A stretch of DNA of 62,440 nt from an uncultured Pelagibacteraceae bacterium (GTDB lineage: Bacteria > Pseudomonadota > Alphaproteobacteria > Pelagibacterales > Pelagibacteraceae). The stretch lies in NCBI GenBank assembly GCA_902551445.1, contig CACDDB010000001.1, forward strand, positions 1 to 62,440, given 5' to 3'. How positions within the stretch are numbered: the first letter of the stretch is position 1; each line of letters begins with the position of its first letter. The notes beneath the pieces were generated by a model. The model had not been told where the DNA came from, ran no database searches, and saw only the letters and a program-made list of their open reading frames with translations. The translations under genes were made by a program, and so were the position numbers. This document shows positions 1 to 62,440 of the stretch, piece by piece.

Positions 1-4
1 TCTT

Positions 5-1543
5 ATGGATAAAAATTACTATATTACAACACCAATATATTATCCATCTGCTAAACCTCATATGGGTCATGCATACTCAAGTATACTAGCAGATTTTTTT
101 GCCAGATTTAAAAGAATACAAGGATTTAATGTTTTCTTTTTAACAGGTACAGATGAACATGGTCAAAAAATACAAAGAGCAGCTAAAAAACAAAATAAAG
201 ATCCACAATCATTTTGTGACGAAATTAGTGAAAATTTTAGAAAATTATCTAAAACTCTAAATTTATCTAATAATGACTTTATAAGAACTACTGAGTCTAG
301 ACATTTAGCCTCTGCTTCTAACCTTTGGAAAATACTTGAAGATAATAAAGAGATTTATTTATCTAAATATTCCGGATGGTATTCAGTATCAGACGAAGCT
401 TTTTATGTAGATGAAGAAATTCAAGAGTTAAATGGGAAAAAAATTGCTAAAACTTCAGGATCAGAAGTTGAATGGGTAGAGGAGGAGTCGTATTTTTTTA
501 GACTTTCTAAATGGGAAAAACCATTACTTGATTTTTATAAAAAAAATCCAAAATTTATTTTACCCGAAAGTAGAAAAAATGAAGTTATAAGTTTCGTTAA
601 AAGCGGATTAAAAGATCTTTCTGTTAGTAGAAAATCATTTTCCTGGGGCATTAAAGTTCCATCAAACGCTGATCATGTGATATATGTTTGGCTAGATGCA
701 TTAACAAATTATATTAGCGCGCTCAATTATCCAAATCAAAATGATGTTCTTTATAAAAATTTTTGGCCTGCAGATTTACATCTGATTGGAAAAGACATAC
801 TAAGATTTCACGCTGTTTATTGGCCTGCTTTCTTGTTAGCTGCAAATATTCCACCACCAAAAAGAGTTTATGGACATGGCTGGATATTATCTGGTGATGA
901 AAAAATGTCTAAATCTAAAGGAAATATTTTAGATCCAATTGAAGTTATTGATAAATATGGAATTGACCCACTAAGATATTATTTAATTAAAGAAGTATCA
1001 TTTGGAAACGATGGAAATATATCAAAAGAAAAATTAGAGAGTTGCATAAATAGTGATTTAGCAAATAATTATGGAAATTTATGTCAAAGAGTTGTTTCCT
1101 TTATTGAAAAAAATTCAAATTTTAAAGTACCTAAAAAAGATAAATTTTCTGAAGATGATCTAAATATTTTAAATAAATTTAAACATAACTATGAAAAAAT
1201 AATATCATATATAGATAATCAAGATGTAAATTCTTATGTAAATTTTATAGTTGAAAATTTATTTGCGGCAAATAAATACTTTAATGATCAAGAACCCTGG
1301 AAGAAAAAATCTGATTTAAAAAGATTAAATACAATTAATTATGTTTCATTGGAATTAATAAGAAAATTGTCAATTTTGTTATATCCAATAATTCCAAGTA
1401 GCTCTTTAAAATCATTAAATATATTTGGTATAAAAGAAAATGAAATTGATTTTAATACTTTAGTTGATAATGAAAGCTTAATTCCAAATTCAAAATTATT
1501 AAAAATTGATATTTTATTTAAAAAGGTTGAAAAGAATGATTGA
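5..1543 (+). CDS. metG: Methionyl-tRNA synthetase
   Basis: N-terminal YITTPIYY, HIGH-like HMGH, GTDEHG, KMSKS motif; 512 aa short form. Confidence 0.97.
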   Translation: MDKNYYITTPIYYPSAKPHMGHAYSSILADFFARFKRIQGFNVFFLTGTDEHGQKIQRAAKKQNKDPQSFCDEISENFRKLSKTLNLSNNDFIRTTESRHLASASNLWKILEDNKEIYLSKYSGWYSVSDEAFYVDEEIQELNGKKIAKTSGSEVEWVEEESYFFRLSKWEKPLLDFYKKNPKFILPESRKNEVISFVKSGLKDLSVSRKSFSWGIKVPSNADHVIYVWLDALTNYISALNYPNQNDVLYKNFWPADLHLIGKDILRFHAVYWPAFLLAANIPPPKRVYGHGWILSGDEKMSKSKGNILDPIEVIDKYGIDPLRYYLIKEVSFGNDGNISKEKLESCINSDLANNYGNLCQRVVSFIEKNSNFKVPKKDKFSEDDLNILNKFKHNYEKIISYIDNQDVNSYVNFIVENLFAANKYFNDQEPWKKKSDLKRLNTINYVSLELIRKLSILLYPIIPSSSLKSLNIFGIKENEIDFNTLVDNESLIPNSKLLKIDILFKKVEKND

Positions 1544-2297
1544 TTCACACTGCCATTTAGATCACGAACCTTTAAAAAGTAACCTAGGAGAAGTTATTGA
1601 TAGATCTAAAAAAATAGGAATAGAAAAACTTTTAACTATATGTACAACAGAAATTTCATACAGAAATATTATTGAAATAGTTAAATTTGATCCAATGATT
1701 TTCGGTACTTATGGAATACATCCTCATGAAACCAGTAAATCTAATGTTATTACTAAAGATATTGTAGATAAAGTTAAAGTAAATAAAAAAATCATTGGTG
1801 TAGGGGAGACTGGCTTGGATTTTTATTATAACAATAGTGAAAAAAAAACTCAGATAAATAGTTTTGTAAGCCACATAGACGCAGCTCTAGAATTAAACAT
1901 TCCATTAATCATTCATTCTAGAAATGCCGAAAATGAAACATTCCAAATTTTAAATGAATATAAAGGTAAAAATTTAAAAATTTTAATGCACTGTTTTACC
2001 GGCTCAACAGAATTTGCCAAAAAAATAATGAATTTTAATAGTTTTTTTTCAGCTAGTGGAATTATAACTTTTAAAAACAGTGTAAATTTACAAAATACAT
2101 TTAAAGAGATTCCATTAGACAAATTGTTAATTGAAACAGATAGTCCATTTTTATCACCCGTTCCAATGAGGGGGAAAAAAAATGAACCTAGTTATATTCA
2201 TTTTACTCTAAAAAAACTTTCTGAACTTAAAAATATTGAGGTAAAAGAATTAGATATAATTACATCAAATAACTTTAACAAATTATTTTTTAATTAA
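1536..2297 (+). CDS. tatD: TatD family DNase
   Basis: MIDSHCHL start (ATG 1536 overlapping the metG end), GIHPH, GETGLD, IHSR, HCFTG, ETDSP; metG-tatD-MBL order is typical of alphaproteobacteria. Confidence 0.95.
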   Translation: MIDSHCHLDHEPLKSNLGEVIDRSKKIGIEKLLTICTTEISYRNIIEIVKFDPMIFGTYGIHPHETSKSNVITKDIVDKVKVNKKIIGVGETGLDFYYNNSEKKTQINSFVSHIDAALELNIPLIIHSRNAENETFQILNEYKGKNLKILMHCFTGSTEFAKKIMNFNSFFSASGIITFKNSVNLQNTFKEIPLDKLLIETDSPFLSPVPMRGKKNEPSYIHFTLKKLSELKNIEVKELDIITSNNFNKLFFN

Positions 2298-3070
2298 TGT
2301 CTTTAAAATTTACAATTTTGGGTTGTGGATATTCTTTGGGTGTACCAAGAATTGATGGCTATTTTGGTTCTTGTGATCCAATGAATAAAAAAAATTACAG
2401 AACAAGATGTTCAGCAATAATTACTAGTAAAAAAAGAAGTATATTAATTGACACATCTCCAGATATGAAAACCCAGTTATATAAAAATAAGATTAAAAAT
2501 ATTGACAATGTTTTCTATACACATGAGCATGCCGACCAAACACATGGCATAAATGATTTAAGATTTTTTTATTTAAAAAACAGACGTAGAATCTCTGTAT
2601 TTGCAGATAAAAAAACAAAAAAATACCTTTTATCGACTTTTAAATATTGTTTTAAAAATGTGTCAGAATATCCACCTATTCTAAGAATTAATAATTTAAA
2701 AAAAATACATATTTTTAATGATTTTAATGAAAAAATTCATATTAAAAGTATTCCAGTACAACACGGTAAAATAAAAAGTATTTGTTATATTGTTAATAAT
2801 AAATGTGCATATGCTAGCGATGTTAGTAAAATTTATAAAAAAGATTTAAAATATTTTAAAAATTTAAAGTATTTCATTGTAGATTGTTTAAGATATGAAA
2901 AGCATTATTCTCATTTTAATTTAAATGAAGTATTAAATTTAATTAAAATAATTAAACCAAAAAAAACATTATTAACAAATCTTAATAATGAAATGGATTA
3001 TGCAAAATTAAAGAAAACATTACCATACAATGTAATGCCTGCTTACGATGGTTTAACTTTATCTATATAA
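2297..3070 (+). CDS. MBL-fold metallo-hydrolase (PhnP-like)
   Basis: LGCGxSxGVP, IDTSPD, THEHADQTHG metal-binding motif. Confidence 0.9.
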   Translation: MSLKFTILGCGYSLGVPRIDGYFGSCDPMNKKNYRTRCSAIITSKKRSILIDTSPDMKTQLYKNKIKNIDNVFYTHEHADQTHGINDLRFFYLKNRRRISVFADKKTKKYLLSTFKYCFKNVSEYPPILRINNLKKIHIFNDFNEKIHIKSIPVQHGKIKSICYIVNNKCAYASDVSKIYKKDLKYFKNLKYFIVDCLRYEKHYSHFNLNEVLNLIKIIKPKKTLLTNLNNEMDYAKLKKTLPYNVMPAYDGLTLSI

Positions 3071-3622
3071 AGCATCTTCTATTTTTTTTTTAATTTTTGA
3101 AGAATTTGGATTAGTAAAAGAAGCGAAAGTATCTTCTATTTTTCCATCTTTATTTATTAGTATTTTATGAAAATTCCATTTGGGTATAGATTTTTTTCCA
3201 TAATTTTTTTTAGCCCATTTATATATTTCGTGAGCATCTTCACCTTTAACATCGTATATTGAGGTTAGAGGGAATGTAATATTAAAATTTACCTCACAAA
3301 AATTTTTTACTTCATTTTCATTTTCCTTTTCTTGTCCAAAAGATTTTGATGGAACTCCCATGACGACTAAACCTTTTTCTTTATAGTTATCCCATAAATT
3401 TTGCAGATCTCCGTACTGTTTAGTAAAACCGCAATAGCTTGCAACATTAACTAATAAAACAACTTTATTTTTATACTTGCTTAAATCAATTATATCACCA
3501 TCTATAGACTTAATTGTGTGATCAAAAAAAACTTTATCATAATTTGCACTACTTAAATTCGTAAATATGGACATAATTAATAATGTTAAAATTGTTAATT
3601 TAGAATAAAATTTACTTTTCAT
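3059..3622 (-). CDS. Glutathione peroxidase family protein with N-terminal signal peptide
   Basis: VNVASYCGFT, FGQE and WNFHK motifs. Confidence 0.93.
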   Translation of the reverse strand: MKSKFYSKLTILTLLIMSIFTNLSSANYDKVFFDHTIKSIDGDIIDLSKYKNKVVLLVNVASYCGFTKQYGDLQNLWDNYKEKGLVVMGVPSKSFGQEKENENEVKNFCEVNFNITFPLTSIYDVKGEDAHEIYKWAKKNYGKKSIPKWNFHKILINKDGKIEDTFASFTNPNSSKIKKKIEDALYR

Positions 3623-4800
3623 TATTTAGATTTATTTGGATAAAGTAATAACAAAAAATATCCAAATATCGTGGACAATAATGACCCACTTAAAACACCT
3701 ATTTTTACTCCATCTATGTATTGATTGCTTTCAGCAAATGCTAAGTTTCCAACAAATAAACTCATAGTAAATCCTATGCCTGTTAGAACTCCAACTCCAT
3801 AAAAGGCCACCCAATTAGCATTATTTGGCATTTGTGCGAAACCTGCTTTTATAGAAATGTATGAAAATATAAAAACTCCAAATTGTTTACCAATAAACAA
3901 TCCAAGTAATATGCCTAGAGGTACTGGTGCTAATAGTGATGTAAATGTTAATCCATTGAGTGAGACTCCTGCATTAGCGAAAGCAAACAATGGCATTATT
4001 CCAAAAGCTACATAAGGACTTATTGAATGCTCAATTTTAGTAAGTAGCGAAAAATCATGATCTTTTTTTCTATGAGGTATAGAGCAGGCCAACAATACTC
4101 CAGCTATTGTAGCATGGATACCTGACTCATAAGTAAAAAACCATAAAAAGATACCAACTATTAAATATGGTAAAAATTTTTTCACACCAAATCTATTTAA
4201 AATTACCAAGACTACAAATGTACCGATTATTAAAGCTAAGTAATAAATATTTAAATCACCAGTATAAAAAAACGCTATTATTATAATGGCTCCAAGATCG
4301 TCAATAATAGCCAAGGCTGTTAAAAAAACTTTTAAGGATATAGGCACTCTAGAACCTAGTAGGGACAGAATACCAATTGAAAACGCTATATCTGTAGCCG
4401 ATGGTATTGCCCATCCATTTAATGTTTCAGGTGTTTCATAGTTAATATATATGTAAATAAGAGCTGGTACCAACATACCACCTACAGCTCCAACAATAGG
4501 AAGTATTGCTTGCTTTATTGTGGATAGTTCGCCTTGAATAAATTCTCTTTTAATTTCTAAAGTAACAAAGAAAAAAAAAATAGCCATTAAAGCATCATTA
4601 ATCCAATGTAGAACACTTAATTTTAAACCAAAATTATTTATTCCTATAAAAAGATATTCATTAAGCGAGTCAAAGTAGATATTTGAATAAGTTGAATTAC
4701 TTATGATTAAAGCAATAATAGCACTGATTAATAAAATAAGCCCACTAGCAGCTTCTAATTTAAAAAACCACTTAAATGGTGATGAAAGATATTTTAACAT
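3622..4800 (-). CDS. nhaA: Na+/H+ antiporter NhaA
   Basis: WINDALM, GWAIPSATDIAF, LAIIDD, GIGFTMSLF. Confidence 0.97.
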   Translation of the reverse strand: MLKYLSSPFKWFFKLEAASGLILLISAIIALIISNSTYSNIYFDSLNEYLFIGINNFGLKLSVLHWINDALMAIFFFFVTLEIKREFIQGELSTIKQAILPIVGAVGGMLVPALIYIYINYETPETLNGWAIPSATDIAFSIGILSLLGSRVPISLKVFLTALAIIDDLGAIIIIAFFYTGDLNIYYLALIIGTFVVLVILNRFGVKKFLPYLIVGIFLWFFTYESGIHATIAGVLLACSIPHRKKDHDFSLLTKIEHSISPYVAFGIMPLFAFANAGVSLNGLTFTSLLAPVPLGILLGLFIGKQFGVFIFSYISIKAGFAQMPNNANWVAFYGVGVLTGIGFTMSLFVGNLAFAESNQYIDGVKIGVLSGSLLSTIFGYFLLLLYPNKSK

Positions 4801-4802
4801 TT

Positions 4803-5234
4803 CTACCTAATTAAATCTTTGAAAAATAAAATTATATCTATTATTGTTTGGTATAGATTATCTAAAATTATATTAATAGACGGAAAAAAATTTGAAATCT
4901 GCAATTTAAATGTATCAAGTAAAATTACTATAGCTACTAAAGAAATAATAATTACTAAAAATAAATTCATATAATTAATTTTATTATTTTTATCTATTTG
5001 AATTTTTTTTTTTTCAATTATTGTATTTTCTTCATTTTCTAAGTTTTGATTTTTAGATATTTTTTTGTCAGGAACTATATCTATCGATTTTTCAGGGCTA
5101 AAAGTTTTTATTTCCTTTTTTTTAAAAAACCATTTATTGCTACAACTACCGCATTGAAGTAATCGCCCTTTAGACGGTATCATTTTGTCATTTACGTTGA
5201 ATGACTTGTTGCAATTTGGACATTTTATTTCCAT
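4803..5234 (-). CDS. Zinc-ribbon (MJ0042-like) membrane-anchored protein
   Basis: CPNC...QCGSC N-terminal finger, charged linker, C-terminal hydrophobic segment. Confidence 0.85.
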   Translation of the reverse strand: MEIKCPNCNKSFNVNDKMIPSKGRLLQCGSCSNKWFFKKKEIKTFSPEKSIDIVPDKKISKNQNLENEENTIIEKKKIQIDKNNKINYMNLFLVIIISLVAIVILLDTFKLQISNFFPSINIILDNLYQTIIDIILFFKDLIR

Positions 5235-5328
5235 ATGGTCTTATATAGCAGATTCTTAACAAATTACTTTCATTTTGAACCTCTTTATACATTGAAAATA
5301 TTAGCAACTACTGTATTAGTAACCCAAT

Positions 5329-5405
<77 letters not shown>

Positions 5406-5413
5406 TTAAATAT

Positions 5414-5695
5414 ATGAAAAAAGCTAAAATATACAAACCATCAAAATCTGCAATGCAGTCTGGAAATAAAAATTCAAATAGATGGCTTTTAGAATTTTTA
5501 ACTAATGATACAGGTGTTAATCCTTTAATGGGCTGGGAAAGTTCAACAGATACTTTAAGTGAAATAAGACTAGAATTTCCTGATAAAAGCTTAGCAATTG
5601 AATATGCAAAAAAAAATAAAATTAATTACGAAATTATAGAACCTAAAGAAAGAAAAATAGTAAAAAAATCTTATTCGGATAATTTTACTAAATAA
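5414..5695 (+). CDS. ETC complex I subunit (NDUFS4-like)
   Basis: AKIYKPSKSAMQSG, NPLMGW, C-terminal KSYSDNF. Confidence 0.9.
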   Translation: MKKAKIYKPSKSAMQSGNKNSNRWLLEFLTNDTGVNPLMGWESSTDTLSEIRLEFPDKSLAIEYAKKNKINYEIIEPKERKIVKKSYSDNFTK

Positions 5696-5703
5696 CAAAT
5701 TTA

Positions 5704-6699
5704 ATGTTTAAATTTTTTACTCAAAAGCAGTGGTTTCTTTGGAGTATATTTGGATCCATATTTATTTTAATATCTACTTGGTATCAAGTACAGTTAGACG
5801 TTAAAATTAACGAGTGGTTTGGAGATTTTTATGATACTTTACAAAAAGCATTAACAACTCCAAACTCCGTTACTGAAGCCGAATTCATTGGTTATCTTTT
5901 TACATTCGCTAAAATAGCTGCTCTTTGGATTTTAATTGCTGTTTTTACAGGATTTTTTACTAGTCATTGGGTGTTTAGATGGAGAACTTCGATGGCTAAT
6001 TATTATCATGAACAATGGTTAAAAGCTCGATTAACTGAAGGTGCCTCTCAAAGAGTTCAGGAAGATACTTTAAAATTTGCAAGGATAATGGAAGGTTTGG
6101 GTACTGGACTGCTTGATAGCATTATGACATTGGTAGCTTTTACTCCCATTCTTTGGGGATTGTCAAAACAAATAGACGTATTACCTTGGATAGGCCAAGT
6201 TGAACATGCTTTGGTATGGGTAGCTATTATTTCTGCATTAGGTGGAACTGTAATTTTAGCAGCAGTAGGCATTAAATTGCCTGGTATTGAGTATGACATT
6301 CAAAAAGAAGAAGCTGGATATAGAAAAGAACTTGTTCATGGTGAAGATGATCCTATACGCGCAGCACCTCCAACCATAGGACAGTTATATAATCGGGTTA
6401 GAGGAATACATTACAAATCTTATTTTCACTATTTATACTTTAACACCGTTAAATGGAGTTATTTTCAAGGAATGGTTATAGTTCCGTACTTAGCATTAGC
6501 ACCAACAATAGTTACTGGTGCTATTACACTGGGTTTTGTACAGCAAATTACAAGAGCATTTGGTAGAGTTGAAGGATCTTTACAATATTTAGTTAAAAGC
6601 TGGTCTACTATTGTTGAATTAATATCTGTATGGAAAAGATTAAGAGAATTTGAAGCAAAATTAAACTCAATAAAAAATGATACTACAGTAAAAATTTAA
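5704..6699 (+). CDS. sbmA: SbmA/BacA-family peptide transporter
   Basis: FRWRTSM, EGASQRVQEDT, EAGYRKELV, W.TIVEL.S..KRL motifs. Confidence 0.9.
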   Translation: MFKFFTQKQWFLWSIFGSIFILISTWYQVQLDVKINEWFGDFYDTLQKALTTPNSVTEAEFIGYLFTFAKIAALWILIAVFTGFFTSHWVFRWRTSMANYYHEQWLKARLTEGASQRVQEDTLKFARIMEGLGTGLLDSIMTLVAFTPILWGLSKQIDVLPWIGQVEHALVWVAIISALGGTVILAAVGIKLPGIEYDIQKEEAGYRKELVHGEDDPIRAAPPTIGQLYNRVRGIHYKSYFHYLYFNTVKWSYFQGMVIVPYLALAPTIVTGAITLGFVQQITRAFGRVEGSLQYLVKSWSTIVELISVWKRLREFEAKLNSIKNDTTVKI

Positions 6700-6701
6700 T
6701 A

Positions 6702-7646
6702 GTGAATTTAAATAAAAAATTGATTGATAAATTAGTTGAAATTACATCTTATGCAGCTGTAGCATGCCATAAACACATAGGAAAAAACGATAAAGTAATT
6801 GCTGACAAAGCAGCAACAGATTCTATGAGAAAAAATTTAAATAAACTAGATATAAACGGCACTGTAGTTATTGGTGAAGGTGAATTGGACAAAGCGCCAA
6901 TGCTTTATATTGGGGAAAAACTTGGTACGGGAAATGGTCCTGAAATTGATATTGCTGTTGATCCATTAGAGGGTACAAACTTTGCAGCAAAAAATTTACC
7001 AGGCGCTTTATCAGTTATGTCCATAGCTTTAAAAGGAAATTTATTTAATGCTCCTGAAACATATATGGATAAAATTGCTGTCGGCAATGATGTTCCCAAT
7101 GATGCTACAGATTTAGATTTTTCAATAGAAAAAAATATTAAAAATATTGCTGATGCAAAAAATAAAGACATTACTAAATTAACTGCTTGTTTATTAGATA
7201 GACCAAGACATAAAAAAATAATTGAGAAACTAAAAGAATTAAAAGTTAATTTGAAATTAATATCTGATGGTGACGTTTCTGGTGCACTTTTAGTAACTGA
7301 CAAAAAACATAATATAGATATATTTCTTGGTATTGGAGGTGGTCCAGAAGGTGTATTGGCTGCATGTGCCTTGGATGCTTATAATTGCAAGTTTCAAGGA
7401 AGATTCTTGTTTGAAAAAGCTGAGGATAAAAAAAGAGCATTACAAATGGGTATTGAAGATTTAAATAAAAAATATAATTTAAATGATATTGTAAAAGGAG
7501 AGTCGATTTTTTGCGCTACAGGAATTACCTCTGGAGATTTAGTTAGTGGAGTAAAAAAAATAAACGATAAATATATCACTGAAACATTTGTTACAAAAAA
7601 AAATTCTGTTGTTAATGTTGTAAAAAAAGAGGTACCTATCACTTGA
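6702..7646 (+). CDS. glpX: Fructose-1,6-bisphosphatase class II
   Basis: VIGEGE.D.APML, DIAVDPLEGT, DGDV, GIGGGPEGV, ATGIT; GTG start. Confidence 0.95.
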   Translation: MNLNKKLIDKLVEITSYAAVACHKHIGKNDKVIADKAATDSMRKNLNKLDINGTVVIGEGELDKAPMLYIGEKLGTGNGPEIDIAVDPLEGTNFAAKNLPGALSVMSIALKGNLFNAPETYMDKIAVGNDVPNDATDLDFSIEKNIKNIADAKNKDITKLTACLLDRPRHKKIIEKLKELKVNLKLISDGDVSGALLVTDKKHNIDIFLGIGGGPEGVLAACALDAYNCKFQGRFLFEKAEDKKRALQMGIEDLNKKYNLNDIVKGESIFCATGITSGDLVSGVKKINDKYITETFVTKKNSVVNVVKKEVPIT

Positions 7647-7681
7647 TTAATATTAATATTTGCAATAAAAGACCTTGCTTT

Positions 7682-7756
7682 GGTCCCTTCGTCTATCGGT
7701 TAGGACACATGGTTTTCATCCATGAAAGAGGGGTTCGATTCCCCTAGGGACCGCCA
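7682..7756 (+). tRNA. tRNA-Glu(TTC)
   Basis: GGTCCCT acceptor stem, anticodon arm CATGG-TT-TTC-AT-CCATG, GGTTCGATTCC T-arm, encoded CCA. Confidence 0.97.
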
Positions 7757-7758
7757 AT

Positions 7759-8025
7759 ATGACTTTTTTTGTGTATATGATCGGAACAAAAGTCAAAAAA
7801 AAAACAATATCTTATGTTGGATATACAAATAATTTAAAAAATAGAATAAATTTACATAATACTTCTAAAGGTGCAAAATTTACCAGAGGAAAAAAATGGA
7901 AATTAATTTATTACAAAAAATATAAAAATAAAAATGAAGCAATGAAAAACGAATATAAACTTAAAAAAAATTATATATTAAGAAATAAAATTAAAAATGA
8001 AAATTTCAATCTTACTACCATTTAA
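7759..8025 (+). CDS. Small stand-alone GIY-YIG nuclease
   Basis: FVYM...YVGYTNNL..R...HN..KGAKFT, EA...E..LK. Confidence 0.9.
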   Translation: MTFFVYMIGTKVKKKTISYVGYTNNLKNRINLHNTSKGAKFTRGKKWKLIYYKKYKNKNEAMKNEYKLKKNYILRNKIKNENFNLTTI

Positions 8026-10129
8026 AGAAAATTTTTCTCCTAATTACGCTGGAGCAGTGTCATTATTTGTTAAAGATACGTCTAAAATAAGCAAATTTAA
8101 AAAAAACATAACTATATTTGGAAATACTGAATATAAAAAAAAATTTAATTTAAGGTATAAAAATATTAAAATTAAAAAAAAAATTTTCCAAGGTCAAAAC
8201 AAAGCTTATGTAAATGAATTTATTAAATATGAAATTAAAAATAATTCTAATTTAATAGAATTACACAACAGACCTTTTTATCTAAAATTATTAAAAAATA
8301 AGCTTAATAACAAAATTTACACATTTTACTTTCATAATGACCCATTAACAATGACTGGATCTAAATCTATTAAAGATCGAACTTATTTAATAAATAATTG
8401 TCAAAAAGTAATTTTTAATAGCAACTGGTCTAAGAAAAGATTTCTTCAAGGAATGCATTTTGATTACGTTAATAGTGAAAAGCTAATTGTTATTAATCAA
8501 TCTGCAAAAAAAAATAAATTTAAAATTAAAGATAAAAAAAATATTATAACATTCGTTGGGAAACTTAATAAAGCAAAAGGATATGATATTTTTGGAAATG
8601 CAGTAACAAAAATTCTTAAAAAAAATAAAAGCTGGAAATCTATAGTTATAGGTGACGAACCTAGAGATCAGTTAGAATTTAAGCACGAAAGGTTAATTAA
8701 TTTAGGTTTTGTAAATCATGAAAAAGTTTTGAAAATTTATAAAAAAACAAGTATTGCGATTGTTTGTTCAAGATGGGATGAACCATTTGGTAGAACAAGT
8801 CTTGAAGCGTCTGCAAATGGATGTGCGGTTATAATTAGTAATAAGGGTGGATTACCTGAAACGATCACAAATGCTATAATTTTAAAAAAATTAAATTCAG
8901 CAAATCTTTATAATGAAATTGATGCTCTAATTAAAAATCATAAATTCCGTTCAGAACTTCAAAAAAAATCATATGAGAATTTTTATTTAACACATAGCCA
9001 TGTAACAAGATTATTAGATAAACTAAGAGGTGAAATATTATTTTCAAAAAATATTTATCTTAAAAAACCTCTTAAACCTATAAGGATTATTCATGTTACT
9101 AATTTTAACGAAAGACACAATGGTAGACTTTTTTTTAATACTGGTAGAAGATTAAACAATGGATTTATTAGATCTGGACACACAGTACTTGAATTTAGTG
9201 ATAGGGACATACAAAAGCATTACAAATCCTACAATGATTTAACTGGTGGAAAATCTCTAAATGAAAAATTATATAAAACTTGCCATAATTTTAAGCCTGA
9301 TATGATTGTATTAGGTCATGCTGATTTAATCGAAACAAATACATTGGGCAATCTAAAAGATGAATATCCTCACTTAAAAATTTCTCAATGGTTTTTGGAT
9401 CCCCTTAACAAATATGGTCCTGATTATATTAAAAATAAAAATAGAATTTTAGATAAAAGTCAATTTATTGATTCTAACTTTATAACAACAAGTCCTGATG
9501 TGCTTAACTTTCTATCAAAAAAAACAAAAAATTTTTTCATACCTAATCCAACTGATCAATCTTTTGAAACTCTAGAAAACTACAAAAAAGAATGTAGTGT
9601 AGATGTTTTTTTTGCTTTAAGTCATGGTGTGCATAGAGGAAAACTAAAATCTAGAAATTCTGATGATAGAGAGCTATTTATTAATAAATTATTAGTTAAT
9701 TCTCAAAGCGTTAAATTCGACTTATATGGTGTAAATCAAATACAACCTATATGGGCTGATCAATTTTTTAAGGTAATTTCTAACGCAAAAATGGGTTTAA
9801 ATCTTAGTAGGGGCGATCCAATAAAATACTATAGTAGTGATAGAATTGCACAGATAGTTGGTAATGGTTTAGTTACTCTTATTGATGAAAAAACTTGTTA
9901 TAATGACTTTTTTAATAATAACGAAATGGTTTTCTATAAAAATATTTCAGATTTATCTGAAAAAATTATGAAAATAAGCAGAGATGAAAAGCTAAGGAAA
10001 TTAATAGCTAAAAAGGGGAGAGATAAATACCACAAATATTTCAATTCTAACCTAGTATCAGAGTTCATAGTTAACAAAACACTTGAAATTAATCATAATA
10101 AAAATAAATATTTATGGCATAGACCATAA
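7997..10129 (+). CDS. Two-domain glycosyltransferase (GT4-like plus second GT-B/CgeB-like domain)
   Basis: AGAV, FVGKL..AKG and EPFGRTSLEA in the N half; LNLSR, YSSDR and IA..G in the C half; 710 aa. Confidence 0.85.
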   Translation: MKISILLPFKENFSPNYAGAVSLFVKDTSKISKFKKNITIFGNTEYKKKFNLRYKNIKIKKKIFQGQNKAYVNEFIKYEIKNNSNLIELHNRPFYLKLLKNKLNNKIYTFYFHNDPLTMTGSKSIKDRTYLINNCQKVIFNSNWSKKRFLQGMHFDYVNSEKLIVINQSAKKNKFKIKDKKNIITFVGKLNKAKGYDIFGNAVTKILKKNKSWKSIVIGDEPRDQLEFKHERLINLGFVNHEKVLKIYKKTSIAIVCSRWDEPFGRTSLEASANGCAVIISNKGGLPETITNAIILKKLNSANLYNEIDALIKNHKFRSELQKKSYENFYLTHSHVTRLLDKLRGEILFSKNIYLKKPLKPIRIIHVTNFNERHNGRLFFNTGRRLNNGFIRSGHTVLEFSDRDIQKHYKSYNDLTGGKSLNEKLYKTCHNFKPDMIVLGHADLIETNTLGNLKDEYPHLKISQWFLDPLNKYGPDYIKNKNRILDKSQFIDSNFITTSPDVLNFLSKKTKNFFIPNPTDQSFETLENYKKECSVDVFFALSHGVHRGKLKSRNSDDRELFINKLLVNSQSVKFDLYGVNQIQPIWADQFFKVISNAKMGLNLSRGDPIKYYSSDRIAQIVGNGLVTLIDEKTCYNDFFNNNEMVFYKNISDLSEKIMKISRDEKLRKLIAKKGRDKYHKYFNSNLVSEFIVNKTLEINHNKNKYLWHRP

Positions 10130-10977
10130 TGTTTTCAATAGTAATACCAACTTTTAATAATTGCAAATATTTAAAACTTTGCTTGGAAAGTATTAATAAA
10201 AATTCTTCATACAAACATGAAATTATAATACATTCAAATGATGGATCAGATGGAACAAATGATTTTTTAAAAAAGAATAAAATTAAATTTTCGTATTCGG
10301 AAAGCAATCTAGGATTATGTACTTCTATAAATGAAGCTGTAAAATTAAGTACTACTAACTATATATTGTATAGTCACGATGATATGTATTTTTGCCCAAA
10401 TTGGGATAATGTATTATTAAATGAAATAAAAAAATTAAAACACGAAAAATTTTATTTAGGAGGCACTATGATTCAGCCATCAGGTGCACACGTGTCGTTA
10501 GATTGTGGAAATTCGATAGAAACATTTAATGAAAATAAATTATTAAAAAATTATCAAAATTATAATTTTTTTAATCATCAAGGAACTCATTTTGCACCTC
10601 ATCTAGTTACAAAAAATATGTGGAATAAAGTTGGTGGTTTTAGTGAAGAATTTAATCCTGGTATAGCTTCTGACCCTGACTTTAATATGAAACTTTGGAA
10701 AGAAGGAGTTAGAATATTTAAAGGTTTAAATGATTTTAAAGTTTACCATTTTGGATCTCAAACAACTAGAAAAAATTTGGGTATTAAAAAAAATAGGGGT
10801 GACCTAACATTCATTAAAAAATGGGGAATTAGTGTTAAATTTTTTAAAAAATATTATTTAAAAACTAACTCAAAATATGAATCAGAATTAACTGAACCAA
10901 TAAGAAATATATATTACTATAAAGACCTAATAATAAATAAAATTTATTATTTAATAATTAAAATTTTAAATAAATGA
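10129..10977 (+). CDS. Glycosyltransferase family 2
   Basis: SIVIPTFNN, NDGSDGT, HDDM (DxD-like), VGGFSEEF. Confidence 0.9.
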   Translation: MFSIVIPTFNNCKYLKLCLESINKNSSYKHEIIIHSNDGSDGTNDFLKKNKIKFSYSESNLGLCTSINEAVKLSTTNYILYSHDDMYFCPNWDNVLLNEIKKLKHEKFYLGGTMIQPSGAHVSLDCGNSIETFNENKLLKNYQNYNFFNHQGTHFAPHLVTKNMWNKVGGFSEEFNPGIASDPDFNMKLWKEGVRIFKGLNDFKVYHFGSQTTRKNLGIKKNRGDLTFIKKWGISVKFFKKYYLKTNSKYESELTEPIRNIYYYKDLIINKIYYLIIKILNK

Positions 10978-11957
10978 AATTCTGCTTTTTAGATCAGACA
11001 AATTTTGAATATTCATATATGGACAAATATTCACCAATTTTAAGAGGCGCAGAAACAATACTAATTAATCTTTCTGAAAATTTAAAAAAAATTGGTCACG
11101 AAGTAACTGTTTTTAATAATTGTAGTGACAAAATTCATAATGATAGTTCAAAATGGTACAACATAAAAAAATTGAATATCTCAGAAAATTTAAATTTTGA
11201 TGTCGCTATTGCAAATGCCGACATGAGGCTTTTGAATAAAGTAAATGCTAATAAAAAATTAATTATATCATATTCCCTACAATCACTGGAAAAATTTTTT
11301 AGAAAAGGCCAATTTTTTTCATATTTCAAAAACAGGCCTGAGGTATATGTTATTGGAAATTATCACAAAAATAAAAGATCACATCTTTTATCACTTTTTG
11401 GAAAAAAAATATTGGATGTTTCTATTGATGATTTGTTTATGGAAACTGAATTAACAAACAATATAGACCATAATCAAGCGATATTTACTTCTAGACCTGA
11501 TAGAAATTTAAATAAACTACTTGATATATGGAATAATAAAATATTTCCAAACTACAAATCTGCAAAATTAATCACAACACCTGATAAAAATGTTAAAGAG
11601 ACCAATGGTGTAAAATTTAGAATAATGAGTTCTCAAAAAGAATTAATAGATGATCTTTTAAAATCGAGAATTTTTCTTATACCAGGTCATAAAGCTGAAT
11701 TATTTTGTTTAGCCGCTGAAGAGGCTAGGGAACTTTGTATTCCTATCGTTACTCTAGGAATTGGTTCTTTATTTGAAAGAGTGGTACATGAAAAGACTGG
11801 TTTTATTGCAAAAAATGATAGTGAATTTGCTGATTACACAATTGAACTTTTTAGAAATAATGATCTTTGGAACAATATTAGATCTAATCTTATTAATTTA
11901 CGCGGTTCTAGAAGTTGGGAAATATCAACTAAAAAATTTATCGAAAGTTTAAAGTGA
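10974..11957 (+). CDS. Glycosyltransferase (GT4/GT-B)
   Basis: RGAET, GHEVTVF, SRPDR, ELFCLAAEEA, V.HEKTGF. Confidence 0.85.
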   Translation: MKFCFLDQTNFEYSYMDKYSPILRGAETILINLSENLKKIGHEVTVFNNCSDKIHNDSSKWYNIKKLNISENLNFDVAIANADMRLLNKVNANKKLIISYSLQSLEKFFRKGQFFSYFKNRPEVYVIGNYHKNKRSHLLSLFGKKILDVSIDDLFMETELTNNIDHNQAIFTSRPDRNLNKLLDIWNNKIFPNYKSAKLITTPDKNVKETNGVKFRIMSSQKELIDDLLKSRIFLIPGHKAELFCLAAEEARELCIPIVTLGIGSLFERVVHEKTGFIAKNDSEFADYTIELFRNNDLWNNIRSNLINLRGSRSWEISTKKFIESLK

Positions 11958-12706
11958 TTTATTTAAAGTTTATATCCAGATTAATGAAGTTTTTTAAATC
12001 TTTATTAACAATTACACAGTTATCTAATCATAAATTTCAAAACAAAAACCAAGTAACTAATGCGAAAATTATATTGAATCTTTTAAAAAATAAAAATTTT
12101 TCTCCCAATTATATCGTTGATGTGGGTAGTGGTTATGGAGAATGGACTAAAAAATTATTAAAGGTATTTCCTAAATCTGATTTTTACCTTTTTGATGCAG
12201 ATAAAAATAACATTGAAAAACTCGATATCTTGAAGAAAAAGAATAAGAATATTAATTACAAAATATGTTTATTAACAGATGATAATAAGACATATAATTT
12301 TTATAATATGGGATACGGTTCATCAATTTTTGAAGAACAAACTTCACATAATAGAAATGTTGAAAAAATTACGTCTACTACATTAGATCAAGAGCTTCCC
12401 GATGAATTAAAAGAGCAAACTAATAATTTAATCAAGCTTGATGTACAAGGATCTGAATTAAAAGTACTGGAAGGTTTAAGAGAGACAATTAATACATTCG
12501 AAGTTATTATTTTAGAAGTTTCTATACATAATTATAATAAAGATTCACCACTATTTGATAAAATAATGAACTATATGAATGAAAAAGATTATAGATTATA
12601 TGATTTGTTTGATTTAAAGCGTTTAGGTGATAACAATTCTTTCCTTGTTCAATTTGATTGTGTCTTTGTAAGAAAAAATTCTGAACTTTTTAAAGTTAAA
12701 TTTTAA
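11954..12706 (+). CDS. FkbM family methyltransferase
   Basis: VDVGSGYG SAM motif, TTLD, IKLDVQGSEL..LEG. Confidence 0.92.
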   Translation: MIYLKFISRLMKFFKSLLTITQLSNHKFQNKNQVTNAKIILNLLKNKNFSPNYIVDVGSGYGEWTKKLLKVFPKSDFYLFDADKNNIEKLDILKKKNKNINYKICLLTDDNKTYNFYNMGYGSSIFEEQTSHNRNVEKITSTTLDQELPDELKEQTNNLIKLDVQGSELKVLEGLRETINTFEVIILEVSIHNYNKDSPLFDKIMNYMNEKDYRLYDLFDLKRLGDNNSFLVQFDCVFVRKNSELFKVKF

Positions 12707-13649
12707 TTTTATTTAAAGCATTATTTTTAAATATATTTGCTTCTCTTATATATCTTCTAACCATTTGTGTTGTTTTGTGTCCTGTCATTGCCATAATACT
12801 TCTTTCATCAGCTCCTGATTCAGCGGCAACTGTTGCAAAACCTGATCTTAAACTATGTCCTGAGTAATTCTTATTTTCTATACCCGCTAGATTCAAATAA
12901 TCTTTAATTATTAAAACTACTGACTGATCTGTTAATCTATTGTTTGTTAATACGGATCCTTTTGCAAATCGTCTAAAAATTGGACCAGATTTTATATTTG
13001 ATAACTCTATCCATCTTTTTAGGTTAATTACTGGACAGTATTTTTCATTTGTGAAGTAGGGTAGACCTTTTATCATTCCTTCGCCAAATTGATCTGTTTT
13101 TGACCTTTTAATAGTTATTTTAACCCCCTCTTGAACGAATTCTAAATCCTCATGATCGATTGATATTAATTCGGTTCTTCTAAATCCGCCTCCAAAACCA
13201 ACTAACAAAATTGTTTTGTCTCTAATTTTTTTTATTTCTTCTGCTTCTTGATCATCAATAACATTAATAAGTGATTTTAAATGATTGATTAATATAGGTT
13301 TTTTTCCTTTTTGGATGCTTCCTTTAACCCTTCTAATACCCATTAAATTTTCTATAATTATGGGATGTTTGGTATCTAGATAATGCCCTTTAAGCCTATG
13401 AATCATGCTTATTGATACTAATCTTCTTCGTAAAGTACTGATTTTTGAACTTTTTGATAGATGCGTTAGGTAAAGAGATATTATTTTAGGTTCAGTTGGA
13501 AGGGAATCAAAGCCATGCTTTACACAAAATGCACCAAAATCCCTAAAATCTGACTTGTAAGCTCTTAAAGTGTTATTAGACTTAGAGCTTTTGAGGTTAT
13601 TTAATGTTTCCTCATGAAGTGATTTTATGTCTGTAACAAGTTCATTCAT
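12696..13649 (-). CDS. Site-specific tyrosine recombinase (Cre/IntA-like)
   Basis: N-terminal S.NTLRAY.SD; catalytic set FRRTE (R), RSKTDQ (K), GHSLRSG (HxxR), TGHK (H), RRY (Y) all intact. Confidence 0.93.
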   Translation of the reverse strand: MNELVTDIKSLHEETLNNLKSSKSNNTLRAYKSDFRDFGAFCVKHGFDSLPTEPKIISLYLTHLSKSSKISTLRRRLVSISMIHRLKGHYLDTKHPIIIENLMGIRRVKGSIQKGKKPILINHLKSLINVIDDQEAEEIKKIRDKTILLVGFGGGFRRTELISIDHEDLEFVQEGVKITIKRSKTDQFGEGMIKGLPYFTNEKYCPVINLKRWIELSNIKSGPIFRRFAKGSVLTNNRLTDQSVVLIIKDYLNLAGIENKNYSGHSLRSGFATVAAESGADERSIMAMTGHKTTQMVRRYIREANIFKNNALNKIKI

Positions 13650-13652
13650 ATA

Positions 13653-13687
13653 ATTACTATTGATAACAATTAATTATCGTTAGTAAT
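13653..13687. promoter_or_regulatory. Putative recombinase binding/crossover site (14-7-14 inverted repeat)
   Basis: ATTACTATTGATAA-CAATTAA-TTATCGTTAGTAAT; arms match 12/14; starts 4 bp upstream of the recombinase ATG. Confidence 0.7.
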
Positions 13688-13733
13688 ATAATAACGCATT
13701 TTTAAAGTCAAGCAATTAATATAAAATTATTAA

Positions 13734-13898
13734 ATGCCAAAATATGCTTTAATTGGATTGATAGTAGTAATTGCAACATTTGTAATTATAAATCATTGGT
13801 CAAAATTAACGGAAAAAACAAAAAATAAAATAATTGCATCAATATTTGGAATAATTGCAATAGGATTTGTAGTAATTATTGCACTGTTAATATTTTAA
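13734..13898 (+). CDS. Small two-helix membrane protein (54 aa; below the ORF-track cutoff)
   Basis: MPKYALIGLIVVIATFVIINHWSKLTEKTKNKIIASIFGIIAIGFVVIIALLIF*: two hydrophobic segments joined by a basic loop. Confidence 0.7.
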   Translation: MPKYALIGLIVVIATFVIINHWSKLTEKTKNKIIASIFGIIAIGFVVIIALLIF

Positions 13899-13902
13899 AA
13901 TG

Positions 13903-13920
13903 TTTTCCACATTATCCACA
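13903..13920 (+). promoter_or_regulatory. Two abutting DnaA boxes
   Basis: TTTTCCACA (13903-13911) and TTATCCACA (13912-13920), both matching TTWTNCACA, in non-coding DNA. Confidence 0.55.
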
Positions 13921-13992
13921 ACTGTTAAAAAGTCAGTAAATTCAACAATAAAGTGATACATACAACCATATCAGTCTGATATTGTTAAATTG

Positions 13993-14177
13993 AATTAAGG
14001 GGCAACCCTTAACTGGCCGATTGGGGAAAAACCGAGAGGTTCAAGCCCAGGGGGCAGAAAGCTCTACAAAGCAGCGCTAAACATGTGGAGCGGAAGGCAT
14101 GGCGGTAGCGCATTAACGACGTGCCAAAACTACTGTTCTTTGTGCCGTAAAAAGCACAAGGAAACAGGGTTTTTCTT
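13993..14177 (+). ncRNA. Structured non-coding RNA upstream of ogt (family unassigned)
   Basis: ~52% GC by hand count in an AT-rich background; five hairpins, a GNRA tetraloop, complementary loops GCGCTA/TAGCGC, and a terminal hairpin followed by a T-tract. Confidence 0.8.
14133..14177 (+). terminator. Rho-independent terminator-like hairpin closing the ncRNA
   Basis: CTGTTCTTTGTGC-cgtaaaaa-GCACAAGGAAACAG followed by GGTTTTTCTT. Confidence 0.6.
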
Positions 14178-14183
14178 CATAAA

Positions 14184-14459
14184 ATGTTCAAAAAAGGCAC
14201 AAAATTTCAAATAAAAGTCTGGAAATACCTTTTAAAAATACCCAAAGGAAAAGTAAAAACCTATAAACAAGTTGCTATAGCTATAAATAGACCGAAATCT
14301 GCTCGTGCTGTTGCTAACGCATGTGGAAAAAACCCGTATGCACCTAGGGTACCGTGTCATAGGGTAATTAGATCTGATGGGACTCTTGGCGGTTTTTCTG
14401 CTGCTGGAGGAATAAATGCTAAAAAAAAACTCTTAAAAAAAGAAGGTTTTTTGCTCTAA
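14184..14459 (+). CDS. ogt: Minimal O6-methylguanine-DNA methyltransferase (MGMT C-terminal domain only)
   Basis: T.FQ.KVW, IPKG...TY, ARAVANAC, active-site PCHRV. Confidence 0.92.
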   Translation: MFKKGTKFQIKVWKYLLKIPKGKVKTYKQVAIAINRPKSARAVANACGKNPYAPRVPCHRVIRSDGTLGGFSAAGGINAKKKLLKKEGFLL

Positions 14460-14806
14460 AAGCTTTTATTACCAACGATTTTTGCCTATTTTCATCTAAT
14501 TATCTTATATTAATTAGTTTCGCCCTTTAGTTGTACTGTATATTGTGTCATTTAAAAATATACCCCTTCTATGGCCGTTTAATCGCTATATTCTATATAT
14601 GCAATCCTCTTTGGATCTATTATTAAAAAGTTAAAATTTTTCCTATATTCCCTTAATTTTTTGTTTATTTAAGACTTTTAAATTTAATTTTTTTATATAC
14701 TAACCAATTATCTCCTAGAAACCTTGATTTTAAAGGTTTTTTAATTTTGTATTTACCTATTCTTATTTTTTTTTATTAATTCATTAATTTTAATATTATT
14801 TTAATA

Positions 14807-14872
14807 ATTTACTTTAATTAATTAAAAATTATTAATAATTACAATGATTTACATTAATTAATTAAAGTAAAT
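14807..14872. repeat. Perfect 19-bp inverted repeat in a very AT-rich gap
   Basis: ATTTACTTTAATTAATTAA (14807-14825) and TTAATTAATTAAAGTAAAT (14854-14872), 28-bp spacer. Confidence 0.6.
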
Positions 14873-14881
14873 AATTAATTA

Positions 14882-15730
14882 CTAAGTAGGTTGATTTAAA
14901 GCTTCTCTTCTAAATATGTAAATGCCAGATGAGATAATCACAAATAAACCAAGAAATGTCCAGATATCAGGAAAATGGTTAAAGAAATAAAAGCCAATAA
15001 TAATATTAGTTACAATTTCAAAATATCCAAAAGGAGCTAATTTAGAGGCATCTGCATATCTTAAGGAAAGAATGAGTAACAAATGACCAATAGAAGCAAA
15101 AAAACCTATAGCAAGCATCATATACCAATCAGTAACAGTTGGCTGAACCCATACAAAAGGCATAATAGCAGATCCAATAATAGCCCCTACTACACCTGTT
15201 AATAAAAGAGTTAAAAGTGGATGGTCAGCATTATGTAGTTTTCTGGTAACTATTAAATAAATTCCATATAAAAAACCTGTTCCTATTGCAGCTATACTAG
15301 CAGTATTTATCTCTACAAAACCAGGTCTTAAGACAATTAATGATCCAATAAAACCAGTAATTACTGCAGCCCATCTTCTTAATCCAACTTTTTCGTCTAA
15401 TAAGATAGGTGACAGAATCGTTACAATTAAAGGTGCTATAAAGGCTAGTGTAAGAGCTTTTGCTAAAGAAATTATTGATATCGAATAAAAAAATAAAATG
15501 TTAGCACAAAATAATAATAAACCTCTAATTAGTTGGAGTTTTGGTTGTTCGGTCCATTTAAAATTTTTTCTGAAAAAAACAAGTATAATTGGAAGAACAA
15601 AAATGACTGTAAAGAAATATCTAGACCATGTTATTTGTAATATAGGTATTGTTGAACTTAGATATTTAGCAAATCCATCCATTATGGGTAACATTACCCA
15701 CGCAGATAAATTTAATATTATTGCCTTCAT
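14882..15730 (-). CDS. DMT/EamA family transporter
   Basis: About 10 hydrophobic helices; E.VG.RRW.AV..GF.G..IVLRPG, AS.LAPF.Y. Confidence 0.9.
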   Translation of the reverse strand: MKAIILNLSAWVMLPIMDGFAKYLSSTIPILQITWSRYFFTVIFVLPIILVFFRKNFKWTEQPKLQLIRGLLLFCANILFFYSISIISLAKALTLAFIAPLIVTILSPILLDEKVGLRRWAAVITGFIGSLIVLRPGFVEINTASIAAIGTGFLYGIYLIVTRKLHNADHPLLTLLLTGVVGAIIGSAIMPFVWVQPTVTDWYMMLAIGFFASIGHLLLILSLRYADASKLAPFGYFEIVTNIIIGFYFFNHFPDIWTFLGLFVIISSGIYIFRREALNQPT

Positions 15731-16629
15731 TAAGAAAAATATTTCAAGGCAATAAATACAATAATTGGTACAGTTATTAAAGACATTAAAGTAGATATAA
15801 CTATCATACTAGATATGTTATCCACAATTTTTTTAGGTGAGTAAATTGAAGCAATTAAATAAGTTAATATAGCACTAGGCATAGCAGATTGAATTAATAA
15901 AACGCCCGCAGCATATCCAGATAAATTAAATACTTTAATCAAACAAAAACCAATAATTGGACCAACTATTACTCTGCCTATTGAAGATATTAAAGAAGTT
16001 CTAATAGAAAAAACTTTCATTTGAGTTAACGAGACTCCTAGAGACATTAATATCAAAACAATCATAGTATAACCTAATAACATAACCGTATTTAATGCAA
16101 ACTTTGGCATTTCAAAATCAAAATACAAGAAAAGAACTGAAATAATTACAGCATATGTTGAGGGACTTTTTAAAATAATTTTAAAATCAAATTTTTTACT
16201 TGCTAAAAAAATGTTTAGTGTAAAATGTAAAAGAACAACTAAAGATGATATGGCTGCCGCAACGCCCATTCCCAATGAACCATAAGCGAATAAACATATT
16301 GGAATTCCCATGTTTCCTGTGTTTGGAAGAAAAAATGGAGGTAATTCTCTAGAAATATCTTTTTTCATGAAATACAAAAAAATTACGCCTGTAATTGCAA
16401 AGCAACTAAGAGCAATTACTGAGTAAATAAAATATTCAGAGAAAACGCTATAAGTAACACCAGAAGATGTAATAGCAAAAATAAAGAGGGCTGGTGCACC
16501 AAAATTAGCTGAATAATTTGTTATAAAAGTTGTATCTATATCTGCTTTTTTCCTACCAAGTAAATATCCAATTCCAACTATAAAAAATACTGGAAATAAA
16601 ACTTCAAATAATTTTAAATAAATTTCCAT
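15730..16629 (-). CDS. AEC (auxin efflux carrier) family transporter
   Basis: PNTGNMGIP, QSAMPSA; highly hydrophobic. Confidence 0.9.
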   Translation of the reverse strand: MEIYLKLFEVLFPVFFIVGIGYLLGRKKADIDTTFITNYSANFGAPALFIFAITSSGVTYSVFSEYFIYSVIALSCFAITGVIFLYFMKKDISRELPPFFLPNTGNMGIPICLFAYGSLGMGVAAAISSLVVLLHFTLNIFLASKKFDFKIILKSPSTYAVIISVLFLYFDFEMPKFALNTVMLLGYTMIVLILMSLGVSLTQMKVFSIRTSLISSIGRVIVGPIIGFCLIKVFNLSGYAAGVLLIQSAMPSAILTYLIASIYSPKKIVDNISSMIVISTLMSLITVPIIVFIALKYFS

Positions 16630-18288
16630 TTAATTAAATAAACGGATAAGAGTTGGCTTTTTTATAATATTTGTATTTTTCTTAAAAATATGTAGACATA
16701 TATTTGAATCTTTTTCACTAGTTTTGTGTGTAATAATAACAATAGTTGCTATTTTTTTTTTATTTGCTGGTGTTTGTATAATTCTTTTAACAGATATTTT
16801 ATTCTTTGCTAATATTTTAGTTATTTCGGATAAAACACCAGGCTTATCTTTAACCTCAAATCTTAAATAAAGAGAGTTTGTATAATTATTTATATTGTAA
16901 GAACTTATTTTGTTTCTTATCTTGCTAGGTATTCCGAATGGGAATTTAATATTACCTCTTAATATAGATAATAAGTCTGACATTAAAGCTGATGAAGTAG
17001 GACCTGGTCCAGCACCCTCCCCTTGTAATACTGTTTCTCCAACTGGTTTGCTATTTAGAATTACAGCATTCATTACTCCATCAATATTCCCAAGATACGT
17101 GTCACTACCAACCAAACAAGGATGTACGCGTTCAAATAACTTATTTTTCACTATTTCAGTGATACCTAAAAGTTTAATTTTTAGATTTAATTGTTTTGCT
17201 ATTTGAATATCCTTTAAATCAATGTTTTCAATACCTTCCATCAAGCAATGGGATTTAGAAATTTTTTTATTAAATGCAAGAGATGAAAGAATTCGAATTT
17301 TTGCTAGCGCATCATATCCGTTTAAATCTAATTTAGGGTCAACAGGTTCAGCGTATCCTAATTTTTGTGCACGTTTTAAAACAATAGGTAATGACATTTT
17401 TTTTTTTTCCATTTCAGATAATATGTAATTAGATGTGCCATTTAATATTCCTTCAACTGTATCTTTGGGCATAAATTTTTTTTTTGCTTTTTTAAATGTA
17501 AATCCTTTTCCTAAATAATTCCCCATTTTGCTATTTCTTCCACCTGCCGCACTAACATATAAATCGCCCACTCCCGCAAGTCCCAGAGTTGTTGCTTCTT
17601 TTCCCTTAAAATACTTAGTTAAATACTTCATTTCAATTATTGATTTTTGAAATAAGCTTGATGATGTATTTAAGCTTTGACCTGCGCCAATTATCATTGC
17701 GTATATATTTTTTATCGCAGAACATACTTCTACACCAATAGTATCATTAGAAAATTCTATAACGTAATATTTTGTAGAAATCATCTTGCCAATCTGTTTA
17801 GCTATTTTAATATTTTTATTTGCTACAATTACACTAGTATGTTTTTTTCTAGCTAGTTCCTTGGCTAAGCAAGGACCTTTTAAAACTGAAATATTCATTC
17901 CATTGTAATTCTTTTTTAATTGTTCCGAAATTGTTAAAATTTTATTATTTTTTTTTTCGTATTTTAATCCTTTGGTAAGTATCAATATTGAATTTTTGAA
18001 TTTTGACTTTTTTAGTTCTTTGCTAATAAAGTCAATACCCGAAAGGCTTAAAGCTATTACTATCAAATCAAATTTTTCTCTCAACAAATCTGTGGAAAAT
18101 TTTCTAAATTTTAAACTTTTTGGAAGATTTATCTTTAAACTTGTGTGAAATTTATTTTTTGAGGATAAGTCTTTAATAAAAGCTTTGCTATAAGGTTCTG
18201 TAATAGTAACTTTATTTTTATTTTCTATGCAAGGAATTGTAAATGCAGAACCCATTGCCCCGCCACCAATGACTAATATTTTTTTCAT
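16630..18288 (-). CDS. In-frame chimera: NAD(P)H glycerol-3-phosphate dehydrogenase (aa 1-280) plus homoserine dehydrogenase C-terminal region and ACT domain
   Basis: GpsA motifs GGGAMG, TKG, GPCLA.E, KNIYA, GVGDL, GRN, TVEG, then Hom motifs GILNGTSNYIL, AQ.LGYAE, G.GAG..PT.SA..SDL and ACT DKPGVL. Confidence 0.75.
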   Translation of the reverse strand: MKKILVIGGGAMGSAFTIPCIENKNKVTITEPYSKAFIKDLSSKNKFHTSLKINLPKSLKFRKFSTDLLREKFDLIVIALSLSGIDFISKELKKSKFKNSILILTKGLKYEKKNNKILTISEQLKKNYNGMNISVLKGPCLAKELARKKHTSVIVANKNIKIAKQIGKMISTKYYVIEFSNDTIGVEVCSAIKNIYAMIIGAGQSLNTSSSLFQKSIIEMKYLTKYFKGKEATTLGLAGVGDLYVSAAGGRNSKMGNYLGKGFTFKKAKKKFMPKDTVEGILNGTSNYILSEMEKKKMSLPIVLKRAQKLGYAEPVDPKLDLNGYDALAKIRILSSLAFNKKISKSHCLMEGIENIDLKDIQIAKQLNLKIKLLGITEIVKNKLFERVHPCLVGSDTYLGNIDGVMNAVILNSKPVGETVLQGEGAGPGPTSSALMSDLLSILRGNIKFPFGIPSKIRNKISSYNINNYTNSLYLRFEVKDKPGVLSEITKILAKNKISVKRIIQTPANKKKIATIVIITHKTSEKDSNICLHIFKKNTNIIKKPTLIRLFN

Positions 18289-19760
18289 TAAACTAAGGTT
18301 TTTCTAATTGCTTGTTGCCAACCTTTCAATAGCTTAGTACGGTTTGATTTGCTTATTTTTGGGTTGAATTTTTTATCTATTTTCCAATAATTTGAAATAT
18401 CAGAAAGTGATTTATAAACTCCTATTTTTAATCCTGCCATAAAAGCTACTCCTAAAGCTGTGGTTTCTTTAACCTTTGGTCTTATAACTTTTGTATCAAT
18501 TATATTAGATAAAAATTGGGAAAACCAATTGTTAGTAACCATTCCACCATCTACTTTAACAATCCTGGGTTTTAATCCATCTTTTCTCATAGACTCAAAT
18601 AAATCATAACTTTGATAAGCAACGGACTCTATCGTTGCACGCACCAGATCTTTCCAGTCACTTTTTCTTGTTAAACCGGTAATTAATCCACGAGAACTTG
18701 GACTCCAATACGGTGCCCCTAAACCGGTAAAAGCTGGTACGATATAGACGCCATCATTGTTTTCTTTTGATTTTGCAATTTTTTCTGTTTCATAAGCGTT
18801 ATTTATTAACCTAATTTTATCTCTTAACCACTGAACTCCGGCCCCAGCCACAAAAATAGACCCCTCTATTGCAAAAGTATTCTTATTATTTAGCCTGTAA
18901 CAAATGGTTGTGAGCAATTTATTTTTTGAAATCAATTTTTTATTACCAGTATTCATAATTACAAAAGCCCCTGTGCCATATGTACTTTTTACAGATCCTT
19001 TTTCAAAACAAGCTTGACCAAATGCTGCTGCTTGTTGATCACCTAAAACTCCTGAAATGGGTATTTTTTCACCAATAACTTTTTTACTAGTATATCCAAA
19101 ATCATCTGCTGAGTTCTTTACTAATGGTAATATATTTTTATTTATTTTAAAAATTTTTAAAATTTCATTATCCCAATTATTTTTATTGATATTAAAAAGC
19201 ATAGTTCTTGAAGCATTAGTAGCATCTGTTGCATGAACTTTACCATTGGTAAGTTTCCAAATTAAAAAACTATCAATTGTTCCAAATAACAATTGTTTTT
19301 TCTTTAAAAGATTTTTTGCCTTTGGAACATTTTCTAATATCCATTTGATTTTGGTAGCAGAAAAATATGGATCAATAAATAATCCCGTTTTTTTTCTTAT
19401 TAGATTTTCTTTTTTCTTTATTTTCTTACAATATTCTTCAGTTCTTCTATCTTGCCAAACAATTGCATTATAAACATATTTTCCTGTTTTTTTATCCCAT
19501 AGAATAGTGGTTTCCCTCTGATTTGTTATGCCAATTGATAATATTTTACCTTTTAATTTTTTACTTTTAACAAATACGTCTAACAAAACTTTTTTTACCG
19601 TATTCCAAATCTCACTTGGATTATGTTCTACCCAACCATTCTTTGGAAAATGTTGCCTAAATTCTTTTTGAGAAGTATAAATAGGTTTACCATTCAAACT
19701 AAATAAAATAGCTCTACTAGATGTAGTGCCCTGATCAATGGCAACAAGAAATTTTTTCAC
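18288..19760 (-). CDS. glpK: Glycerol kinase
   Basis: DQGTTSSR, GITNQRET, WQDRRT, GDQQAA, TYGTG, VDGG. Confidence 0.96.
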   Translation of the reverse strand: MKKFLVAIDQGTTSSRAILFSLNGKPIYTSQKEFRQHFPKNGWVEHNPSEIWNTVKKVLLDVFVKSKKLKGKILSIGITNQRETTILWDKKTGKYVYNAIVWQDRRTEEYCKKIKKKENLIRKKTGLFIDPYFSATKIKWILENVPKAKNLLKKKQLLFGTIDSFLIWKLTNGKVHATDATNASRTMLFNINKNNWDNEILKIFKINKNILPLVKNSADDFGYTSKKVIGEKIPISGVLGDQQAAAFGQACFEKGSVKSTYGTGAFVIMNTGNKKLISKNKLLTTICYRLNNKNTFAIEGSIFVAGAGVQWLRDKIRLINNAYETEKIAKSKENNDGVYIVPAFTGLGAPYWSPSSRGLITGLTRKSDWKDLVRATIESVAYQSYDLFESMRKDGLKPRIVKVDGGMVTNNWFSQFLSNIIDTKVIRPKVKETTALGVAFMAGLKIGVYKSLSDISNYWKIDKKFNPKISKSNRTKLLKGWQQAIRKTLV

Positions 19761-19764
19761 AATT

Positions 19765-21918
19765 TTAGTCTATGCCAAGATGTTTTTTTCTTTTTTCGAC
19801 CCAAGTTCTAATTAAATTATCAAATATTAAACCTATGAAAGCTACGCAAATACCAAGTGTTAATCCTTTTCCTCCACCAGCTTTATCTGATAAGGCTTTC
19901 AAAATATATTGTCCTAAATCTTCTGTTCCGATAAATGCACCTATAATTACCATAAATAGAGCAAATACTATTGTTTGATTTACGCCAAGCATCATATGAG
20001 GAAATGCTAAAGGAAATTCTATTTTGAATAATCTTTGTAATTTTGTTACACCTGACATTGTGGCTGCATCATGTAAAGCAGCTGGAACACTTCTTAATCC
20101 TTCAATGGTATATCTTGTTGCAGGAATAGTTGCATAAACAATTACAGCAATTAATACTGATGTATCTGTGACACCAAACAACATCATTACTGGAATTAGG
20201 TATACAAACGAAGGAAATGTTTGAAAAATATCACAAACCCCTAACATAAAATTTGTGGTATATTTGTTTTGTTGACATAAAGTTCCAACAATAAATCCAA
20301 TTGTACAAGATATAATAACGCCGAAAGTTGCCATATATGTTGTAACTAATGCTCTATCCCACCATGGACTTAGGGCTATAAATAACGTTAATGCACCAAC
20401 TGTAAAAGCTGAACGAATTCCACCAATTATATAACCTGCACCGACAACTAAGACCAAAGTAGCAACTGCTGGCATTCTTAAATACAATGCTCTCATTGGC
20501 TGAAGAACTTCCGTTATTAACCATGTATTAAATGCCTTTATGTACACAAAGAAGGTATCAAAAATCCAATCAACGCCTTTATTCCAGAAATCTGCTGTGG
20601 ATATTCCTTTATTATGAGGAACCTCATATAAATAATTAAAACCTTCTTTAAAGAAAAAAGATCCAGCTAAAGCGAGAATCCCTCCAACTACCACGGCTCC
20701 GCCAAAAAATATTGTGTTTTTGTAACGTTGATAGAATGTCAGGTTTCCAAAATAATCTGTTTGTTTATTTGCCCAAGCTAAAGACATTTTATCTAAAAGA
20801 ATTGCAATAAAACTAATACATAAGCCTGCTTCTAGAGCTAAACCAATATTTAGCTGATTTAAAGCTAACAACAAATTCCATCCCAGTCCTTTAGCGCCTA
20901 TAAAAGCTGAGATAACCGCCATAGAAAAACAAACCATAATGACTTGGTTAACACCAATTAGAATATCTCTTCTTGCAGTTGGAATTAATACCTCGGTCAT
21001 TAGTTGCCAATTACTACATCCGCTCATTTTACCAGCTTCAATAACTTCTGGAGATACGCCTCTAAGACCTATCAAAGTTAATAAGATCATCGGTGGAATA
21101 GCAACAACCATTGTTATTATGACTGCAGCGTGATCGCCAATGCCAAACAGTACCATTGCAGGAACTAGAACAGCATATTGAGGCATAGTCTGCATAACTA
21201 GAAGTATTGGGTATAATGCTTTCTCAACGCGTTTGCTCTTATAAGCCATAACACCTAAACTCAATCCAAAAATAAAAGAAAGTGGTGCTGCTACCAGTAT
21301 AAAAGAAAGCGTTTGCATTGAAGGTTTCCATTGACCAAACACTGAAATATAAATCATTACCAAACCAGCAAATATAGCCAGACCCTTGCCGCTTAATTTG
21401 TAAGCTAATATGGCTGCACCCGCGGCAACAATTGTCCAAGGTAGACCCGGTAATTTTGCCCATGGGTATGCACTTACAAAATTCCAACTAGTGAATGCTA
21501 CAATTGTTTCAACACCACCTAATAAAATTTCTCTAATAAATTCTATAAGAAATGTCATAAACGCTGTTATATTTCTTGATATTTGTAGAACTAAAGGTCG
21601 AGTTTTATATTCTTGTGTAGCTGAATCCCAAAACTCCATTGGCATCCATTCATTCAATAGGAAAAATAGGCCATCATTTATCCAAATAGGCAACCATCCA
21701 AGTAAAGGTGGTAGTCTCCAAAAATTATCAAACGCATAATACCTTACTTCTTTACCAAAAAGTATGTAAGTGCTTTGGTTTGGATCTTTAACAAACTCAG
21801 CCTGACCCCTTATAAACTTATAGGTTTCAGGAACATCAATTGCAAAACATAAAGCAAAAAATACAACTAGTAAAAATAACCACTGAAATAATTTTGGATA
21901 TTTTTTTAATAATTCCAT
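19765..21918 (-). CDS. tmoV: TMAO/betaine-type ABC transporter, fused double permease
   Basis: Two ProW-like halves (MQTMP.Y..L.P and FQTFPSFVYLIP; GVNQ twice); clustered with tmoX and tdm. Confidence 0.8.
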   Translation of the reverse strand: MELLKKYPKLFQWLFLLVVFFALCFAIDVPETYKFIRGQAEFVKDPNQSTYILFGKEVRYYAFDNFWRLPPLLGWLPIWINDGLFFLLNEWMPMEFWDSATQEYKTRPLVLQISRNITAFMTFLIEFIREILLGGVETIVAFTSWNFVSAYPWAKLPGLPWTIVAAGAAILAYKLSGKGLAIFAGLVMIYISVFGQWKPSMQTLSFILVAAPLSFIFGLSLGVMAYKSKRVEKALYPILLVMQTMPQYAVLVPAMVLFGIGDHAAVIITMVVAIPPMILLTLIGLRGVSPEVIEAGKMSGCSNWQLMTEVLIPTARRDILIGVNQVIMVCFSMAVISAFIGAKGLGWNLLLALNQLNIGLALEAGLCISFIAILLDKMSLAWANKQTDYFGNLTFYQRYKNTIFFGGAVVVGGILALAGSFFFKEGFNYLYEVPHNKGISTADFWNKGVDWIFDTFFVYIKAFNTWLITEVLQPMRALYLRMPAVATLVLVVGAGYIIGGIRSAFTVGALTLFIALSPWWDRALVTTYMATFGVIISCTIGFIVGTLCQQNKYTTNFMLGVCDIFQTFPSFVYLIPVMMLFGVTDTSVLIAVIVYATIPATRYTIEGLRSVPAALHDAATMSGVTKLQRLFKIEFPLAFPHMMLGVNQTIVFALFMVIIGAFIGTEDLGQYILKALSDKAGGGKGLTLGICVAFIGLIFDNLIRTWVEKRKKHLGID

Positions 21919-21921
21919 AAT

Positions 21922-22953
21922 TTAGCTGTTTTCTTTTCTTCCTCCAAAAACAGTATGAATTATTTTTGAAGGATGAACAGTTCCAACAATTTTATTATTT
22001 TCGTCAGTTACACCTACGGACTTTTCTTGTGATAAAATCTTCTCAGCTACATTTTCTATTATTTCGTCTTTTGAAACTTTTAGATTGCTTAAATTGTCTG
22101 AGGTTGGTGCATCCATTACGTCTTCTATTATTAAAACTTTTTCTCTTGGCACTTCTTCAGTAAATTTTTTTACATATTCAGTTGCTGGATTTAAAACAAT
22201 TTTTGCTGGGGTGTCCAACTGTTCAATTATTCCATCTTTCATAATTGCTATACGATCAGCAAGTTTTAATGCTTCATCAAAATCATGGGTTATAAACATG
22301 ATTGTTTTTTTTAATTTTTCTTGAAGTCTTAAAAATTCGTCTTGCATCTCCCTTCTAATTAATGGGTCAAGTGCAGAGAATGGTTCATCTAAAAACCAAA
22401 TATCGGGTTCTACAGCTAATGATCGAGCGATACCTACTCTTTGTTGTTGTCCACCTGAAAGTTCTCTTGGAAAATAATTTTCTCTGCCATCAAGACCAAC
22501 AAGTTTAACCATGTCCATAGCTTTATTGATGCTTTTCTCAGTCTCTATTCCTTTGATTTGAAGTGGAAAAGCAATGTTTTCCAAAACTGTTTTATGTGGA
22601 AGTAAAGCAAAACTTTGGAAAACCATTCCCATTTTGTTTCTTCTAAGTTCAATAAGTTCTTTTTCTTTTAATGAAAGCAAATCTTGGCCTTCTATATAAA
22701 TTTTTCCACCAGTCGCATCTGTTAATCTTGATATACATCTTAATAACGTAGATTTTCCTGAACCAGACAAACCCATAACAACTAGCATTTCTCCTTTTGC
22801 AACTTCAAAGGAAGCATTGTTCACGCCTACGATACATCCATTTTCTTGGAAAGTTTTTGCGTCTACATTTCCATTTGCTTCTTGGAGCATCTTTTTGGCG
22901 TTCGCACCAAATATTTTGTAGACAGATTCACATTTAATTACAGCGTCAGTCAT
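21922..22953 (-). CDS. tmoW: TMAO/betaine-type ABC transporter ATP-binding subunit
   Basis: GLSGSGKS, LSGGQQQR, DEPFSALDP (ProV-like). Confidence 0.85.
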   Translation of the reverse strand: MTDAVIKCESVYKIFGANAKKMLQEANGNVDAKTFQENGCIVGVNNASFEVAKGEMLVVMGLSGSGKSTLLRCISRLTDATGGKIYIEGQDLLSLKEKELIELRRNKMGMVFQSFALLPHKTVLENIAFPLQIKGIETEKSINKAMDMVKLVGLDGRENYFPRELSGGQQQRVGIARSLAVEPDIWFLDEPFSALDPLIRREMQDEFLRLQEKLKKTIMFITHDFDEALKLADRIAIMKDGIIEQLDTPAKIVLNPATEYVKKFTEEVPREKVLIIEDVMDAPTSDNLSNLKVSKDEIIENVAEKILSQEKSVGVTDENNKIVGTVHPSKIIHTVFGGRKENS

Positions 22954-23018
22954 TATCAATTAACAAGTTATACGATATTCAGTAAAATTAAAATCTATAT
23001 AATTGTTGTTTTCCCTCC

Positions 23019-23573
23019 CTAAAAATTTTTAATAAAATAAACTCTGGTATCAATACCTGTGCTTAAAAAACTTAAAACCTCTCCAGAAACCTTTGCTGTT
23101 TCGTTAATTCCAACATTGCTTCCGCTTACAGTATAGCCAGCAAAACATTTATTTTTCTCTTTGTCCCATTTAACAAATGTATCATCAATTTTATTACCGT
23201 TGATAGTATATAGTTCATAAGCTTTATAATTTAAAAAATGGGCAGCCATTATAGCACGTTGAGGAATAAGTTTAGTTATATTGCAAACTGCTTGGTATTG
23301 TTCTTTCGACAATCTATAATGATCAGTTCCATCATAAAATACTACAATGCCTGATGGAAGACTTGAAATCACTTCATTTACTTTTCGTTCTTTTTCAATT
23401 CTTTCCTCTTCTATTTTCATTTTTCTAATTAATTCATCGCCTCCACCCCAATAAATATTTAAAATAGCAAAAGATAAAATTACAAAAACTGTTATTGAAA
23501 CTAGGCCACCAAGTTGTCTTGCTGGTTCAGGTAACTCTTTTAATAATTTATTTAAATATTTGTTTTCTATCAT
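23019..23573 (-). CDS. Hypothetical membrane-anchored protein
   Basis: One hydrophobic helix, a coiled segment and a globular C-terminus; ATG at 23573 preferred. Confidence 0.65.
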   Translation of the reverse strand: MIENKYLNKLLKELPEPARQLGGLVSITVFVILSFAILNIYWGGGDELIRKMKIEEERIEKERKVNEVISSLPSGIVVFYDGTDHYRLSKEQYQAVCNITKLIPQRAIMAAHFLNYKAYELYTINGNKIDDTFVKWDKEKNKCFAGYTVSGSNVGINETAKVSGEVLSFLSTGIDTRVYFIKNF

Positions 23574-23581
23574 TATTTTAA

Positions 23582-23959
23582 CTACTCTTGTAATTTGCCG
23601 TTTTTCCAAATTCCTGCTTTTTGTTTACCATCTGACCAAGTAAATGTTCCTTTTCCATTCATAAAACCATTGGCCCATTCTCCTTCATATGTTGCACCAT
23701 TTGGGAAAGTTAAAATTCCTTGTCCACTCCATTCGCTGTTTTTAAATCCACCTTTGTAAATATATCCATTGGGCCAAATTTCTATTCCTTGGCCATTTTT
23801 TTTTGTTCCGGCCCATTCGCCTTCATAAGTTGTGCCATCTGTGGAAACCCATAATCCAAATCCGTCAGTGCAATTTCCTTCTTTACACCCTACTTTACGA
23901 GCTAAAGCCGAAGATGAAATTAAAAAACTTAAAAATATGATAAAGAGATATTTTTTCAT
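23582..23959 (-). CDS. Exported MORN-repeat protein
   Basis: Signal peptide; repeated Y.GEW.NG...G.G..TW.NG units. Confidence 0.88.
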   Translation of the reverse strand: MKKYLFIIFLSFLISSSALARKVGCKEGNCTDGFGLWVSTDGTTYEGEWAGTKKNGQGIEIWPNGYIYKGGFKNSEWSGQGILTFPNGATYEGEWANGFMNGKGTFTWSDGKQKAGIWKNGKLQE

Positions 23960-23984
23960 TCTTATATTTTACACGAAATAATAT

Positions 23985-24022
23985 AAAAAAAAATCCCCCC
24001 CAACAATGTTGGGAGAGATTTT
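23985..24022 (-). terminator. Rho-independent terminator after tmoX
   Basis: Minus-strand stem AAAATCTCTCCCAACA/TGTTGGGGGGGATTTT followed by a T run. Confidence 0.8.
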
Positions 24023-24050
24023 AATTTATTAGCTTTTACGCGCCCTATAA

Positions 24051-25016
24051 TTAATTCATCCACGCTTTCCAAACTGACTCATTGTCAGCTAACCATTTTT
24101 TAGCTGCATCTTCGTGAGTCATTTTGTCAAGGTCAACTAAAGCTGCCATTGCACCAATCTGTCCTGTAGAAAATGACATTTTCTTGAAAATTGCTGCTGC
24201 TCCTGGATGAGTTTTTGGAAAGTCTGCGTTAACAGCCTTTTTCAAATAACCATCTGGCGAACCACATTTACCGTCACCACCATCTTCTGGTCTGCAACCA
24301 GCTGTGTATGGAGGGAATTTTATAAATGTGAAACCAGCACCATCTGTAAAGTTTGGTGTCCAGTTAAAGATGATAGTTCCTCTATCTTCTTTTTTAGCTG
24401 CTTCTAACTCTGCCCAAAGTGCATCAGCACTTCCTGCAAATTTAACCCACCAAAGATCTCCTAAACCTAAAGCTTCAATTCTTTGAGGTATTAAATCACC
24501 GTGCCAAGTTTGTGGACCTTCTAACATTCTTCCTTTTCCATCTGAATCAGGTGTTACAAAGTTCGCTGCACAATCAGGATTTTTTAAAGCAGTCCAATCA
24601 GGTAGGCCTGGGCATTTCTCAGCAACCCAGTCAGGATATCCCATATCTTCAAGAGTTCTTGCTTCATGGTCTCCCCAATCAAGTATACCACCTTTGTCTA
24701 GAGCTGTTGTAAATGATTTACCAAAAGCAGATTCCCACACTTCATGTGATATTGTTACATCACCTATACGAATTGATTCATATACAGCTTGAGAGTCAGC
24801 TGGAACATATTTTACATTGTTACCATTGGCTTCAAAAATACCACCTATAACGTAAGCCATAACTACTTGGCTAGACCAGTTATGAGTTGGTATTACAATT
24901 GGTTCTGCACTATCGCCAGCTTTCTTTGCAGTTTTATCTCCCTGCATAAAGAAAACAAGTCCGATAACTACTAGAACTATGACACCGATTATTATCGGCA
25001 TATTCTTATTTTTCAT
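24051..25016 (-). CDS. tmoX: TMAO-binding periplasmic protein
   Basis: IPTHNWSSQ, HEVWESAF, FNWTPNFTD; divergent from tdm. Confidence 0.85.
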   Translation of the reverse strand: MKNKNMPIIIGVIVLVVIGLVFFMQGDKTAKKAGDSAEPIVIPTHNWSSQVVMAYVIGGIFEANGNNVKYVPADSQAVYESIRIGDVTISHEVWESAFGKSFTTALDKGGILDWGDHEARTLEDMGYPDWVAEKCPGLPDWTALKNPDCAANFVTPDSDGKGRMLEGPQTWHGDLIPQRIEALGLGDLWWVKFAGSADALWAELEAAKKEDRGTIIFNWTPNFTDGAGFTFIKFPPYTAGCRPEDGGDGKCGSPDGYLKKAVNADFPKTHPGAAAIFKKMSFSTGQIGAMAALVDLDKMTHEDAAKKWLADNESVWKAWMN

Positions 25017-25098
25017 AACTTACTTCCCCTTTCTTAATATATTAAGTGCCTAAGTATGTTCTTAATTAAAACTATAGTCAACAAGTGTTGGATATAAT

Positions 25099-27456
25099 AT
25101 GGTTGTCATTAAAAAAATGGCTGAAACAAGTTTTCATATAAAAGAGCCAGGATTGAATGTTTTACCACCTGGAGTTGAAAGATATGTTGTAAATGGCGGT
25201 GGCATAACTGGAATTCAGATTTTTCCTGATGATGAAATAGAAATAGTAAATAATGAAGGAAATCAAATTTGTGAGATTTCAGTTTTTAACAAAGATGGTA
25301 AGTCAGAAGCAGGAATTTTAAATCTAAAAGAAAGTAAAGACACATCAGAATTAAAAAAAATACTTTTGAGTAAAGATGAGAATTCGAAAATAGCTGCTTA
25401 CCAATTGAAAAAAAGAAATTTGGAAATTACAAAAGCTAAGGCCTCTATTGTTTTTGATAAAGATACAAGTTGGGGAGAAAAAGTAAAATTAAAATCAAAA
25501 GACAAATGTTATTGTATTTTTGGAGCCCCGGGTTCTGAAATGTTAGTCAGTGAACAAAACCCTCCTACTGATTTAACTATTTTTGTGAAAAGAGCAAAAA
25601 TAACAAAAGATAAAGAACATAAAGTAATTCCAGATCCTATGTTTGATCCTCTTAATGAAACAAACATAGATCGCTCGACTGCTATTTCATTTCAAGTAAA
25701 AGAAGGTGACTATATTCAGGTTATTTCACCAACTGGAAGACAATGTTCTGACTTTGTGGCTTTTGACACAGCAAAATTAGATAAAAAAATTGAAAAAGGT
25801 TTGGATTGGCAAACAACAAGGACTTTTATGGCAAGTACTTTTCCTGGACCAGGATTATTTTCTAAATTTTATGATACTGATCATGAACCTTTAATCGAAG
25901 TAATTAGAGATACAGTAGGAAAGCATGATACTTTTAATTTAGCTTGTACATCAAAATATTATGAAGATGCGGGATACTTTGGTCATGCAAATTGCTCTGA
26001 CAATTTAAATAACTCAATGGAAAAGTTTGGAGTTCAAAAAAAAAGAGGATGGCACGCTATAAACCTTTTTTTTAATACCTCCGCTGGTGGATTAAATTCT
26101 GTTTTGTCTGATGAATCTTTTTCTAGACCTGGAGATTATGTAATATTTAAAGCACTTAAAGATTTGACATGTGGAACAACTGCCTGTCCTAGTGATATTG
26201 ATGCTTGCAATTCATGGAACCCTACTGATATCTTCGTAAGAACTTATGATAAAAAAAAAGAATTTACAAAATCTTTTGCATTTAGAATGAAAACAGACTC
26301 AGAAACAAAATTAACTAGAAATACTGGATTCTATGAAAGAACTTCTAAATTAACTAGAAATTTTGTTGATGCTAGAGGTTTTTGGTTACCTAATGACTAT
26401 ACAAAGCATGGTGTTATTAACGAATATACCGCTTGCCGAGAAAAAGCAGTTGTTATTGATTTATCTTCATTAAGAAAATTTGAAATCTTGGGTCCTGATG
26501 CTGAAGAGTTAATGAATTATACCCTTACTAGAAACGTAAAAAAACTTTCTGTAGGTCAAGTTGTTTATTCTTCGATGTGTTATGAAAATGGATCAATGTT
26601 TGATGATGGGACTCTTTTAAAAATGAGTGACCATGGATTTAGATGGGTATGCGGCGACGAATATGCTGGAGAGTGGTTAAAAGAACAAGCAAAGAAAAAA
26701 AATTACAAGGTTCTGATAAAAAATTCTACGGACCAAATAAATAACATTTCTTTGCAAGGGCCCAATAGCAGGAAAATTCTTGAAAAATTTATTTTTACAC
26801 CACCAACTCAACCTACTATTTCCGAACTACAATGGTTTAGATTTACTATTTGCAGAGTTAAAGATTTAAAAGGCATACCATTAATTGTTTCTAGAACAGG
26901 TTATACGGGTGAATTAGGTTACGAAATATGGTGTCACCCAAAAGATGCTCCTAAAGTTTGGGATGTAGTTATGGAATATGGAAAAGATGAAGGGCTAATA
27001 CCCGCGGGATTTGGAGCTTTAGATTTATTAAGAATTGAAGCTGGATTAATTTTATTTGGCAATGAATTTGATGGACAAGTAGATCCTTTTGAAGCTGGAG
27101 TTGGTTTTACCGTTCCTTTAAAAACTAAGACTGAAGATTTTATAGGAAAAAGTGAGTTAATTAAAAGAAAGGAAAATCCACAGAAAAAGTTAGTAGGACT
27201 TGAATTAGTTGGAAAAGAAAAGGCTAATCATGGTGATTGTGTCCATATTGGAAGGTCACAGGTAGGAATAGTTACAAGTGGCTGCATCTCGCCTACTTTA
27301 AATAAAAATATTGCTTTATGTAGAATTGATGTTTCTCATTCAGAAATAGGAAAAGAATTAGAAGTTGGTAAAATAGATGGTCATCAAAAAAGAATTCCAG
27401 CAAAAATTGTAGAATTTCCACATTTTGATCCAAAAAAATTACGAGTTAGATCTTAA
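25099..27456 (+). CDS. tdm: TMAO demethylase (DUF1989 plus GcvT-like aminomethyltransferase)
   Basis: GRQCSDF, HDTFNLAC, NCSDN, ACPSD in the N region; DDGT, SRTGYTGELGYE, LRIEAG in the C region; start may be ATG 25117. Confidence 0.88.
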   Translation: MVVIKKMAETSFHIKEPGLNVLPPGVERYVVNGGGITGIQIFPDDEIEIVNNEGNQICEISVFNKDGKSEAGILNLKESKDTSELKKILLSKDENSKIAAYQLKKRNLEITKAKASIVFDKDTSWGEKVKLKSKDKCYCIFGAPGSEMLVSEQNPPTDLTIFVKRAKITKDKEHKVIPDPMFDPLNETNIDRSTAISFQVKEGDYIQVISPTGRQCSDFVAFDTAKLDKKIEKGLDWQTTRTFMASTFPGPGLFSKFYDTDHEPLIEVIRDTVGKHDTFNLACTSKYYEDAGYFGHANCSDNLNNSMEKFGVQKKRGWHAINLFFNTSAGGLNSVLSDESFSRPGDYVIFKALKDLTCGTTACPSDIDACNSWNPTDIFVRTYDKKKEFTKSFAFRMKTDSETKLTRNTGFYERTSKLTRNFVDARGFWLPNDYTKHGVINEYTACREKAVVIDLSSLRKFEILGPDAEELMNYTLTRNVKKLSVGQVVYSSMCYENGSMFDDGTLLKMSDHGFRWVCGDEYAGEWLKEQAKKKNYKVLIKNSTDQINNISLQGPNSRKILEKFIFTPPTQPTISELQWFRFTICRVKDLKGIPLIVSRTGYTGELGYEIWCHPKDAPKVWDVVMEYGKDEGLIPAGFGALDLLRIEAGLILFGNEFDGQVDPFEAGVGFTVPLKTKTEDFIGKSELIKRKENPQKKLVGLELVGKEKANHGDCVHIGRSQVGIVTSGCISPTLNKNIALCRIDVSHSEIGKELEVGKIDGHQKRIPAKIVEFPHFDPKKLRVRS

Positions 27457-27804
27457 ATGAAAAGTACTACTGCTTTACTTGAATTTTGGGAAGAACAGAT
27501 GAAACAATCTCACACATCAAGTAATTATTTTTTTAGAAAGTCGCCCTCTCACTATCATATGATGCTTTTAATAATGGCTCATTATAAACATAATAAAAAT
27601 ATAACTGTTGAACAATTAAAAACAAGATTATTCAAAACTTCTAGGCCAAAATCGGCACTTATAATTAATGAAGCTTGTGAAAAGGGTTTCTTCTACTTAG
27701 AGAAAACATCAGATGACCAAAGAAAAAAATATATCAAACCTACTGGAAGTTTTGTGAAAGAATTTGAAGATTATCTAAAAAAATTAAAAGATATATCTCT
27801 TTAA
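27457..27804 (+). CDS. Hypothetical winged-helix (MarR-like) protein
   Basis: D.RKKYIKPT wing-like motif after a predicted HTH; abuts the tdm stop. Confidence 0.55.
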   Translation: MKSTTALLEFWEEQMKQSHTSSNYFFRKSPSHYHMMLLIMAHYKHNKNITVEQLKTRLFKTSRPKSALIINEACEKGFFYLEKTSDDQRKKYIKPTGSFVKEFEDYLKKLKDISL

Positions 27805-30491
27805 CCAGTATTTTTCATTGCCGCAGATATGCCTGCTATTGATGTCATCATTGCATCATTAAGATATTTCTTATCATTAGATTTAAATCTTTTCTTTGAC
27901 ATTTTGTTCATAACTACGGCTTGTAGAATGTTTAAAACCTCAGAATAAATATTTCTAACTATGACTGTTGTTCTAAATTTTTTTCTTTGATTAATTATTT
28001 CTCTCGGTGTTATGTATTTATTTAATTTTTTAATTGTTTCAAACTCAGATCTAAGTTTTTTACCCACTTCTCTTAATTTTTTGTCTGCAAGGCTATTTTC
28101 ATAAACCTCTGATATCTCTGGGTCAACTTTTGAAATAACCATGTCTAAAATATCCATTGTAGAATTAAAAAATGGCCAATTTTTTTCCATATCTGTAAGA
28201 ATGGTTTTATAATTTTTAACTGATGAATATTGTAAGGCATCACCAGTTCCCAACCAAGCAGGCAACATTAATCTTATTTGCGTCCATGCAAATACCCAAG
28301 GTATTGCTCTTAAACTTTGAATGTTATCTACATTTTTTCTTTTAGAAGGTCGTGATCCTATTGACAATTTTCCAAGCGCCAAGTGTGGTGTAACAGTTTT
28401 AAAATATCTTATAAAATCTGAGTTCTCATTTATATTTTTTCTATAAGCTGAGGTAGAAATTTTTGTCATTTCTTCAATTAATTTTCTCCAACTATCTTTA
28501 GGAAATGGAGGTGGATTTAAAGTAGCCTGCATTACAGACCCTATGTAGCTACATAAATTATATTTCGCTAAAGGTTCATAGCCATATTTTTGTTGGATCA
28601 TTTCTCCTTGGTCAGTAATTCTAATACGGCCATATATCGAATTTGGCGGTTGAGACCTCATCGTTGCTTGAATTGGCCCTCCACCTCTTCCGTGTGAACC
28701 GCCCCTACCATGGAAAAAAGTGATGTCAATTTTATATTTTTTTGCGATGATTAAAACTTCTTCTTGAAGTTTATATTGATGCCAGCTAGCAGATAATTTT
28801 CCAGCATCTTTGCTAGAGTCTGAATAACCAATCATAATTTCTTGTTTGTTTTTGGTTAATTTTCTATACCAACTTAATGAAAAAAGTTTTTCCATAATTG
28901 ATTTTGCATTTTTTAAATCTTGCAAAGTTTCAAAAAGTGGAACTACTCTTAATTTATTTTGAATATTTGCCTGCATTTGCATTAAATAAACTGCTAAGAC
29001 ATCCGAAGCCGCTGAAGTCATTGATATTACATAAGCACCTAAACATTCTGATGGTTCATCAGCTAAAAGTTTAAAAGTTGACCAAACTTCTTTATTTTCT
29101 TTATTTTTAAAATTAAAATTTTTGAAACTTTTTCTATTTTTCTTCATTTCACTTACTAAATAATTTATTTTTTTATTTTCATCCCAATTTAAATAATTAG
29201 AGTTATTTTTTTTCTTTACATATTCTGCTAATAGCTGTGAATGTCTTGATGACTCTTGTCTTATGTCTAATTTTGCTAGATTTATACCGAAACATTTAGC
29301 TCTTCTCATTAAATCAAGCAAATCACCACTTGCAATATTTTCATTTTGGTTTTGTTCTAATGACTCTCGTACAACTCTTAAGGGTTTTAGAATTTCCTCT
29401 TTAGAAGATAAAAGTTTTTTTTCATCTAATGGTTTTTTTGCTACCAAATGTCTTTCTATTAATCTATGTGTCTTTCTCATTTTATCTCTTAATGGTCTTA
29501 AATAAACTCTATAAGGTTCAAAAGTTTTTCCAGTAGTTTTTAGAATTCTTTTTGAACATTTTTCCATTGAAAGTCCGCTAATTAATTTTGTTAATTCTTT
29601 CTCGTATAACTTTGCTGCTTCCCATCTTGATAAAAGTATTACTTCTTTAGTTATGGTTGCTGTTACATTTGGATTACCATCTCTATCTCCTCCCATCCAA
29701 GATCCAAATTCAATTGGATTAAAATTTTTAGGTAAACCCTTTCCCATATTTTTTATGAAAATAGCGTTTAATCTTCTATAAACTTTTGGAATAGTTTCCC
29801 AAAGACTATCTTCGATCACCGCTAATCCCCACCTTGCTTCTTCGGAAGGAGTTGGTTTGAATCGTTTTATATCATCAGTATTCCAAATAATTGTAAACTC
29901 ATCATAAAGTTTTTTATCTAAAATTTTTAATCGTGATGGTTTATCCTTCAAAAGATTTCTTTGATCCATTATCTCTGTTATTTTGTGGTATTTTTGTATT
30001 AAAGTTCTTCTTTTAACTTCAGTTGGATGGGCTGTAAGAACTATTCCAATATGAAGGTTTTTTGCAATATTATAAATTTTTTGAGGTTTAATTTTTTTGT
30101 TTTTAAAAAGATTTTCGAAAATTTCCTCAATAAAAATATTTTTATGTTTATCTTTCAAACCAGAATTTTCAAATTCATCTAGTTTTCTAGAGGCATCTAC
30201 GGATTCAGAAATATTAATAAAATTCATAAAGTGAGTAAATGCTCTTGCTAATTTAAATATTTTAATTGGTTTGAGTCTTTGAATTTCTGAAGTAATTTTA
30301 TTAAATCTATTTTTATTATTTTTATTTTTAGTGTTTGCTTTTGACAGCAATCTTATTTTCTCTACTAAGTGAAAAAAACCTTCTCCTTCTTGTTTTTTTA
30401 TTACTCTCCCTAAAATATTCCCTAAATACCTGACATCGTCCCTCAAAGATTTTGTGGGTATTCTTTCGTAATAGAGATCTCTTTTTAGCAT
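27801..30491 (-). CDS. ppc: Phosphoenolpyruvate carboxylase
   Basis: LTAHPTE, GGDRDGNP, MIGYSDSSKDAG, FHGRGG, LRAIPW, C-terminal MKNTG. Confidence 0.96.
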   Translation of the reverse strand: MLKRDLYYERIPTKSLRDDVRYLGNILGRVIKKQEGEGFFHLVEKIRLLSKANTKNKNNKNRFNKITSEIQRLKPIKIFKLARAFTHFMNFINISESVDASRKLDEFENSGLKDKHKNIFIEEIFENLFKNKKIKPQKIYNIAKNLHIGIVLTAHPTEVKRRTLIQKYHKITEIMDQRNLLKDKPSRLKILDKKLYDEFTIIWNTDDIKRFKPTPSEEARWGLAVIEDSLWETIPKVYRRLNAIFIKNMGKGLPKNFNPIEFGSWMGGDRDGNPNVTATITKEVILLSRWEAAKLYEKELTKLISGLSMEKCSKRILKTTGKTFEPYRVYLRPLRDKMRKTHRLIERHLVAKKPLDEKKLLSSKEEILKPLRVVRESLEQNQNENIASGDLLDLMRRAKCFGINLAKLDIRQESSRHSQLLAEYVKKKNNSNYLNWDENKKINYLVSEMKKNRKSFKNFNFKNKENKEVWSTFKLLADEPSECLGAYVISMTSAASDVLAVYLMQMQANIQNKLRVVPLFETLQDLKNAKSIMEKLFSLSWYRKLTKNKQEIMIGYSDSSKDAGKLSASWHQYKLQEEVLIIAKKYKIDITFFHGRGGSHGRGGGPIQATMRSQPPNSIYGRIRITDQGEMIQQKYGYEPLAKYNLCSYIGSVMQATLNPPPFPKDSWRKLIEEMTKISTSAYRKNINENSDFIRYFKTVTPHLALGKLSIGSRPSKRKNVDNIQSLRAIPWVFAWTQIRLMLPAWLGTGDALQYSSVKNYKTILTDMEKNWPFFNSTMDILDMVISKVDPEISEVYENSLADKKLREVGKKLRSEFETIKKLNKYITPREIINQRKKFRTTVIVRNIYSEVLNILQAVVMNKMSKKRFKSNDKKYLNDAMMTSIAGISAAMKNTG

Positions 30492-30517
30492 TTGGTATAA
30501 ACTATTTGCTTTATATT

Positions 30518-31408
30518 TTAAGTTTTACTATTTAAAGCTAACTTTACAGTTTCTCCCATAACTGATGGGTTTTTTGAAATAGAAACTCCACATTCTTTTA
30601 AAAGTTCAACTTTCTCAACTGCACTTTCTCCATAGGCAGACACAATTGCACCTGCATGTCCCATAACTCTTCCTTTTGGAGCTGTTAATCCAGCTATGTA
30701 AGCTATAACTGGTTTTTTCATATTTTCTTTTGCAAACTTACCTGCTGCAACTTCTTGTGGTCCTCCTATTTCCCCGATCATTAAAACTGCCTTGGTTTCA
30801 TCATCTTCTTCAAATTTTTCCAATATATCTTTAAAAGAACTACCGTTTATAGGATCTCCACCTATTCCTACACTAGTTGATATACCTATGTTTAAATTTT
30901 TTAATTGTTGTGCCGCTTCATAACCCAAAGTACCTGATCTTCCAATAATTCCAACATTGCCTTCTTTATATATGTGTCCCGGCATAATTCCCAACATTGC
31001 CTTTCCTGGACTAATAACTCCAGCGCAGTTTGGTCCTATTAATGTCATCTTCTCTACTCTTGAATATCTTCTCATATAACGTTTTATTTTTATCATGTCA
31101 TGCGAAGGTATCCCGTCAACTATCGCAACACATGTTTTTATTCCTGCATCAGCTGCTTCCATGGCTGAGTCTGCAGCAAAAGCTGGTGGAACAAATAATA
31201 TTGAAGCTGTAGCTCCGGTTTTTTTTACAGCTTCTTTAACGGTATTAAATACTGGAAGATTTAAGTGTGTTAAACCTCCTTTTCCGGGAGTCACTCCTCC
31301 TACTATACTTGATCCATATTTTATCATTTCTTCTGCGTGGAAAGATCCCATTTTCCCAGTAAATCCTTGAATTAAAATTTTTGTTTTTTTATCAATTAAA
31401 ACTGCCAT
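30518..31408 (-). CDS. mtkB: Malate-CoA ligase (malate thiokinase) alpha subunit, SucD-like
   Basis: QGFTG..GSFH, KRYMRRY...KMTLIGPNCAG, phospho-His motif MGHAGA; lies between mtkA and ppc. Confidence 0.82.
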   Translation of the reverse strand: MAVLIDKKTKILIQGFTGKMGSFHAEEMIKYGSSIVGGVTPGKGGLTHLNLPVFNTVKEAVKKTGATASILFVPPAFAADSAMEAADAGIKTCVAIVDGIPSHDMIKIKRYMRRYSRVEKMTLIGPNCAGVISPGKAMLGIMPGHIYKEGNVGIIGRSGTLGYEAAQQLKNLNIGISTSVGIGGDPINGSSFKDILEKFEEDDETKAVLMIGEIGGPQEVAAGKFAKENMKKPVIAYIAGLTAPKGRVMGHAGAIVSAYGESAVEKVELLKECGVSISKNPSVMGETVKLALNSKT

Positions 31409-31410
31409 AA

Positions 31411-32574
31411 TTACTTTCCTAAAGCTTTTACTGCTTTGTTTGCTGCGTCTTCTAGTGTGTTTGCTTCAATGTACTTTATTTTACTTTCTTGTAATATTTT
31501 ATTTCCTTTATCAACATTTGTGCCAGCTAATCTTATTACTAAAGGAACTTTAATTTCTATTTTTTGAAGTGCTTGTACAATGCCTTCGGCAACCCAGTCA
31601 CATCTATTTATTCCAGCAAAAATGTTTACTAATATAACTTTAACTTTTTCATCCATTGAAATTAGTTTAAATGCTTTAACTATTTTTTCAGGAGTAGCTC
31701 CGCCTCCTACGTCTAAAAAGTTTGCAGGTTCACCTCCTGCTAATTTTATCATGTCCATGGAAGCCATTGCTAGTCCTGCTCCATTAATTATATTCCCTAT
31801 ATTTCCTTCAAGACTTACATAGTTAAGACCTCTATCAGAAGCATATACTTCGTTAGCATTTTCTTGGGTTTTGTCTCTTAATTCAGATACTTGGTTTCTT
31901 CTAAATAAAGCATTGTTATCAAAACTCATTTTACAATCTAAAGCTAATATTTGATCTTGACTAGAAATAACAAGTGGATTCACTTCGACCATTGTTGCGT
32001 CTAACTCGCTAAAAGCTCTATAACATCCAATTATAGTATCTGCGGCTCTTGCAATTAGTTTTGGCTCAATTTTTAATCCAAATGCTATTTCTCTTGCTTG
32101 AAACTTTTGCATTCCAACCGCAACCTCTATTTTAGATCTTATTATCGTTTCGGGTTTCTTTTTTGAAATTTCTTCAACACTCATTCCTCCTTCTGTAGAA
32201 GCAACAACCATTATGCTTTCTGAGCTCCTATCAAAAACTAATCCTAAATATAATTCTTTTTTAATTTCAGTAGCTTCTTCAATGTAAACTCTATTTGTAA
32301 TTTTGCCTTCAGGGCCAGTCTGATTTGTAACCAGTTTTTTTCCTAAAAGTTTATCTGCTGCTTGGGCAACCTCTAACGCACTATTACAAACAATAATACC
32401 TCCTGCTTTTCCTCGAGCACCTGAGTGTATCTGGGCTTTAACAACCCATCTAGATCCTCCAAGTTCCCTTGCTTTATTTTCTGCATTTTCAGGGCTATAG
32501 ACAATTCCACCTCTAGGAATAGTTACGCCAAATCCTGATAAAATTTTTTTTGCCTGATATTCGTGTATATCCAT
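31411..32574 (-). CDS. mtkA: Malate-CoA ligase (malate thiokinase) beta subunit, SucC-like
   Basis: MDIHEYQAK, KAQIHSGARGKAGG, NIFAGINRCDWVAEG (MtkA-type as recalled, versus NIFGGI in SucC). Confidence 0.85.
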   Translation of the reverse strand: MDIHEYQAKKILSGFGVTIPRGGIVYSPENAENKARELGGSRWVVKAQIHSGARGKAGGIIVCNSALEVAQAADKLLGKKLVTNQTGPEGKITNRVYIEEATEIKKELYLGLVFDRSSESIMVVASTEGGMSVEEISKKKPETIIRSKIEVAVGMQKFQAREIAFGLKIEPKLIARAADTIIGCYRAFSELDATMVEVNPLVISSQDQILALDCKMSFDNNALFRRNQVSELRDKTQENANEVYASDRGLNYVSLEGNIGNIINGAGLAMASMDMIKLAGGEPANFLDVGGGATPEKIVKAFKLISMDEKVKVILVNIFAGINRCDWVAEGIVQALQKIEIKVPLVIRLAGTNVDKGNKILQESKIKYIEANTLEDAANKAVKALGK

Positions 32575-32575
32575 T

Positions 32576-33514
32576 TTATTTACTTTGAATAAGTTTATCT
32601 ATGTTTACTATATTTTCGGCCATACGTGCGGAGGCAGCATCAATCATTCTTCCGTCTAATTGTGCTGCACCTTTACCTTCTTTTGCTGCTTTGTCTAATT
32701 CTTTAAGAATTCTTTTGGCCTTACTTACCTCTGATTCAGGAGGTGAAAAAACTTTATTGGCTAGATCAATTTGTGATGGATGTATTGCCCACTTTCCTTC
32801 AATACCAATTGCTGCTGCTCTTTTAGCAGATGCTATGTAAGCATCTGGGTCATTAAAATCTCCAAACGGTCCATCAATAGCTCTTAATCCATAAGCTCTA
32901 CAAGTCATAACTAGTTGTGACAAACCATGATGCCATTGATCTCCAGGATAATCAGGATTTAATCCTCCTATTATAACTGTCCTTGCTCTTAAGCTTGCCG
33001 CATAATCGGCGACGCCGAAATGAAGTGCTTCCAGTCTACTGCTTGACTTTGCTATTTCTTTAATATTTGACATACCTAATGCCGTCTCAATTAAACACTC
33101 AATACCAATTTTGTTTTTTATTTTTTTACTTGTTTCGATTTGAGTCAATAAGCAATCAACCATATATACATCGCTGAATGTTCCTGCTTTTGGAATAAGT
33201 ATTGTGTCGACTTTTTCACCTGCTTCTTCTACAATTTCCACAAGGTCCCTATACATATAATGTGTATCTAGGCTATTAATTCTTACAGAAATAGTTTTTC
33301 CTTTTTCTTTCCAATTAATCTCTTTAAGAGCCTTTATAACATTTGCTCGGGCTGAAATTTTATCATTTGGAGAAACCGCATCTTCAAGATCTAAAAATAT
33401 GTAGTCAGCATTAGAATTTAACGCCTTCTCAAACATTTTAGGAGAAGATCCAGGCACGGCCAATTCACTCCTATGCAACCTAGACTTTGCTGGCTTATAA
33501 AATTGATGGCTCAT
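32576..33514 (-). CDS. mcl: Malyl-CoA lyase (CitE family)
   Basis: RSELAVPGS, LDLEDAV, LHFGVADYAAS, DGPFGDF, GKWAIHPSQ; first gene of the mtkAB-ppc operon. Confidence 0.87.
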   Translation of the reverse strand: MSHQFYKPAKSRLHRSELAVPGSSPKMFEKALNSNADYIFLDLEDAVSPNDKISARANVIKALKEINWKEKGKTISVRINSLDTHYMYRDLVEIVEEAGEKVDTILIPKAGTFSDVYMVDCLLTQIETSKKIKNKIGIECLIETALGMSNIKEIAKSSSRLEALHFGVADYAASLRARTVIIGGLNPDYPGDQWHHGLSQLVMTCRAYGLRAIDGPFGDFNDPDAYIASAKRAAAIGIEGKWAIHPSQIDLANKVFSPPESEVSKAKRILKELDKAAKEGKGAAQLDGRMIDAASARMAENIVNIDKLIQSK

Positions 33515-33642
33515 ACCTATATTATATTTTTTTAAGCATTCCTTAAAAATAATATTATTAAGGTATTATTTTTATATATAGTTTTTAGTAGTAAAAAATA
33601 GGATTTAATAACTTTTTTTGTTTTGTTAGGGACTCGGTATAT

Positions 33643-34971
33643 ATGTCAAATTTGCCTACAAAAGCAAAGGTTGTTATAATCGGAGGAGGTATTCATGGCT
33701 TAAGTACAGCATGGAAACTTTCAGAAACATACAAAAATCCAAATGACATTGTTGTATTAGAAAAAAAAGATACAGCAGCGGGTGCTAGTGGAATAGCTTG
33801 TGGAGTAGTTAGAAACAACTACTTTCAGCCAGCAATGAGACAATTAATGGCTCACTCTGTTGAAGTTTGGGAAAGTGATCCAAAAGCATTTAAATACAAT
33901 CCAGTAGGATACATGCAAATCTCACCTGAAATTATGCATAAAGATGTTGCAAGTATTTACGAGCAACAAAAGGCTATTGGTTATGAATCTGTATTCATTG
34001 AAGGCGAAAAAGATTGCATGAAATATATGAAGGGAATGTTTGATGATTGGCAAGCACAAGGAATAACTTCTGTTCTTCATGAAAAAAAAGGTGGATACGC
34101 ATTTAATAAAGATTCAATTAAAGCAATAGAAAGTAAAGCTAACGCTAATGGAGTAAATGTTCATAAGGGGGTTAAGGTAACGGGTTTTAAAAGAGGAAGT
34201 AATAGTAACGCTATAACAGGAGTAGAAACTAATAAAGGAACGATAGATTGTGATCAAGTGGTAATTGGAGCTGGTCCCTGGGTGAGAGATTTTTGGAACA
34301 TGTTAGATTTACCAAAAACAACTGATGTAAAAAGTAAAGATGGAAAAATGCATACCGTAGATATGTGGACATACTGGTTTTTACAAGAAGGTGTTTTAGG
34401 TGTTGATGCGGACTATTTAAGAACTAATGATGGAAAACTACCCCCTGTCATTCATGTTGATACAGATGCTCCGTTGTATTCTGATAAAGATAAAAAGCTA
34501 ATAACTGATAAACTTTGGGGAATTTATTATAAACCGGATATTGAAGGTTTGGGTGTGCAAGGTGGTACTTCTCCTTACATAGTGCAAAAACATTTTGATG
34601 AAGTAAAAGTGGATCCATATGGAATTGAGTCACCAGACTACCAAACTACAGATGCATTTTCTGAAATGTGGACATCTGCTTTGGCTCATTGTCAAAAACG
34701 TTTTGAAGGAAAGTCCAATTTATATAGAAAAGGTCCTTCAGGTGGATTGGGCTGTTTAACACCAGACTCATTTCCTATCTTCGATAGATTTTGTGAAAAT
34801 GTTTATATGATAGCTGATGCAAACCATGGTTATAAAATGTTAGGTGTTGGTCATTTAGTTGCTCAGGAAATCTTAGGGAAAGAAAGTGAATTATTAAAAC
34901 CATTTAGATTCAACCGATACGCGAAGGGAGAATTGCACCCCACTTCGAACAGTCCTTTTCCTTGGAGTTAA
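33643..34971 (+). CDS. mgdA: FAD-dependent oxidoreductase, N-methylglutamate dehydrogenase subunit A / SoxB-like
   Basis: GGGIHG, GASGIACGVVRNNYFQP, NHGYKM, C-terminal SNSPFPWS; NMG pathway context. Confidence 0.7.
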   Translation: MSNLPTKAKVVIIGGGIHGLSTAWKLSETYKNPNDIVVLEKKDTAAGASGIACGVVRNNYFQPAMRQLMAHSVEVWESDPKAFKYNPVGYMQISPEIMHKDVASIYEQQKAIGYESVFIEGEKDCMKYMKGMFDDWQAQGITSVLHEKKGGYAFNKDSIKAIESKANANGVNVHKGVKVTGFKRGSNSNAITGVETNKGTIDCDQVVIGAGPWVRDFWNMLDLPKTTDVKSKDGKMHTVDMWTYWFLQEGVLGVDADYLRTNDGKLPPVIHVDTDAPLYSDKDKKLITDKLWGIYYKPDIEGLGVQGGTSPYIVQKHFDEVKVDPYGIESPDYQTTDAFSEMWTSALAHCQKRFEGKSNLYRKGPSGGLGCLTPDSFPIFDRFCENVYMIADANHGYKMLGVGHLVAQEILGKESELLKPFRFNRYAKGELHPTSNSPFPWS

Positions 34972-35040
34972 ACTTACTGTGTGGACACAAATAAAAATAT
35001 CAGCTAACTTTTATGTTATAAAAATTCTTTAAGGGGGACA

Positions 35041-36510
35041 ATGACTGATCTAGAAAAACATGTAAATCAACCAGGCAGAGATAAACTTGTTAAAAAAGTT
35101 AGAGAAAAAATTAATGAATTAGGAATTACATATATTTATTACCAATTTATATCTGTAACAGGACGTGTTGTTGGTAAAGGAATTCCTGCAGACCATTGGG
35201 AAAGAACTGCAGAAAAAGGTTTTCAATTGGTTTATGGATCTACTGCTAACTTATTTGTAGACAGACATAAAAATTATATTGGTTACGGTCCAGAAGCAAT
35301 GGAGCTTGTTGGCATACCTGATCCTGAAACTTTCTGTCAATTACCTTGGGACAAAAGAATTGGAAGAGTTTTTGTTACATGTTTTAGAAATAGAGAGGAA
35401 AGACAAAATCCAGGAGGACATTTAACCTCTGATTGTCGAGGAAACCTAAGAATATTTATGGATGAATTTCAGAAAAAACATGGATTAGAATTGAGAGTTG
35501 GAACTGAACCTGAAATGATGTGGTTGACAAAGAATCCTGATGGAACTCCTACTGGATCAGGTTTTTCTAAACCATACTGTTATCACATTGATCAATTTGA
35601 GTCGTTGAGACCTGTATTTATGAAAGTAATTGAATATGCTTCAGCCATGGGTTTAGATATGATTCAAGGTGACCATGAAGATGCGCCAGGACAATTAGAA
35701 TTAAACTGGACATATGATAATGTCTTAAGAAACGCTGATAGACTTTCTACTTACAGGCAAATTTGTGCACAAGTAGCAAGGGAACACAATTTAATAGCAT
35801 GCTTTATGACAAAACCATTTATGGGTGTATCTGCAAGTGGTTGTCATACAAACATGTCTTTATGGAAAGGCGGAAAAATTGTAACAAACAAATTAGGTCA
35901 TAAAAAATTACCAGGAGTAGAGGAAGTTTTTGGCTATGTACAGGGAGGCACAAATACTTTTATGCCTGATACTAAAGACATGCAATTACCTGGTAAAATT
36001 GGTTTACAATCCATTGCCGGAATAATGGAACACTTGCCTGCTTTAACTGCATTAGGATCTTCAACAGTTAATTCTTACAGAAGACTTTGGGATCAGGGTT
36101 TCTGGGCTCCAGTTTATGCTGATTGGGGATATCAAAATAGAACTTGCGGTTTAAGAGTATCAGCTCCTGGAAGATTCGAATATAGGTCGGTTGATTCAAT
36201 GCACAATCCATATCTATTGGGTGCAGCTATATTAAAAGCGTGTGACCATGGTATTTCAAAAAAACTAGTTCCATCTAAGCCTGAGTCTAGAAGTATGTAT
36301 GAAGCTAAAAAAGAAGGTAAAGATGTCAAAAAACTTCCATTAAGTTTGGGTGAAGCATTGGATAGACTATCTGAAGATGAAGTTATTAAATCAGCATTGC
36401 CAGATGAGATGTATAAAGTTTTCCATTGGTATAAGAATGATGAGTGGGAAAAATTCTTAGGTGCTACAACTCAATGGGATTTAGATACTTATTTGGATTG
36501 TCTTCCATAG
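35041..36510 (+). CDS. Glutamine synthetase-like (gamma-glutamyl ligase) protein
   Basis: GTEPE, DHEDAPGQLE, TKPF, SGCH.N.S, NSYRRL, NRT..LR, RFEYR. Confidence 0.85.
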   Translation: MTDLEKHVNQPGRDKLVKKVREKINELGITYIYYQFISVTGRVVGKGIPADHWERTAEKGFQLVYGSTANLFVDRHKNYIGYGPEAMELVGIPDPETFCQLPWDKRIGRVFVTCFRNREERQNPGGHLTSDCRGNLRIFMDEFQKKHGLELRVGTEPEMMWLTKNPDGTPTGSGFSKPYCYHIDQFESLRPVFMKVIEYASAMGLDMIQGDHEDAPGQLELNWTYDNVLRNADRLSTYRQICAQVAREHNLIACFMTKPFMGVSASGCHTNMSLWKGGKIVTNKLGHKKLPGVEEVFGYVQGGTNTFMPDTKDMQLPGKIGLQSIAGIMEHLPALTALGSSTVNSYRRLWDQGFWAPVYADWGYQNRTCGLRVSAPGRFEYRSVDSMHNPYLLGAAILKACDHGISKKLVPSKPESRSMYEAKKEGKDVKKLPLSLGEALDRLSEDEVIKSALPDEMYKVFHWYKNDEWEKFLGATTQWDLDTYLDCLP

Positions 36511-36531
36511 CAATTATTAGGAGAAAAAAAT

Positions 36532-37473
36532 ATGTGCGGAATAGCTGGGCTTATTCATAGAGGTAAGTCCTCAAATGTGGGTGAAGAACTGCAAAGCATG
36601 CTTCAGGCTTTAAAACACAGAGGTCCTGACTCTACAGGATATGCTTTGTATGCAGACAATGACGGTCAAAACTTCATAATGAGATTTAAAGTTGGTGAGA
36701 ACGTAGCAGAAGGAAGTACCTCTGCTAATGAAGATGCAAGTGTATATGATGAAAGAAAAAAATTAGTAGATAAAAATCTTTCAGATTTAGGTGCAACAAT
36801 TGTTAAAGAAGAAAGGTTGACTCCGTATTCTTTTAGATACGAAATTAAATACGATAAGGATCTAATGGAATTTTCAAAAAAAATTGAAAGTGTTGAAATG
36901 GTTGAAATTCTTTCTATAGGAAAATCTCTTGAACTAATTAAAGATCTTGGAGACGCAGCTGCAGTCTCAGAAAGATATGGTTTAAATAAAGTAAAAGGAA
37001 CACATGCAATAGGTCACGCAAGAATGGCTACTGAGTCTGGTGTTGACATTAAATCAGCTCACCCTTTCTGGGGCTATCCTTTTAGTGATGTATCTGTTGT
37101 TCACAATGGTCAATTAACAAACTATTGGAATAATAGAAGAGCCTTAGAAAATAAAGGCATGAGATTTATGTCTGAATGCGACTCTGAACTTATTGCGGTA
37201 TATTTGGCAGAAAAAATGAGAAATGGTGCAACTTTAGAGGAAGGCATGAAAGATTCACTATCTGGATTAGATGGAGTTTTTACTTACTTTGTTGCAACAA
37301 AAGATTCGCTTGGAATGGCTAAAGACACTATGGCTGCTAAACCGTTAGTATTATATGAGTCAGACGATTTGGTAGCGATGGGTTCTGAAGAAATAGCAAT
37401 TAGATCTATACTTCCACAAGAAATAACAACTTATGATCCTTTTGATGGAGAAGTAAAAGTATGGCAAATTTAA
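36532..37473 (+). CDS. mgsA: N-methylglutamate synthase subunit A (class II glutamine amidotransferase, GlxB-like)
   Basis: MCGIAG, HRGPDSTG, GHARMATES, HNGQL, DSE. Confidence 0.82.
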   Translation: MCGIAGLIHRGKSSNVGEELQSMLQALKHRGPDSTGYALYADNDGQNFIMRFKVGENVAEGSTSANEDASVYDERKKLVDKNLSDLGATIVKEERLTPYSFRYEIKYDKDLMEFSKKIESVEMVEILSIGKSLELIKDLGDAAAVSERYGLNKVKGTHAIGHARMATESGVDIKSAHPFWGYPFSDVSVVHNGQLTNYWNNRRALENKGMRFMSECDSELIAVYLAEKMRNGATLEEGMKDSLSGLDGVFTYFVATKDSLGMAKDTMAAKPLVLYESDDLVAMGSEEIAIRSILPQEITTYDPFDGEVKVWQI

Positions 37474-38315
37474 AAACTACTCAGAAAAAAACTAAAGCCC
37501 AATCAATGGGCATGCACACTGAGGTCCTAACTGGAAAAACTCAGCAGAAATTCTTTAATCCTGACGAAGCAGAAAATTTTTTCTATTGGGGAACGCATGA
37601 TGTGGACTTTAATAAAAGAACGGAACTAGATGTTAAAGACATGGATTGTAAAGATGCAAATAGAAAAATAGACTCATTAATGAGTGAGGGTTATGGAACA
37701 ATTGTAATAAAAAATCCACAAGGAAAGCACAGCTTGGGCGTTGGAATATTAAATAAACTTAACCTAATTTTTGAAGGAAGCCTGGGTTATTTTGGTGTTG
37801 GTTCAATAGACGGTCCTATAGTTAGAGTTAATGGACGTGTTGGTTGGTCTTGCGCAGAAAACATGATGGCTGGAAAAGTCGTTATAGAGAAAAATGCTGG
37901 ATCTTGCTTTGGAGCAGCAATAAGAGGTGGAGATTTGATTTGTAAAGGGAGTGTTGGGGCGAGAACAGGTATTGACCAGAAAGGTGGTTCAATAATTGTT
38001 GGAGGAGACGCTGGTGCATTTACAGGTTTTATGATGCAAAGAGGCAGAATTGTTGTATTGGGTGATGTTGGAATTAATTTAGGAGATTCTATGTATGACG
38101 GTACAATATATGTGGGTGGTAAAATTGGTTCATTTGGTAGTGATGCGGTAGAAGCTCCTATGACAAAAAATGACATAGATTGGCTTAATAGAAAACTTAA
38201 AGTAGCAGAAATTGGAGAGAATTTTGATGTATCAAAAATGACTAAAGTTGTAGCTGGCAAAAAACTTTGGAATTACGATGCTTTAGAACCAACAGAGAAA
38301 AAAGGAGCAATATAA
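37461..38315 (+). CDS. mgsB: N-methylglutamate synthase subunit B (GXGXG beta-helix, GlxC-like)
   Basis: AENMMAG, G.VGAR.GI..KGG, GFMMQRG; Gly-rich repeats. Confidence 0.82.
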   Translation: MANLKTTQKKTKAQSMGMHTEVLTGKTQQKFFNPDEAENFFYWGTHDVDFNKRTELDVKDMDCKDANRKIDSLMSEGYGTIVIKNPQGKHSLGVGILNKLNLIFEGSLGYFGVGSIDGPIVRVNGRVGWSCAENMMAGKVVIEKNAGSCFGAAIRGGDLICKGSVGARTGIDQKGGSIIVGGDAGAFTGFMMQRGRIVVLGDVGINLGDSMYDGTIYVGGKIGSFGSDAVEAPMTKNDIDWLNRKLKVAEIGENFDVSKMTKVVAGKKLWNYDALEPTEKKGAI

Positions 38316-39700
38316 TGGCAAAAAAAAATGGTAAAGCTAACGGTAAAGCAAATGGAAAAAGTGATTTTGCAAAAAGAAATAAAAGCTTACTAGGTTATAA
38401 TTCTATTTTTACTCCTGAAGTAATCGATGATATCCATATTAAAGCTCAGCTAGGCAGATATAGAATGCGTGGTATGGCATTAATGAAAAAAATACCAACA
38501 TTTGATGATTTGGTATTTTTACCAGGAACTTTAACAAGATTTGTAATTGAAGGTTATAGAGAAAAATGTGAAACAAAAACTGTAATAGGACCAAGATGTG
38601 AAAACCCTATTGAGTTAGATATCCCTGTTTATATAACAGGTATGAGTTTTGGAGCGCTTTCTTATGAAGCAAAAACTGCTCTAGCAAGAGGAGCAACAAT
38701 GGCTGGAAGCGCAACTTGTTCTGGCGAAGGTGGAATGATACCAGATGAAAGAAGGTATTCAGAAAAATGGTACTATCAATGTATTCAATCTAGGTATGGA
38801 TTTAATCCACACCATGCACAACTTGCCGATGGAATAGAAGTATTTATAGGACAAGGACAAAAAGTTGGTATGGGTGGTCATTTAATGGGTCAAAAAGTTA
38901 CAGACCAAGTTGCTGAGATGAGATCTTTGCCTGCGGGAATTGACCAAAGATCTCCTGCTAGACATCCTGACTGGTTAGGACCAGATGATCTTGCATTAAA
39001 AGTGCAAGAGCTTAGAGAATTAACTAAAAATAAAGTTCCAATTCAATTAAAACTTGGAGCTGCAAAAGTTTATGATGATGTTCGTATGGCAGCAAAATGT
39101 GATCCTGACTCTATTTATCTAGATGGTATGGAAGGTTCAACAGGCGCAGGTCCACATATAGCAGCTGCAAATACTGGAATACCAGGAATAGCCGCAATAA
39201 GAGAAGCTAGAAGAGCTTTGGATGATGTAGGTCAAACTGGAAGAGTTACATTGATTTATGCTGGAGGTGTTAGAGATGGTGCAGATATGGCAAAAGCTTT
39301 AGCGCTAGGTGCAGATGCCATAGCTATTGGAACTGGTGCAATGATTGCACTAAACTGTAATAAAGAAATTCCAGAATCTAATTTTGAAAAAGAAATGGGA
39401 GTTCCTGCTGGTCACTGTTATCACTGTCACACAGGTCGTTGTCCTGTTGGTGTTGCAACTCAAGACCCTAAATTAAGAAAAAGATTAAATCCTGACGAAG
39501 CAGCTATAAGAGTTTATAATTATTTACATACAATGACTTTGGAAGCACAATTGTTAGCTAGGGCATGTGGTAAAACAAACATTCATTCACTAGAGCCAGA
39601 AGATATGGCTGCATTAACTATGGAAGCTTCTGCATTAGCAAAAGTTCCATTGTCAGGAACAAATCACACAGTGGGAGTTGACGATTTCCATAAAATTTAA
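38315..39700 (+). CDS. mgsC: N-methylglutamate synthase subunit C (FMN-binding glutamate synthase-like, GlxD-like)
   Basis: GMSFGALS, SGEGG, ARHPDW.GPDDL, CYHCHTGRCPVG 3Fe-4S motif; ATG 38315 follows AAGGAG. Confidence 0.88.
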   Translation: MAKKNGKANGKANGKSDFAKRNKSLLGYNSIFTPEVIDDIHIKAQLGRYRMRGMALMKKIPTFDDLVFLPGTLTRFVIEGYREKCETKTVIGPRCENPIELDIPVYITGMSFGALSYEAKTALARGATMAGSATCSGEGGMIPDERRYSEKWYYQCIQSRYGFNPHHAQLADGIEVFIGQGQKVGMGGHLMGQKVTDQVAEMRSLPAGIDQRSPARHPDWLGPDDLALKVQELRELTKNKVPIQLKLGAAKVYDDVRMAAKCDPDSIYLDGMEGSTGAGPHIAAANTGIPGIAAIREARRALDDVGQTGRVTLIYAGGVRDGADMAKALALGADAIAIGTGAMIALNCNKEIPESNFEKEMGVPAGHCYHCHTGRCPVGVATQDPKLRKRLNPDEAAIRVYNYLHTMTLEAQLLARACGKTNIHSLEPEDMAALTMEASALAKVPLSGTNHTVGVDDFHKI

Positions 39701-39708
39701 AGGTAAAC

Positions 39709-40119
39709 ATGGTTAAAAAAAAGAAAAATAAAAAGAAAAACGTTAAAGAGGCCAAAGGTCAGCTTGGTAAAAAGAAAGAAACAGCTAGAGAAAAAATGAT
39801 TGGCCAAACTATTGGATATAGATATGACGTAAACTTATTACCTGACTATAAAAAACTTACTCCATTTTTAAAAAAATATATCGAACACATGGGGTGGGAC
39901 GATCTTAATTGGTTAGAAGATGTTCATATGGGTTATGAAGAAGACAGGCCTGCTGTTTTTGATAGAAATGCTAATGGCTGGGTAACTATTCCTAATAAAA
40001 TTAAGTTACCAGATAACCAGCAAGATAGGGACATGATTGCAAGAGAGTTGCTTGTTAAATTTCAAATGTCTCCTAATCATCCATTAGTTGATCTAAAAAA
40101 AGCTTACTTAAAATTCTAA
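39709..40119 (+). CDS. Hypothetical protein in the mgs operon
   Basis: 136-aa ORF with AAGG RBS, 8 bp after mgsC; Lys-rich N-terminus. Confidence 0.75.
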   Translation: MVKKKKNKKKNVKEAKGQLGKKKETAREKMIGQTIGYRYDVNLLPDYKKLTPFLKKYIEHMGWDDLNWLEDVHMGYEEDRPAVFDRNANGWVTIPNKIKLPDNQQDRDMIARELLVKFQMSPNHPLVDLKKAYLKF

Positions 40120-40252
40120 TTAAATATAATTTTATCTACTTATAGTTGATTTATCTGTAAATAATGGTGCTCATAGTAGGTTTTTTACCATTGTACTCTT
40201 CGGTGCATTCATTAGAGTCACACTAATTTGTTTAAACAAATGGAGGTTAGAG

Positions 40253-41653
40253 ATGACTGATCAACTATCAGCTCTGACAACTATATTTACGGAATTTTAC
40301 TACTGGATAACGGTAGTACTCATGTTTTTAATTCACGTGGGATTCTGTATGTATGAAGTTGGAGCTTCAAGATACAAACATCATCAACATACATTAATGA
40401 AGAACACAATGCTTATACCTTTGGTAACAGTAACGTGGTTCTTATTTGGTTGGTGGATTTACTGGGCGTTCCCAACGGGACCAGGATTTGCACCTTCAAT
40501 TATGAACGAAAGTGCTGCACTAATCACAGATGAATCTACATTTAGTGCTAAGTGGTACGTGCCTACAAGCGATATCATGGCAGTAAACTTAGGTGATCAT
40601 ATTAGCGGAGTGTTTTGGGCAGCGTTTTTATTATTCTCATGGACAGCTGCTTCAATTGTTTCAGGTGCTGTAATCGAAAGAATAACTACTTTCGCATTTG
40701 GTATACTAGCAATTGCTATCGGTTCAGTATTCTGGACTATAGATGCAGCGTGGGGATGGCATTTTGATGGATGGATGTTAAAAATACTTGGATATCATGA
40801 TGCTTATGCATCAGGTGTAATTCACGCAGTAGCAGGAGGGTTTGCTCTTGGAATCTTAGCTGTTTTAGGACCTAGAATTGGTAAATTTTCTTCTAGTGGT
40901 GAACCAAGAAACATTGGACCAAGAAATCCTTGGCTAGTAACAGTTGGATTGTTTTTAATTTATACTGGCTTTTGGGGATTTTACGCAGCATGTAATATTC
41001 CTATTTTCAATCTTGGACCAGAGTACGGTATGGAAGGTGTAACTTACTGGACTGCAACAAATATATATGTAACGCCTACGACACTTAGTGGTATTACTTT
41101 TAACTTCTTGATGTCATTATCAGGAGGTTTATTAGCTGGATACTTGATCTCAAAAGGAGATCCATTCTGGACATACTCAAGTGGACTAGCAGGTATAATT
41201 TGTGCGTCAGCTGGTAATGACTTATATCATCCAATACAATCAATGATCATTGCTATGATTGGTGTTGTTGTTGCTTACAAAATGCATTACTGGGTTGAGC
41301 GTAAGTTCAAAATTGATGATGCAGTTGGAGCAGTAGCAGTTCATGGTTATGCAGGAGTAGCTGGACTTATAATTTGTGGTTTCGTTCTTAACGGATACCC
41401 TTCATCTGGATACAGTGTTGGGGCTATGTGGGTTGGAACAGATTATGCTCCAATTAACCCGCTAGGAATGTTCATAGGTGCTATTATAATGTTCGGAGTC
41501 CTTGGATTTATTCCAGGCTGGATCTTAGCTAAAATACTTCATGGAATGGGTAAATTAAGAATTCCAAGAGAAGTTGAAATAGCTGGATTAGACTATGACA
41601 TGTTAGAAGCATCTAAAGATGATGAAAAAGCGGTGTCGTCCGCAACAAGGTAA
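40253..41653 (+). CDS. amt: Divergent Amt-family ammonium/methylammonium transporter
   Basis: SIVSGAVIER, IHAVAG, LGPRIGKF, IDDAVGAVAVHG, E..GLD; GGAGG RBS. Confidence 0.88.
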   Translation: MTDQLSALTTIFTEFYYWITVVLMFLIHVGFCMYEVGASRYKHHQHTLMKNTMLIPLVTVTWFLFGWWIYWAFPTGPGFAPSIMNESAALITDESTFSAKWYVPTSDIMAVNLGDHISGVFWAAFLLFSWTAASIVSGAVIERITTFAFGILAIAIGSVFWTIDAAWGWHFDGWMLKILGYHDAYASGVIHAVAGGFALGILAVLGPRIGKFSSSGEPRNIGPRNPWLVTVGLFLIYTGFWGFYAACNIPIFNLGPEYGMEGVTYWTATNIYVTPTTLSGITFNFLMSLSGGLLAGYLISKGDPFWTYSSGLAGIICASAGNDLYHPIQSMIIAMIGVVVAYKMHYWVERKFKIDDAVGAVAVHGYAGVAGLIICGFVLNGYPSSGYSVGAMWVGTDYAPINPLGMFIGAIIMFGVLGFIPGWILAKILHGMGKLRIPREVEIAGLDYDMLEASKDDEKAVSSATR

Positions 41654-41664
41654 AGGAGGATAAT

Positions 41665-41883
41665 ATGGCAGTAACAAATTGGGTAGATCATTTAAGTGCC
41701 AAAGAAGTTGCAGGCGCAATTTATCCTGGCGTAGGAACTGAAGGAATTTTAGTTCTTATTGGCTTTGTTCTGTGGATTGGTTGGCATGTGCTTCAGGCTA
41801 TGCAAGAGAATGATAAATTGAGTAGTCTTGCAAGAAAAAGGCATGGGCCAAACTCTCACAAAAGCAATGTTACCGACTGGTAA
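41665..41883 (+). CDS. Small single-helix membrane protein co-transcribed with amt
   Basis: AAGGAG RBS; one hydrophobic segment (ILVLIGFVLWIGWHV). Confidence 0.75.
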   Translation: MAVTNWVDHLSAKEVAGAIYPGVGTEGILVLIGFVLWIGWHVLQAMQENDKLSSLARKRHGPNSHKSNVTDW

Positions 41884-41898
41884 ATTGTAAACTTATTT

Positions 41899-41924
41899 TG
41901 AGGGCGTAATAAAATACGCCCTCA
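41899..41924 (+). terminator. Hairpin, probable terminator after the amt operon
   Basis: TGAGGGCGTA-ataaaa-TACGCCCTCA perfect 10-bp stem; no clear T-tract. Confidence 0.6.
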
Positions 41925-41932
41925 TGAGTTAA

Positions 41933-42094
41933 ATGGAAGACAATAATCAAGACACAAACCAAAACAAGATACCAAGTAAAATGGCTAGATTGGCATGGCC
42001 TAAAGCAAAGTATGGCGTGATTCTTGCAGTAATAATAATAATTTTGGTAAATTTAATTTATTATAAAGATTTCTTTTTATCTTTATTTAAATGA
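41933..42094 (+). CDS. Small membrane protein (53 aa; below the ORF-track cutoff)
   Basis: MEDNNQDTNQNKIPSKMARLAWPKAKYGVILAVIIIILVNLIYYKDFFLSLFK*; fills the gap before gmaS. Confidence 0.55.
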   Translation: MEDNNQDTNQNKIPSKMARLAWPKAKYGVILAVIIIILVNLIYYKDFFLSLFK

Positions 42095-42113
42095 AATTAT
42101 GTTATGATTATTT

Positions 42114-43439
42114 ATGTCAAAAAGTCTTGAAAAAATTGCAAAAGCAAAAAAAATAAAATATTTTTTAATTAGTTTCGTTGATCTATTTGGTGTTTTAAGA
42201 TCTAAATTAGTTCCAACTCAAGCAATAGGAGAAATGCAAAAAAATGGCGCAGGTTTTGCAGGTTTTGCTACTTGGTTAGATATGACTCCAGCTGATGCAG
42301 ATATGTTTGCAATACCTGATCCTGACAGTCTAATTCAAATTCCTTGGAATAAAGAGGTTGGTTGGCTTGCATCAGATTTATGGATGAATGGAAAACCTGT
42401 AAAAGCCTCTCCAAGAGTAATGCTTAAAGAACAAATAAAAAAACTATCTAAAAGAAGTCTTGCAATGAAATCTGGCGTAGAATGTGAATATTTTTTAATC
42501 TCTCCAGATGCTTCAGGAATTGCTGATGCTAGAGATATACAATCAAAGCCCTGTTATGACCAATCAGCTTTAATGAGAAGATATGACTTAATTAAAGAAA
42601 TTTGTGATAGCATGTTAACGCTTGGATGGGGCCCATACCAAAATGATCACGAAGATGCAAATGGACAATTTGAAATGAATTGGAATTACGATGATTGTTT
42701 AGTTACAGCAGATAGACATACTTTTTTTAAATTCATGGTAAAAAGTTTAGCAGAAAAGCATGGTTTAAGAGCAACTTTTATGCCGAAACCTTTTGAAAAT
42801 CTTACAGGAAATGGATGTCATGCACATATATCTTTGTGGGGTTCAAATAATAATAAATTTTTAGATAAAGGAGATAGATTTGGTTTAAGTAAAATAGCTT
42901 ATCATTTCGTAGGAGGTATATTAAAAAATGCAGAGTCCTTGGCTGCTTTTTTCAATCCAACCTTAAATAGTTATAGAAGAATTAATGCTCCACCAACAAA
43001 ATCAGGAGCAAGTTGGTCGCCAAGCAGTATTTCTTATACTGGAAATAACAGAACTCATATGATTAGAATTCCTGATCCTGGCAGATTCGAACTTAGATTA
43101 ATGGATGGATCTGCAAACCCATACTTGATTCAGGCTGGCATCATGGCTTCAGGTTTATATGGTATTGAAAATAAGGTAGATCCCGGACAACCTTTGCAGT
43201 GCAATATGTATACTGATTATAAAAATTATCCTGAATTAAAAAGACTTCCAGATGATTTGGAAGATGCTTTGGAAAAACTAGAAGAAAACAAAGTTTTAAA
43301 AGAGGCTTTTGGAGAAGATGTAATAAATAGTTATTTAAAATTAAAAAAACAGGAAATTGATGAATTTAATAAAGATGAAGTCTTTGATAAGAGAAAAGAT
43401 ATTACTGAGTGGGAAAGAAAAAATACTCTAGATTGCTAA
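42114..43439 (+). CDS. gmaS: Gamma-glutamylmethylamide synthetase (GlnT-type)
   Basis: GAGFAGFATW, KSGVECEYF, PCYDQSALMRRY, YQNDHEDANGQFE, GNNRTHMIR. Confidence 0.88.
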   Translation: MSKSLEKIAKAKKIKYFLISFVDLFGVLRSKLVPTQAIGEMQKNGAGFAGFATWLDMTPADADMFAIPDPDSLIQIPWNKEVGWLASDLWMNGKPVKASPRVMLKEQIKKLSKRSLAMKSGVECEYFLISPDASGIADARDIQSKPCYDQSALMRRYDLIKEICDSMLTLGWGPYQNDHEDANGQFEMNWNYDDCLVTADRHTFFKFMVKSLAEKHGLRATFMPKPFENLTGNGCHAHISLWGSNNNKFLDKGDRFGLSKIAYHFVGGILKNAESLAAFFNPTLNSYRRINAPPTKSGASWSPSSISYTGNNRTHMIRIPDPGRFELRLMDGSANPYLIQAGIMASGLYGIENKVDPGQPLQCNMYTDYKNYPELKRLPDDLEDALEKLEENKVLKEAFGEDVINSYLKLKKQEIDEFNKDEVFDKRKDITEWERKNTLDC

Positions 43440-43515
43440 AATTCTACTATTGACTGCGACATAGAAAAATATTGAATCATTTTTCAATTATATTAATAAA
43501 ATGAATTATATTGAG

Positions 43516-43989
43516 ATGAAAATAAAATTTATAACAATTATATTTCTTTTTTTTACTTTAACAAATTCTTCTTACGGTGCAGGCTCTTCTGGAGATAGTG
43601 AACAAGTAAAAACTAGTTACGAGAAAGGCGCATATATAATAAAAAAAGCTAAAAGAAGTGAAAAAAAAGGAAAGACTAAAAAAGCAATTAAGCAATATGA
43701 AAAAGCTCTTAAATATTTAATAAAGTCTAATGAAAAAAAACCTAATCAACCTGATACTTTGAATTACTTAGGTTTTGCATTGAGAAAACTCGGCAAGTTT
43801 GAAGAAGCAGAAAAATTTTATATGCAAGGATTATCTATAGAACCAAATCATAATGGTATAAATGAGTATTTAGGAGAATTATATGTTCAAACAAATCGAA
43901 TTGAATTAGCTAAAGAAAGACTAGAAATTTTAAAAAATTGCAACTGTGAAGAATATTCTGAGCTTAAAGAATTAATTGAAAGCAACTAA
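43516..43989 (+). CDS. Exported tetratricopeptide-repeat protein
   Basis: Signal peptide; NYLGFALRKLG, EYLGELY TPR motifs. Confidence 0.85.
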   Translation: MKIKFITIIFLFFTLTNSSYGAGSSGDSEQVKTSYEKGAYIIKKAKRSEKKGKTKKAIKQYEKALKYLIKSNEKKPNQPDTLNYLGFALRKLGKFEEAEKFYMQGLSIEPNHNGINEYLGELYVQTNRIELAKERLEILKNCNCEEYSELKELIESN

Positions 43990-44376
43990 ATGCATTTCAT
44001 AGAACTTATAGGTAGAATTTTTTTATCTTTTTTATTTTTATTTGAAGGAATAAAAAAAATATTTTTTTTTCAGGAAGAAACACAAATGTATATGGAAGAG
44101 TATGGAATTCCTGAAATTTTATTTTATCCTTCTGCCCTTCTGGAAATTATATTGCCAATTTTCATTATTATTGGTTTTAAAACTCAATTTTGCGCTTCAA
44201 TAATGGTTGTATTTACAATCTCAGTTACAATAATCTTCCATATGGACTTTAATAATCAAATGCAATTGATTACATTTCTAAAAAATATTTCCATTGCTGG
44301 TGGTTTTTTAATTATAGCAGCAAATGAAAATAGATATTTTAGTATTGATAATTTTCTTAAAAATAAAAATAAGTGA
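43990..44376 (+). CDS. DoxX family membrane protein
   Basis: GRIFLS..F...G..K, KNISIAGG. Confidence 0.85.
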   Translation: MHFIELIGRIFLSFLFLFEGIKKIFFFQEETQMYMEEYGIPEILFYPSALLEIILPIFIIIGFKTQFCASIMVVFTISVTIIFHMDFNNQMQLITFLKNISIAGGFLIIAANENRYFSIDNFLKNKNK

Positions 44377-44810
44377 TTAAAAAAGAATTTTATAAAGACT
44401 TTAAGCCTGAGCTATCCCCAAAAAAAATGTTAGAGTTAGGAGTTTTTGGCGGATCATATTTTGGTATAAAAATAAAAGAATACCCAAAATCATGGTTCAA
44501 AAAAGCAAAGTTAAGCAAAAGTTTTGATGTAAGTTTAAACTGTTTTAAAACCGAATCTGGGCTTTCTAGAGATCATTGGATAAAAAAAGGTTGGATTTTT
44601 AAAGAAGATCCACTGGGTTGGTTTCAATGGTATTGTAGATTTTCTATGGGCAGACGAATTACTCATATAGATCAAATTCAAATAAGAAGATGGAAAAACT
44701 TTAAAAGGCATGTAATGGCAATTAAAAAAAATTGTGATGAAGGTGACTTCGCCTGTAGAAAAAGACAACGCCAAGCTATTCTGCAGTGGGCATATAACCC
44801 TTTTATTTAA
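44373..44810 (+). CDS. Conserved hypothetical protein
   Basis: F.P.LSP..ML.LGVFGG.Y, DP.GWFQWYCR, RQRQA.LQWAY; GTG start overlaps doxX. Confidence 0.75.
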   Translation: MIKKEFYKDFKPELSPKKMLELGVFGGSYFGIKIKEYPKSWFKKAKLSKSFDVSLNCFKTESGLSRDHWIKKGWIFKEDPLGWFQWYCRFSMGRRITHIDQIQIRRWKNFKRHVMAIKKNCDEGDFACRKRQRQAILQWAYNPFI

Positions 44811-45230
44811 TTATTCTCCAAAGAAATGATGAATAACTTTTCTGTTATGGTTGGCTAGTCTATGTTCAAATAAATATAAGCCTTGCCAAGTTCCTAATAA
44901 AAGCTTTCCATCTTTTAAACTTAAAGATATTTGATTATTAGTTAAAGCTGACTTAATATGTGCTGGCATATCATCTCTTCCTTCTGAAGAATGTATATAA
45001 AGTTTTTCGTCCATCGGAACTAGTTTATTAAAATAATTTATCAAATCCTTTTGAACATCTGGATCTGCATTTTCTTGAACAATCAATGATGCACTAGTAT
45101 GCTGAATACTTATATTTAATATACCATTTTTTAATTTTGAATCTTTTATCCAGCTAAGTGTTTTATCAGTAAATTCATATAGTTTTTGACCATTTGTTTT
45201 AACTTCAAGTGTGAAAAACTTTTGTATCAT
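44811..45230 (-). CDS. yjbQ: YjbQ / UPF0047 protein
   Basis: HTSASL..QENADPDV, DDMPAHIKS, LGTWQG..L.E. Confidence 0.92.
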   Translation of the reverse strand: MIQKFFTLEVKTNGQKLYEFTDKTLSWIKDSKLKNGILNISIQHTSASLIVQENADPDVQKDLINYFNKLVPMDEKLYIHSSEGRDDMPAHIKSALTNNQISLSLKDGKLLLGTWQGLYLFEHRLANHNRKVIHHFFGE

Positions 45231-45658
45231 TCTATTTTTGTTTTAAAATCTATACCATATTCTGATCTTGGTCCTTTTCTTAAACCAAATGGGCCAGGAA
45301 TGAAAAGGGTTAAAGGCTTTGTGCCAGGTTTTAAATCTACTCTATGAAAATCATTTGCTGATCTGAAACCAATGTAGCCTGGACTTCTCCAGTATCTTCC
45401 GGTTTTTAATGTTTCCCAATAACCCCCACGTAAAATAATTGTCATAAAGGGACACAAATGATTATGCACTCCTTCTCCATGATCATCATCAAGCATTTCA
45501 TGAATAATAATATTAAAAGGAAACCACTTTGGTCTATGTCTAAATAATATGTAGTATCTATTTAACCATGGTTTTGCATATTTAAAATTAGGATGAGAAG
45601 GACCTCTATCTAAAACCGTTTTTTTTCTTCCTAATTTTTCTAATAAACTTAAAAACAT
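45227..45658 (-). CDS. Hypothetical cupin-like protein
   Basis: H...DD....HNH..PF.TIIL.GGYWE ... HRV.L, a two-motif cupin-like pattern. Confidence 0.65.
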   Translation of the reverse strand: MFLSLLEKLGRKKTVLDRGPSHPNFKYAKPWLNRYYILFRHRPKWFPFNIIIHEMLDDDHGEGVHNHLCPFMTIILRGGYWETLKTGRYWRSPGYIGFRSANDFHRVDLKPGTKPLTLFIPGPFGLRKGPRSEYGIDFKTKIE

Positions 45659-45661
45659 TTA

Positions 45662-46969
45662 TTAATTTAACTTAATTATTGAATCATCCTTAGCTATATA
45701 AAGGCTGTTTTTTAAAAATAAAGGTCTAGATATTTTATCATTATCAACTTTTAATATTTTTTTTGTTTTTCCATTTTCAACATCAATAATAAACAATTTT
45801 CCATTGCTGTTGCTCAAATATATAATTTTCTTTCCTACTATAAATCCAATTGGTTTGATTTTTTTTCTTTCTTTATCTTTTAAATCACTAAATACATCTG
45901 TAACCCTTACAATGTTTCCAGTTTTTTTTTCCATAATAACTAACAAACCATTTGTAGAAATTGTGAATATAAGATTTTCCACCACAGTAGGTCTTAAAAT
46001 TGAATTAATATTTTGCTTCCATTTTACGAGCCCTGATTCTAAATCTAAAGAATAAAATTCATCCATATTGTTTGAAAAATAAATTGAATTTGACTCTGAA
46101 ATTATATCAGAAACTTTTAATTTAAAAGCTTCAGCATATATTTTTGAACTCTGTGTAGGTGTTTGCCAGACTAAACTTCCTGTTTTAATGTCTACAGCCG
46201 TTATATCTCCTATGGCATTATTAAAAATAACTAAATTATTTTTTATTATTAATGAAATTTTTTTAATTGATTTTGCAAAAGTATCTTCAGTTTTTACTTC
46301 CCAAAGTTTATTTCCATTTTTTATAGAAATACAATTTAAAGTACTTTCAAAATCTACTGTAAAAAATTTATCATCATAAATTTTAATTTGAGAATTAAAT
46401 GGTGATGAATGAACATTTTTCCATAGAAGTTTTCCATTTATAGGATCTAATGAATAGTAGTTTCCTATACTATCGGTAACTATAAGAGTTTTTTTATTGC
46501 TGGCAAAAAATAATATTGGATTTAACTTCTTTTCTTTTTTTGTATATATGTTTTTTTTCCAAATCAATTTAGAATTATTATCGAATTTTAAAATAGTTCC
46601 TTTATTATCAAAGAAAAACAATCCATTCTCATGAAATATTAAATCTGGTTCTAATTTATTAAAGTTTTTAATTTTAGAGAATTTATATTTAGAAGACTTA
46701 ATTAAATCACCATCAAAATTAATCATTCCATCATTATTGTCTAAATTATTAACATTAGTATTATTTGATAATTTTGAATTTATCTTTAATTTAAAATTTT
46801 TATTTATTTCCTTTATTGAATTTTTTTTATCTTTGGAAAACTTGTAAATTTTTACGTTTTTTTTTTCTTCTATAAGTTTTTTTTCCTTTGTCCAAAAATT
46901 TGATTTTGAATTAAAAGAACAGTTTGAAAGTAATAATAATAATAGACTGAAATATAAGATTCTATTCAC
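45662..46969 (-). CDS. PQQ-like beta-propeller lipoprotein (BamB-like)
   Basis: Lipobox LSNC; repeated G...W motifs (GKLLW, GSLVW, GLVKW); follows a YfgM-like gene. Confidence 0.8.
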   Translation of the reverse strand: MNRILYFSLLLLLLSNCSFNSKSNFWTKEKKLIEEKKNVKIYKFSKDKKNSIKEINKNFKLKINSKLSNNTNVNNLDNNDGMINFDGDLIKSSKYKFSKIKNFNKLEPDLIFHENGLFFFDNKGTILKFDNNSKLIWKKNIYTKKEKKLNPILFFASNKKTLIVTDSIGNYYSLDPINGKLLWKNVHSSPFNSQIKIYDDKFFTVDFESTLNCISIKNGNKLWEVKTEDTFAKSIKKISLIIKNNLVIFNNAIGDITAVDIKTGSLVWQTPTQSSKIYAEAFKLKVSDIISESNSIYFSNNMDEFYSLDLESGLVKWKQNINSILRPTVVENLIFTISTNGLLVIMEKKTGNIVRVTDVFSDLKDKERKKIKPIGFIVGKKIIYLSNSNGKLFIIDVENGKTKKILKVDNDKISRPLFLKNSLYIAKDDSIIKLN

Positions 46970-47606
46970 TGAAATCTCGTTGTATTCTTTTTTGAGCTTT
47001 AATTAAAATATTTTGATCTGCATTTTCTATATCTAAAATATTTTGAAAAAACTCTCTCGATTTTTGCCTTTCTCCTTTAGAATAAAAATATTCTGCTAAT
47101 AAATATAGTACATGTGGTTTCCAAATACTTTCTGAATTTAGTACTGGATTTAAAATTTTAATTAGTTCATTCTCTTTTTTAAATTGAGAATTATAAATTC
47201 CTTTTTTATAAATAACTAAATTTTTTATTTCCTTTTCAAGTTTTGTTTTTTCAATAACAAAATCGAATAATTCATTTATTTCATCACTTGATTGAATTAA
47301 TGAATTATCTATTAAATAATAAAGTGCCAATGGAGAATATGTGCCATCCTTTTCCTTTATTATTTCTTTTAGTTCGCTAATCATTTCTGATTTATTGGAT
47401 TCATTAAATTTTATCAAAACATTATTATACTTAATGCCCAGTGCTGTTTTCTGATTTTTTTTATAATCTCCGTAGAAAAAATATCCAAATACGCTTAAAA
47501 TTATAATTATTAATGCTGATATTAAACTTTTTTTATTGCTAAGAAAAAAAGTCCTAATTTTTTCCATTCTTGTGTTCTGGTTAATTATTTCTGTTTCTTG
47601 ATCCAT
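46962..47606 (-). CDS. YfgM-like membrane-anchored TPR protein
   Basis: N-terminal TM helix and helical repeats; upstream of the BamB-like gene. Confidence 0.7.
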   Translation of the reverse strand: MDQETEIINQNTRMEKIRTFFLSNKKSLISALIIIILSVFGYFFYGDYKKNQKTALGIKYNNVLIKFNESNKSEMISELKEIIKEKDGTYSPLALYYLIDNSLIQSSDEINELFDFVIEKTKLEKEIKNLVIYKKGIYNSQFKKENELIKILNPVLNSESIWKPHVLYLLAEYFYSKGERQKSREFFQNILDIENADQNILIKAQKRIQRDFSE

Positions 47607-47609
47607 ATA

Positions 47610-50279
47610 TTAAATCATATTTCTAAGAACAAATTGTAGAATTCCCCCATTTTTATAATATTCTAATTCATTCTTAGTATCTATTCTACAAAGTGTTTTT
47701 ATTCTTTTACAATCACCTAAGGCGTATTTAATTTCTACTGTTAATTTATCTCCTGGTTTAACTCCTTTTTTTATATCTAAAACACTAATTAACTCAGATC
47801 CTGTTAAATTTAAATTCTTTCTATCAAAATTATCTATAAATTGAAGTGGAAGTATCCCCATCCCAACTAAATTTGATCTATGAATTCTTTCAAAACTTTC
47901 AGCAATAACAACCTTAACTCCTAGCAACTTTGTTCCTTTCGCTGCCCAATCTCTTGATGAGCCGGTGCCATATTCTTTGCCTCCAATGACAACTAAATCT
48001 GTCTCTCTTTTTTTATATTCAACAACAGCATCAAATATCGACATTACTTTTCCTTCTGGATATAATTTTGTAAATCCTCCCTCTGTTCCAGGCGCCATTT
48101 CATTTCTAATTCTTATATTTCCAAAAGTGCCTCTCATCATTACTTCATGATTTCCTCTCCTTGATCCATAAGAATTATAATCTTTGGGTAAAATTTGGTG
48201 TTTCATAAAATATTCACCTGTCGGACTTTCTTGCTGTATAGATCCTGCTGGAGAAATATGGTCTGTAGTAACCATATCTCCTAAAATTAGCAAAGGTCTT
48301 GCATCAATAATTTCTTTAAATCCCTCTGGTTCATCTGGAAGATTGTCAAAGAATGGTGGTTTTTTTACATATGTTGATCCTTCGTCCCAATTGTAAATAC
48401 TACTTTTTTTTGTTTGTATTTTTTGCCATTGAATTGGACCTTCTGAAATATTGGAATATCTTTTTATAAACATATCTGCATTTAATGAGTTTTTTAAAGT
48501 TTCTTCTATTTCTTTATTTGAAGGCCAAATATCTTTTAAATAAATTTCCTTACCATTTTCATCTTTTCCTAAAGAATTATTGTAAAAATCAAATTCCATA
48601 TGGCCTGCCAAAGCATATGCAACAACTAATGGAGGTGAAGCAAGGTAATTTGCTTTTATATGTGGTGAAATACGGCCTTCAAAATTTCTATTACCAGATA
48701 ATACAGATACGGCATAAATATTTTCTTTTTCAATTGCTTCAACAATATTTTCTGGGAGCGGTCCAGAATTTCCAATACATGTTGTGCATCCATATCCTAC
48801 AAGATTAAATCCTAATTCGTCCAAGTATTTGTTAAGTCCAGATTTTTCTAAATAATCAGTTACAACCTGAGATCCTGGGGCTAGTGAAGTTTTAACCCAA
48901 GGTTTAGTTTTTAGTCCTTTCTCAATAGCCTTCTTTGCAAGTAAACCTGCTCCAATTAAAACATTAGGATTAGATGTATTTGTACAAGATGTTATTGCTG
49001 CAATGAGTATGGAGCCATCTCTAATTTCAAATTCAGCTCCATTAACTTTTGATATACTGTTTTTATTTTTTCCAGTTGTGCTTCTAAATGCCTTTTTAAA
49101 TTCTGTGGATGCTTCATTTAAAAAAACTTTGTCCTGAGGTCTCTTAGGTCCAGAAATTGTTGGTACAACAGTTGACATATCAAGCGATATAGTCTCAGAA
49201 AACTCAATATTATCACTTGTCCATAAGCCTTGCTCTTTTGCATAGCTTTCAACAATGTTTATTTCATCATTGTTTCTTCCTGACGTTTTCAAGTATTTTA
49301 AAGTCTCATGATCAATTGGGAAGAATCCACAGGTAGCTCCATATTCAGGAGCCATATTTGCTATGGTTGCTCTATCTGCAAGAGTTAAATTTTTTAATCC
49401 TTCTCCATAAAATTCAACAAACTTTCCAACTACACCTTTGTCTCTTAACATTTTTACTACTGTTAAAACTAAATCAGTAGCGGTACTGCCTTCAGGCATT
49501 TTATTTATAAATTCAAATCCGATTACTTCTGGAATTAACATTGAAATTGGTTGTCCTAGCATTCCTGCTTCAGCTTCTATGCCACCCACTCCCCATCCAA
49601 GAACTGACAATCCATTAACCATTGTGGTATGGCTGTCTGTTCCTACTAAAGTATCAGGAAACAAATAGTTATCTTCTTTATACTTTTCCGACCAAACTAC
49701 TTTAGATAAATATTCTAAATTAACTTGGTGGCAGATTCCTGTTCCTGGTGGAACAATTCTAAAATTATTAAAAGCTTGCTGACCCCACTTTAAAAAAGAG
49801 TATCTTTCTCCATTTCTTTCAAATTCAATATCGACATTTTTTTCGAAAGAATCTGATTTTGCAAACTTATCAACTTGAACTGAGTGATCTATGACCAAAT
49901 CAACCTTTGAAAGAGGGTTAATAGTGTTTGGATCTTTATTTTTTTCTTTAACCGCTTCTCTCATTGCCGCAAGATCTGCAACAGCTGGTATTCCAGTATA
50001 ATCTTGTAGTAAAACCCTTGCAGGTCTATATGCAATTTCTGTATTTGATTTTTTTTCTTTTAACCAATTTTTAATTGCATCTATTTGATCTTTTGTAACA
50101 GACAATCCATCTTCATATCTAAGTAAATTTTCTAAAAGAACTTTTAAAGATTTAGGTAATTTAGAAATATTCGTTAAGCCATTTTTTTCTGCTTCCTTCA
50201 AAGAATAATACTTATAAATTTTATCATTTATATTTATGGATTTTAATGTTTTGTAAGAATTCTTATTGCCTGGTTTCAT
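47610..50279 (-). CDS. acnA: Aconitate hydratase A
   Basis: QDYTG, IDHSVQ, GTDSHT, SCTNTSN, GYGCTTCIGNSG, GSSRDWAAKG. Confidence 0.97.
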   Translation of the reverse strand: MKPGNKNSYKTLKSININDKIYKYYSLKEAEKNGLTNISKLPKSLKVLLENLLRYEDGLSVTKDQIDAIKNWLKEKKSNTEIAYRPARVLLQDYTGIPAVADLAAMREAVKEKNKDPNTINPLSKVDLVIDHSVQVDKFAKSDSFEKNVDIEFERNGERYSFLKWGQQAFNNFRIVPPGTGICHQVNLEYLSKVVWSEKYKEDNYLFPDTLVGTDSHTTMVNGLSVLGWGVGGIEAEAGMLGQPISMLIPEVIGFEFINKMPEGSTATDLVLTVVKMLRDKGVVGKFVEFYGEGLKNLTLADRATIANMAPEYGATCGFFPIDHETLKYLKTSGRNNDEINIVESYAKEQGLWTSDNIEFSETISLDMSTVVPTISGPKRPQDKVFLNEASTEFKKAFRSTTGKNKNSISKVNGAEFEIRDGSILIAAITSCTNTSNPNVLIGAGLLAKKAIEKGLKTKPWVKTSLAPGSQVVTDYLEKSGLNKYLDELGFNLVGYGCTTCIGNSGPLPENIVEAIEKENIYAVSVLSGNRNFEGRISPHIKANYLASPPLVVAYALAGHMEFDFYNNSLGKDENGKEIYLKDIWPSNKEIEETLKNSLNADMFIKRYSNISEGPIQWQKIQTKKSSIYNWDEGSTYVKKPPFFDNLPDEPEGFKEIIDARPLLILGDMVTTDHISPAGSIQQESPTGEYFMKHQILPKDYNSYGSRRGNHEVMMRGTFGNIRIRNEMAPGTEGGFTKLYPEGKVMSIFDAVVEYKKRETDLVVIGGKEYGTGSSRDWAAKGTKLLGVKVVIAESFERIHRSNLVGMGILPLQFIDNFDRKNLNLTGSELISVLDIKKGVKPGDKLTVEIKYALGDCKRIKTLCRIDTKNELEYYKNGGILQFVLRNMI

Positions 50280-50324
50280 AAATTTACATTATATATTTTA
50301 TTTAGACTAAATTATGAATTAAAT

Positions 50325-50915
50325 TTATAAATAAAATGTTGCTATACACCCTATTAGAAGGAATGACATAACATAATTAAATCGTTTTATAAATTTCTCA
50401 TTTGTCGCGAATCTTCTTAAAAATTTACCTATTAAAGACCAAAAAAAAATACTGAAACATGCAAATATAAAAGCTACTGATAAAGCCCATAAAGAATGGT
50501 TAATAAAATTTTCTCCACTATCTACATAAGTTGATACAATTATTATTGATACTATAACTGCTTTTGGATTTAAAAATTGAAAAAAAAATGTCTCTATAAA
50601 CTTAACTGGATTCTCTTTTGAATCATTAGAGTTAGTTTTAGAAAATGAAATTTTATATGCAAGATATAAAAGGAAAATTGATCCACCATACTTTAATATT
50701 TCTTGGATAAGTGGATATAGTTTGAAAATGTTTATTAATCCAAAATTTACTACTGCTACAAGTGTAGTAAATCCAAAAATTACACCACACATATGTGGAA
50801 TTGTTTTTATAATTCCAAAATTAAATGCAGAGTATGAGGCAACAATATTATTTGGTCCAGGTGAACAACTAGTAACCAACATAAATAATGACATTGATAG
50901 TAGTTCTGGATGCAT
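50325..50915 (-). CDS. LysE family translocator
   Basis: SPGPNN, FQFLNPK. Confidence 0.9.
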   Translation of the reverse strand: MHPELLSMSLFMLVTSCSPGPNNIVASYSAFNFGIIKTIPHMCGVIFGFTTLVAVVNFGLINIFKLYPLIQEILKYGGSIFLLYLAYKISFSKTNSNDSKENPVKFIETFFFQFLNPKAVIVSIIIVSTYVDSGENFINHSLWALSVAFIFACFSIFFWSLIGKFLRRFATNEKFIKRFNYVMSFLLIGCIATFYL

Positions 50916-50920
50916 TATTC

Positions 50921-51262
50921 TTAAGCTATTGGTAATCCATTCTCCGCTTTTTGTGATGGATGAAGCAAAGTAACTCTTCCTTCTTTATCAATGGATCCTA
51001 GAATTAAAACTTGTGATTTTACACCAGCAATATTTTTTTCTGGAAAATTACAAACACCAATCACTTGTTTTCCCAATAAATTTTCTTCATTATAATAGTG
51101 CGTTATTTGTGCAGATGATTGCTTAATTCCAATTTCTGATCCAAAATCCACTTCAACAACTAGTGAAGGTTTTCTAGCTTTTTCATTTTTTTTTACTGAG
51201 ATTACAGTACCAAGTCTTATATCTACTTTGTTAAATGTATCATAGGTTATTTGTTCTTTCAT
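50921..51262 (-). CDS. csaA: tRNA-binding protein / CsaA
   Basis: VDIRLG, DFG.EIG.KQSSAQIT, NFP.KNIAG. Confidence 0.88.
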   Translation of the reverse strand: MKEQITYDTFNKVDIRLGTVISVKKNEKARKPSLVVEVDFGSEIGIKQSSAQITHYYNEENLLGKQVIGVCNFPEKNIAGVKSQVLILGSIDKEGRVTLLHPSQKAENGLPIA

Positions 51263-51289
51263 AAATTTAATATATAATTGATATAAGTT

Positions 51290-52480
51290 ATGAGTACAGA
51301 AAATAATTTAAAAACTTTGTATGAGAATTCTATTAAAATACTATCAGATTTAATAGCCTTTAAAACAGTTTCAGGTGAAGATAATAATCAGTTGATTAAT
51401 TATTGTGATGAAATACTAAAAAAATTTGGCGCAACATCTTTTAAAACTTTTGATAAAGACAAGAAAAGAGTCAATCTTTTTGCAACTCTAAAAACAAAAA
51501 AACCAAACGGTAAAGCACCGATTATACTTTCTGGTCATACAGATGTTGTTCCGGTATCAAAAGGATGGTCCACAAATCCATTTGAAGCAATAATAAAGAA
51601 GGATAAACTTTATGGAAGAGGATCTTGTGATATGAAAGGTTTCATTGCATGTACTTTAGCGTATGCACCAATATTTTCAAAATCTGATTTAAATAGAGAT
51701 ATTCATTTTTCTTTTACATTTGATGAGGAAACCGCATGTAAAGGAGCTCCTATTTTAATTGAAGAATTAAAAAAAAGAGGAATTATAAATGGAATATGTA
51801 TCGTTGGTGAACCAACAAATATGAAGGTAATTGACTCCCATAAAGGATGCTACGAGTACACAACTTACTTTGAAGGTTTGGCTGGCCATAGTTCTCAGCC
51901 CCACAAAGGAGTAAGTGCTGTTGAGTATGCAGCAAGGTATGTAAATAAATTAATAGAGTTAAGACAGAAACTAAAAGATAGAGTACCAAAAAATTCAATC
52001 TTTGATCCTCCGTATTCTACTCTTCAAATTGGAGGAATTTTTGGAGGAATTGCACACAATGTAATCGCTGATAAATGTTTCGTAAATTGGGAAACAAGAC
52101 CTGTAGTTAAAGAAGATGGAGTATTTTTAAATACAGAATTAGATAAATATACAAATGAAATATTGCTTCCAGAAATGAAAAAAGTTTTTCCAAACTCATC
52201 GATAAAAAAAGAAATAATTGGAGAAATTATTGGTTTTGATAGAGTACAAAATTCAGAAGCTTGTGAATTTGTATCTAGTATTACTGGTGATAATTCTCGA
52301 GAAGTTGTTTCGTTTGGAACAGAGGCTGGCTTATTTCAAGAAATTGGAATAAGTACTGCTGTTTGTGGGCCAGGCTCAATTGAACAGGCTCATAAAATAG
52401 ATGAATTTATAAAATTAAGTGAAATTAAAAAATGTTTGGAATTTCTTGATGGTGTAAAGAACAAATCTACATCAAGTTAA
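51290..52480 (+). CDS. argE: Acetylornithine deacetylase (M20 family)
   Basis: SGHTDVVP, GRGSCDMKG, DEE, GEPT, FGTEAG, AH..DE. Confidence 0.9.
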   Translation: MSTENNLKTLYENSIKILSDLIAFKTVSGEDNNQLINYCDEILKKFGATSFKTFDKDKKRVNLFATLKTKKPNGKAPIILSGHTDVVPVSKGWSTNPFEAIIKKDKLYGRGSCDMKGFIACTLAYAPIFSKSDLNRDIHFSFTFDEETACKGAPILIEELKKRGIINGICIVGEPTNMKVIDSHKGCYEYTTYFEGLAGHSSQPHKGVSAVEYAARYVNKLIELRQKLKDRVPKNSIFDPPYSTLQIGGIFGGIAHNVIADKCFVNWETRPVVKEDGVFLNTELDKYTNEILLPEMKKVFPNSSIKKEIIGEIIGFDRVQNSEACEFVSSITGDNSREVVSFGTEAGLFQEIGISTAVCGPGSIEQAHKIDEFIKLSEIKKCLEFLDGVKNKSTSS

Positions 52481-52498
52481 AAAATTTTAATATTTAAA

Positions 52499-53932
52499 TT
52501 AATTCCAGCCGCCAACTGTTTTGACTTCTAAAAATTCTATAAGACCTTCGGTTCCAGCCTCTCGTCCAATACCAGAATGTTTATAACCTCCAAAAGGAGA
52601 GGCTACGGCTATACCAACCCCATTTACATCTACCATTCCAGATCTAAGTTTTCTTGCAACTCTCTTAACTTTTTCTTTATCTTGGGTTTGAATATAATTT
52701 GTTAAACCATAAGGAGTATCATTAGCTATTGAAATAGCCTCTTCTTCATTTTCAAAAGGAATTATGGATAGAACAGGACCAAAGATTTCAGTTCTTGCAA
52801 TTTCCATTTGATTGTTAACATCGGCAAAAACTGTTGGTTTTACATAATAGCCTTTTTCAAATCCTTTGGGTTTACCAGTTCCTCCTGCAATCAATTTTGC
52901 TCCTTCATCTATACCCTTTTGGATTAAGGTTTGAATTTTATTAAATTGAACTTCAGATACTACTGGACCAATATGATCACCATCTTTTTGAGGCGAGTCT
53001 ACCTTGGTATTATTTGCCAATTCTTTTACTTTTTCTACAGTCTCATTATAAATTGTTTTTTCTACTAGCATTCTTGTAGGAGCATTACATGATTGTCCTG
53101 AATTTCTAAAACATCTCAAAACTCCTCGTGCTACCGCCTCTGAATCTGCATCTTTAAAAATTATATTTGCACCTTTTCCGCCTAATTCTAAACTTATTCT
53201 TTTAAAATCTTTAGCAGCATTTTGGGATATTAATGCTCCAGCTCTTGTAGATCCTGTAAATGATATCATGTTTATATCTGGATGGCTTGTTAAAGCATCA
53301 CCCGTTACGGCACCATCGCCATTTACTAAATTAAAAACTCCAGCTGGAAATTTTACTTCATCAATCATTTCTGCAAGCAACATGGACGACAAGGGTGCTA
53401 CTTCTGACGGTTTTAAAACTACAGTACATGCAGATGCCAATGCAGGTATCACTTTTAAATTAACTTGATTTATTGGCCAATTCCAAGGTGTGATCAGTGC
53501 ACAAACTCCTTTAGGTTCATACAGTAACTTTTGATTGTTCTTTTCTTCTCCTAAATCTTTTTCAAATTTAAAATCTTTTAATATGTTCTTGAAAGATTTA
53601 ATATGACTAGCTCCAGTTGCAGCTTGCATTTCTGTTGAAAATTTCATTGGAGCACCCATCTCAGTAGAGATAAGTTTTGCCATCTCTGCCCATCGCTTTT
53701 TATAAACAACATATAGTTTTTCTAATAATTCTAATCTTTCTTCTTTTTTTGAGAAAGCCCATGTTTCAAAAGCTTTTTTTGCTGCACTAACTGCTTTGTC
53801 TACATCTTTTTTTCCTCCTAATGATATTTCTGCACAAGGTTCCTCGTTTGATGGATCTATAACTTTAAAGTTTCTCGGCTCAATTGGAGAAACCCACTTT
53901 CCATCTATGTAAAAATTTTTTTTATCCAACAT
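52499..53932 (-). CDS. Aldehyde dehydrogenase family protein
   Basis: ITPWNWP, FTGST, LELGGK, GQSCNA, EIFGPV. Confidence 0.93.
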   Translation of the reverse strand: MLDKKNFYIDGKWVSPIEPRNFKVIDPSNEEPCAEISLGGKKDVDKAVSAAKKAFETWAFSKKEERLELLEKLYVVYKKRWAEMAKLISTEMGAPMKFSTEMQAATGASHIKSFKNILKDFKFEKDLGEEKNNQKLLYEPKGVCALITPWNWPINQVNLKVIPALASACTVVLKPSEVAPLSSMLLAEMIDEVKFPAGVFNLVNGDGAVTGDALTSHPDINMISFTGSTRAGALISQNAAKDFKRISLELGGKGANIIFKDADSEAVARGVLRCFRNSGQSCNAPTRMLVEKTIYNETVEKVKELANNTKVDSPQKDGDHIGPVVSEVQFNKIQTLIQKGIDEGAKLIAGGTGKPKGFEKGYYVKPTVFADVNNQMEIARTEIFGPVLSIIPFENEEEAISIANDTPYGLTNYIQTQDKEKVKRVARKLRSGMVDVNGVGIAVASPFGGYKHSGIGREAGTEGLIEFLEVKTVGGWN

Positions 53933-53946
53933 ATTTTAAATCTATC

Positions 53947-54912
53947 TTAATTTTTTTTGTTAGCAAATAAATTTGTTAATTCATAAATTATTGTTGCCGC
54001 AGCTAATGATGTCAATTCCGCGTGATCATAAGCAGGCGCAACCTCAACAACATCAGCGGAAATTAAATTCATACCAGATAATCCTCTTAATACATTGACT
54101 ATTTCTCTTGTTGTCATACCTGCAATTTCAGGTGTGCCTGTTCCTGGCGCATGAGCAGGATCTAATACATCTATGTCTATTGAAAGATATAAAGGATTAT
54201 CGCCTACTCTTTTCCTAATTCTTTGAACTATTTTATCTATTCCTTCAGTTTGAAATTCGTCACAATGAATTATTTTAAAACCAAAACTTGCATCATTTTT
54301 TAAATCATCTCTACTATAAAGAGGTCCTCTTATACCAACATGCATTGAAGCATCATCTAAAAATAAATTTTCCTCTCGAGCTCTTCTGAATGGTGTGCCA
54401 TGTGTATATGGTGCTCCAAAATAAGTATCCCAAGTATCTAGATGTGCATCAAAATGCACTAATGCTACTGGTCCTTTATTTATTTTATTTATTGATCTAA
54501 GTAATGGAAAAGCAATTGTATGATCTCCTCCCATACTAATAATCCCTCCAACTTTTTCTAATAGCTCTGTAGCACCTTTTTCAATTTGTTTAATGGCTTC
54601 ATCAATGTTAAATGGATTGCACGCTATATCTCCTGCATCTGCAACTTGCTGAACTTTAAAAGGTTCTGCATCATAATTTGGATGATAGTTGGTTCTTAAA
54701 TGTCTTGAAGCTTGTCTAATGCTTTGCGGTCCAAATCTAGCTCCGGGTCTATAACTTGTGCCTGCATCAAAAGGTACTCCAACTATTGCAACATCACAAC
54801 TTTCAACATCTCTTAGTTCTGGCAATCTTGCAAATGTATTTGGTCCAGCGTATCTTGGAACTTTAGTTCCTATAACTGGTTGTATTGGGTTTTTATTTCT
54901 TTGTTTTTTCAT
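53947..54912 (-). CDS. speB: Agmatinase / guanidinobutyrase-type ureohydrolase
   Basis: GGDHT, DAHLD, SIDIDVLDP. Confidence 0.85.
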   Translation of the reverse strand: MKKQRNKNPIQPVIGTKVPRYAGPNTFARLPELRDVESCDVAIVGVPFDAGTSYRPGARFGPQSIRQASRHLRTNYHPNYDAEPFKVQQVADAGDIACNPFNIDEAIKQIEKGATELLEKVGGIISMGGDHTIAFPLLRSINKINKGPVALVHFDAHLDTWDTYFGAPYTHGTPFRRAREENLFLDDASMHVGIRGPLYSRDDLKNDASFGFKIIHCDEFQTEGIDKIVQRIRKRVGDNPLYLSIDIDVLDPAHAPGTGTPEIAGMTTREIVNVLRGLSGMNLISADVVEVAPAYDHAELTSLAAATIIYELTNLFANKKN

Positions 54913-54924
54913 TAATATTCACTT

Positions 54925-55662
54925 ATGAAATTTTTAAAAATTATTCTATCAATTCTTATATTTATTTCACCTGCTAATGCTAACACAATATTCTACCTAA
55001 TTAAAATACCAAACTTGGAAATACATCATAGCAAATCTATGAATGGTTTGAAGTATTTAAAGGCTACAAAACCATTTAACGTAGGGATAAGAGATAATAA
55101 TGTTTCATGTTTCAATTCTAGTGAAGAAGATATTGAAAAAAAGATGCATTTGATTGAAAAAAATTTGAATAGATATAGTTCTGCTTTTTTAAATAAAATT
55201 AATCTTAAATATGTTGTTCTATGCGAAAATCTTACCGTATCTCAAATTAATACTGCTGGCGTACCAAATCCAAAAACGAAAACCTTGATAGTAGATATTA
55301 AATTTAATGAAAAACACTTTGAAAGAGTGTTGCATCATGAAATATTTCATATGATAGATGAAAGTCATAAAGAAAAATTTTTGTATGAGAAGTGGGAAAG
55401 TTTTAATAACCCAGAATTTAAATACGCTGAATGTTCAACTTGTTCAGATAGATTGGGTTTGTCTTTATTAAAAGAAGATAAAGGTTTTTTAACAGAATAC
55501 TCCATGTCCACTCCATCTGAAGATATGGCTGAAGTATTTTCCTTTTTAATGATTAATAAAAAAATGATCGAGGATAAAGCTTCAATGGACCCAATCCTAA
55601 ATAATAAAATACTTTTAATTAAAAATAATATATTAAAAATTCATAAAAATTTTAATTTTTAA
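54925..55662 (+). CDS. Exported putative zinc metallopeptidase
   Basis: Signal peptide; HHEIFH (HExxH); EDMAE. Confidence 0.75.
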   Translation: MKFLKIILSILIFISPANANTIFYLIKIPNLEIHHSKSMNGLKYLKATKPFNVGIRDNNVSCFNSSEEDIEKKMHLIEKNLNRYSSAFLNKINLKYVVLCENLTVSQINTAGVPNPKTKTLIVDIKFNEKHFERVLHHEIFHMIDESHKEKFLYEKWESFNNPEFKYAECSTCSDRLGLSLLKEDKGFLTEYSMSTPSEDMAEVFSFLMINKKMIEDKASMDPILNNKILLIKNNILKIHKNFNF

Positions 55663-55666
55663 TTAA

Positions 55667-56314
55667 ATGATAAAAAAATTAAAACAAACAATATCTGAGA
55701 AAATCTTATTAATATTTGTTATAGCTTTAGCTATAATATTTTTTGGCTCCTTTATAACAATAAAAAATAAATGTTTATTTGTAAAAGATTATGATCCAAA
55801 AAAAATAAATTTTTCTAAACCAAAGAATATTGCAGTCCTCAATGCCTACTGTGGAAATGTTATTATAGAACTATATCCAAATATTTCGCCAAATTCTGTT
55901 GAAAGATTTAAAATGTTGATTAAATCTGGTGAATATAATGATGTTGCATTTCACAGAGTTATAAAAAATGTACTAGTTCAATCTGGTGATTTAGAGTTTG
56001 GAAAAAAAAATAATTTAAATTATGCTTATATAGGAACCGGTAAATCTGGATATGGAACTATAAAATCCGAGTTAAAAAAAAAATTTGATTTTAAAAAAGG
56101 TACAGTTGCTTTAGCTAGAACAGATGAAATAAATACTGAAGATAGTCAGTTTTTTATATTACTTCAAGATGCTCCATTATTTGAAGGAGAGTATACACCT
56201 GTCGGAAGAGTAATTTATGGCTTAGAGGTTCTAAAAAAAATTAAATATGATGAAAAAACTGAGTACGTTCTACGACCTGATTTTATCAATTATTTTGAAA
56301 TGTTAATTAACTAG
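55667..56314 (+). CDS. Membrane-anchored cyclophilin-type peptidyl-prolyl isomerase
   Basis: FHRVI, Q.GD, GTVALAR, SQFFI, YT..GRV..G. Confidence 0.85.
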   Translation: MIKKLKQTISEKILLIFVIALAIIFFGSFITIKNKCLFVKDYDPKKINFSKPKNIAVLNAYCGNVIIELYPNISPNSVERFKMLIKSGEYNDVAFHRVIKNVLVQSGDLEFGKKNNLNYAYIGTGKSGYGTIKSELKKKFDFKKGTVALARTDEINTEDSQFFILLQDAPLFEGEYTPVGRVIYGLEVLKKIKYDEKTEYVLRPDFINYFEMLIN

Positions 56315-58525
56315 TGGCTTACCTGTTGCAAGGGTATGTTTTATTCTCTCTTGTGTTTTTTTAGTTTCAATAAGCCTCATGAATGACTCAAGTTCTAATT
56401 TATATAAATCATCTTCTGTTAAAGTTTTATCTATAGTTGTGTTTCCGCCACTTAAGACATTAGCTAGTTCTTTGCCAACCTCCATTCCATGATCTAAAAT
56501 TATTCTTTCATTATATAATTTTTCTAAAACTTTGATCATTTTTTCTTTAAGAGGTTTTCCAGATAAATTAAATTTACATTCATTAGGAACGTTAAAACTT
56601 TTGTTTTCCTCCAATATTTTTTTTGAAATAGAAAATAAGCTATTTCTATTCATTATTTTTTTATCTTCTGGTTTTAAATATTTTAAAGGTTCTGCTTCTA
56701 CTGGTGATGTGGCAGTTTTTGCATATCCAATAATATTAAATACTTGAAGAGGTGCAAAATCTGGATCTATTTTGGCTTCATCCGTTTGTGACCATCTCCA
56801 TAACATTTCTTTGCAACCTCCTCCTGCAGGAATTAAACCAACAATAGTTTCGACTAATCCAACTACAATGTTTGTATGTGATGCAACAAAATTACTTTGA
56901 ACAAGCACTTCAAAGCCTCCCCCTAATGTTAGCCCTGAAGGAGCTGAGACAACAGGATATTTTGAATACTTAAGATGTTTACAGGTTTCTTGAAAATATT
57001 TTATAAATTTTTCTATAGACTTAAAATCACCTTTGTCAGCAAAATTCATTGTGTAAGTTAAATTTACCCCAGCTGAAAATTGCATACTTTCATTAATTAT
57101 TATTAATGGTTTATCTGTTGCTTTTTTTAAGGAGTCCATCGAATCATAATCCAGAGTATTTGCCTTAGTGGTAAACTCCACAATATTGAAATCTTTAAAT
57201 CTATAAGTTTCTGCAGAATTATTTTTATCAACTTTAATTGCCTTTGGTTTAATTTTACCTAATGTTTCAATATCTGTATAAAGTTGTCTTTCTCCATAAA
57301 AATTTTCATTTTTTGATTTAGACAAATCATTTAAGAATTTATTATTTTCAAAATTATCTATTTTTTCAAAAAAGTTTTTTACTCCAATTTCTTTTAACAT
57401 TTCAAAGGGTCCCATGCTCCAATTAAAACCAAGTCTCATAGCTTCATCAATATCATTAAATTTTTCAGTGATACCTGGAACCAATGAAGAAGCATATTTA
57501 ATTATTTTTGAAATGACGGACCAAGCATATTCCCCATATTTATCTTTTCTGTTAATTAGAGTTTTGAGATCTACTCTCTCTGATTTTAAGTCAATTTTTT
57601 TACTAGTCGAATACTCACCAGTATCAAGGTTAATTGCTTCAAGAATTTTCTTACCGTCAGTTTTATTCATTCGATAAAATCCTCCTTTGCCCTTACGACC
57701 AGTATAACCACTTTCGATTAAATTTTTTATTAAAGGAATTTCTTTAGCAACAACTTGGAATTCGTCATTTTTTGGCAGCTCTTTAATAAAACTTTTTAGT
57801 ACATCCGCCATTAAGTCAATTCCAATTAAATCATATAAACCAAATACCCCAGTTTTTGGAATTCCCATTGGTCTTCCGAATACTGCGTCTGCTTCTTCTA
57901 TTGATAATTTCATCTTAAATGCCTCAGTCATGGCTACTTGCATTGCATAAACTCCCACTCTATTTCCTAAAAATCCTGGAGTGTCATTGCAAATAATGGC
58001 ACCTTTTCCTAAAAGATTTTCGCAAAAAACTTTTAAAGAGTTAATTTTATTAAGATCATTGTTATCGCTTTTAACAATTTCTAAAAGACCCATATATCTT
58101 ACAGGGTTAAAAAAATGAGTAATACAAAAGTCTTTCTTTTGTTCATTTGACAAATTTTGAGAAAGTATTTTTATAGGAATAGAAGAAGTGTTTGATGATA
58201 CTATGGCTCCTTGTTTTCTTTTTTTAAATATTTTTTCATAAATATTGTGTTTTATATCTATTCTTTCTACTACTGCTTCAACTATCCAGTCAGCTGAACC
58301 AACAACATCAAAATTGTCTGAAATATTTCCTACTTTAATATTATCTATCTTTGTTTTATCGATTAACAACGGTGGTCTTGAACTGAAAATTTTATCTTTT
58401 GCTTTTTGACTTATTTCTGTTTTTAAATCTAGTAAAGTAACTGGTATGTTGGCATTACAAAGTTGAGCAGCAATACCACTTCCCATTGTTCCTGATCCGA
58501 TTACGACAACTTTTTTAATTTCCAT
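56303..58525 (-). CDS. 3-hydroxyacyl-CoA dehydrogenase / enoyl-CoA hydratase (FadN-type order)
   Basis: GSGTMGSG, EAVVE, SNTSS, HFFNP in the N region; FSAG, LGGGFE, GLVE..VGLIP in the C region. Confidence 0.9.
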   Translation of the reverse strand: MEIKKVVVIGSGTMGSGIAAQLCNANIPVTLLDLKTEISQKAKDKIFSSRPPLLIDKTKIDNIKVGNISDNFDVVGSADWIVEAVVERIDIKHNIYEKIFKKRKQGAIVSSNTSSIPIKILSQNLSNEQKKDFCITHFFNPVRYMGLLEIVKSDNNDLNKINSLKVFCENLLGKGAIICNDTPGFLGNRVGVYAMQVAMTEAFKMKLSIEEADAVFGRPMGIPKTGVFGLYDLIGIDLMADVLKSFIKELPKNDEFQVVAKEIPLIKNLIESGYTGRKGKGGFYRMNKTDGKKILEAINLDTGEYSTSKKIDLKSERVDLKTLINRKDKYGEYAWSVISKIIKYASSLVPGITEKFNDIDEAMRLGFNWSMGPFEMLKEIGVKNFFEKIDNFENNKFLNDLSKSKNENFYGERQLYTDIETLGKIKPKAIKVDKNNSAETYRFKDFNIVEFTTKANTLDYDSMDSLKKATDKPLIIINESMQFSAGVNLTYTMNFADKGDFKSIEKFIKYFQETCKHLKYSKYPVVSAPSGLTLGGGFEVLVQSNFVASHTNIVVGLVETIVGLIPAGGGCKEMLWRWSQTDEAKIDPDFAPLQVFNIIGYAKTATSPVEAEPLKYLKPEDKKIMNRNSLFSISKKILEENKSFNVPNECKFNLSGKPLKEKMIKVLEKLYNERIILDHGMEVGKELANVLSGGNTTIDKTLTEDDLYKLELESFMRLIETKKTQERIKHTLATGKPLVN

Positions 58526-58547
58526 ATAATTGAAATTTAACTAAATG

Positions 58548-59402
58548 TTATCTGTTAATTCCTCTTATTCGCTCAGATCTTCTTCTTAAAAGTTCTGCGG
58601 TAACGAGAATTAATGTTGAAAGTACAATTAAACAAGTAGCAACTGCAAGTATAGTTGGGCTTAGTTGTTCTCTTAAACCCGTCCACATTTGGATTGGTAT
58701 TGTTGTATTATCTAATCCAGCTAAAAATAGTACAACTACAACTTCATCAAATGAAGTAACAAATGCAAACAATGCTCCTGATATAACTCCTGGTAAAATT
58801 AGCGGCAAAGTTATTTTCATAAATGTGTTAACTGGATTGCTTCCAAGACTTGCCGCTGCTCTTGTAACACTATGGTCAAAACCTGATAGTGTTGCAGTAA
58901 CTGTTATCACTACAAAAGGAGTTCCTAGTATGATGTGAGCTATAATAATGCCAAGATGTGTCGCTGCCAGTCCAACTTTTGCAATAAAAAAGAAAATTGC
59001 AACTCCTGAAATAATAAGAGGAACAATCATTGGTGAAATTAAAGTTGCCATTATTAAGCCTTTGAATGGCATATGTCTGCTACTTAATCCTAAAGCAGCA
59101 ACGGTACCTAAAATAACTGACCCTATAGTTGCAAATACAGCAATAATAAAACTATTTTTTGCTGCAAGTCCCCAGGGATTTTTGGTTCCATAAACCATAT
59201 CGTGATACCATCTTAAAGAAAATGCATCAGGGTCGAGCCTTTTCATTCCATCCGAAAATACTAAAAATTCTTCAGCATTAAATGACAGTGGAAAAATTAC
59301 AAACAATGGTGCAATTAAAAAGAAAAATACAAAACCACAAATTGTTAAATATGTGTAATGCCAAATTCTATAATGAGGTTCTGTATATTTTGGTAATGCC
59401 AT
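58548..59402 (-). CDS. potC: Polyamine-family ABC transporter permease (PotC-like)
   Basis: SLRWY, AA.SLG EAA-like loop, TSFDEVV. Confidence 0.82.
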   Translation of the reverse strand: MALPKYTEPHYRIWHYTYLTICGFVFFFLIAPLFVIFPLSFNAEEFLVFSDGMKRLDPDAFSLRWYHDMVYGTKNPWGLAAKNSFIIAVFATIGSVILGTVAALGLSSRHMPFKGLIMATLISPMIVPLIISGVAIFFFIAKVGLAATHLGIIIAHIILGTPFVVITVTATLSGFDHSVTRAAASLGSNPVNTFMKITLPLILPGVISGALFAFVTSFDEVVVVLFLAGLDNTTIPIQMWTGLREQLSPTILAVATCLIVLSTLILVTAELLRRRSERIRGINR

Positions 59403-59404
59403 AT

Positions 59405-60658
59405 TTATCCTAATTTAATATTATCAATTCCAACAAGTTTATTATAAATCCAATAAACAACTAAAACTCCAGTCAACAACATCAATCCCATCGCTGAAGC
59501 AAAGCTCCAATCTAGGGTAGCTTTCATATGATATGCTATTTGATTGCTTATCAATGTTCCGGACGCACCACCAACTAAAGCAGGAGTAATGTAGTAACCA
59601 ATCGCAAGTATAAACACTAATAAGCATCCTGCTCCTATACCTGGTATTGTTAGTGGAAAATAAACTTTCCAAAAAGCTATAAATGGTGTGCCTCCTAAAG
59701 ATTTTCCTGCCCTCATTAAGCTAGGAGATATGGTTTTCATAACGCTATAAAGTGGTAATACCATAAAAGGTAAAAGAATTTGTGTCATTGCAACATAAGT
59801 TCCAGTTTTGTTGTACATCATTTCGGGTCTGCTATCGTCAGCTACTAAACCTATCCATACAAAAAAATCATTTACTATTCCTTGTTGTTGTAACAAAATC
59901 ATCCAACTTGCTGTTCGAACAAGTAAAGATGTCCAAAATGGCAAAAGTACACAAATCATTAGTAGATTACTATATTTCATAGGAAGCGTAGCAAGCAAAT
60001 GAGCAATGGGATAACCCATTAAAAAACAAAAAACCGTAACAAAAAATGCTACTTCTAAAGTTCTAAGCCAAAGTATTCTATGTATTCTTCTGTCCTCTGA
60101 AACTTGAACTATTTTTCCATCCTCATTGTAATACATATCCATACCCTTTAAATATTTTGACATAGTGTATGGAGGAGCTGTTCTTTTTATCGCTTGCCAA
60201 TACTTAACATCTCTAAACCTTTTATGAATTGCCATTATTTGTTCTTTGGCATTACCTTCCTCAAATTTTTTCATTTTTCTCCATAATTTTTTGAGAATTG
60301 TATTAAATCCATTCTTCTCTTTATTTAATCTTTGCCCTAATTTTCCATGTTCTTTCTTTTCAGCTAAAACTCTAAAATCAGACAAAAAAGCAGCAAAAAC
60401 TTCTTCAGGAGGAAGTTCTTTTCCATCCCACGTTTCCATTGCTTTAAATGTTTTAGGGAGCATATTTGTAACCATTCTGTCGTCGATGCTTCTTGTAAAC
60501 ATTTCACCAATGGGAAAAATATAAGTGATAATGATAAACAGTAACAAGGGAGCCACTAATAAAAAGGCTTTAATCTTATTTTTTTTCTCTGCCTTTTTTA
60601 AACTTACCTCTAAAGGAATTCCGTCAGTTGTTAAAATTTTTTGTGTTTCACTGCTCAT
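59405..60658 (-). CDS. potB: Polyamine-family ABC transporter permease (PotB-like)
   Basis: GYPIA, LPFWTSLLVR, LPFMVLPLY, GYYITPALVGG. Confidence 0.82.
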   Translation of the reverse strand: MSSETQKILTTDGIPLEVSLKKAEKKNKIKAFLLVAPLLLFIIITYIFPIGEMFTRSIDDRMVTNMLPKTFKAMETWDGKELPPEEVFAAFLSDFRVLAEKKEHGKLGQRLNKEKNGFNTILKKLWRKMKKFEEGNAKEQIMAIHKRFRDVKYWQAIKRTAPPYTMSKYLKGMDMYYNEDGKIVQVSEDRRIHRILWLRTLEVAFFVTVFCFLMGYPIAHLLATLPMKYSNLLMICVLLPFWTSLLVRTASWMILLQQQGIVNDFFVWIGLVADDSRPEMMYNKTGTYVAMTQILLPFMVLPLYSVMKTISPSLMRAGKSLGGTPFIAFWKVYFPLTIPGIGAGCLLVFILAIGYYITPALVGGASGTLISNQIAYHMKATLDWSFASAMGLMLLTGVLVVYWIYNKLVGIDNIKLG

Positions 60659-60689
60659 AAAAAAAGGGCGGTTATTAAATAACCGCCCT
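60659..60689 (-). terminator. Rho-independent terminator between potD and potB
   Basis: AGGGCGGTTATT/AATAACCGCCCT stem followed by a T run on the minus strand. Confidence 0.85.
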
Positions 60690-60725
60690 AAATATAATAT
60701 ATAATTTTAGTCTTTAAAACTTAAA

Positions 60726-61841
60726 TTATAGACCTGCTTTCATAGCTTCCCATTTTTCGCCAATTTCTGTACCGTTATCAGCCCAGAAGAATGGGTCAAC
60801 TAAGAAGTAATTTTTTGTATTTGCTGGTGCAGTTGGCATATGTGGTACCATGTTTGTCTTACCATCTTTATACCAAGGCTCTCCTGCTTCCATTACTGCA
60901 ATAGAAGATTTTCTCCAAGGAGCGTAAGCAATATACTTAGCACTTCCAGCTAACATTTCAGTGTTAGTCATCATTCTAAGTGCTTTTTTTGCATCAGCTT
61001 CATTTGGTCCACCTTTAACAAGCGCAAAGTATTCATAGTCAAGACCTTGAGCGTCCCAAACTTGAACGATCGGAGCTCCTTCTCCAACTGTAGCGTTGAA
61101 GAATCTTCCGTTCCAACCAGTTGCCATAACAACTTCTCCACTCATTAATAATTCTGGCGGTTGAGCACCTGCAGACCAAAATACACATCCACCTTTAGGG
61201 TCTGTGCAAAGTTTTTTGATCTTATCCATTGCTTTTTGGACACCTTTTTCAGTTTCCAATTTTTTATAGATATTTGCTCCACCTTTTCCTGGTTTTGTTC
61301 CGCTAGCAGCTAAAGCTATCTCTAAGTTTGTTAAAGCAGACTTGTAGATTGCTCTTTTTCCAGGAAATTTTTTAGTGTTAAAGAAATCTTTTATAGTTTT
61401 TGGAGTACCTTTAACATTGTCGCTGTTATAAGCATAGTTCCAAGAATATAAAATGTTTCCTACAGCACACTTAGAAGGCATCGAAGTAAAGAAATCTTCA
61501 CTAGCTGGAGTTCCATCTGGTGCAGGTTCGAAATCTTTATCAAAATCAAACTCTACAAATATTCCTTCGTCACATCCATTAATTGTATCGAATGCAAATA
61601 CATCGATTATATCCCATACAATAGCTCCTGCTTCTTTTTGTGCTTTAATTTCTGATAATCCACCTGAATAGTCTACCCATTCAATAGGTATACCTAATGC
61701 TTTTGAAGTAGGATCACCATAACCTAACTTTTGACTTTCTGTATAAGCTCCACCCCAAGATGCAATAACAACTGCAAATGCCGATGAAGTAATTGAAAGA
61801 GCAAAAGTAATAGTAAGTAATAGTTTACTTAATTTTCTCAT
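60726..61841 (-). CDS. potD: Pot-family ABC transporter substrate-binding protein
   Basis: Signal peptide; SWGGAY..SQ, DFF...KFPGKR, WNGR; GGAGG RBS. Confidence 0.8.
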   Translation of the reverse strand: MRKLSKLLLTITFALSITSSAFAVVIASWGGAYTESQKLGYGDPTSKALGIPIEWVDYSGGLSEIKAQKEAGAIVWDIIDVFAFDTINGCDEGIFVEFDFDKDFEPAPDGTPASEDFFTSMPSKCAVGNILYSWNYAYNSDNVKGTPKTIKDFFNTKKFPGKRAIYKSALTNLEIALAASGTKPGKGGANIYKKLETEKGVQKAMDKIKKLCTDPKGGCVFWSAGAQPPELLMSGEVVMATGWNGRFFNATVGEGAPIVQVWDAQGLDYEYFALVKGGPNEADAKKALRMMTNTEMLAGSAKYIAYAPWRKSSIAVMEAGEPWYKDGKTNMVPHMPTAPANTKNYFLVDPFFWADNGTEIGEKWEAMKAGL

Positions 61842-61877
61842 TTATCCTCCGTTTAAACGTTTTTTTATAAAAAAAGG

Positions 61878-61906
61878 ATTACAACAAGTAAGAAAAATGG
61901 AGTCAA
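61878..61906 (-). promoter_or_regulatory. Internal sigma70-like promoter for potD
   Basis: TTGACT-N17-TGTAAT on the minus strand in the potA-potD gap. Confidence 0.5.
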
Positions 61907-61969
61907 CTGTTGATTTGACCAAATTATACGATAATTATGCTTAAATACTTAGAATTGTTCCAAACTATT

Positions 61970-62440
61970 TCACTTTGGGTCTAAAGCCCTTGCGTCTCTA
62001 CTATTCCAGCCAATATTAATTTCGTTGCCTAGCTTAATATCCATTCTTGCTGAACTATTTGGTACTTTAAGTATAAATTCTTTGTTTCCTAATAAGTTTA
62101 ATCTAACCCTAGTATGATCTCCGTGATAAATTACTTCTTCAATCTTTCCTTTGTGTTTATTATCCATATTATTTTCTGGATCTATAATTGCTCTTTCTGG
62201 CCTTAATGAAACTATTGTTTTTTCACCTTTCGATTTCACTCTAATTGGATTTGATAATATTTCAGTACCTGAATCTAATTTAACTTTACATTTACCATTT
62301 GAAATATCTGTGACTTCTCCATTAAAAGTATTATTTTCACCTATGAATTCTGCAACAAAAGAATTTACAGGTTCTTCATACAGTTTATCTGGGCTTGATA
62401 ATTGCTGAACTTTTCCATCATTAAATACTGCTATTCTATT
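61970..62440 (-). CDS. potA: ABC transporter ATP-binding protein, 3' part only (PotA-like, TOBE domain); 5' end outside the window
   Basis: RIAVFNDG.VQQ..SP..LYE.P..SFVA.FIG, LRPE. Confidence 0.82.
   Translation of the reverse strand, partial: NRIAVFNDGKVQQLSSPDKLYEEPVNSFVAEFIGENNTFNGEVTDISNGKCKVKLDSGTEILSNPIRVKSKGEKTIVSLRPERAIIDPENNMDNKHKGKIEEVIYHGDHTRVRLNLLGNKEFILKVPNSSARMDIKLGNEINIGWNSRDARALDPK

Follow-up and report, generated by a model that had tools for sequence, protein, structure and literature searches.

A Cre-like recombinase and its palindromic site as the probable replacement for XerCD/dif in Pelagibacteraceae

Introduction

Which enzyme, acting at which site, resolves chromosome dimers in Pelagibacteraceae, the principal SAR11 family of the ocean? 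A 2009 survey listed P. ubique without dif/Xer and saw "no evidence" that bacteria of this kind have Cre/lox-like substitutes (PMC2731167). More recently, an October 2026 preprint named XerC and XerD in Arctic Pelagibacter isolates by automatic annotation, with no site given in the portion consulted (10.64898/2026.10.07.757358). The genome behind L357, one such Arctic Pelagibacter, contains a single tyrosine recombinase, i.e., the Cre-like one described here. Our literature search, whose reach excluded most subscription papers, found no paper on a recombinase-site module of SAR11, and a word search of two supplements of PMC3025954 did not return "Pelagibacter".

The question is raised by a locus within a 62,440-nucleotide stretch of DNA from an uncultured Pelagibacteraceae bacterium (contig CACDDB010000001.1; hereafter, the window). 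An initial annotation of this stretch had proposed that a plasmid-type resolvase and its site serve as a XerCD/dif replacement at the terminus, and the proposal was supported by every computational refutation test named beforehand (i.e., conservation of the palindrome upstream of orthologues, position relative to the skew inflection, patchiness of distribution, and the presence of xerC, xerD, and ftsK). Based on comparisons of genome sequences, we consider it very probable that a domesticated plasmid-type recombinase, together with its site, replaced XerCD/dif in place in Pelagibacteraceae. We propose with high confidence that the gene and its 35-bp site work like a single-recombinase dif system, the enzyme itself being no member of the Xer family.

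Results

An intact tyrosine recombinase with a Cre-like fold

The product of the gene in question (Table 1) carries a Phage_integrase Pfam domain (E 3e-20), and an alignment of 102 homologues revealed that R156, K183, H264, R267, and Y299 are invariant and that H290 is at least 90% conserved. The 317-aa protein, which had been described as an intact tyrosine recombinase from its sequence, does possess both the R-K-H-x-x-R-H/W-Y residue set and the fold of these enzymes. We take Tyr299 to be the nucleophile, and assume the roles of the other catalytic residues, by analogy to Cre/XerD. Foldseek analysis of the predicted structure (pLDDT 95.8) returned Cre or Cre variants at ranks 1-32 (TM ~0.8), and the values for XerH and XerA were 0.44-0.54.

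Scores against the Xer profiles were far below the cut-offs (76 bits for TIGR02225, cut-off 329.6; 46 bits for XerS, cut-off 267), and the protein forms a clade separate from the XerC/D/S/H/A subfamilies. More specifically, a tree computed without L213, L016, L002, and L025 placed it apart from XerC/XerD and grouped it with plasmid enzymes, IntA, a TnpS-like protein, and Cre (100/100), with Cre, IntA, and TnpS as long branches, any of which may be the nearest, and with no donor lineage singled out. By sequence, the most similar proteins from elsewhere are enzymes of plasmid or environmental origin (36-47% identity).

The dN/dS of the gene is ~0.07 (median of 29 pairs with close orthologues). 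Frameshifts were found in 3 of 134 orthologues (G071, G117, and G183, two of them single-contig genomes), and these may represent sequencing error or real loss. Metatranscriptome contigs span parts of the gene and are uninformative on strand, start, or level. When the catalytic domain was tested with FtsK-gamma, the score was 0.00, which counts neither way.

Table 1. Coordinates of the features discussed in the text (positions within the window)
Feature	Position	Strand	Basis
Gene for a tyrosine recombinase of 317 aa with a Cre-like fold; predicted to resolve chromosome dimers	12696..13649	-	Pfam, alignment, model, distribution
Tyr299 codon, predicted catalytic nucleophile	12753..12755	-	Invariant in 102 sequences
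Palindrome of 35 bp, with GATAA/TTATC cores in its 14-bp arms and a spacer of 7 bp; predicted crossover (dif-equivalent) site	13653..13687	.	Conservation, single copy
Promoter-side arm ATTACTAACGATAA (gene strand)	13674..13687	-	
Asymmetric spacer TTAATTG (gene strand)	13667..13673	-	TTAAT[T/G]G in 64/67 orthologue loci
Gene-side arm TTATCAATAGTAAT (gene strand)	13653..13666	-	
-35-like hexamer TTGACT	13706..13711	-	Sequence and orthologue alignment
Candidate -10 element TATTAC, spaced 17 nt from -35 and sharing the first five arm bases	13683..13688	-	Inferred from sequence
Glycosyltransferase gene, a synteny marker with no part in the mechanism; homologue flanks canonical dif in sister family	7997..10129	+	
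Nearest KOPS-like word, AGTAGGG from 13055, + strand	Vicinity 13049..13055	.	Word scan

A conserved palindrome upstream of the gene

The two arms of the palindrome are complementary at 12/14 positions and flank an asymmetric 7-bp spacer. This layout had been described correctly at the outset, but its position was one base off, since 3 bases rather than 4 separate the arm from the ATG and the site therefore begins at -4. The TTGACT hexamer that had been noted beyond the site is indeed present on the minus strand, and its TTGAC occupies the same column in 59/66 loci and is shifted by one base in the other 7. A consensus promoter scanner did not list the candidate -10 element TATTAC.

Inverted repeats of equal quality, some of them overlapping, number 186 in G000 (a 729-kb, 56%-complete assembly), and palindrome quality was therefore rejected as evidence, being at chance level. 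Since the palindrome is unremarkable by itself, our case is built on comparison between genomes. The site precedes the gene in 67/67 loci of orthologues with 61-87% protein identity (one locus is represented twice), and GATAA and TTATC are invariant in all of them while the flanking columns vary freely, as expected from the proposal that the palindrome is conserved upstream of orthologues. Moreover, the left arm reads TCC-GATAA in 10 loci, and the right arm reads TTATC-GGA in 9 of these 10; the two arms have thus changed together in 9/10 variant loci, and symmetry has been kept.

The claim that the site has no second copy also stood, as neither the G000 assembly (729 kb) nor the 1.34 Mb searched of G013 contained another match at ≥27/35. 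Like dif, the 35-bp site is a single-copy, non-coding, AT-rich palindrome. With one mismatch allowed, its 17-bp core was present in 24/24 gene-bearing genomes of five other genera, in 0/8 family genomes without the gene, and in 0/4 sister-family genomes; G300 has one extra one-mismatch core match with poor arms. Among the matches to the site pattern listed for named genomes (80 of at least 120 loci), the titles were nearly all Pelagibacter, Pelagibacteraceae, or Pelagibacterales, and the exceptions include one 3-kb Flavobacteriales MAG contig and one unclassified alphaproteobacterium. The recombinase N-terminal motif lay downstream of the site pattern in 118/120 of the matches listed.

The recombinase and XerC/XerD exclude each other

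Within a single draw of 200 genomes from the order, the recombinase gene occurred in 162/173 Pelagibacteraceae genomes (six of seven genera; the unpublished G239 is counted in both numbers and enters no other result here) and in 0/27 sister-family genomes, and a XerD-grade gene (TIGR02225, E ≤ 1e-40) in 0/173 and 27/27, respectively; the genomes are kin, and their counts are not independent. The sister-family pair was scanned in one genome, G037, where the two proteins are XerD and XerC by score (316 and 311 bits, just below the cut-offs). All 11 family genomes without a recombinase match are multi-contig drafts. The gene is carried by 20/20 single-contig genomes, none of which has a Xer-grade match. 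FtsK-gamma is kept in 27/28 family genomes and also in G000. In the genomes searched, neither a XerC/XerD pair nor canonical dif was found alongside the recombinase. Near-universal and mostly single-copy across the family, the gene is not patchy like a mobile element.

The site occupies the dif neighbourhood

Canonical dif (TTCGYATAA-TATATA-TTATGNNAAAT) had a perfect match in 13/18 sister-family genomes and in 0/12 family genomes. It is a 28-bp sequence with 11-bp arms, a 6-bp centre, and a TTATGTTAAAT-like XerD arm, whereas the 35-bp site has a 14+7+14 layout with GATAA cores. A homologue of the window gene at 7997-10129 adjoins 11/12 of the perfect dif loci examined in the sister family, and the sole G013 match to this gene lies 2-4 kb from the site, the identity of the flanking glycosyltransferases across the families being just 33-44%. 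The order in G037 is a glycosyltransferase, dif, and then tatD and metG, all within 6 kb; the first 400 kb of G037 contig 1 are the origin side, and dif is not there. We regard this shared dif neighbourhood, as read from gene order, as the strongest independent sign of the putative in-place replacement.

In the window, metG, tatD, glpX, tRNA-Pro, tRNA-Glu (7682), and a low-GC glycosyltransferase cassette lie to the left of the recombinase gene. To its right are an IMES-2 RNA and an O6-methylguanine DNA-binding gene, the latter being present in 33/33 orthologue loci. The cassette is variable, with its first gene in 18/33 loci and its third in 5/33. None of the 57 ORFs of the window belongs to phage or conjugation families, in keeping with the initial annotation, which had not mentioned the adjoining tRNA-Glu and variable cassette. 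It had also described most genes on both sides as converging on the recombinase; this is so on the left (10/13 ORFs) and weak on the right (26/43).

These neighbours bring up the alternative that tRNA-Glu and the glycosyltransferase cassette form a variable island with this enzyme as its resident integrase, or that the enzyme captures or excises incoming DNA, its terminus position being incidental. The low-GC cassette and tRNA-Glu do adjoin the gene, plasmid "site-specific integrases" are its nearest outside relatives (36-42%), and IntA, which has the same site core, is reported to cointegrate plasmids (PMC4928290). We nevertheless consider such a role improbable. Rather than the patchy spread and duplicated tRNA end of a tRNA-targeting island integrase, we found a near-universal, mostly single-copy gene, one site per genome examined, and no repeat of the tRNA end longer than 10 nt in 7760-16000. 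In addition, the cassette is a neighbour of canonical dif in the sister family, where the enzyme is absent, and an island integrase would leave the exclusion of XerCD unexplained.

The same neighbourhood bears on the still less probable idea that domestication left the protein as a DNA-binding factor (an autoregulator or terminus organiser) for which the site is an operator only, dimers being handled otherwise or tolerated. An operator could well overlap the predicted -10 region and abut the start codon as this site does, three copies of the gene are frameshifted, and Carnoy and Roten argue that small genomes can do without the system (PMC2731167). However, the catalytic residues are all kept, the module sits where dif does, and the asymmetric spacer, which is needed for strand exchange and not for an operator, is conserved in 64/67 loci.

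Position of the site at the predicted terminus and polarity of a KOPS-like word

The window alone cannot place the terminus, since its cumulative skew reaches two peaks of the same height, the second of them near 44 kb. In the complete relative G013, the site (617,601-617,635) is 2 kb from the cumulative GC skew maximum (615,773; 1,340,000 of 1,343,202 bases read), and the gene-orientation maximum is at 615,122; raw GC skew tracks gene orientation in this genome. The skew minimum (1,290,840 of 1,343,202) yields arms of ~670 and 673 kb, and hemE, mnmG, and ftsK lie 17-36 kb from it. Skew at fourfold-degenerate sites of G013 had its sign reversed and exhibited a broad turn only (540-700 kb). A search for clusters of DnaA boxes did not pinpoint oriC; dnaA is ~60 kb from hemE. 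Measured from hemE, the site lies 0.47-0.51 of the chromosome away in four more genomes; measured from ftsK, it lies 0.46-0.50 away in 20/20 single-contig genomes, with shared synteny partly responsible. The expectation that the locus lies near the skew inflection, opposite origin-linked genes, was thus borne out in complete genomes.

Canonical KOPS (GGGNAGGG) is rare, with 11 copies, 9 of which are directed at the site. In G013, AGTAGGG and GAGTAGG ranked as the top two among 12,650 7-mers after gene-strand correction (z 5.5 and 5.2). GAGTAGG, which was picked post hoc in G013 with the site used as the split, is directed at the site in 54/62 cases there (17/22 on antisense strands), with the best switch at 587-627 kb. 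Out of sample, 103/124 copies of AGAGTAGG are directed at the site in five other genomes (origin placed at hemE in four and assumed in G063). In three other genera, with two further genomes left out, the corresponding count for GAGTAGG is 107/138, and the site attains the maximum polarity score, common to just 1-2% of positions. Collectively, polarity of a KOPS-like word toward the site was found in nine genomes, and 8/8 AGTAGGG/GAGTAGG words of the window are directed at it. Because GAGTAGG resembles GGGNAGGG, we infer that FtsK reads it. The site accordingly has the terminus position of a dif site, the terminus being predicted from skew, origin-linked genes, and the polar word.

Copies of the arms on marine phage contigs

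A search of IMG/VR for the bare 17-bp core gave 34 matches, vs 28 and 41 for two shuffled-spacer controls. This raw count was rejected as evidence, being at chance level, and we therefore place weight solely on arm extension and terminase linkage. Host-like arms were found on both sides in 16/34 of the matches (9 distinct flank pairs) and in 0/69 of the controls, and a terminase was nearby in 22/34. An arm-anchored scan gave at least 39 terminase-linked loci from at least 120 loci (full flanks for 80). Among the matches listed, a host-like right arm occurred in 30 of the at least 39 terminase-linked loci vs 11/81 others, and the terminase-linked spacers were mostly YTTATGA (23), with just 2 having the host's TTAATTG.

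With duplicates and close kin included, the phage sites lie at most 1.2 kb upstream of terL in 53/53 cases and between terS and terL in 18/18. Isolates HTVC100P and HTVC035P contain tandem site-like repeats upstream of terL. HTVC010P has no GATAA-N6..8-TTATC and merely a degenerate arm before terL; the paper on phages of this type reports tRNA integration sites only, in the portion consulted (PMC8477408). The recombinase gene was present within 3 kb in 0/34 phage core loci, and a search of 154 viral loci with 25 window proteins revealed no phage-host junction at the site, the sole match being one recombinase (32%). The arm copies may allow the host enzyme to circularise or monomerise phage DNA, act as decoys for its binding, or permit occasional integration. 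Since single host loci have the spacer TTTATGG or TTAATGA, a spacer barrier between phage and host may be incomplete.

Least probable of all is that dimer resolution comes second and that the module serves chiefly to decatenate or unlink sister chromosomes or to protect against phage or plasmid multimers: Xer/dif is reported to decatenate with FtsK as well (PMC2680272) and arm copies do occur on phage contigs, but the chemistry and site would be the same, inseparable by sequence from dimer resolution, and nothing specific speaks in favour of this role.

Discussion

Proposed mechanism and significance

In the single-recombinase dif system that we favour, one recombinase monomer would bind each 14-bp arm, and FtsK, probably steered by the polar words GAGTAGG/AGTAGGG, would join the two sites of a chromosome dimer at the septum. 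The resulting tetramer would swap strands over the asymmetric spacer via Tyr299 and thereby yield two monomers. FtsK would serve as the positioning motor, as with engineered Cre/loxP at dif, and the model needs no direct activation. When bound, the enzyme would in addition lie over the -10 region and start site of its own gene, which it may thus repress.

We tentatively extend this scheme to a wider one, in which an ancestral swap of XerC/XerD/dif for a plasmid-derived Cre/IntA-type cassette at the same locus was combined with GAGTAGG steering and with adoption of the enzyme by pelagiphages; we find this possible but hold back from calling it probable. The result would be a natural counterpart of the engineered dif::loxP strain, with GAGTAGG as a lineage-specific KOPS word. 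Integrase-independent pelagiphages, whose full host arms lie between terS and terL, would exploit the host recombinase in the role of a phage Cre. Their most frequent spacer, YTTATGA, would let phage ends or dimers recombine mutually and not with the chromosome.

If dimer resolution by this module is true, it would close a printed gap, i.e., the listing of Pelagibacter without a dif/Xer system (PMC2731167). A non-Xer recombinase would then naturally fill the Xer role, with one gene saved in a streamlined genome. It would also predict that this hard-to-manipulate clade offers genetics a fixed landing site, that the recombinase and its site, with their natural variation in arms and spacer, are a candidate orthogonal pair, and that very abundant marine phages may be borrowing a function of their host.

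Comparison with known systems

The module probably originated from a plasmid-type family in which the gene and a GATAA-N7/8-TTATC site travel together. Uncharacterised plasmid "site-specific integrases" (Alicyclobacillus, Skermanella, Protochlamydia, Sporosarcina, and others) share 36-42% identity with the recombinase, and 3/6 of those examined have an exact upstream GATAA-N7/8-TTATC, with a near match in 2 more; unlike the SAR11 enzyme, they reside on plasmids, and their spacers are varied. The top-scoring characterised relative tested is the TnpS-like pWW0 protein WP_011005890.1 (29-31%, E 6e-31), which we take, from its divergent-gene layout, to be TnpS of Tn4651-type transposons. One query for its divergent partner gene (tnpT) found no homologue in G013 or in the 56%-complete G000, and the window is without a transposase, whereas TnpS/TnpT systems combine the divergent helper tnpT with a Tn3-type transposase. 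Exact GATAA-N6..8-TTATC is absent from the 10 kb of pWW0 examined, which hold just a two-mismatch version.

Cre/loxP of phage P1 offers the best structural likeness, and near-symmetric arms and an asymmetric spacer are found in both systems. The Cre fold is shared, but close homology is not (identity merely 23-24%), and the SAR11 gene is a chromosomal core gene whereas Cre is phage-borne. The site layouts differ as well, with 14-bp arms and a 7-bp spacer in SAR11 vs 13-bp arms in loxP, the spacer of which is 8 bp. In E. coli, Cre-loxP is reported to be able to stand in for XerCD-dif, in which case it needs KOPS-guided FtsK, and the engineered dif::loxP strain with Cre is a functional precedent for the SAR11 module (PMC2680272).

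IntA of Rhizobium etli plasmids has 25-29% protein identity to the recombinase. The likeness to its att site, which the initial annotation had pointed out, proved real: attA is reported as TCCGATAAGCATTACTTATCGGA, with the layout TCCGATAA-N7-TTATCGGA, and IntA cointegrates two plasmids through two such sites (PMC4928290). The 8-bp attA arms TCCGATAA/TTATCGGA are exact in 9/67 loci (one Pelagibacteraceae subgroup) and in several other genera, the window having GATAA-N7-TTATC only, and a site matching the IntA type lies upstream of the p42a recombinase. In contrast to the plasmid-borne pair of sites on two replicons, the SAR11 site is chromosomal and single.

In its general plan, the SAR11 module is like XerS/difSL (streptococci, lactococci), XerH/difH (Helicobacter, Campylobacter), and XerL/dif (Legionellales), each comprising one tyrosine recombinase, one non-coding terminus palindrome, and FtsK. 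It shares the linkage of gene and site with XerS and XerH, and mimics of the site occur on mobile elements, namely on marine phage contigs and, for XerL, on LME-1 (PMC9765430). What sets it apart from these three systems is an enzyme outside the Xer lineage and a 14+7+14 site with GATAA cores.

Recombinase orthologues and the region flanking the site

The recombinase gene is frameshifted at three loci (L081, L149, and L150, from the family genomes G071, G117, and G183), and the predicted dif-equivalent sites there are intact. In the orthologues at L071 and L031, the start that aligns to that of the query lies 56 nt from the site, and we therefore infer an N-terminal extension of ~17 aa in these two proteins. 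In the window, 300 bp separate the site from an IMES-2 RNA motif, and two metatranscriptome contig sets from a single sample revealed that coverage is deepest over this motif.

Site-like arrays in phages and a probably misbinned copy

Tandem arrays in which the two arm types of the hosts (ACTAAC and TTCC) are mixed were found on phage contigs (L181, L185, L191, L198, L201, L211, L219, and L618), and they look as if they were suited to cover several host subgroups. In run X3, a loose end with a join similar to these mixed-arm arrays was seen at 13689. A Flavobacteriales MAG also includes a contig of 3 kb (L367), probably misbinned, that carries the site together with its flanks.

Strand composition and the polar word

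Across the whole chromosome of the complete relative G013, fourfold-degenerate sites of the presumed leading strand carry more A than T and slightly more C than G, a bias opposite to the usual pattern. GAGTAGG, the KOPS-like word that points towards the site, is polarised in the sister family as well, where 10 of its 14 occurrences follow the skew direction (G037 C1, L242-L261); therefore, the word may predate the proposed replacement of XerCD/dif by the recombinase in Pelagibacteraceae.

Other genes and cassettes

Features annotated elsewhere in the window
Feature	Coordinates	Strand	Basis
IMES-2 RNA motif	13988-14127	+	Rfam RF02035, 154.8 bits
tRNA-Glu, then low-GC cassette (three glycosyltransferases and FkbM methyltransferase)	7682-12706		
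552-aa frame: NAD-dependent glycerol-3-phosphate dehydrogenase domains, homoserine dehydrogenase C-terminal part, ACT	16630-18288	-	
Overlapping ORFs of 196 aa and 125 aa	23019-23959	-	MORN repeats in one
Oxidoreductase, two glutamine synthetase-like genes, three glutamate-synthase-like subunits, ammonium transporter	33643-43439	+	

The gene content of the cassette that follows tRNA-Glu differs between relatives. The match of the 552-aa dehydrogenase frame to its G013 counterpart spans only ~275 aa, and the frame may have originated by fusion, by deletion, or as an assembly chimera. The overlapping ORFs, which sit within a glycine-betaine-type ABC cluster, are possibly a single split gene. Finally, the cluster with the ammonium transporter has a GC content of 35-38% and is reminiscent of the N-methylglutamate (methylamine) pathway, a putative assignment.

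What the first reader, a model, noticed from the sequence alone, without database searches (positions are those of the whole stretch)
13993..14177. High-GC structured RNA with a kissing-loop pseudoknot upstream of ogt
Seen: ~52% GC. P1 is TTAAGGG-GCAA-CCCTTAA (13995-14012, GNRA loop). P2 is CTGG..CCAG (14013-14050) enclosing a small hairpin. P3 is GCTCTACA/TGTGGAGC (14061-14091) with loop GCGCTA (14074-79). P4 is GGCATG/CGTGCC (14096-14125) with loop TAGCGC (14106-111), the exact complement of the P3 loop. P5 is a terminator-like hairpin ending a few nt before the ogt ATG. I could not match it to tRNA, tmRNA, RNase P, SRP, 6S or the lysine, glycine, SAM or cobalamin riboswitches. From memory, an abundant putative sRNA between a hypothetical gene and MGMT was reported in Pelagibacter metatranscriptomes without a known function. 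Inference: a compact tertiary-folded RNA, either an orphan riboswitch/attenuator controlling ogt read-through, a ribozyme, or an independent ncRNA.
Basis: partly seen in the sequence, partly recalled or inferred. Interest (0 to 1): 0.78.

Follow-up and report, generated by a model that had tools for sequence, protein, structure and literature searches.

The report
IMES-2 RNA, a satellite landing site
This is a copy of IMES-2, an already catalogued folded RNA gene of the ocean bacterium SAR11 whose job is unknown; it likely works as a self-contained RNA rather than as a switch for the neighbouring repair gene, and small phage-parasite elements carry its back three quarters beside their integrase and likely insert into it and rebuild it.

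Summary
The element is real but known: 13988-14127 matches Rfam IMES-2 (RF02035) end to end, 154.8 bits against a cut-off of 54.7. This scan met it before on other DNA. The kiss is a perfect 5-bp helix in 81 of 85 distinct copies, in seven sequence versions. It is not an ogt switch: ogt follows in 62 of 120 loci, a convergent gene in about 51; a 3' hairpin, a promoter motif and DnaA-box-like repeats go with it in four gene contexts; no antiterminator was found. Not found in the papers searched: one clade of phage-satellite integrases carries the 3' 150 nt of IMES-2 (21 of 21 readable loci), starting at window 14032, with intact kiss and terminator but no 5' part; four contigs run on into the host gene that follows IMES-2. 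IMES-2 is thus most likely an attB site that satellites rebuild. The sister clade sits beside glycine riboswitch fragments. The RNA's molecular function remains unshown.

The parts
13903..13920 (+). Tandem DnaA-box-like 9-mers (one perfect TTATCCACA at 13912-13920), head to tail
   Evidence: At least 8 of 9 matches in 44 of 50 loci at -74 to -87, background 0.2%; 64 of 89; 85 of 118. Binding by DnaA is inferred, not shown.
13943..13958 (+). Conserved CAAC..GTGATA motif, predicted -35 region of the RNA's own promoter
   Evidence: G, G, A, T of GTGAT in 100% and the upstream C in 99% of 89 distinct upstream sequences (the rows were anchored on this motif).
13975..13980 (+). Predicted -10 hexamer (TnTGAT), 16 nt after GTGATA; predicted start near 13987-13992
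   Evidence: Weakly conserved profile; RNA contigs of three studies begin at 13991-13992 (contigs cannot prove a start).
13988..14127 (+). IMES-2 core (Rfam RF02035)
   Evidence: 154.8 bits, cut-off 54.7, model 1-141 of 141; single copy in G000.
13995..14012 (+). P1 hairpin with GNRA tetraloop
   Evidence: 100% of cells paired, 4 of 7 pairs covary; GNRA in 84 of 85 distinct copies, the other cut by a contig end.
14013..14057 (+). P2 (14013-25 with 14046-57), 4x4 internal loop and inner hairpin 14030-14041
14032..14046 (+). Predicted attB core: block where homology to the satellite-borne copies begins
   Evidence: Homology starts at this hairpin in most of 21 integrase-linked fragments; 14-16 nt exact match with the window in 7 of 10 attP-type sequences tested.
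14061..14091 (+). P3; loop carries the 5' strand of the kissing helix (14074-14078)
14096..14125 (+). P4; loop carries the 3' strand of the kissing helix (14107-14111)
14128..14177 (+). P5 hairpin and U tract, predicted intrinsic terminator, outside the Rfam model
   Evidence: A 3' hairpin of unrelated sequence in 50 of 50 loci; RNA contigs of three studies end at 14173-14174. The strict scan did not call it.
14184..14459 (+). ogt-like gene (91 aa, Pfam DNA_binding_1); neighbour, not part of the RNA unit
12696..13649 (-). Chromosomal tyrosine recombinase; neighbour, not the satellite integrase
   Evidence: Pfam PF00589; present at this locus with or without the RNA; G000 has no match to the satellite integrase at 1e-30.

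Best explanation
The element is a complete copy of the known SAR11 RNA gene IMES-2, likely transcribed on its own from a predicted promoter to a predicted terminator as an RNA of about 185 nt whose P3 and P4 loops are predicted to pair, likely acting in trans through its shape rather than switching ogt, and likely serving as the chromosomal insertion site of a clade of phage satellites that rebuild it. Shown: family membership, covarying helices and kiss, four gene contexts, presence in RNA libraries, loss in about half of the genus, satellite-borne 3' copies and host junctions. Inferred: (1) the kiss forms within one molecule and docks P3 on P4, with the P1 GNRA loop as a second contact; (2) the folded RNA binds a housekeeping protein as decoy or scaffold (about 35%; no dedicated partner gene was found, and Hfq, CsrA and 6S RNA were not found); (3) a regulator, perhaps DnaA, binds the tandem boxes (about 35%); (4) the satellite integrase crosses over in the inner P2 hairpin, so the host 5' part joins the element's 3' part and a whole RNA is regenerated while the old 3' part is displaced to the far junction (about 88%). 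ogt would be read only by leak through the terminator.
For: Rfam match. 42 pairs, 94.7% of cells paired, 29 pairs with changes on both sides, 0 of 500 shuffles, slid controls 30-43%. Kiss perfect in 81 of 85, seven versions, spacing 32-35 nt. Contexts: mnmA 35, SNase/SRAP 10, SelO 3, ogt 2 of 50. 3' hairpin in 50 of 50. Upstream motifs in all contexts. RNA contigs cover the gene in 8 of 8 runs laid and almost none of the upstream DNA. Satellites: 21 of 21 readable loci with integrase identity of 73% or more carry the 3' fragment, none has P1 or the promoter motif, and they form one clade (support 99); 12 have arm repeats on both sides and 4 run into the host gene c0; all 13 attP-type copies keep a perfect kiss, in four versions; one contig is a 6527-bp circle; genes are integrase, primase-helicase and small terminase; host G024 keeps an element-type tail behind its only copy (score 44-46 against medians 14-16).
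Against: In the window's own genus ogt is the usual next gene (32 of 50; 62 of 120), and RNA contigs bridge P5 into ogt, so some cis effect on ogt is possible. The RNA is dispensable: found in 79 of 149 genomes of the genus and in none of 14 and 12 genomes of two other genera. No partner protein was found (G000 is only 56% complete). All RNA data are contigs: no strand, ends or level, and no DNA control was laid. No contig shows the left junction (whole RNA followed by an element), and none of 401 genomes holds a close integrase (best 48%). The 21 contigs are partly redundant (9 distinct sequences among 13 attP-type copies). The intact kiss in satellites could reflect recent capture from unsampled hosts rather than selection. 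The -10 is weak; the boxes form no wider regulon.
Confidence: 0.72

Rival explanations
1. The loops pair between molecules (L3 of one with L4 of the next), so that IMES-2 builds an RNA-only oligomer or cage like manA, ROOL or GOLLD RNAs.
For: Both loops share the pattern GUAGnnC, a near two-fold kiss; the L3 hexamer is self-complementary in 58 of 85 copies. Short RNAs assemble through intermolecular kissing loops in bioRxiv 10.64898/2026.07.01.735769 (passages; IMES-2 is not mentioned there).
Against: 27 of 85 copies are not palindromic, so only the L3-L4 match is conserved; P3 and P4 are joined by 4-5 nt and keep a fixed spacing, which fits side-by-side docking in one molecule (inference). 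Covariation cannot tell the two apart.
Confidence: 0.2
2. A cis riboswitch or attenuator that controls read-through into ogt.
For: ogt lies about 10 nt behind the U tract here and follows the RNA in 62 of 120 loci; some RNA contigs bridge into ogt.
Against: Convergent or unrelated genes follow in the other contexts; P5 sequence is unrelated between lineages; no antiterminator; ogt persists without the RNA; other genes are inserted between RNA and ogt in L105 and L106.
Confidence: 0.03
3. A self-cleaving or other ribozyme.
For: Compact fold with a kiss and invariant unpaired purines.
Against: No Rfam ribozyme match; no joints or sharp internal ends listed in RNA contigs (weak); no retroelement or repeat context.
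Confidence: 0.06
4. IMES-2 has little use for the host and is kept and spread mainly as a satellite-associated RNA (for example a factor of satellite or helper-phage control).
For: Patchy presence, at least 4 gains or losses within the genus, four loci, satellites carry and can swap its 3' part.
Against: Satellites lack the 5' part and promoter; whole copies were found on host chromosomes, one per genome, mostly without any element nearby; no match in 50,697 phage records.
Confidence: 0.1
5. A base-pairing small RNA, a Csr-type sponge or a stand-in for 6S RNA.
For: Stand-alone gene with a terminator; no 6S RNA found in 5 SAR11 genomes, so the role may be vacant.
Confidence: 0.08

Closest known systems
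IMES-2 RNA motif (Rfam RF02035; Weinberg et al. 2009 Nature 462:656, PMID 19956260: reference seen, text not held; content recalled)
   Same: Full-length match with the same P1-P4; marine, SAR11-restricted in the genomes searched.
   Different: The Rfam model shown stops at 14127 and has no pseudoknot, P5, promoter or attachment role. Whether the 2009 paper or its supplement draws the kiss could not be checked.
Integration into RNA genes with 3' replacement (tRNA, tmRNA, csRNA, ffs; PMC12540744, passages)
   Same: Integrase next to a 3' piece of a host RNA gene; arm repeats; host junctions.
   Different: The target is an orphan, dispensable RNA; the replacement is about 150 nt with three helices, a kiss and a terminator; the sister clade sits beside glycine riboswitch fragments.
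Marine phage satellites (VEIMEs, PICI-like; PMC9618062, passages; PMC11876622, passages)
   Same: Tyrosine integrase, primase-helicase, small terminase, a few kb, Pelagibacter hosts.
   Different: The passages read name no IMES-2 or riboswitch target; their datasets were not read and may list insertion sites.
SAR11_0636 motif (Rfam RF01827; PMC2704228, section 10 read)
   Same: SAR11 intergenic element proposed as a separate RNA.
   Different: Different locus and fold; G073 carries both at different places.
manA, ROOL, GOLLD RNA assemblies; purine and lysine riboswitch loop-loop contacts (the latter recalled)
   Same: Kissing loops and GNRA loops as tertiary contacts.
   Different: No sequence family match; no assembly or ligand shown for IMES-2.

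Membership tests
IMES-2 (RF02035) | Covariance model score above the gathering cut-off over the whole model | tested here: met
   154.8 against 54.7 bits, positions 1-141
IMES-2 (RF02035) | P1-P4 structure supported by covariation | tested here: met
   29 of 42 pairs with changes on both sides, 49 sequences
IMES-2 (RF02035) | Present in marine RNA libraries | tested here: met
   Contigs in 8 of 8 RNA runs laid; relatives are summed, level and strand not measurable
Cis riboswitch / attenuator | Fixed position 5' of functionally related genes on the same strand | tested here: not met
   ogt 62 of 120, convergent c0 51 of 120; 2 of 50
Cis riboswitch / attenuator | Alternative fold that removes the terminator | tested here: not met
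   Penalty 12.2 kcal/mol here; 5.5-24.7 in 97 loci
Cis riboswitch / attenuator | Ligand binding | not testable with these tools
   Needs probing
Self-cleaving ribozyme | Match to a known ribozyme family, or cleavage | tested here: inconclusive
   No Rfam match; cleavage not testable
attB in an RNA gene | Element carries a 3' identity block beside its integrase, lacking the 5' part | tested here: met
   21 of 21 readable loci
attB in an RNA gene | Element-host junction at the target | tested here: met
   L407, L410, L414, L455 run into host c0; L414 goes on to metC and an MFS gene (named by likeness)
attB in an RNA gene | Both junctions on one molecule, with the gene restored | tested here: inconclusive
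   No left junction seen; only a scar in G024
Phage satellite (VEIME / PICI-like) | Integrase, primase-helicase and small terminase on a small circle | tested here: met
   Pfam hits in several contigs; L417 circle of 6527 bp, which has no Terminase_2 hit among its four proteins scanned
Phage satellite (VEIME / PICI-like) | Packaging by a helper phage | not testable with these tools
   Not tested
6S RNA / Hfq sRNA / Csr sponge | Family match, or presence of the partner protein | tested here: not met
   (5 genomes each)
SAR11_0636 (RF01827) | Model match at this locus | tested here: not met
   No match in G000; separate locus in G073
DnaA-controlled promoter | Conserved DnaA boxes at fixed distance, and DnaA binding | tested here: inconclusive
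   Boxes conserved, DnaA present in 5 of 5; consensus recalled; binding not testable

The most novel reading that the evidence does not exclude
One family of marine satellite integrases has moved from tRNA and tmRNA targets to structured regulatory RNAs: one branch inserts into IMES-2 and rebuilds it with its own P3-P5 half, thereby swapping kissing-loop alleles among SAR11 lineages; the sister branch inserts into glycine riboswitches. IMES-2 itself would be a DnaA-linked, highly expressed RNA that satellites must keep working.
Probability: 0.55. Interest if true: 0.62.

Novelty: new member of a known kind. Interest (0 to 1): 0.45.

Why it matters
The RNA is not new, and this copy is ordinary. 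Two things raise it above a plain Rfam hit. First, IMES-2 is (recalled) among the most abundant unexplained RNAs in seawater, and the natural loop variants, the corrected gene boundaries and close relatives with and without the gene make its function testable. Second, satellites appear to use it as an insertion site and keep a 150-nt working replacement, which suggests the RNA matters and widens the known target range of integrases to orphan RNAs and probably riboswitches in the most abundant ocean bacterium. Island finders that look only at tRNA and tmRNA would miss such elements.

Tried and rejected
SAR11_0636 as the same RNA: rejected. A diverged RNA at the empty sites: no Rfam match to E 1 in 10 loci, no profile hit in 28 ogt loci or in 1.2 Mb of G023. 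Distant homologues: none in 148 other alphaproteobacterial families; only scores near 20 bits in the sister family. Phage copies: first pattern 0 hits, no phage record; L277 is most likely an assembly chimera, as the RNA sequence cuts a cyanophage-type methylase frame at the contig end. oriC: the RNA lies far from the skew minimum in G012 and the ogt locus lies near the skew maximum in G023. Regulon of the tandem box: none clear (one search used a pattern one letter too long and is void). Target-site duplication at mnmA: the look-alike TTTTCCACA there belongs to the end of the convergent gene. Partner gene: 25 ORFs shared by G012 and G000 but absent from G023, nearly all transport or metabolic by their sequence and order (not scanned), none a clear RNA-binding candidate. 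The tree is a quick tree on uneven fragments; only 'at least 4 changes' is used. The P5 pair probabilities used wrong indices and are ignored. L113 (G365), a degenerate copy, was left out of the kiss count. Paper searches that found no IMES-2 function or attachment report; one search found nothing on SAR11 DnaA boxes. Subscription papers and supplements are not covered.

Full report
Observation. The region is a GC-rich island (49.7% against 28.9%) that folds far better than shuffles (z -5.44).

Identity. Positions 13988-14127 match Rfam IMES-2 over the whole model, 154.8 bits against 54.7. Five earlier notes of this scan reached the same name on other genomes. The founding paper was not held; I saw only its reference, so what it says on abundance or on the kiss is recalled or unknown. 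The paper searches found no study of its function.

Structure. On 49 aligned copies, 42 pairs hold in 94.7% of cells, 29 with changes on both sides; slid controls give 30-43% (relatedness inflates the shuffle control). The kiss is 5 bp; the sixth pair holds in 34 of 49. In 85 distinct cores it is perfect in 81 and has one mismatch in 4, in seven matched versions with three positions changing together, at a spacing of 32-35 nt; the degenerate copy L113 was left out. P1 keeps a GNRA loop in 84 of 85. The L3 hexamer is a palindrome in 58 of 85, so self-kissing is possible in many copies but is not the conserved feature.

Gene unit. A 3' hairpin of unrelated sequence, mostly with a U-rich tail, follows in 50 of 50 loci. 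Upstream, GTGAT sits 41-44 nt before P1 with a weak TnTGAT 16 nt later, and a pair of 9-mers resembling the DnaA box (consensus recalled) lies further up: at least 8 of 9 matches in 44 of 50 loci against 0.2% background, 64 of 89, 85 of 118. These motifs occur in all four contexts. Contigs of 8 RNA runs cover the gene, with almost no cover upstream; several begin at 13991-92 and end at 14173-74, one with a poly(A) loose end. Contigs cannot prove ends, strand or level, and no DNA control was laid. A few bridge into ogt.

Context and spread. In a family-wide set the upstream gene is mnmA in 35, an SNase gene in 10, SelO in 3 and the small ORF before ogt in 2 of 50. Against the independent reading, ogt is the usual neighbour in the own genus (32 of 50; 62 of 120 overall). 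But ogt stays at that locus without the RNA in the 28 loci examined from genomes lacking it, and no antiterminator competes. The RNA was found once per genome in 66 of 121 family genomes and 79 of 149 of the genus, not in 148 other alphaproteobacterial families; all 80 listed of 120 pattern hits are SAR11. A rough tree needs at least 4 gains or losses in the genus. It is therefore dispensable. Hfq, CsrA and 6S RNA were not found in 5 genomes, four of which carry IMES-2, and no partner gene stood out.

Attachment site. One of two viral contigs with an IMES-2 pattern has a tyrosine integrase starting about 100 nt from a copy that lacks its 5' part. Of 80 metagenome loci kept for relatives of this integrase (89 confirmed), 24 have 73% identity or more; 21 carry the 3' fragment and 3 are too short to read. 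Homology to hosts begins at the inner P2 hairpin, window 14032. None has P1 or the promoter motif, and the 17 long enough for the tree form one clade with support 99. Twelve have TGTGAC arm repeats on both sides, as an attP would; four run into the host gene that follows IMES-2 at the mnmA locus, as a right junction would; the rest are cut short. All 13 attP-type copies (9 distinct; L408 counted by its element-type tail) keep a perfect kiss in four versions, with a 3' hairpin and U-rich tail. The elements encode primase-helicases and small terminases; L417 is a 6527-bp circle. This fits the VEIME satellites of PMC9618062 (passages). Host G024 has an element-type tail behind its only copy. Below 73% identity, 25 loci show a glycine riboswitch motif, 14 a tRNA end, 7 tmRNA, 2 neither, 8 too short (by short patterns; Rfam confirmed glycine aptamers in 9 of 20 loci scanned, and tmRNA beside 2 of 5 genomic relatives). 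Missing: a left junction, and any close integrase in 401 genomes. The window's copy is uninterrupted, and its neighbouring recombinase is a different, chromosomal one.

Mechanism. Best reading: a stand-alone RNA that folds compactly through the kiss and acts in trans by shape, most likely on a housekeeping protein (inferred, about 35%), whose gene is also a satellite insertion site that is rebuilt on entry (about 88%). Rivals: RNA-only oligomer 0.2, satellite-serving RNA 0.1, sponge or 6S-like 0.08, ribozyme 0.06, ogt riboswitch 0.03.

Comparison and verdict. It is a member of IMES-2. Insertion into RNA genes is a known kind (tRNA, tmRNA, csRNA, ffs; PMC12540744, passages); IMES-2 or riboswitch targets were not found or in the passages read, but unread supplements may list them. 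The finding as flagged is a known family; the attachment role is the new part. Interest 0.45.

Noticed in passing
L423-L452, L462, L468, L469 (upstream of the integrase start): The sister clade of the IMES-2 integrases lies beside glycine riboswitch fragments in 25 loci, apparently at two different aptamers, cut at a CCGAAGG hairpin that resembles the IMES-2 core CCGAGAGG. Possible insertion into riboswitches.
   Followed up: partly
L113 (G365:C1:309520-309703): Degenerate IMES-2 at a fifth locus in a complete genome: L3 kept, L4 complement and upstream motifs lost.
   Followed up: partly
L062 (G024), just behind P5: About 50 nt resembling the satellite tail, with the same loop version as attP L404, L408, L411: likely a relic of an inserted and deleted element.
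   Followed up: partly
L031-L042 (SAR11_0636 motif): The Rfam SAR11_0636 'RNA' holds a TGTGGATAA 9-mer in most copies and faces a divergent gene with a GTTC-N7-GTTC repeat at its start (LexA-type box, recalled); it may be partly a DNA-level control region.
   Followed up: no
   Followed up: partly
window 13734-13898 and L083-L132: The slot between recombinase and ogt is a hot spot for small, interchangeable membrane ORFs (54-70 aa) and other genes.
   Followed up: no
L398 5100-6131 and 9599-11011: The satellite contig carries a 343-aa secreted-looking protein without Pfam hit, a CII-like gene and a second, unrelated integrase: probably two elements in tandem.
   Followed up: no
G073, G316, G012, G040, G023: No 6S RNA, Hfq or CsrA found in five near-complete SAR11 genomes.
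   Followed up: no
window 5329-5402 and 7682-7753: Two tRNA genes by Rfam.
   Followed up: no

Follow-up and report, generated by a model that had tools for sequence, protein, structure and literature searches.

A malyl-CoA lyase, malate thiokinase, and PEP carboxylase operon inserted in the TMAO/methylamine locus of a SAR11 bacterium may supply glycine and trap methyl carbon as serine

What would a block of serine-cycle genes do in the TMAO/methylamine locus of a SAR11 bacterium, a member of a group said to oxidise methyl compounds purely as an energy source and to depend on an external supply of glycine or serine? We considered this question for an uncultured Pelagibacteraceae bacterium, using a stretch of 62,440 nucleotides (contig CACDDB010000001.1 of assembly GCA_902551445.1; hereafter, the window) from a 56% complete genome (G000), along with a 98%-complete relative (G217). 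Our tentative answer, to which we give slightly less than an even chance, is that the inserted operon runs forward in an open pathway, in which malate would yield acetyl-CoA and glyoxylate, glyoxylate would become glycine, and methylene-THF would be captured as serine.

The block consists of four intact, co-oriented ORFs on the minus strand with gaps of 1, 2, and 26 bp, as the original prediction had it. It is led by mcl, encoding malyl-CoA lyase (32576..33514; 312 aa), followed by genes for the beta (31411..32574; 387 aa) and alpha (30518..31408; 296 aa) subunits of a predicted malate thiokinase (Mtk) and, behind this trio, by ppc, encoding PEP carboxylase (27801..30491; 896 aa). The placement of the block within a TMAO/methylamine locus was also borne out, as the four genes form a 5.7-kb insert between tdm-hyp115 on one side and mgdA on the other, and this site is empty in 5/5 genomes tested. 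The TMAO demethylase gene tdm (25099..27456, plus strand) scores 1102 against NF053776 (cut-off 1100), and its product is the presumed source of methylene-THF. The left flank of the insertion is hyp115 (27457..27804, plus strand), a native gene of the TMAO locus; we ruled it out as a cassette gene, since it lies between tdm and mgdA in 5/5 genomes tested. Neither NCBIfam nor Pfam gave it a family; from an atlas comparison (rank 19, with 11% of members bearing HTH_27), a MarR-like regulator is possible, as a lead only. The right flank is an FAD oxidoreductase gene (33643..34971, plus strand), divergent from mcl and over the cut-off of no family, which by context we take to encode an N-methylglutamate dehydrogenase subunit. 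An N-methylglutamate-pathway block follows (35041..43439, plus strand), with a GS-like gene, three genes that we label mgs-like, Amt, and a type III glutamate--ammonia ligase; within it, 42114-43439 scores 626 against TIGR03105 (cut-off 470), and the other genes fall below cut-offs. On the other side of tdm, betaine/TMAO-type ABC transporter genes, interspersed with two small genes, occupy 19765..25016 on the minus strand; they are 96-98% identical to G217, give a ProX-like match below cut-off, and are presumably tmoXWV. A joint lies in the window near 17450.

Around the four-gene block, about 20 kb are collinear with G217 at 85% nucleotide identity, and one contig of an independent run spans the alpha-ppc junction. 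Fragments of each of the four genes occur in RNA-library contigs from 4 runs of 3 studies, from which level, strand, and a single transcript are not readable. The yield of a scan for promoters and terminators did not stand out from chance (35 vs. 43.5 and 6 vs. 5.9).

The predicted identities of the enzymes as Mcl, malate thiokinase, and Ppc held up. The lyase has malyl-CoA lyase 5ugr as its best PDB match (E 3e-114 over query residues 2-304), followed by 4l9y (E 6e-84), and falls below cut-off for the CitE and RipC models, while Ppc scores 939 against PRK00009 (cut-off 815). The beta subunit scores 629 bits against the malate--CoA ligase model PRK14046 (cut-off 604), compared with 512 for the SucC of G217. 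Both ligase signatures singled out originally, NIFAGINRCDWVAEG and KRYMRRY, are present. NIFAGINRCD is found in 91/91 beta subunits of the Mtk-type clade among the stored ligases fitting the search pattern, where 8/8 SAR11 SucC sequences and the SucC of G217 have NIFGGI(M/L)RCD. In a quick IQ-TREE phylogeny, the comparison proposed at the outset, beta groups with the Mtk of sga-mcl-mtk-hpr clusters and apart from 9 SAR11 SucC sequences (SH-aLRT 100); the tree holds 66 rows, with SAR11 SucC as the only contrast and no biochemically characterised Mtk among them, and leaves out 35 near-redundant loci and the locus of an unpublished genome. The alpha subunit passes succinate--CoA ligase alpha models only, with no Mtk-alpha model among its family-profile matches; a KRYMRRY-type motif is common in alpha subunits of the Mtk-type clade and absent from SAR11 SucD. 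With beta as mtkA and alpha as mtkB, which we assume to be the Methylorubrum naming, the gene order mcl-mtkA-mtkB-ppc stands as predicted. Judging from the family, ATP-dependent activation of malate by this predicted malate thiokinase is likely.

Alternatively, the ligase could have a different dicarboxylate or hydroxy acid as its substrate or be a back-up for SucCD, the lyase could act on another acyl-CoA, and the C1 site could be no more than a convenient site of insertion. The alpha subunit is indeed not separable from SucD with the models used, no such gene other than the Mtk-type beta was found in 3 gammaproteobacterial genomes, and the trio occurs at unrelated sites. We nevertheless judge this reading distinctly improbable, in view of the beta score above the malate--CoA ligase cut-off, the position of mcl directly ahead of the ligase genes in every surveyed locus long enough to show them, and a second, more distant SucC-like gene in 12/12 near-complete carriers. 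A check for a separate sucCD, also foreseen originally, was thus positive, and in G217 a mdh-sucC-sucD gene run confirms it; separate SucCD was not found in the assembled 56% of G000.

Close orthologues of the cassette occur in 22/301 Pelagibacteraceae genomes, and mapping the operon across them showed that only its first three genes, the mcl-mtk trio, are conserved. The notion of a core operon that includes ppc therefore stands only in part: ppc is clustered with the trio here but is not fixed, being directly downstream of alpha in 10/21 carrier loci and common in the genus without the cassette (36/46 non-carriers). The window ppc is 64-76% identical to non-carrier ppc and 50-53% identical to the ppc linked to the cassette in 7 other carriers; by its sequence, it is the common Pelagibacter type, sitting behind the trio in this lineage. 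TMAO/methylamine genes are present at the cassette locus in 15/21 carriers, an Sga-like gene in 4/21 (G263, G129, G009, and G024), and fdh and fhs in 1/21, and in one alphaproteobacterial locus (L085) pyruvate carboxylase lies downstream of the trio. In 5/21 carriers, the trio is at a his-operon site away from C1 genes, and these copies lack ppc. The trio is patchy and mobile.

A serine cycle of the canonical Methylorubrum type, with Sga, Hpr, and glycerate kinase, would have four of its nine enzymes clustered here, and the Sga-like genes in four cassette loci would fit it. However, Sga was found in only 4/12 near-complete carriers and not in the remaining 8/12, in G000 (only 56% complete), or in G217 (98% complete), and among the two classes of glycerate kinase searched, class II (PF13660) was found in 0/80 genomes and class I (PF02595) in 0/5. 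These absences speak against a complete canonical cycle, which we consider highly improbable and, for G217, already largely refuted. A search for hydroxypyruvate reductase in G217 returned two D-2-hydroxyacid dehydrogenases, one SerA-like beside serC and one other. SHMT (glyA), enolase (eno), Ppc, Mdh, Mtk, and Mcl are all encoded in G217, which also holds fhs, folD, fdh, icl, and gpmA; enolase and Mdh are not in the assembled part of G000. No ethylmalonyl-CoA genes were seen in a search by motifs only. Closure of the cycle through serine dehydratase was rejected: SdaA is present in 0/5 genomes, and the PLP dehydratase-family matches in G217 are a diaminopropionate ammonia-lyase and three that we read, from sequence and context, as CysK, TrpB, and ThrC.

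In the open pathway that we prefer, Ppc would fix bicarbonate on PEP, Mdh would give malate, Mtk would spend ATP to form malyl-CoA, and Mcl would cleave it. Glyoxylate would then be converted to glycine by an aminotransferase encoded beside glcD, a step proposed for HTCC1062 (PMC3870248, accessible text), and GlyA would join glycine with methylene-THF from Tdm/Mgd to give serine; serine and glycine would enter biomass, with little return to central carbon. In G217, a class I aminotransferase gene lies beside a glcD-like gene. According to a figure title in 10.1101/2025.02.17.638773, P. putida auxotrophic for glycine/serine is rescued by heterologous glyoxylate transamination together with Mtk and Mcl. 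Family identity and the ppc, Sga-like, and C1-gene partners at the locus favour the forward direction. Of the two uses first suggested for the module, the supply of glyoxylate and glycine fits the data, and the question of C1 assimilation is reopened by another route, through serBK-serC-serA and gcv loss. Against the forward glycine reading, G000 and 11/12 near-complete carriers encode isocitrate lyase (Icl), an alternative source of glyoxylate; 7/12 near-complete carriers keep gcv; some trios, as noted, lie away from C1 genes; and the glcD-adjacent aminotransferase of G000 is broken at a joint, with only its last 98 aa present. Moreover, G000 and G217 would not need the trio for glycine if their serBK-serC-serA makes serine.

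In favour of the forward reading, the glycine cleavage gene gcvP is absent from 5/12 near-complete carriers vs. 2/73 non-carriers of the genus, a comparison among related genomes in which p-values overstate the difference. In 4/5 gcv-less carriers the closed-up gcvTHP site lies within a contig, and the five fall in three groups in GlcB and DnaX trees. Four carriers (G237, G257, G277, and G291) lack gcv, serC, and Sga, and would therefore need an outside source of C1 units. Loss of the glcB glycine riboswitch in the gcv-less carriers was dropped as a cassette-specific trait because the control fails, with 5/6 non-carriers tested lacking the riboswitch too.

The Mcl and Mtk reactions are both reversible. 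Run in reverse, Mcl would join acetyl-CoA with glyoxylate from Icl or glycolate and Mtk would free malate and ATP, an energy-saving alternative to malate synthase that would suit the presence of Icl in most carriers, the his-site copies without ppc, and seven alphaproteobacterial carriers outside a C1 context that have neither malate synthase nor Icl. Gammaproteobacteria with Icl and without malate synthase were rejected as support, as 3/3 examined carry sga-hpr-gck, suggesting forward use. In SAR11, malate synthase (PF01274) is retained in G000 and in 12/12 near-complete carriers, so the trio is not its replacement, an idea also excluded by the presence of glcB in 78/80 genomes. Reverse use would in addition leave unexplained the linkage to ppc, pyc, Sga, SerBK, and C1 genes and the loss of gcv, and we regard it as unlikely.

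Forward use could also take a closed form. A serBK(DUF1015)-serC-serA operon is present in G000 and G217, unlinked to the cassette in both and on another contig in G000, and these are the only genomes with serC among 59 of the genus. The 400-409 aa DUF1015 type occurs in 10/301 genomes, 8/10 of which carry the mcl-mtk operon, an overlap also seen in each of three genera taken separately; the SerBK gene lies within the cassette locus in G030, G051, G085, and G154, while G003 and G158 have it in the C1 locus. The gene is a PF06245 member accompanied by serC and serA, with SerB found in 0/5 genomes tested, the combination expected of SerBK. We predict a serine kinase, with the caveat that fold alone shows no function: the top nine PDB matches to the SerBK model comprise SerK/SbnI kinases of free serine and a Pyrococcus protein (Z 7.1-9.5; next, 2.5), the match to SerK/SbnI being remote (Foldseek E 1.7e-4; VIA Z 9.5, rmsd 6.3, 215 aligned; pLDDT 79). 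A PDB sequence search with DUF1015 gave nothing meaningful. Short DUF1015 copies lie beside trpB2, with no adjacent serC, in 6 genomes (serC was not found in the 5 searched), and a kinase role fits these copies because TrpB2 uses phosphoserine (PMC11917138, accessible text); G217 has SerBK and lacks trpB2. In the accessible parts of the sources, SerBK is put forward as a serine kinase that Bacteroides requires to use serine (GapMind 2026) and can stand in for SerB in E. coli (10.1101/2024.10.14.618325).

The co-occurrence of serBK-serC-serA with the cassette and the loss of gcv make a phosphoserine variant of the serine cycle possible. SerBK would phosphorylate serine, SerC would transaminate and SerA would reduce the product to 3-phosphoglycerate, and GpmA, Eno, Ppc, Mdh, Mtk, and Mcl would regenerate glyoxylate and release acetyl-CoA, with Icl permitting net C3/C4 gain. 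By our count, it would cost 2 ATP and 2 NADH per acetyl-CoA, the same as the canonical cycle, without Sga, Hpr, or Gck. Speaking for it are the tie of serC and SerBK to carriers, the lack of SerB together with the SerK/SbnI-like fold and the kinase proposal, the presence in G217 of SerBK without trpB2 plus glyA, gpmA, eno, mdh, and icl, and the consideration that two redundant glycine routes would be unexpected together in streamlined genomes. Yet SerBK also complements serB loss, 14/22 carriers lack such a SerBK, only about three lineages are involved, the two operons are unlinked in G000 and G217, and no glycine riboswitch precedes serBK-serC-serA at gathering score in the loci scanned or was found elsewhere in G000 or G217. 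Retained malate synthase with Mtk/Mcl would make an ATP-wasting loop, and 5/5 small-genome gammaproteobacterial carriers with Icl lack malate synthase, unlike the SAR11 carriers. Finally, SAR11-dominated natural communities put only 2-6% of C1 in biomass (PMC3160333, accessible text). That some SAR11 run this new type of cycle, with a DUF1015 kinase, SerC and SerA working backwards, and gcv dropped, and so are not pure methylovores, strikes us as possible but rather doubtful.

Should the open pathway be correct, about 7% of sampled Pelagibacteraceae species would derive glyoxylate from malate and capture methyl carbon in serine, changing for them the expected nutrient needs, cultivation recipes, and fate of TMAO/methylamine carbon. 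Phosphoserine closure, if true, would be a natural serine-cycle variant overlooked by pathway screens for sga/hpr/gck, through which methyl carbon from TMAO/methylamine and bicarbonate would enter central metabolism; SerBK would gain a clear role in physiology, and synthetic biology would have a route that escapes the drain on glyoxylate which PMC6162302 (accessible text) reports for hydroxypyruvate reductase.

In the openly accessible literature searched, nothing that we saw describes the cassette operon in SAR11 or a serine cycle through phosphoserine; the genes may well be listed in supplements to SAR11 pangenome studies. Ppc, MtkAB, and Mcl appear in the serine-cycle enzyme list of Methylorubrum (Methylobacterium) extorquens AM1 in the accessible text of PMC2948502. 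The same families occur here (the lyase resembling 5ugr, beta passing PRK14046), in a cluster linked to a C1 source; however, G217 lacks Sga and class I/II glycerate kinase and has Icl and malate synthase, ppc here is of the host's own type, and the trio is patchily distributed and mobile. The modified serine cycle engineered in E. coli, as given in the accessible text of PMC6162302, shares Mtk, Mcl, Ppc, a non-Sga glyoxylate transaminase, SHMT, optional Icl, and the avoidance of hydroxypyruvate, but it returns serine via serine dehydratase, whereas the candidate here is phosphoserine. The SerBK of Clostridioides, Clostridium, and Bacteroides (10.1101/2024.10.14.618325) is likewise a PF06245 member that shares an operon with serC and serA and has a SerK/SbnI-like fold, with SerB not found; the accessible text makes no mention of a link to mcl-mtk-ppc or methylamine genes, with which SerBK here co-occurs, sometimes adjacently. 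The strains in the accessible text of the SAR11 methylovory study (PMC3160333) have the same kind of TMAO/methylamine oxidation locus, with fhs, folD, and fdh present in G217; in contrast, the 5.7-kb insert, the phosphoserine operon, and the loss of gcv would together provide a route to biomass that is predicted to be absent from those strains.

The mcl-mtk-ppc operon is a real feature of the window, and its four minus-strand ORFs lie as described in the original prediction: mcl, for malyl-CoA lyase (32576-33514), the genes for the malate thiokinase (Mtk) beta subunit (387 aa; 31411-32574) and alpha subunit (30518-31408), and ppc, for PEP carboxylase (27801-30491), with intergenic gaps of 1, 2, and 26 bp. 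The nearest match of the lyase is the malyl-CoA lyase 5ugr (E 3e-114), the beta subunit, which we take to be the mtkA product in Methylorubrum naming, scores 629 bits on the curated malate--CoA ligase model against a cut-off of 604, and Ppc and Tdm both clear the cut-offs of their own family models. Model matches of the alpha subunit are restricted to succinate--CoA ligase alpha. The ligase motifs that had been proposed as malate-type do separate the two types, with NIFAGINRCD in 91/91 pattern-matching betas of the window's clade versus NIFGGI(M/L)RCD in 8/8 SAR11 SucC. In a quick tree of 66 betas, from which 35 near-redundant loci and the locus of an unpublished genome were dropped and which contains no characterised Mtk, the window beta clusters with betas of gammaproteobacterial sga-mcl-mtk-hpr clusters, apart from nine SAR11 SucC. 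On the proposed check for a separate sucCD, each of the 12 other carriers with completeness of 95% or more has a second, more distant SucC-like match.

The host genome (G000) is 729 kb and 56% complete, and the closest named loci to the window are from Pelagibacteraceae. Of 301 family genomes, 22 have cassette orthologues at 84-100% identity; one of the 22 is the unpublished G223, on which no other result rests. The conserved part comprises mcl and the genes for both ligase subunits; among 21 carrier loci it sits with TMAO/methylamine genes in 15, at a his-operon site in five, and beside fdh and fhs in one, and ppc follows directly in 10. A GTDB scan gave 511 loci, and among the 80 best of these, Pelagibacteraceae copies number 27 at the his site versus nine at C1 sites. 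The window ppc is of the common type of the genus, and ppc is present without the cassette in 36/46 non-carriers. Since tdm, hyp115, and mgdA are contiguous in all five genomes tested, the block has been inserted there. The 98%-complete carrier G217 is collinear with the window over about 20 kb, and its four operon genes are 94-98% identical to those of G000, against a median reciprocal-best-hit identity of 77.8%. RNA-library contigs (four runs, three studies) span parts of all four operon genes, one bridging the alpha subunit and ppc, which speaks for their presence and not for a level of transcription.

Several further features were recorded at these loci. The window tdm (25099-27456) is just 64% identical to that of G217, with neighbours at 83-99%, and two tdm types have seemingly been exchanged among these loci. 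G263 has a stop-riddled second ppc of the common type (C1:447638-450231) besides its cassette-linked ppc, and frameshift-like breaks split ppc in G245:C1 and G173:C1. Elsewhere, the window holds two tRNAs (5329-5402 and 7682-7753), and an IMES-2 RNA motif (13988-14127); a stretch bounded by a tRNA and a gene for a tyrosine recombinase (listed with 12696-13649) contains glycosyltransferase and FkbM genes. A 552 aa fusion (16630-18288) begins as a glycerol-3-phosphate dehydrogenase and ends as a homoserine dehydrogenase, and its joint near 17450-17458 connects regions far apart in G217. A second, similar joint, with a short overlap, cuts the glcD-adjacent aminotransferase gene of G000 (contig C8 near 2090); both joints are likely amplification chimeras.

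Judged by gene content, the canonical serine cycle fails in carriers. Of the serine-cycle genes sought beyond the window, GlyA, Eno, and Icl were located in G217 (1,201,460 bp read), along with GpmA, Mdh, SucCD, PpdK, Fhs, FolD, and Fdh. Missing from the expected set were serine:glyoxylate aminotransferase (Sga), for which a Sga-type query from a SAR11 locus had no match in G000, G217, or 8/12 near-complete carriers, and glycerate kinase, of class II in 0/80 genomes and of class I in 0/5. Serine dehydratase SdaA was likewise found in 0/5 genomes. G217 also has a malic enzyme and, adjoining a glcD-like gene, a class I aminotransferase, each scoring below its family cut-off; PMC3870248 reports a proposal that a glcDEF-adjacent AspC converts glyoxylate to glycine.

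The reading we favor, though at somewhat less than an even chance, is an open pathway in which Mtk and Mcl would run forward, cleaving malate and releasing glyoxylate, which would then be converted to glycine; without glycine cleavage (gcv), the C1 unit of serine would have to be drawn from outside methyl groups or from serine that another path supplies. Forward cleavage best fits the neighbours (ppc, pyc, Sga, and C1 genes), the fact that malate synthase is kept (78/80 genomes), and the gcv losses. gcvP is absent from 5/12 near-complete carriers versus 2/73 non-carriers of the genus (the near-complete G261 and G285, without gcvP or a cassette match), and among multi-contig genomes alone from 5/7 versus 2/27. 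Four of the five carriers, all but G257, could be checked for closure of the gcvTHP site, and in these (G217, G237, G277, and G291) the genes found on either side of gcvTHP in G141, G263, and G126 directly adjoin one another inside a contig. Single-gene trees of GlcB and DnaX place the five gcvP-less carriers in three groups. A glycine riboswitch had no match in G217, G237, or G277, an absence given no weight because the glcB riboswitch is missing in 5/6 non-carriers too.

Some cassettes adjoin serC, a SerA-like dehydrogenase gene, and a DUF1015 gene. According to passages of the GapMind 2026 preprint, loss of serB in E. coli can be complemented by a DUF1015 gene, and the Bacteroides one is required for serine use; a serine kinase, "SerBK", is proposed there. 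The predicted structure of the G000 protein (pLDDT 79) has as its top nine structural matches SerK, SbnI, and one Pyrococcus protein without assigned function (E 1.7e-4; Z 7.1-9.5, next 2.5). Its gene lies in trpB2-DUF1015-serC-serA on G000 contig C5; G217 keeps SerBK and lacks trpB2. A shorter type (364-375 aa; 33-36% identical to the G000 copy where compared) stands directly behind trpB2, with no serC-serA adjoining, in six genomes (L293-L298, of G042, G231, G203, G101, G176, and G247); O-phosphoserine is a TrpB2 substrate according to PMC11917138, and a kinase role would suit DUF1015 there. The 400-409 aa type occurs in 10/301 genomes, eight of them carriers; it is in the cassette locus of G030, G051, G085, and G154, and in G003 and G158 it sits inside the C1 locus with no cassette there. 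By genus, SerBK and the cassette overlap in three genomes (5 SerBK, 4 carriers, n=24), 3/3 (n=6), and 2/2 (n=86), about three lineages with most genomes incomplete. In G085, a cobalamin riboswitch (L289:2567-2659) and a TonB-dependent B12-type receptor gene closely follow the cassette and the DUF1015 gene on the downstream side.

For the G000/G217 lineage, the only two of 59 genomes of the genus in which serC was found, these genes raise the unlikely but appreciable prospect of a closed loop in which SerBK, SerC, and SerA would take serine to 3-phosphoglycerate. All its genes are in G217, provided that the direction of SerBK/SerC/SerA and glyoxylate use by the aminotransferase, both inferred, hold. 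In its favour, routes otherwise redundant co-occur and adjoin, and the phosphatase step, which normally pulls serine synthesis, is lost; SerB was found in none of five genomes searched. Against this, serine synthesis is also within SerBK's capacity, malate synthase would short-circuit Mtk plus Mcl, 14/22 carriers have no SerBK, and in neither G000 nor G217 is the serBK operon linked to the cassette. A passage of PMC3160333, moreover, reports that SAR11-dominated communities incorporate just 2-6% of C1. In the main texts of openly available papers that were searched, we saw no mention of an mcl-mtk-ppc operon for SAR11, nor of a serine cycle that runs through phosphoserine, and neither "phosphoserine" nor "serC" appears in the main text of 10.1101/2025.02.17.638773.

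Seven alphaproteobacterial genomes (G301-G307; L064, L067, L068, L075, L082, L084, and L089) carry a trio 81-89% identical to the window's with no C1 context, and no Sga-type gene was found in the two examined. Icl and malate synthase are each found in 0/7, which would suit an ATP-saving use of Mcl and Mtk in reverse. We regard such reversal as improbable, as the SAR11 carriers are not without malate synthase and Icl (full-length in G000 and 11/12 near-complete carriers), and the gammaproteobacterial case was found to contain sga-hpr-gck. The enzymes themselves are already known. mcl-mtk also occurs in marine Gammaproteobacteria whose assemblies are about 1 Mb in size (G308, G309, and G312, with loci L074, L090, L101, L396-L398, and L387-L389; also G310 and G311), where Icl is present in 5/5 and malate synthase in 0/5. 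All three that were examined for it have an sga-hpr-glycerate kinase operon, and in 3/3 the Mtk-type beta is the sole succinyl-CoA-synthetase-like beta found; this gene content resembles an Icl-type serine cycle, apparently of a streamlined lineage.
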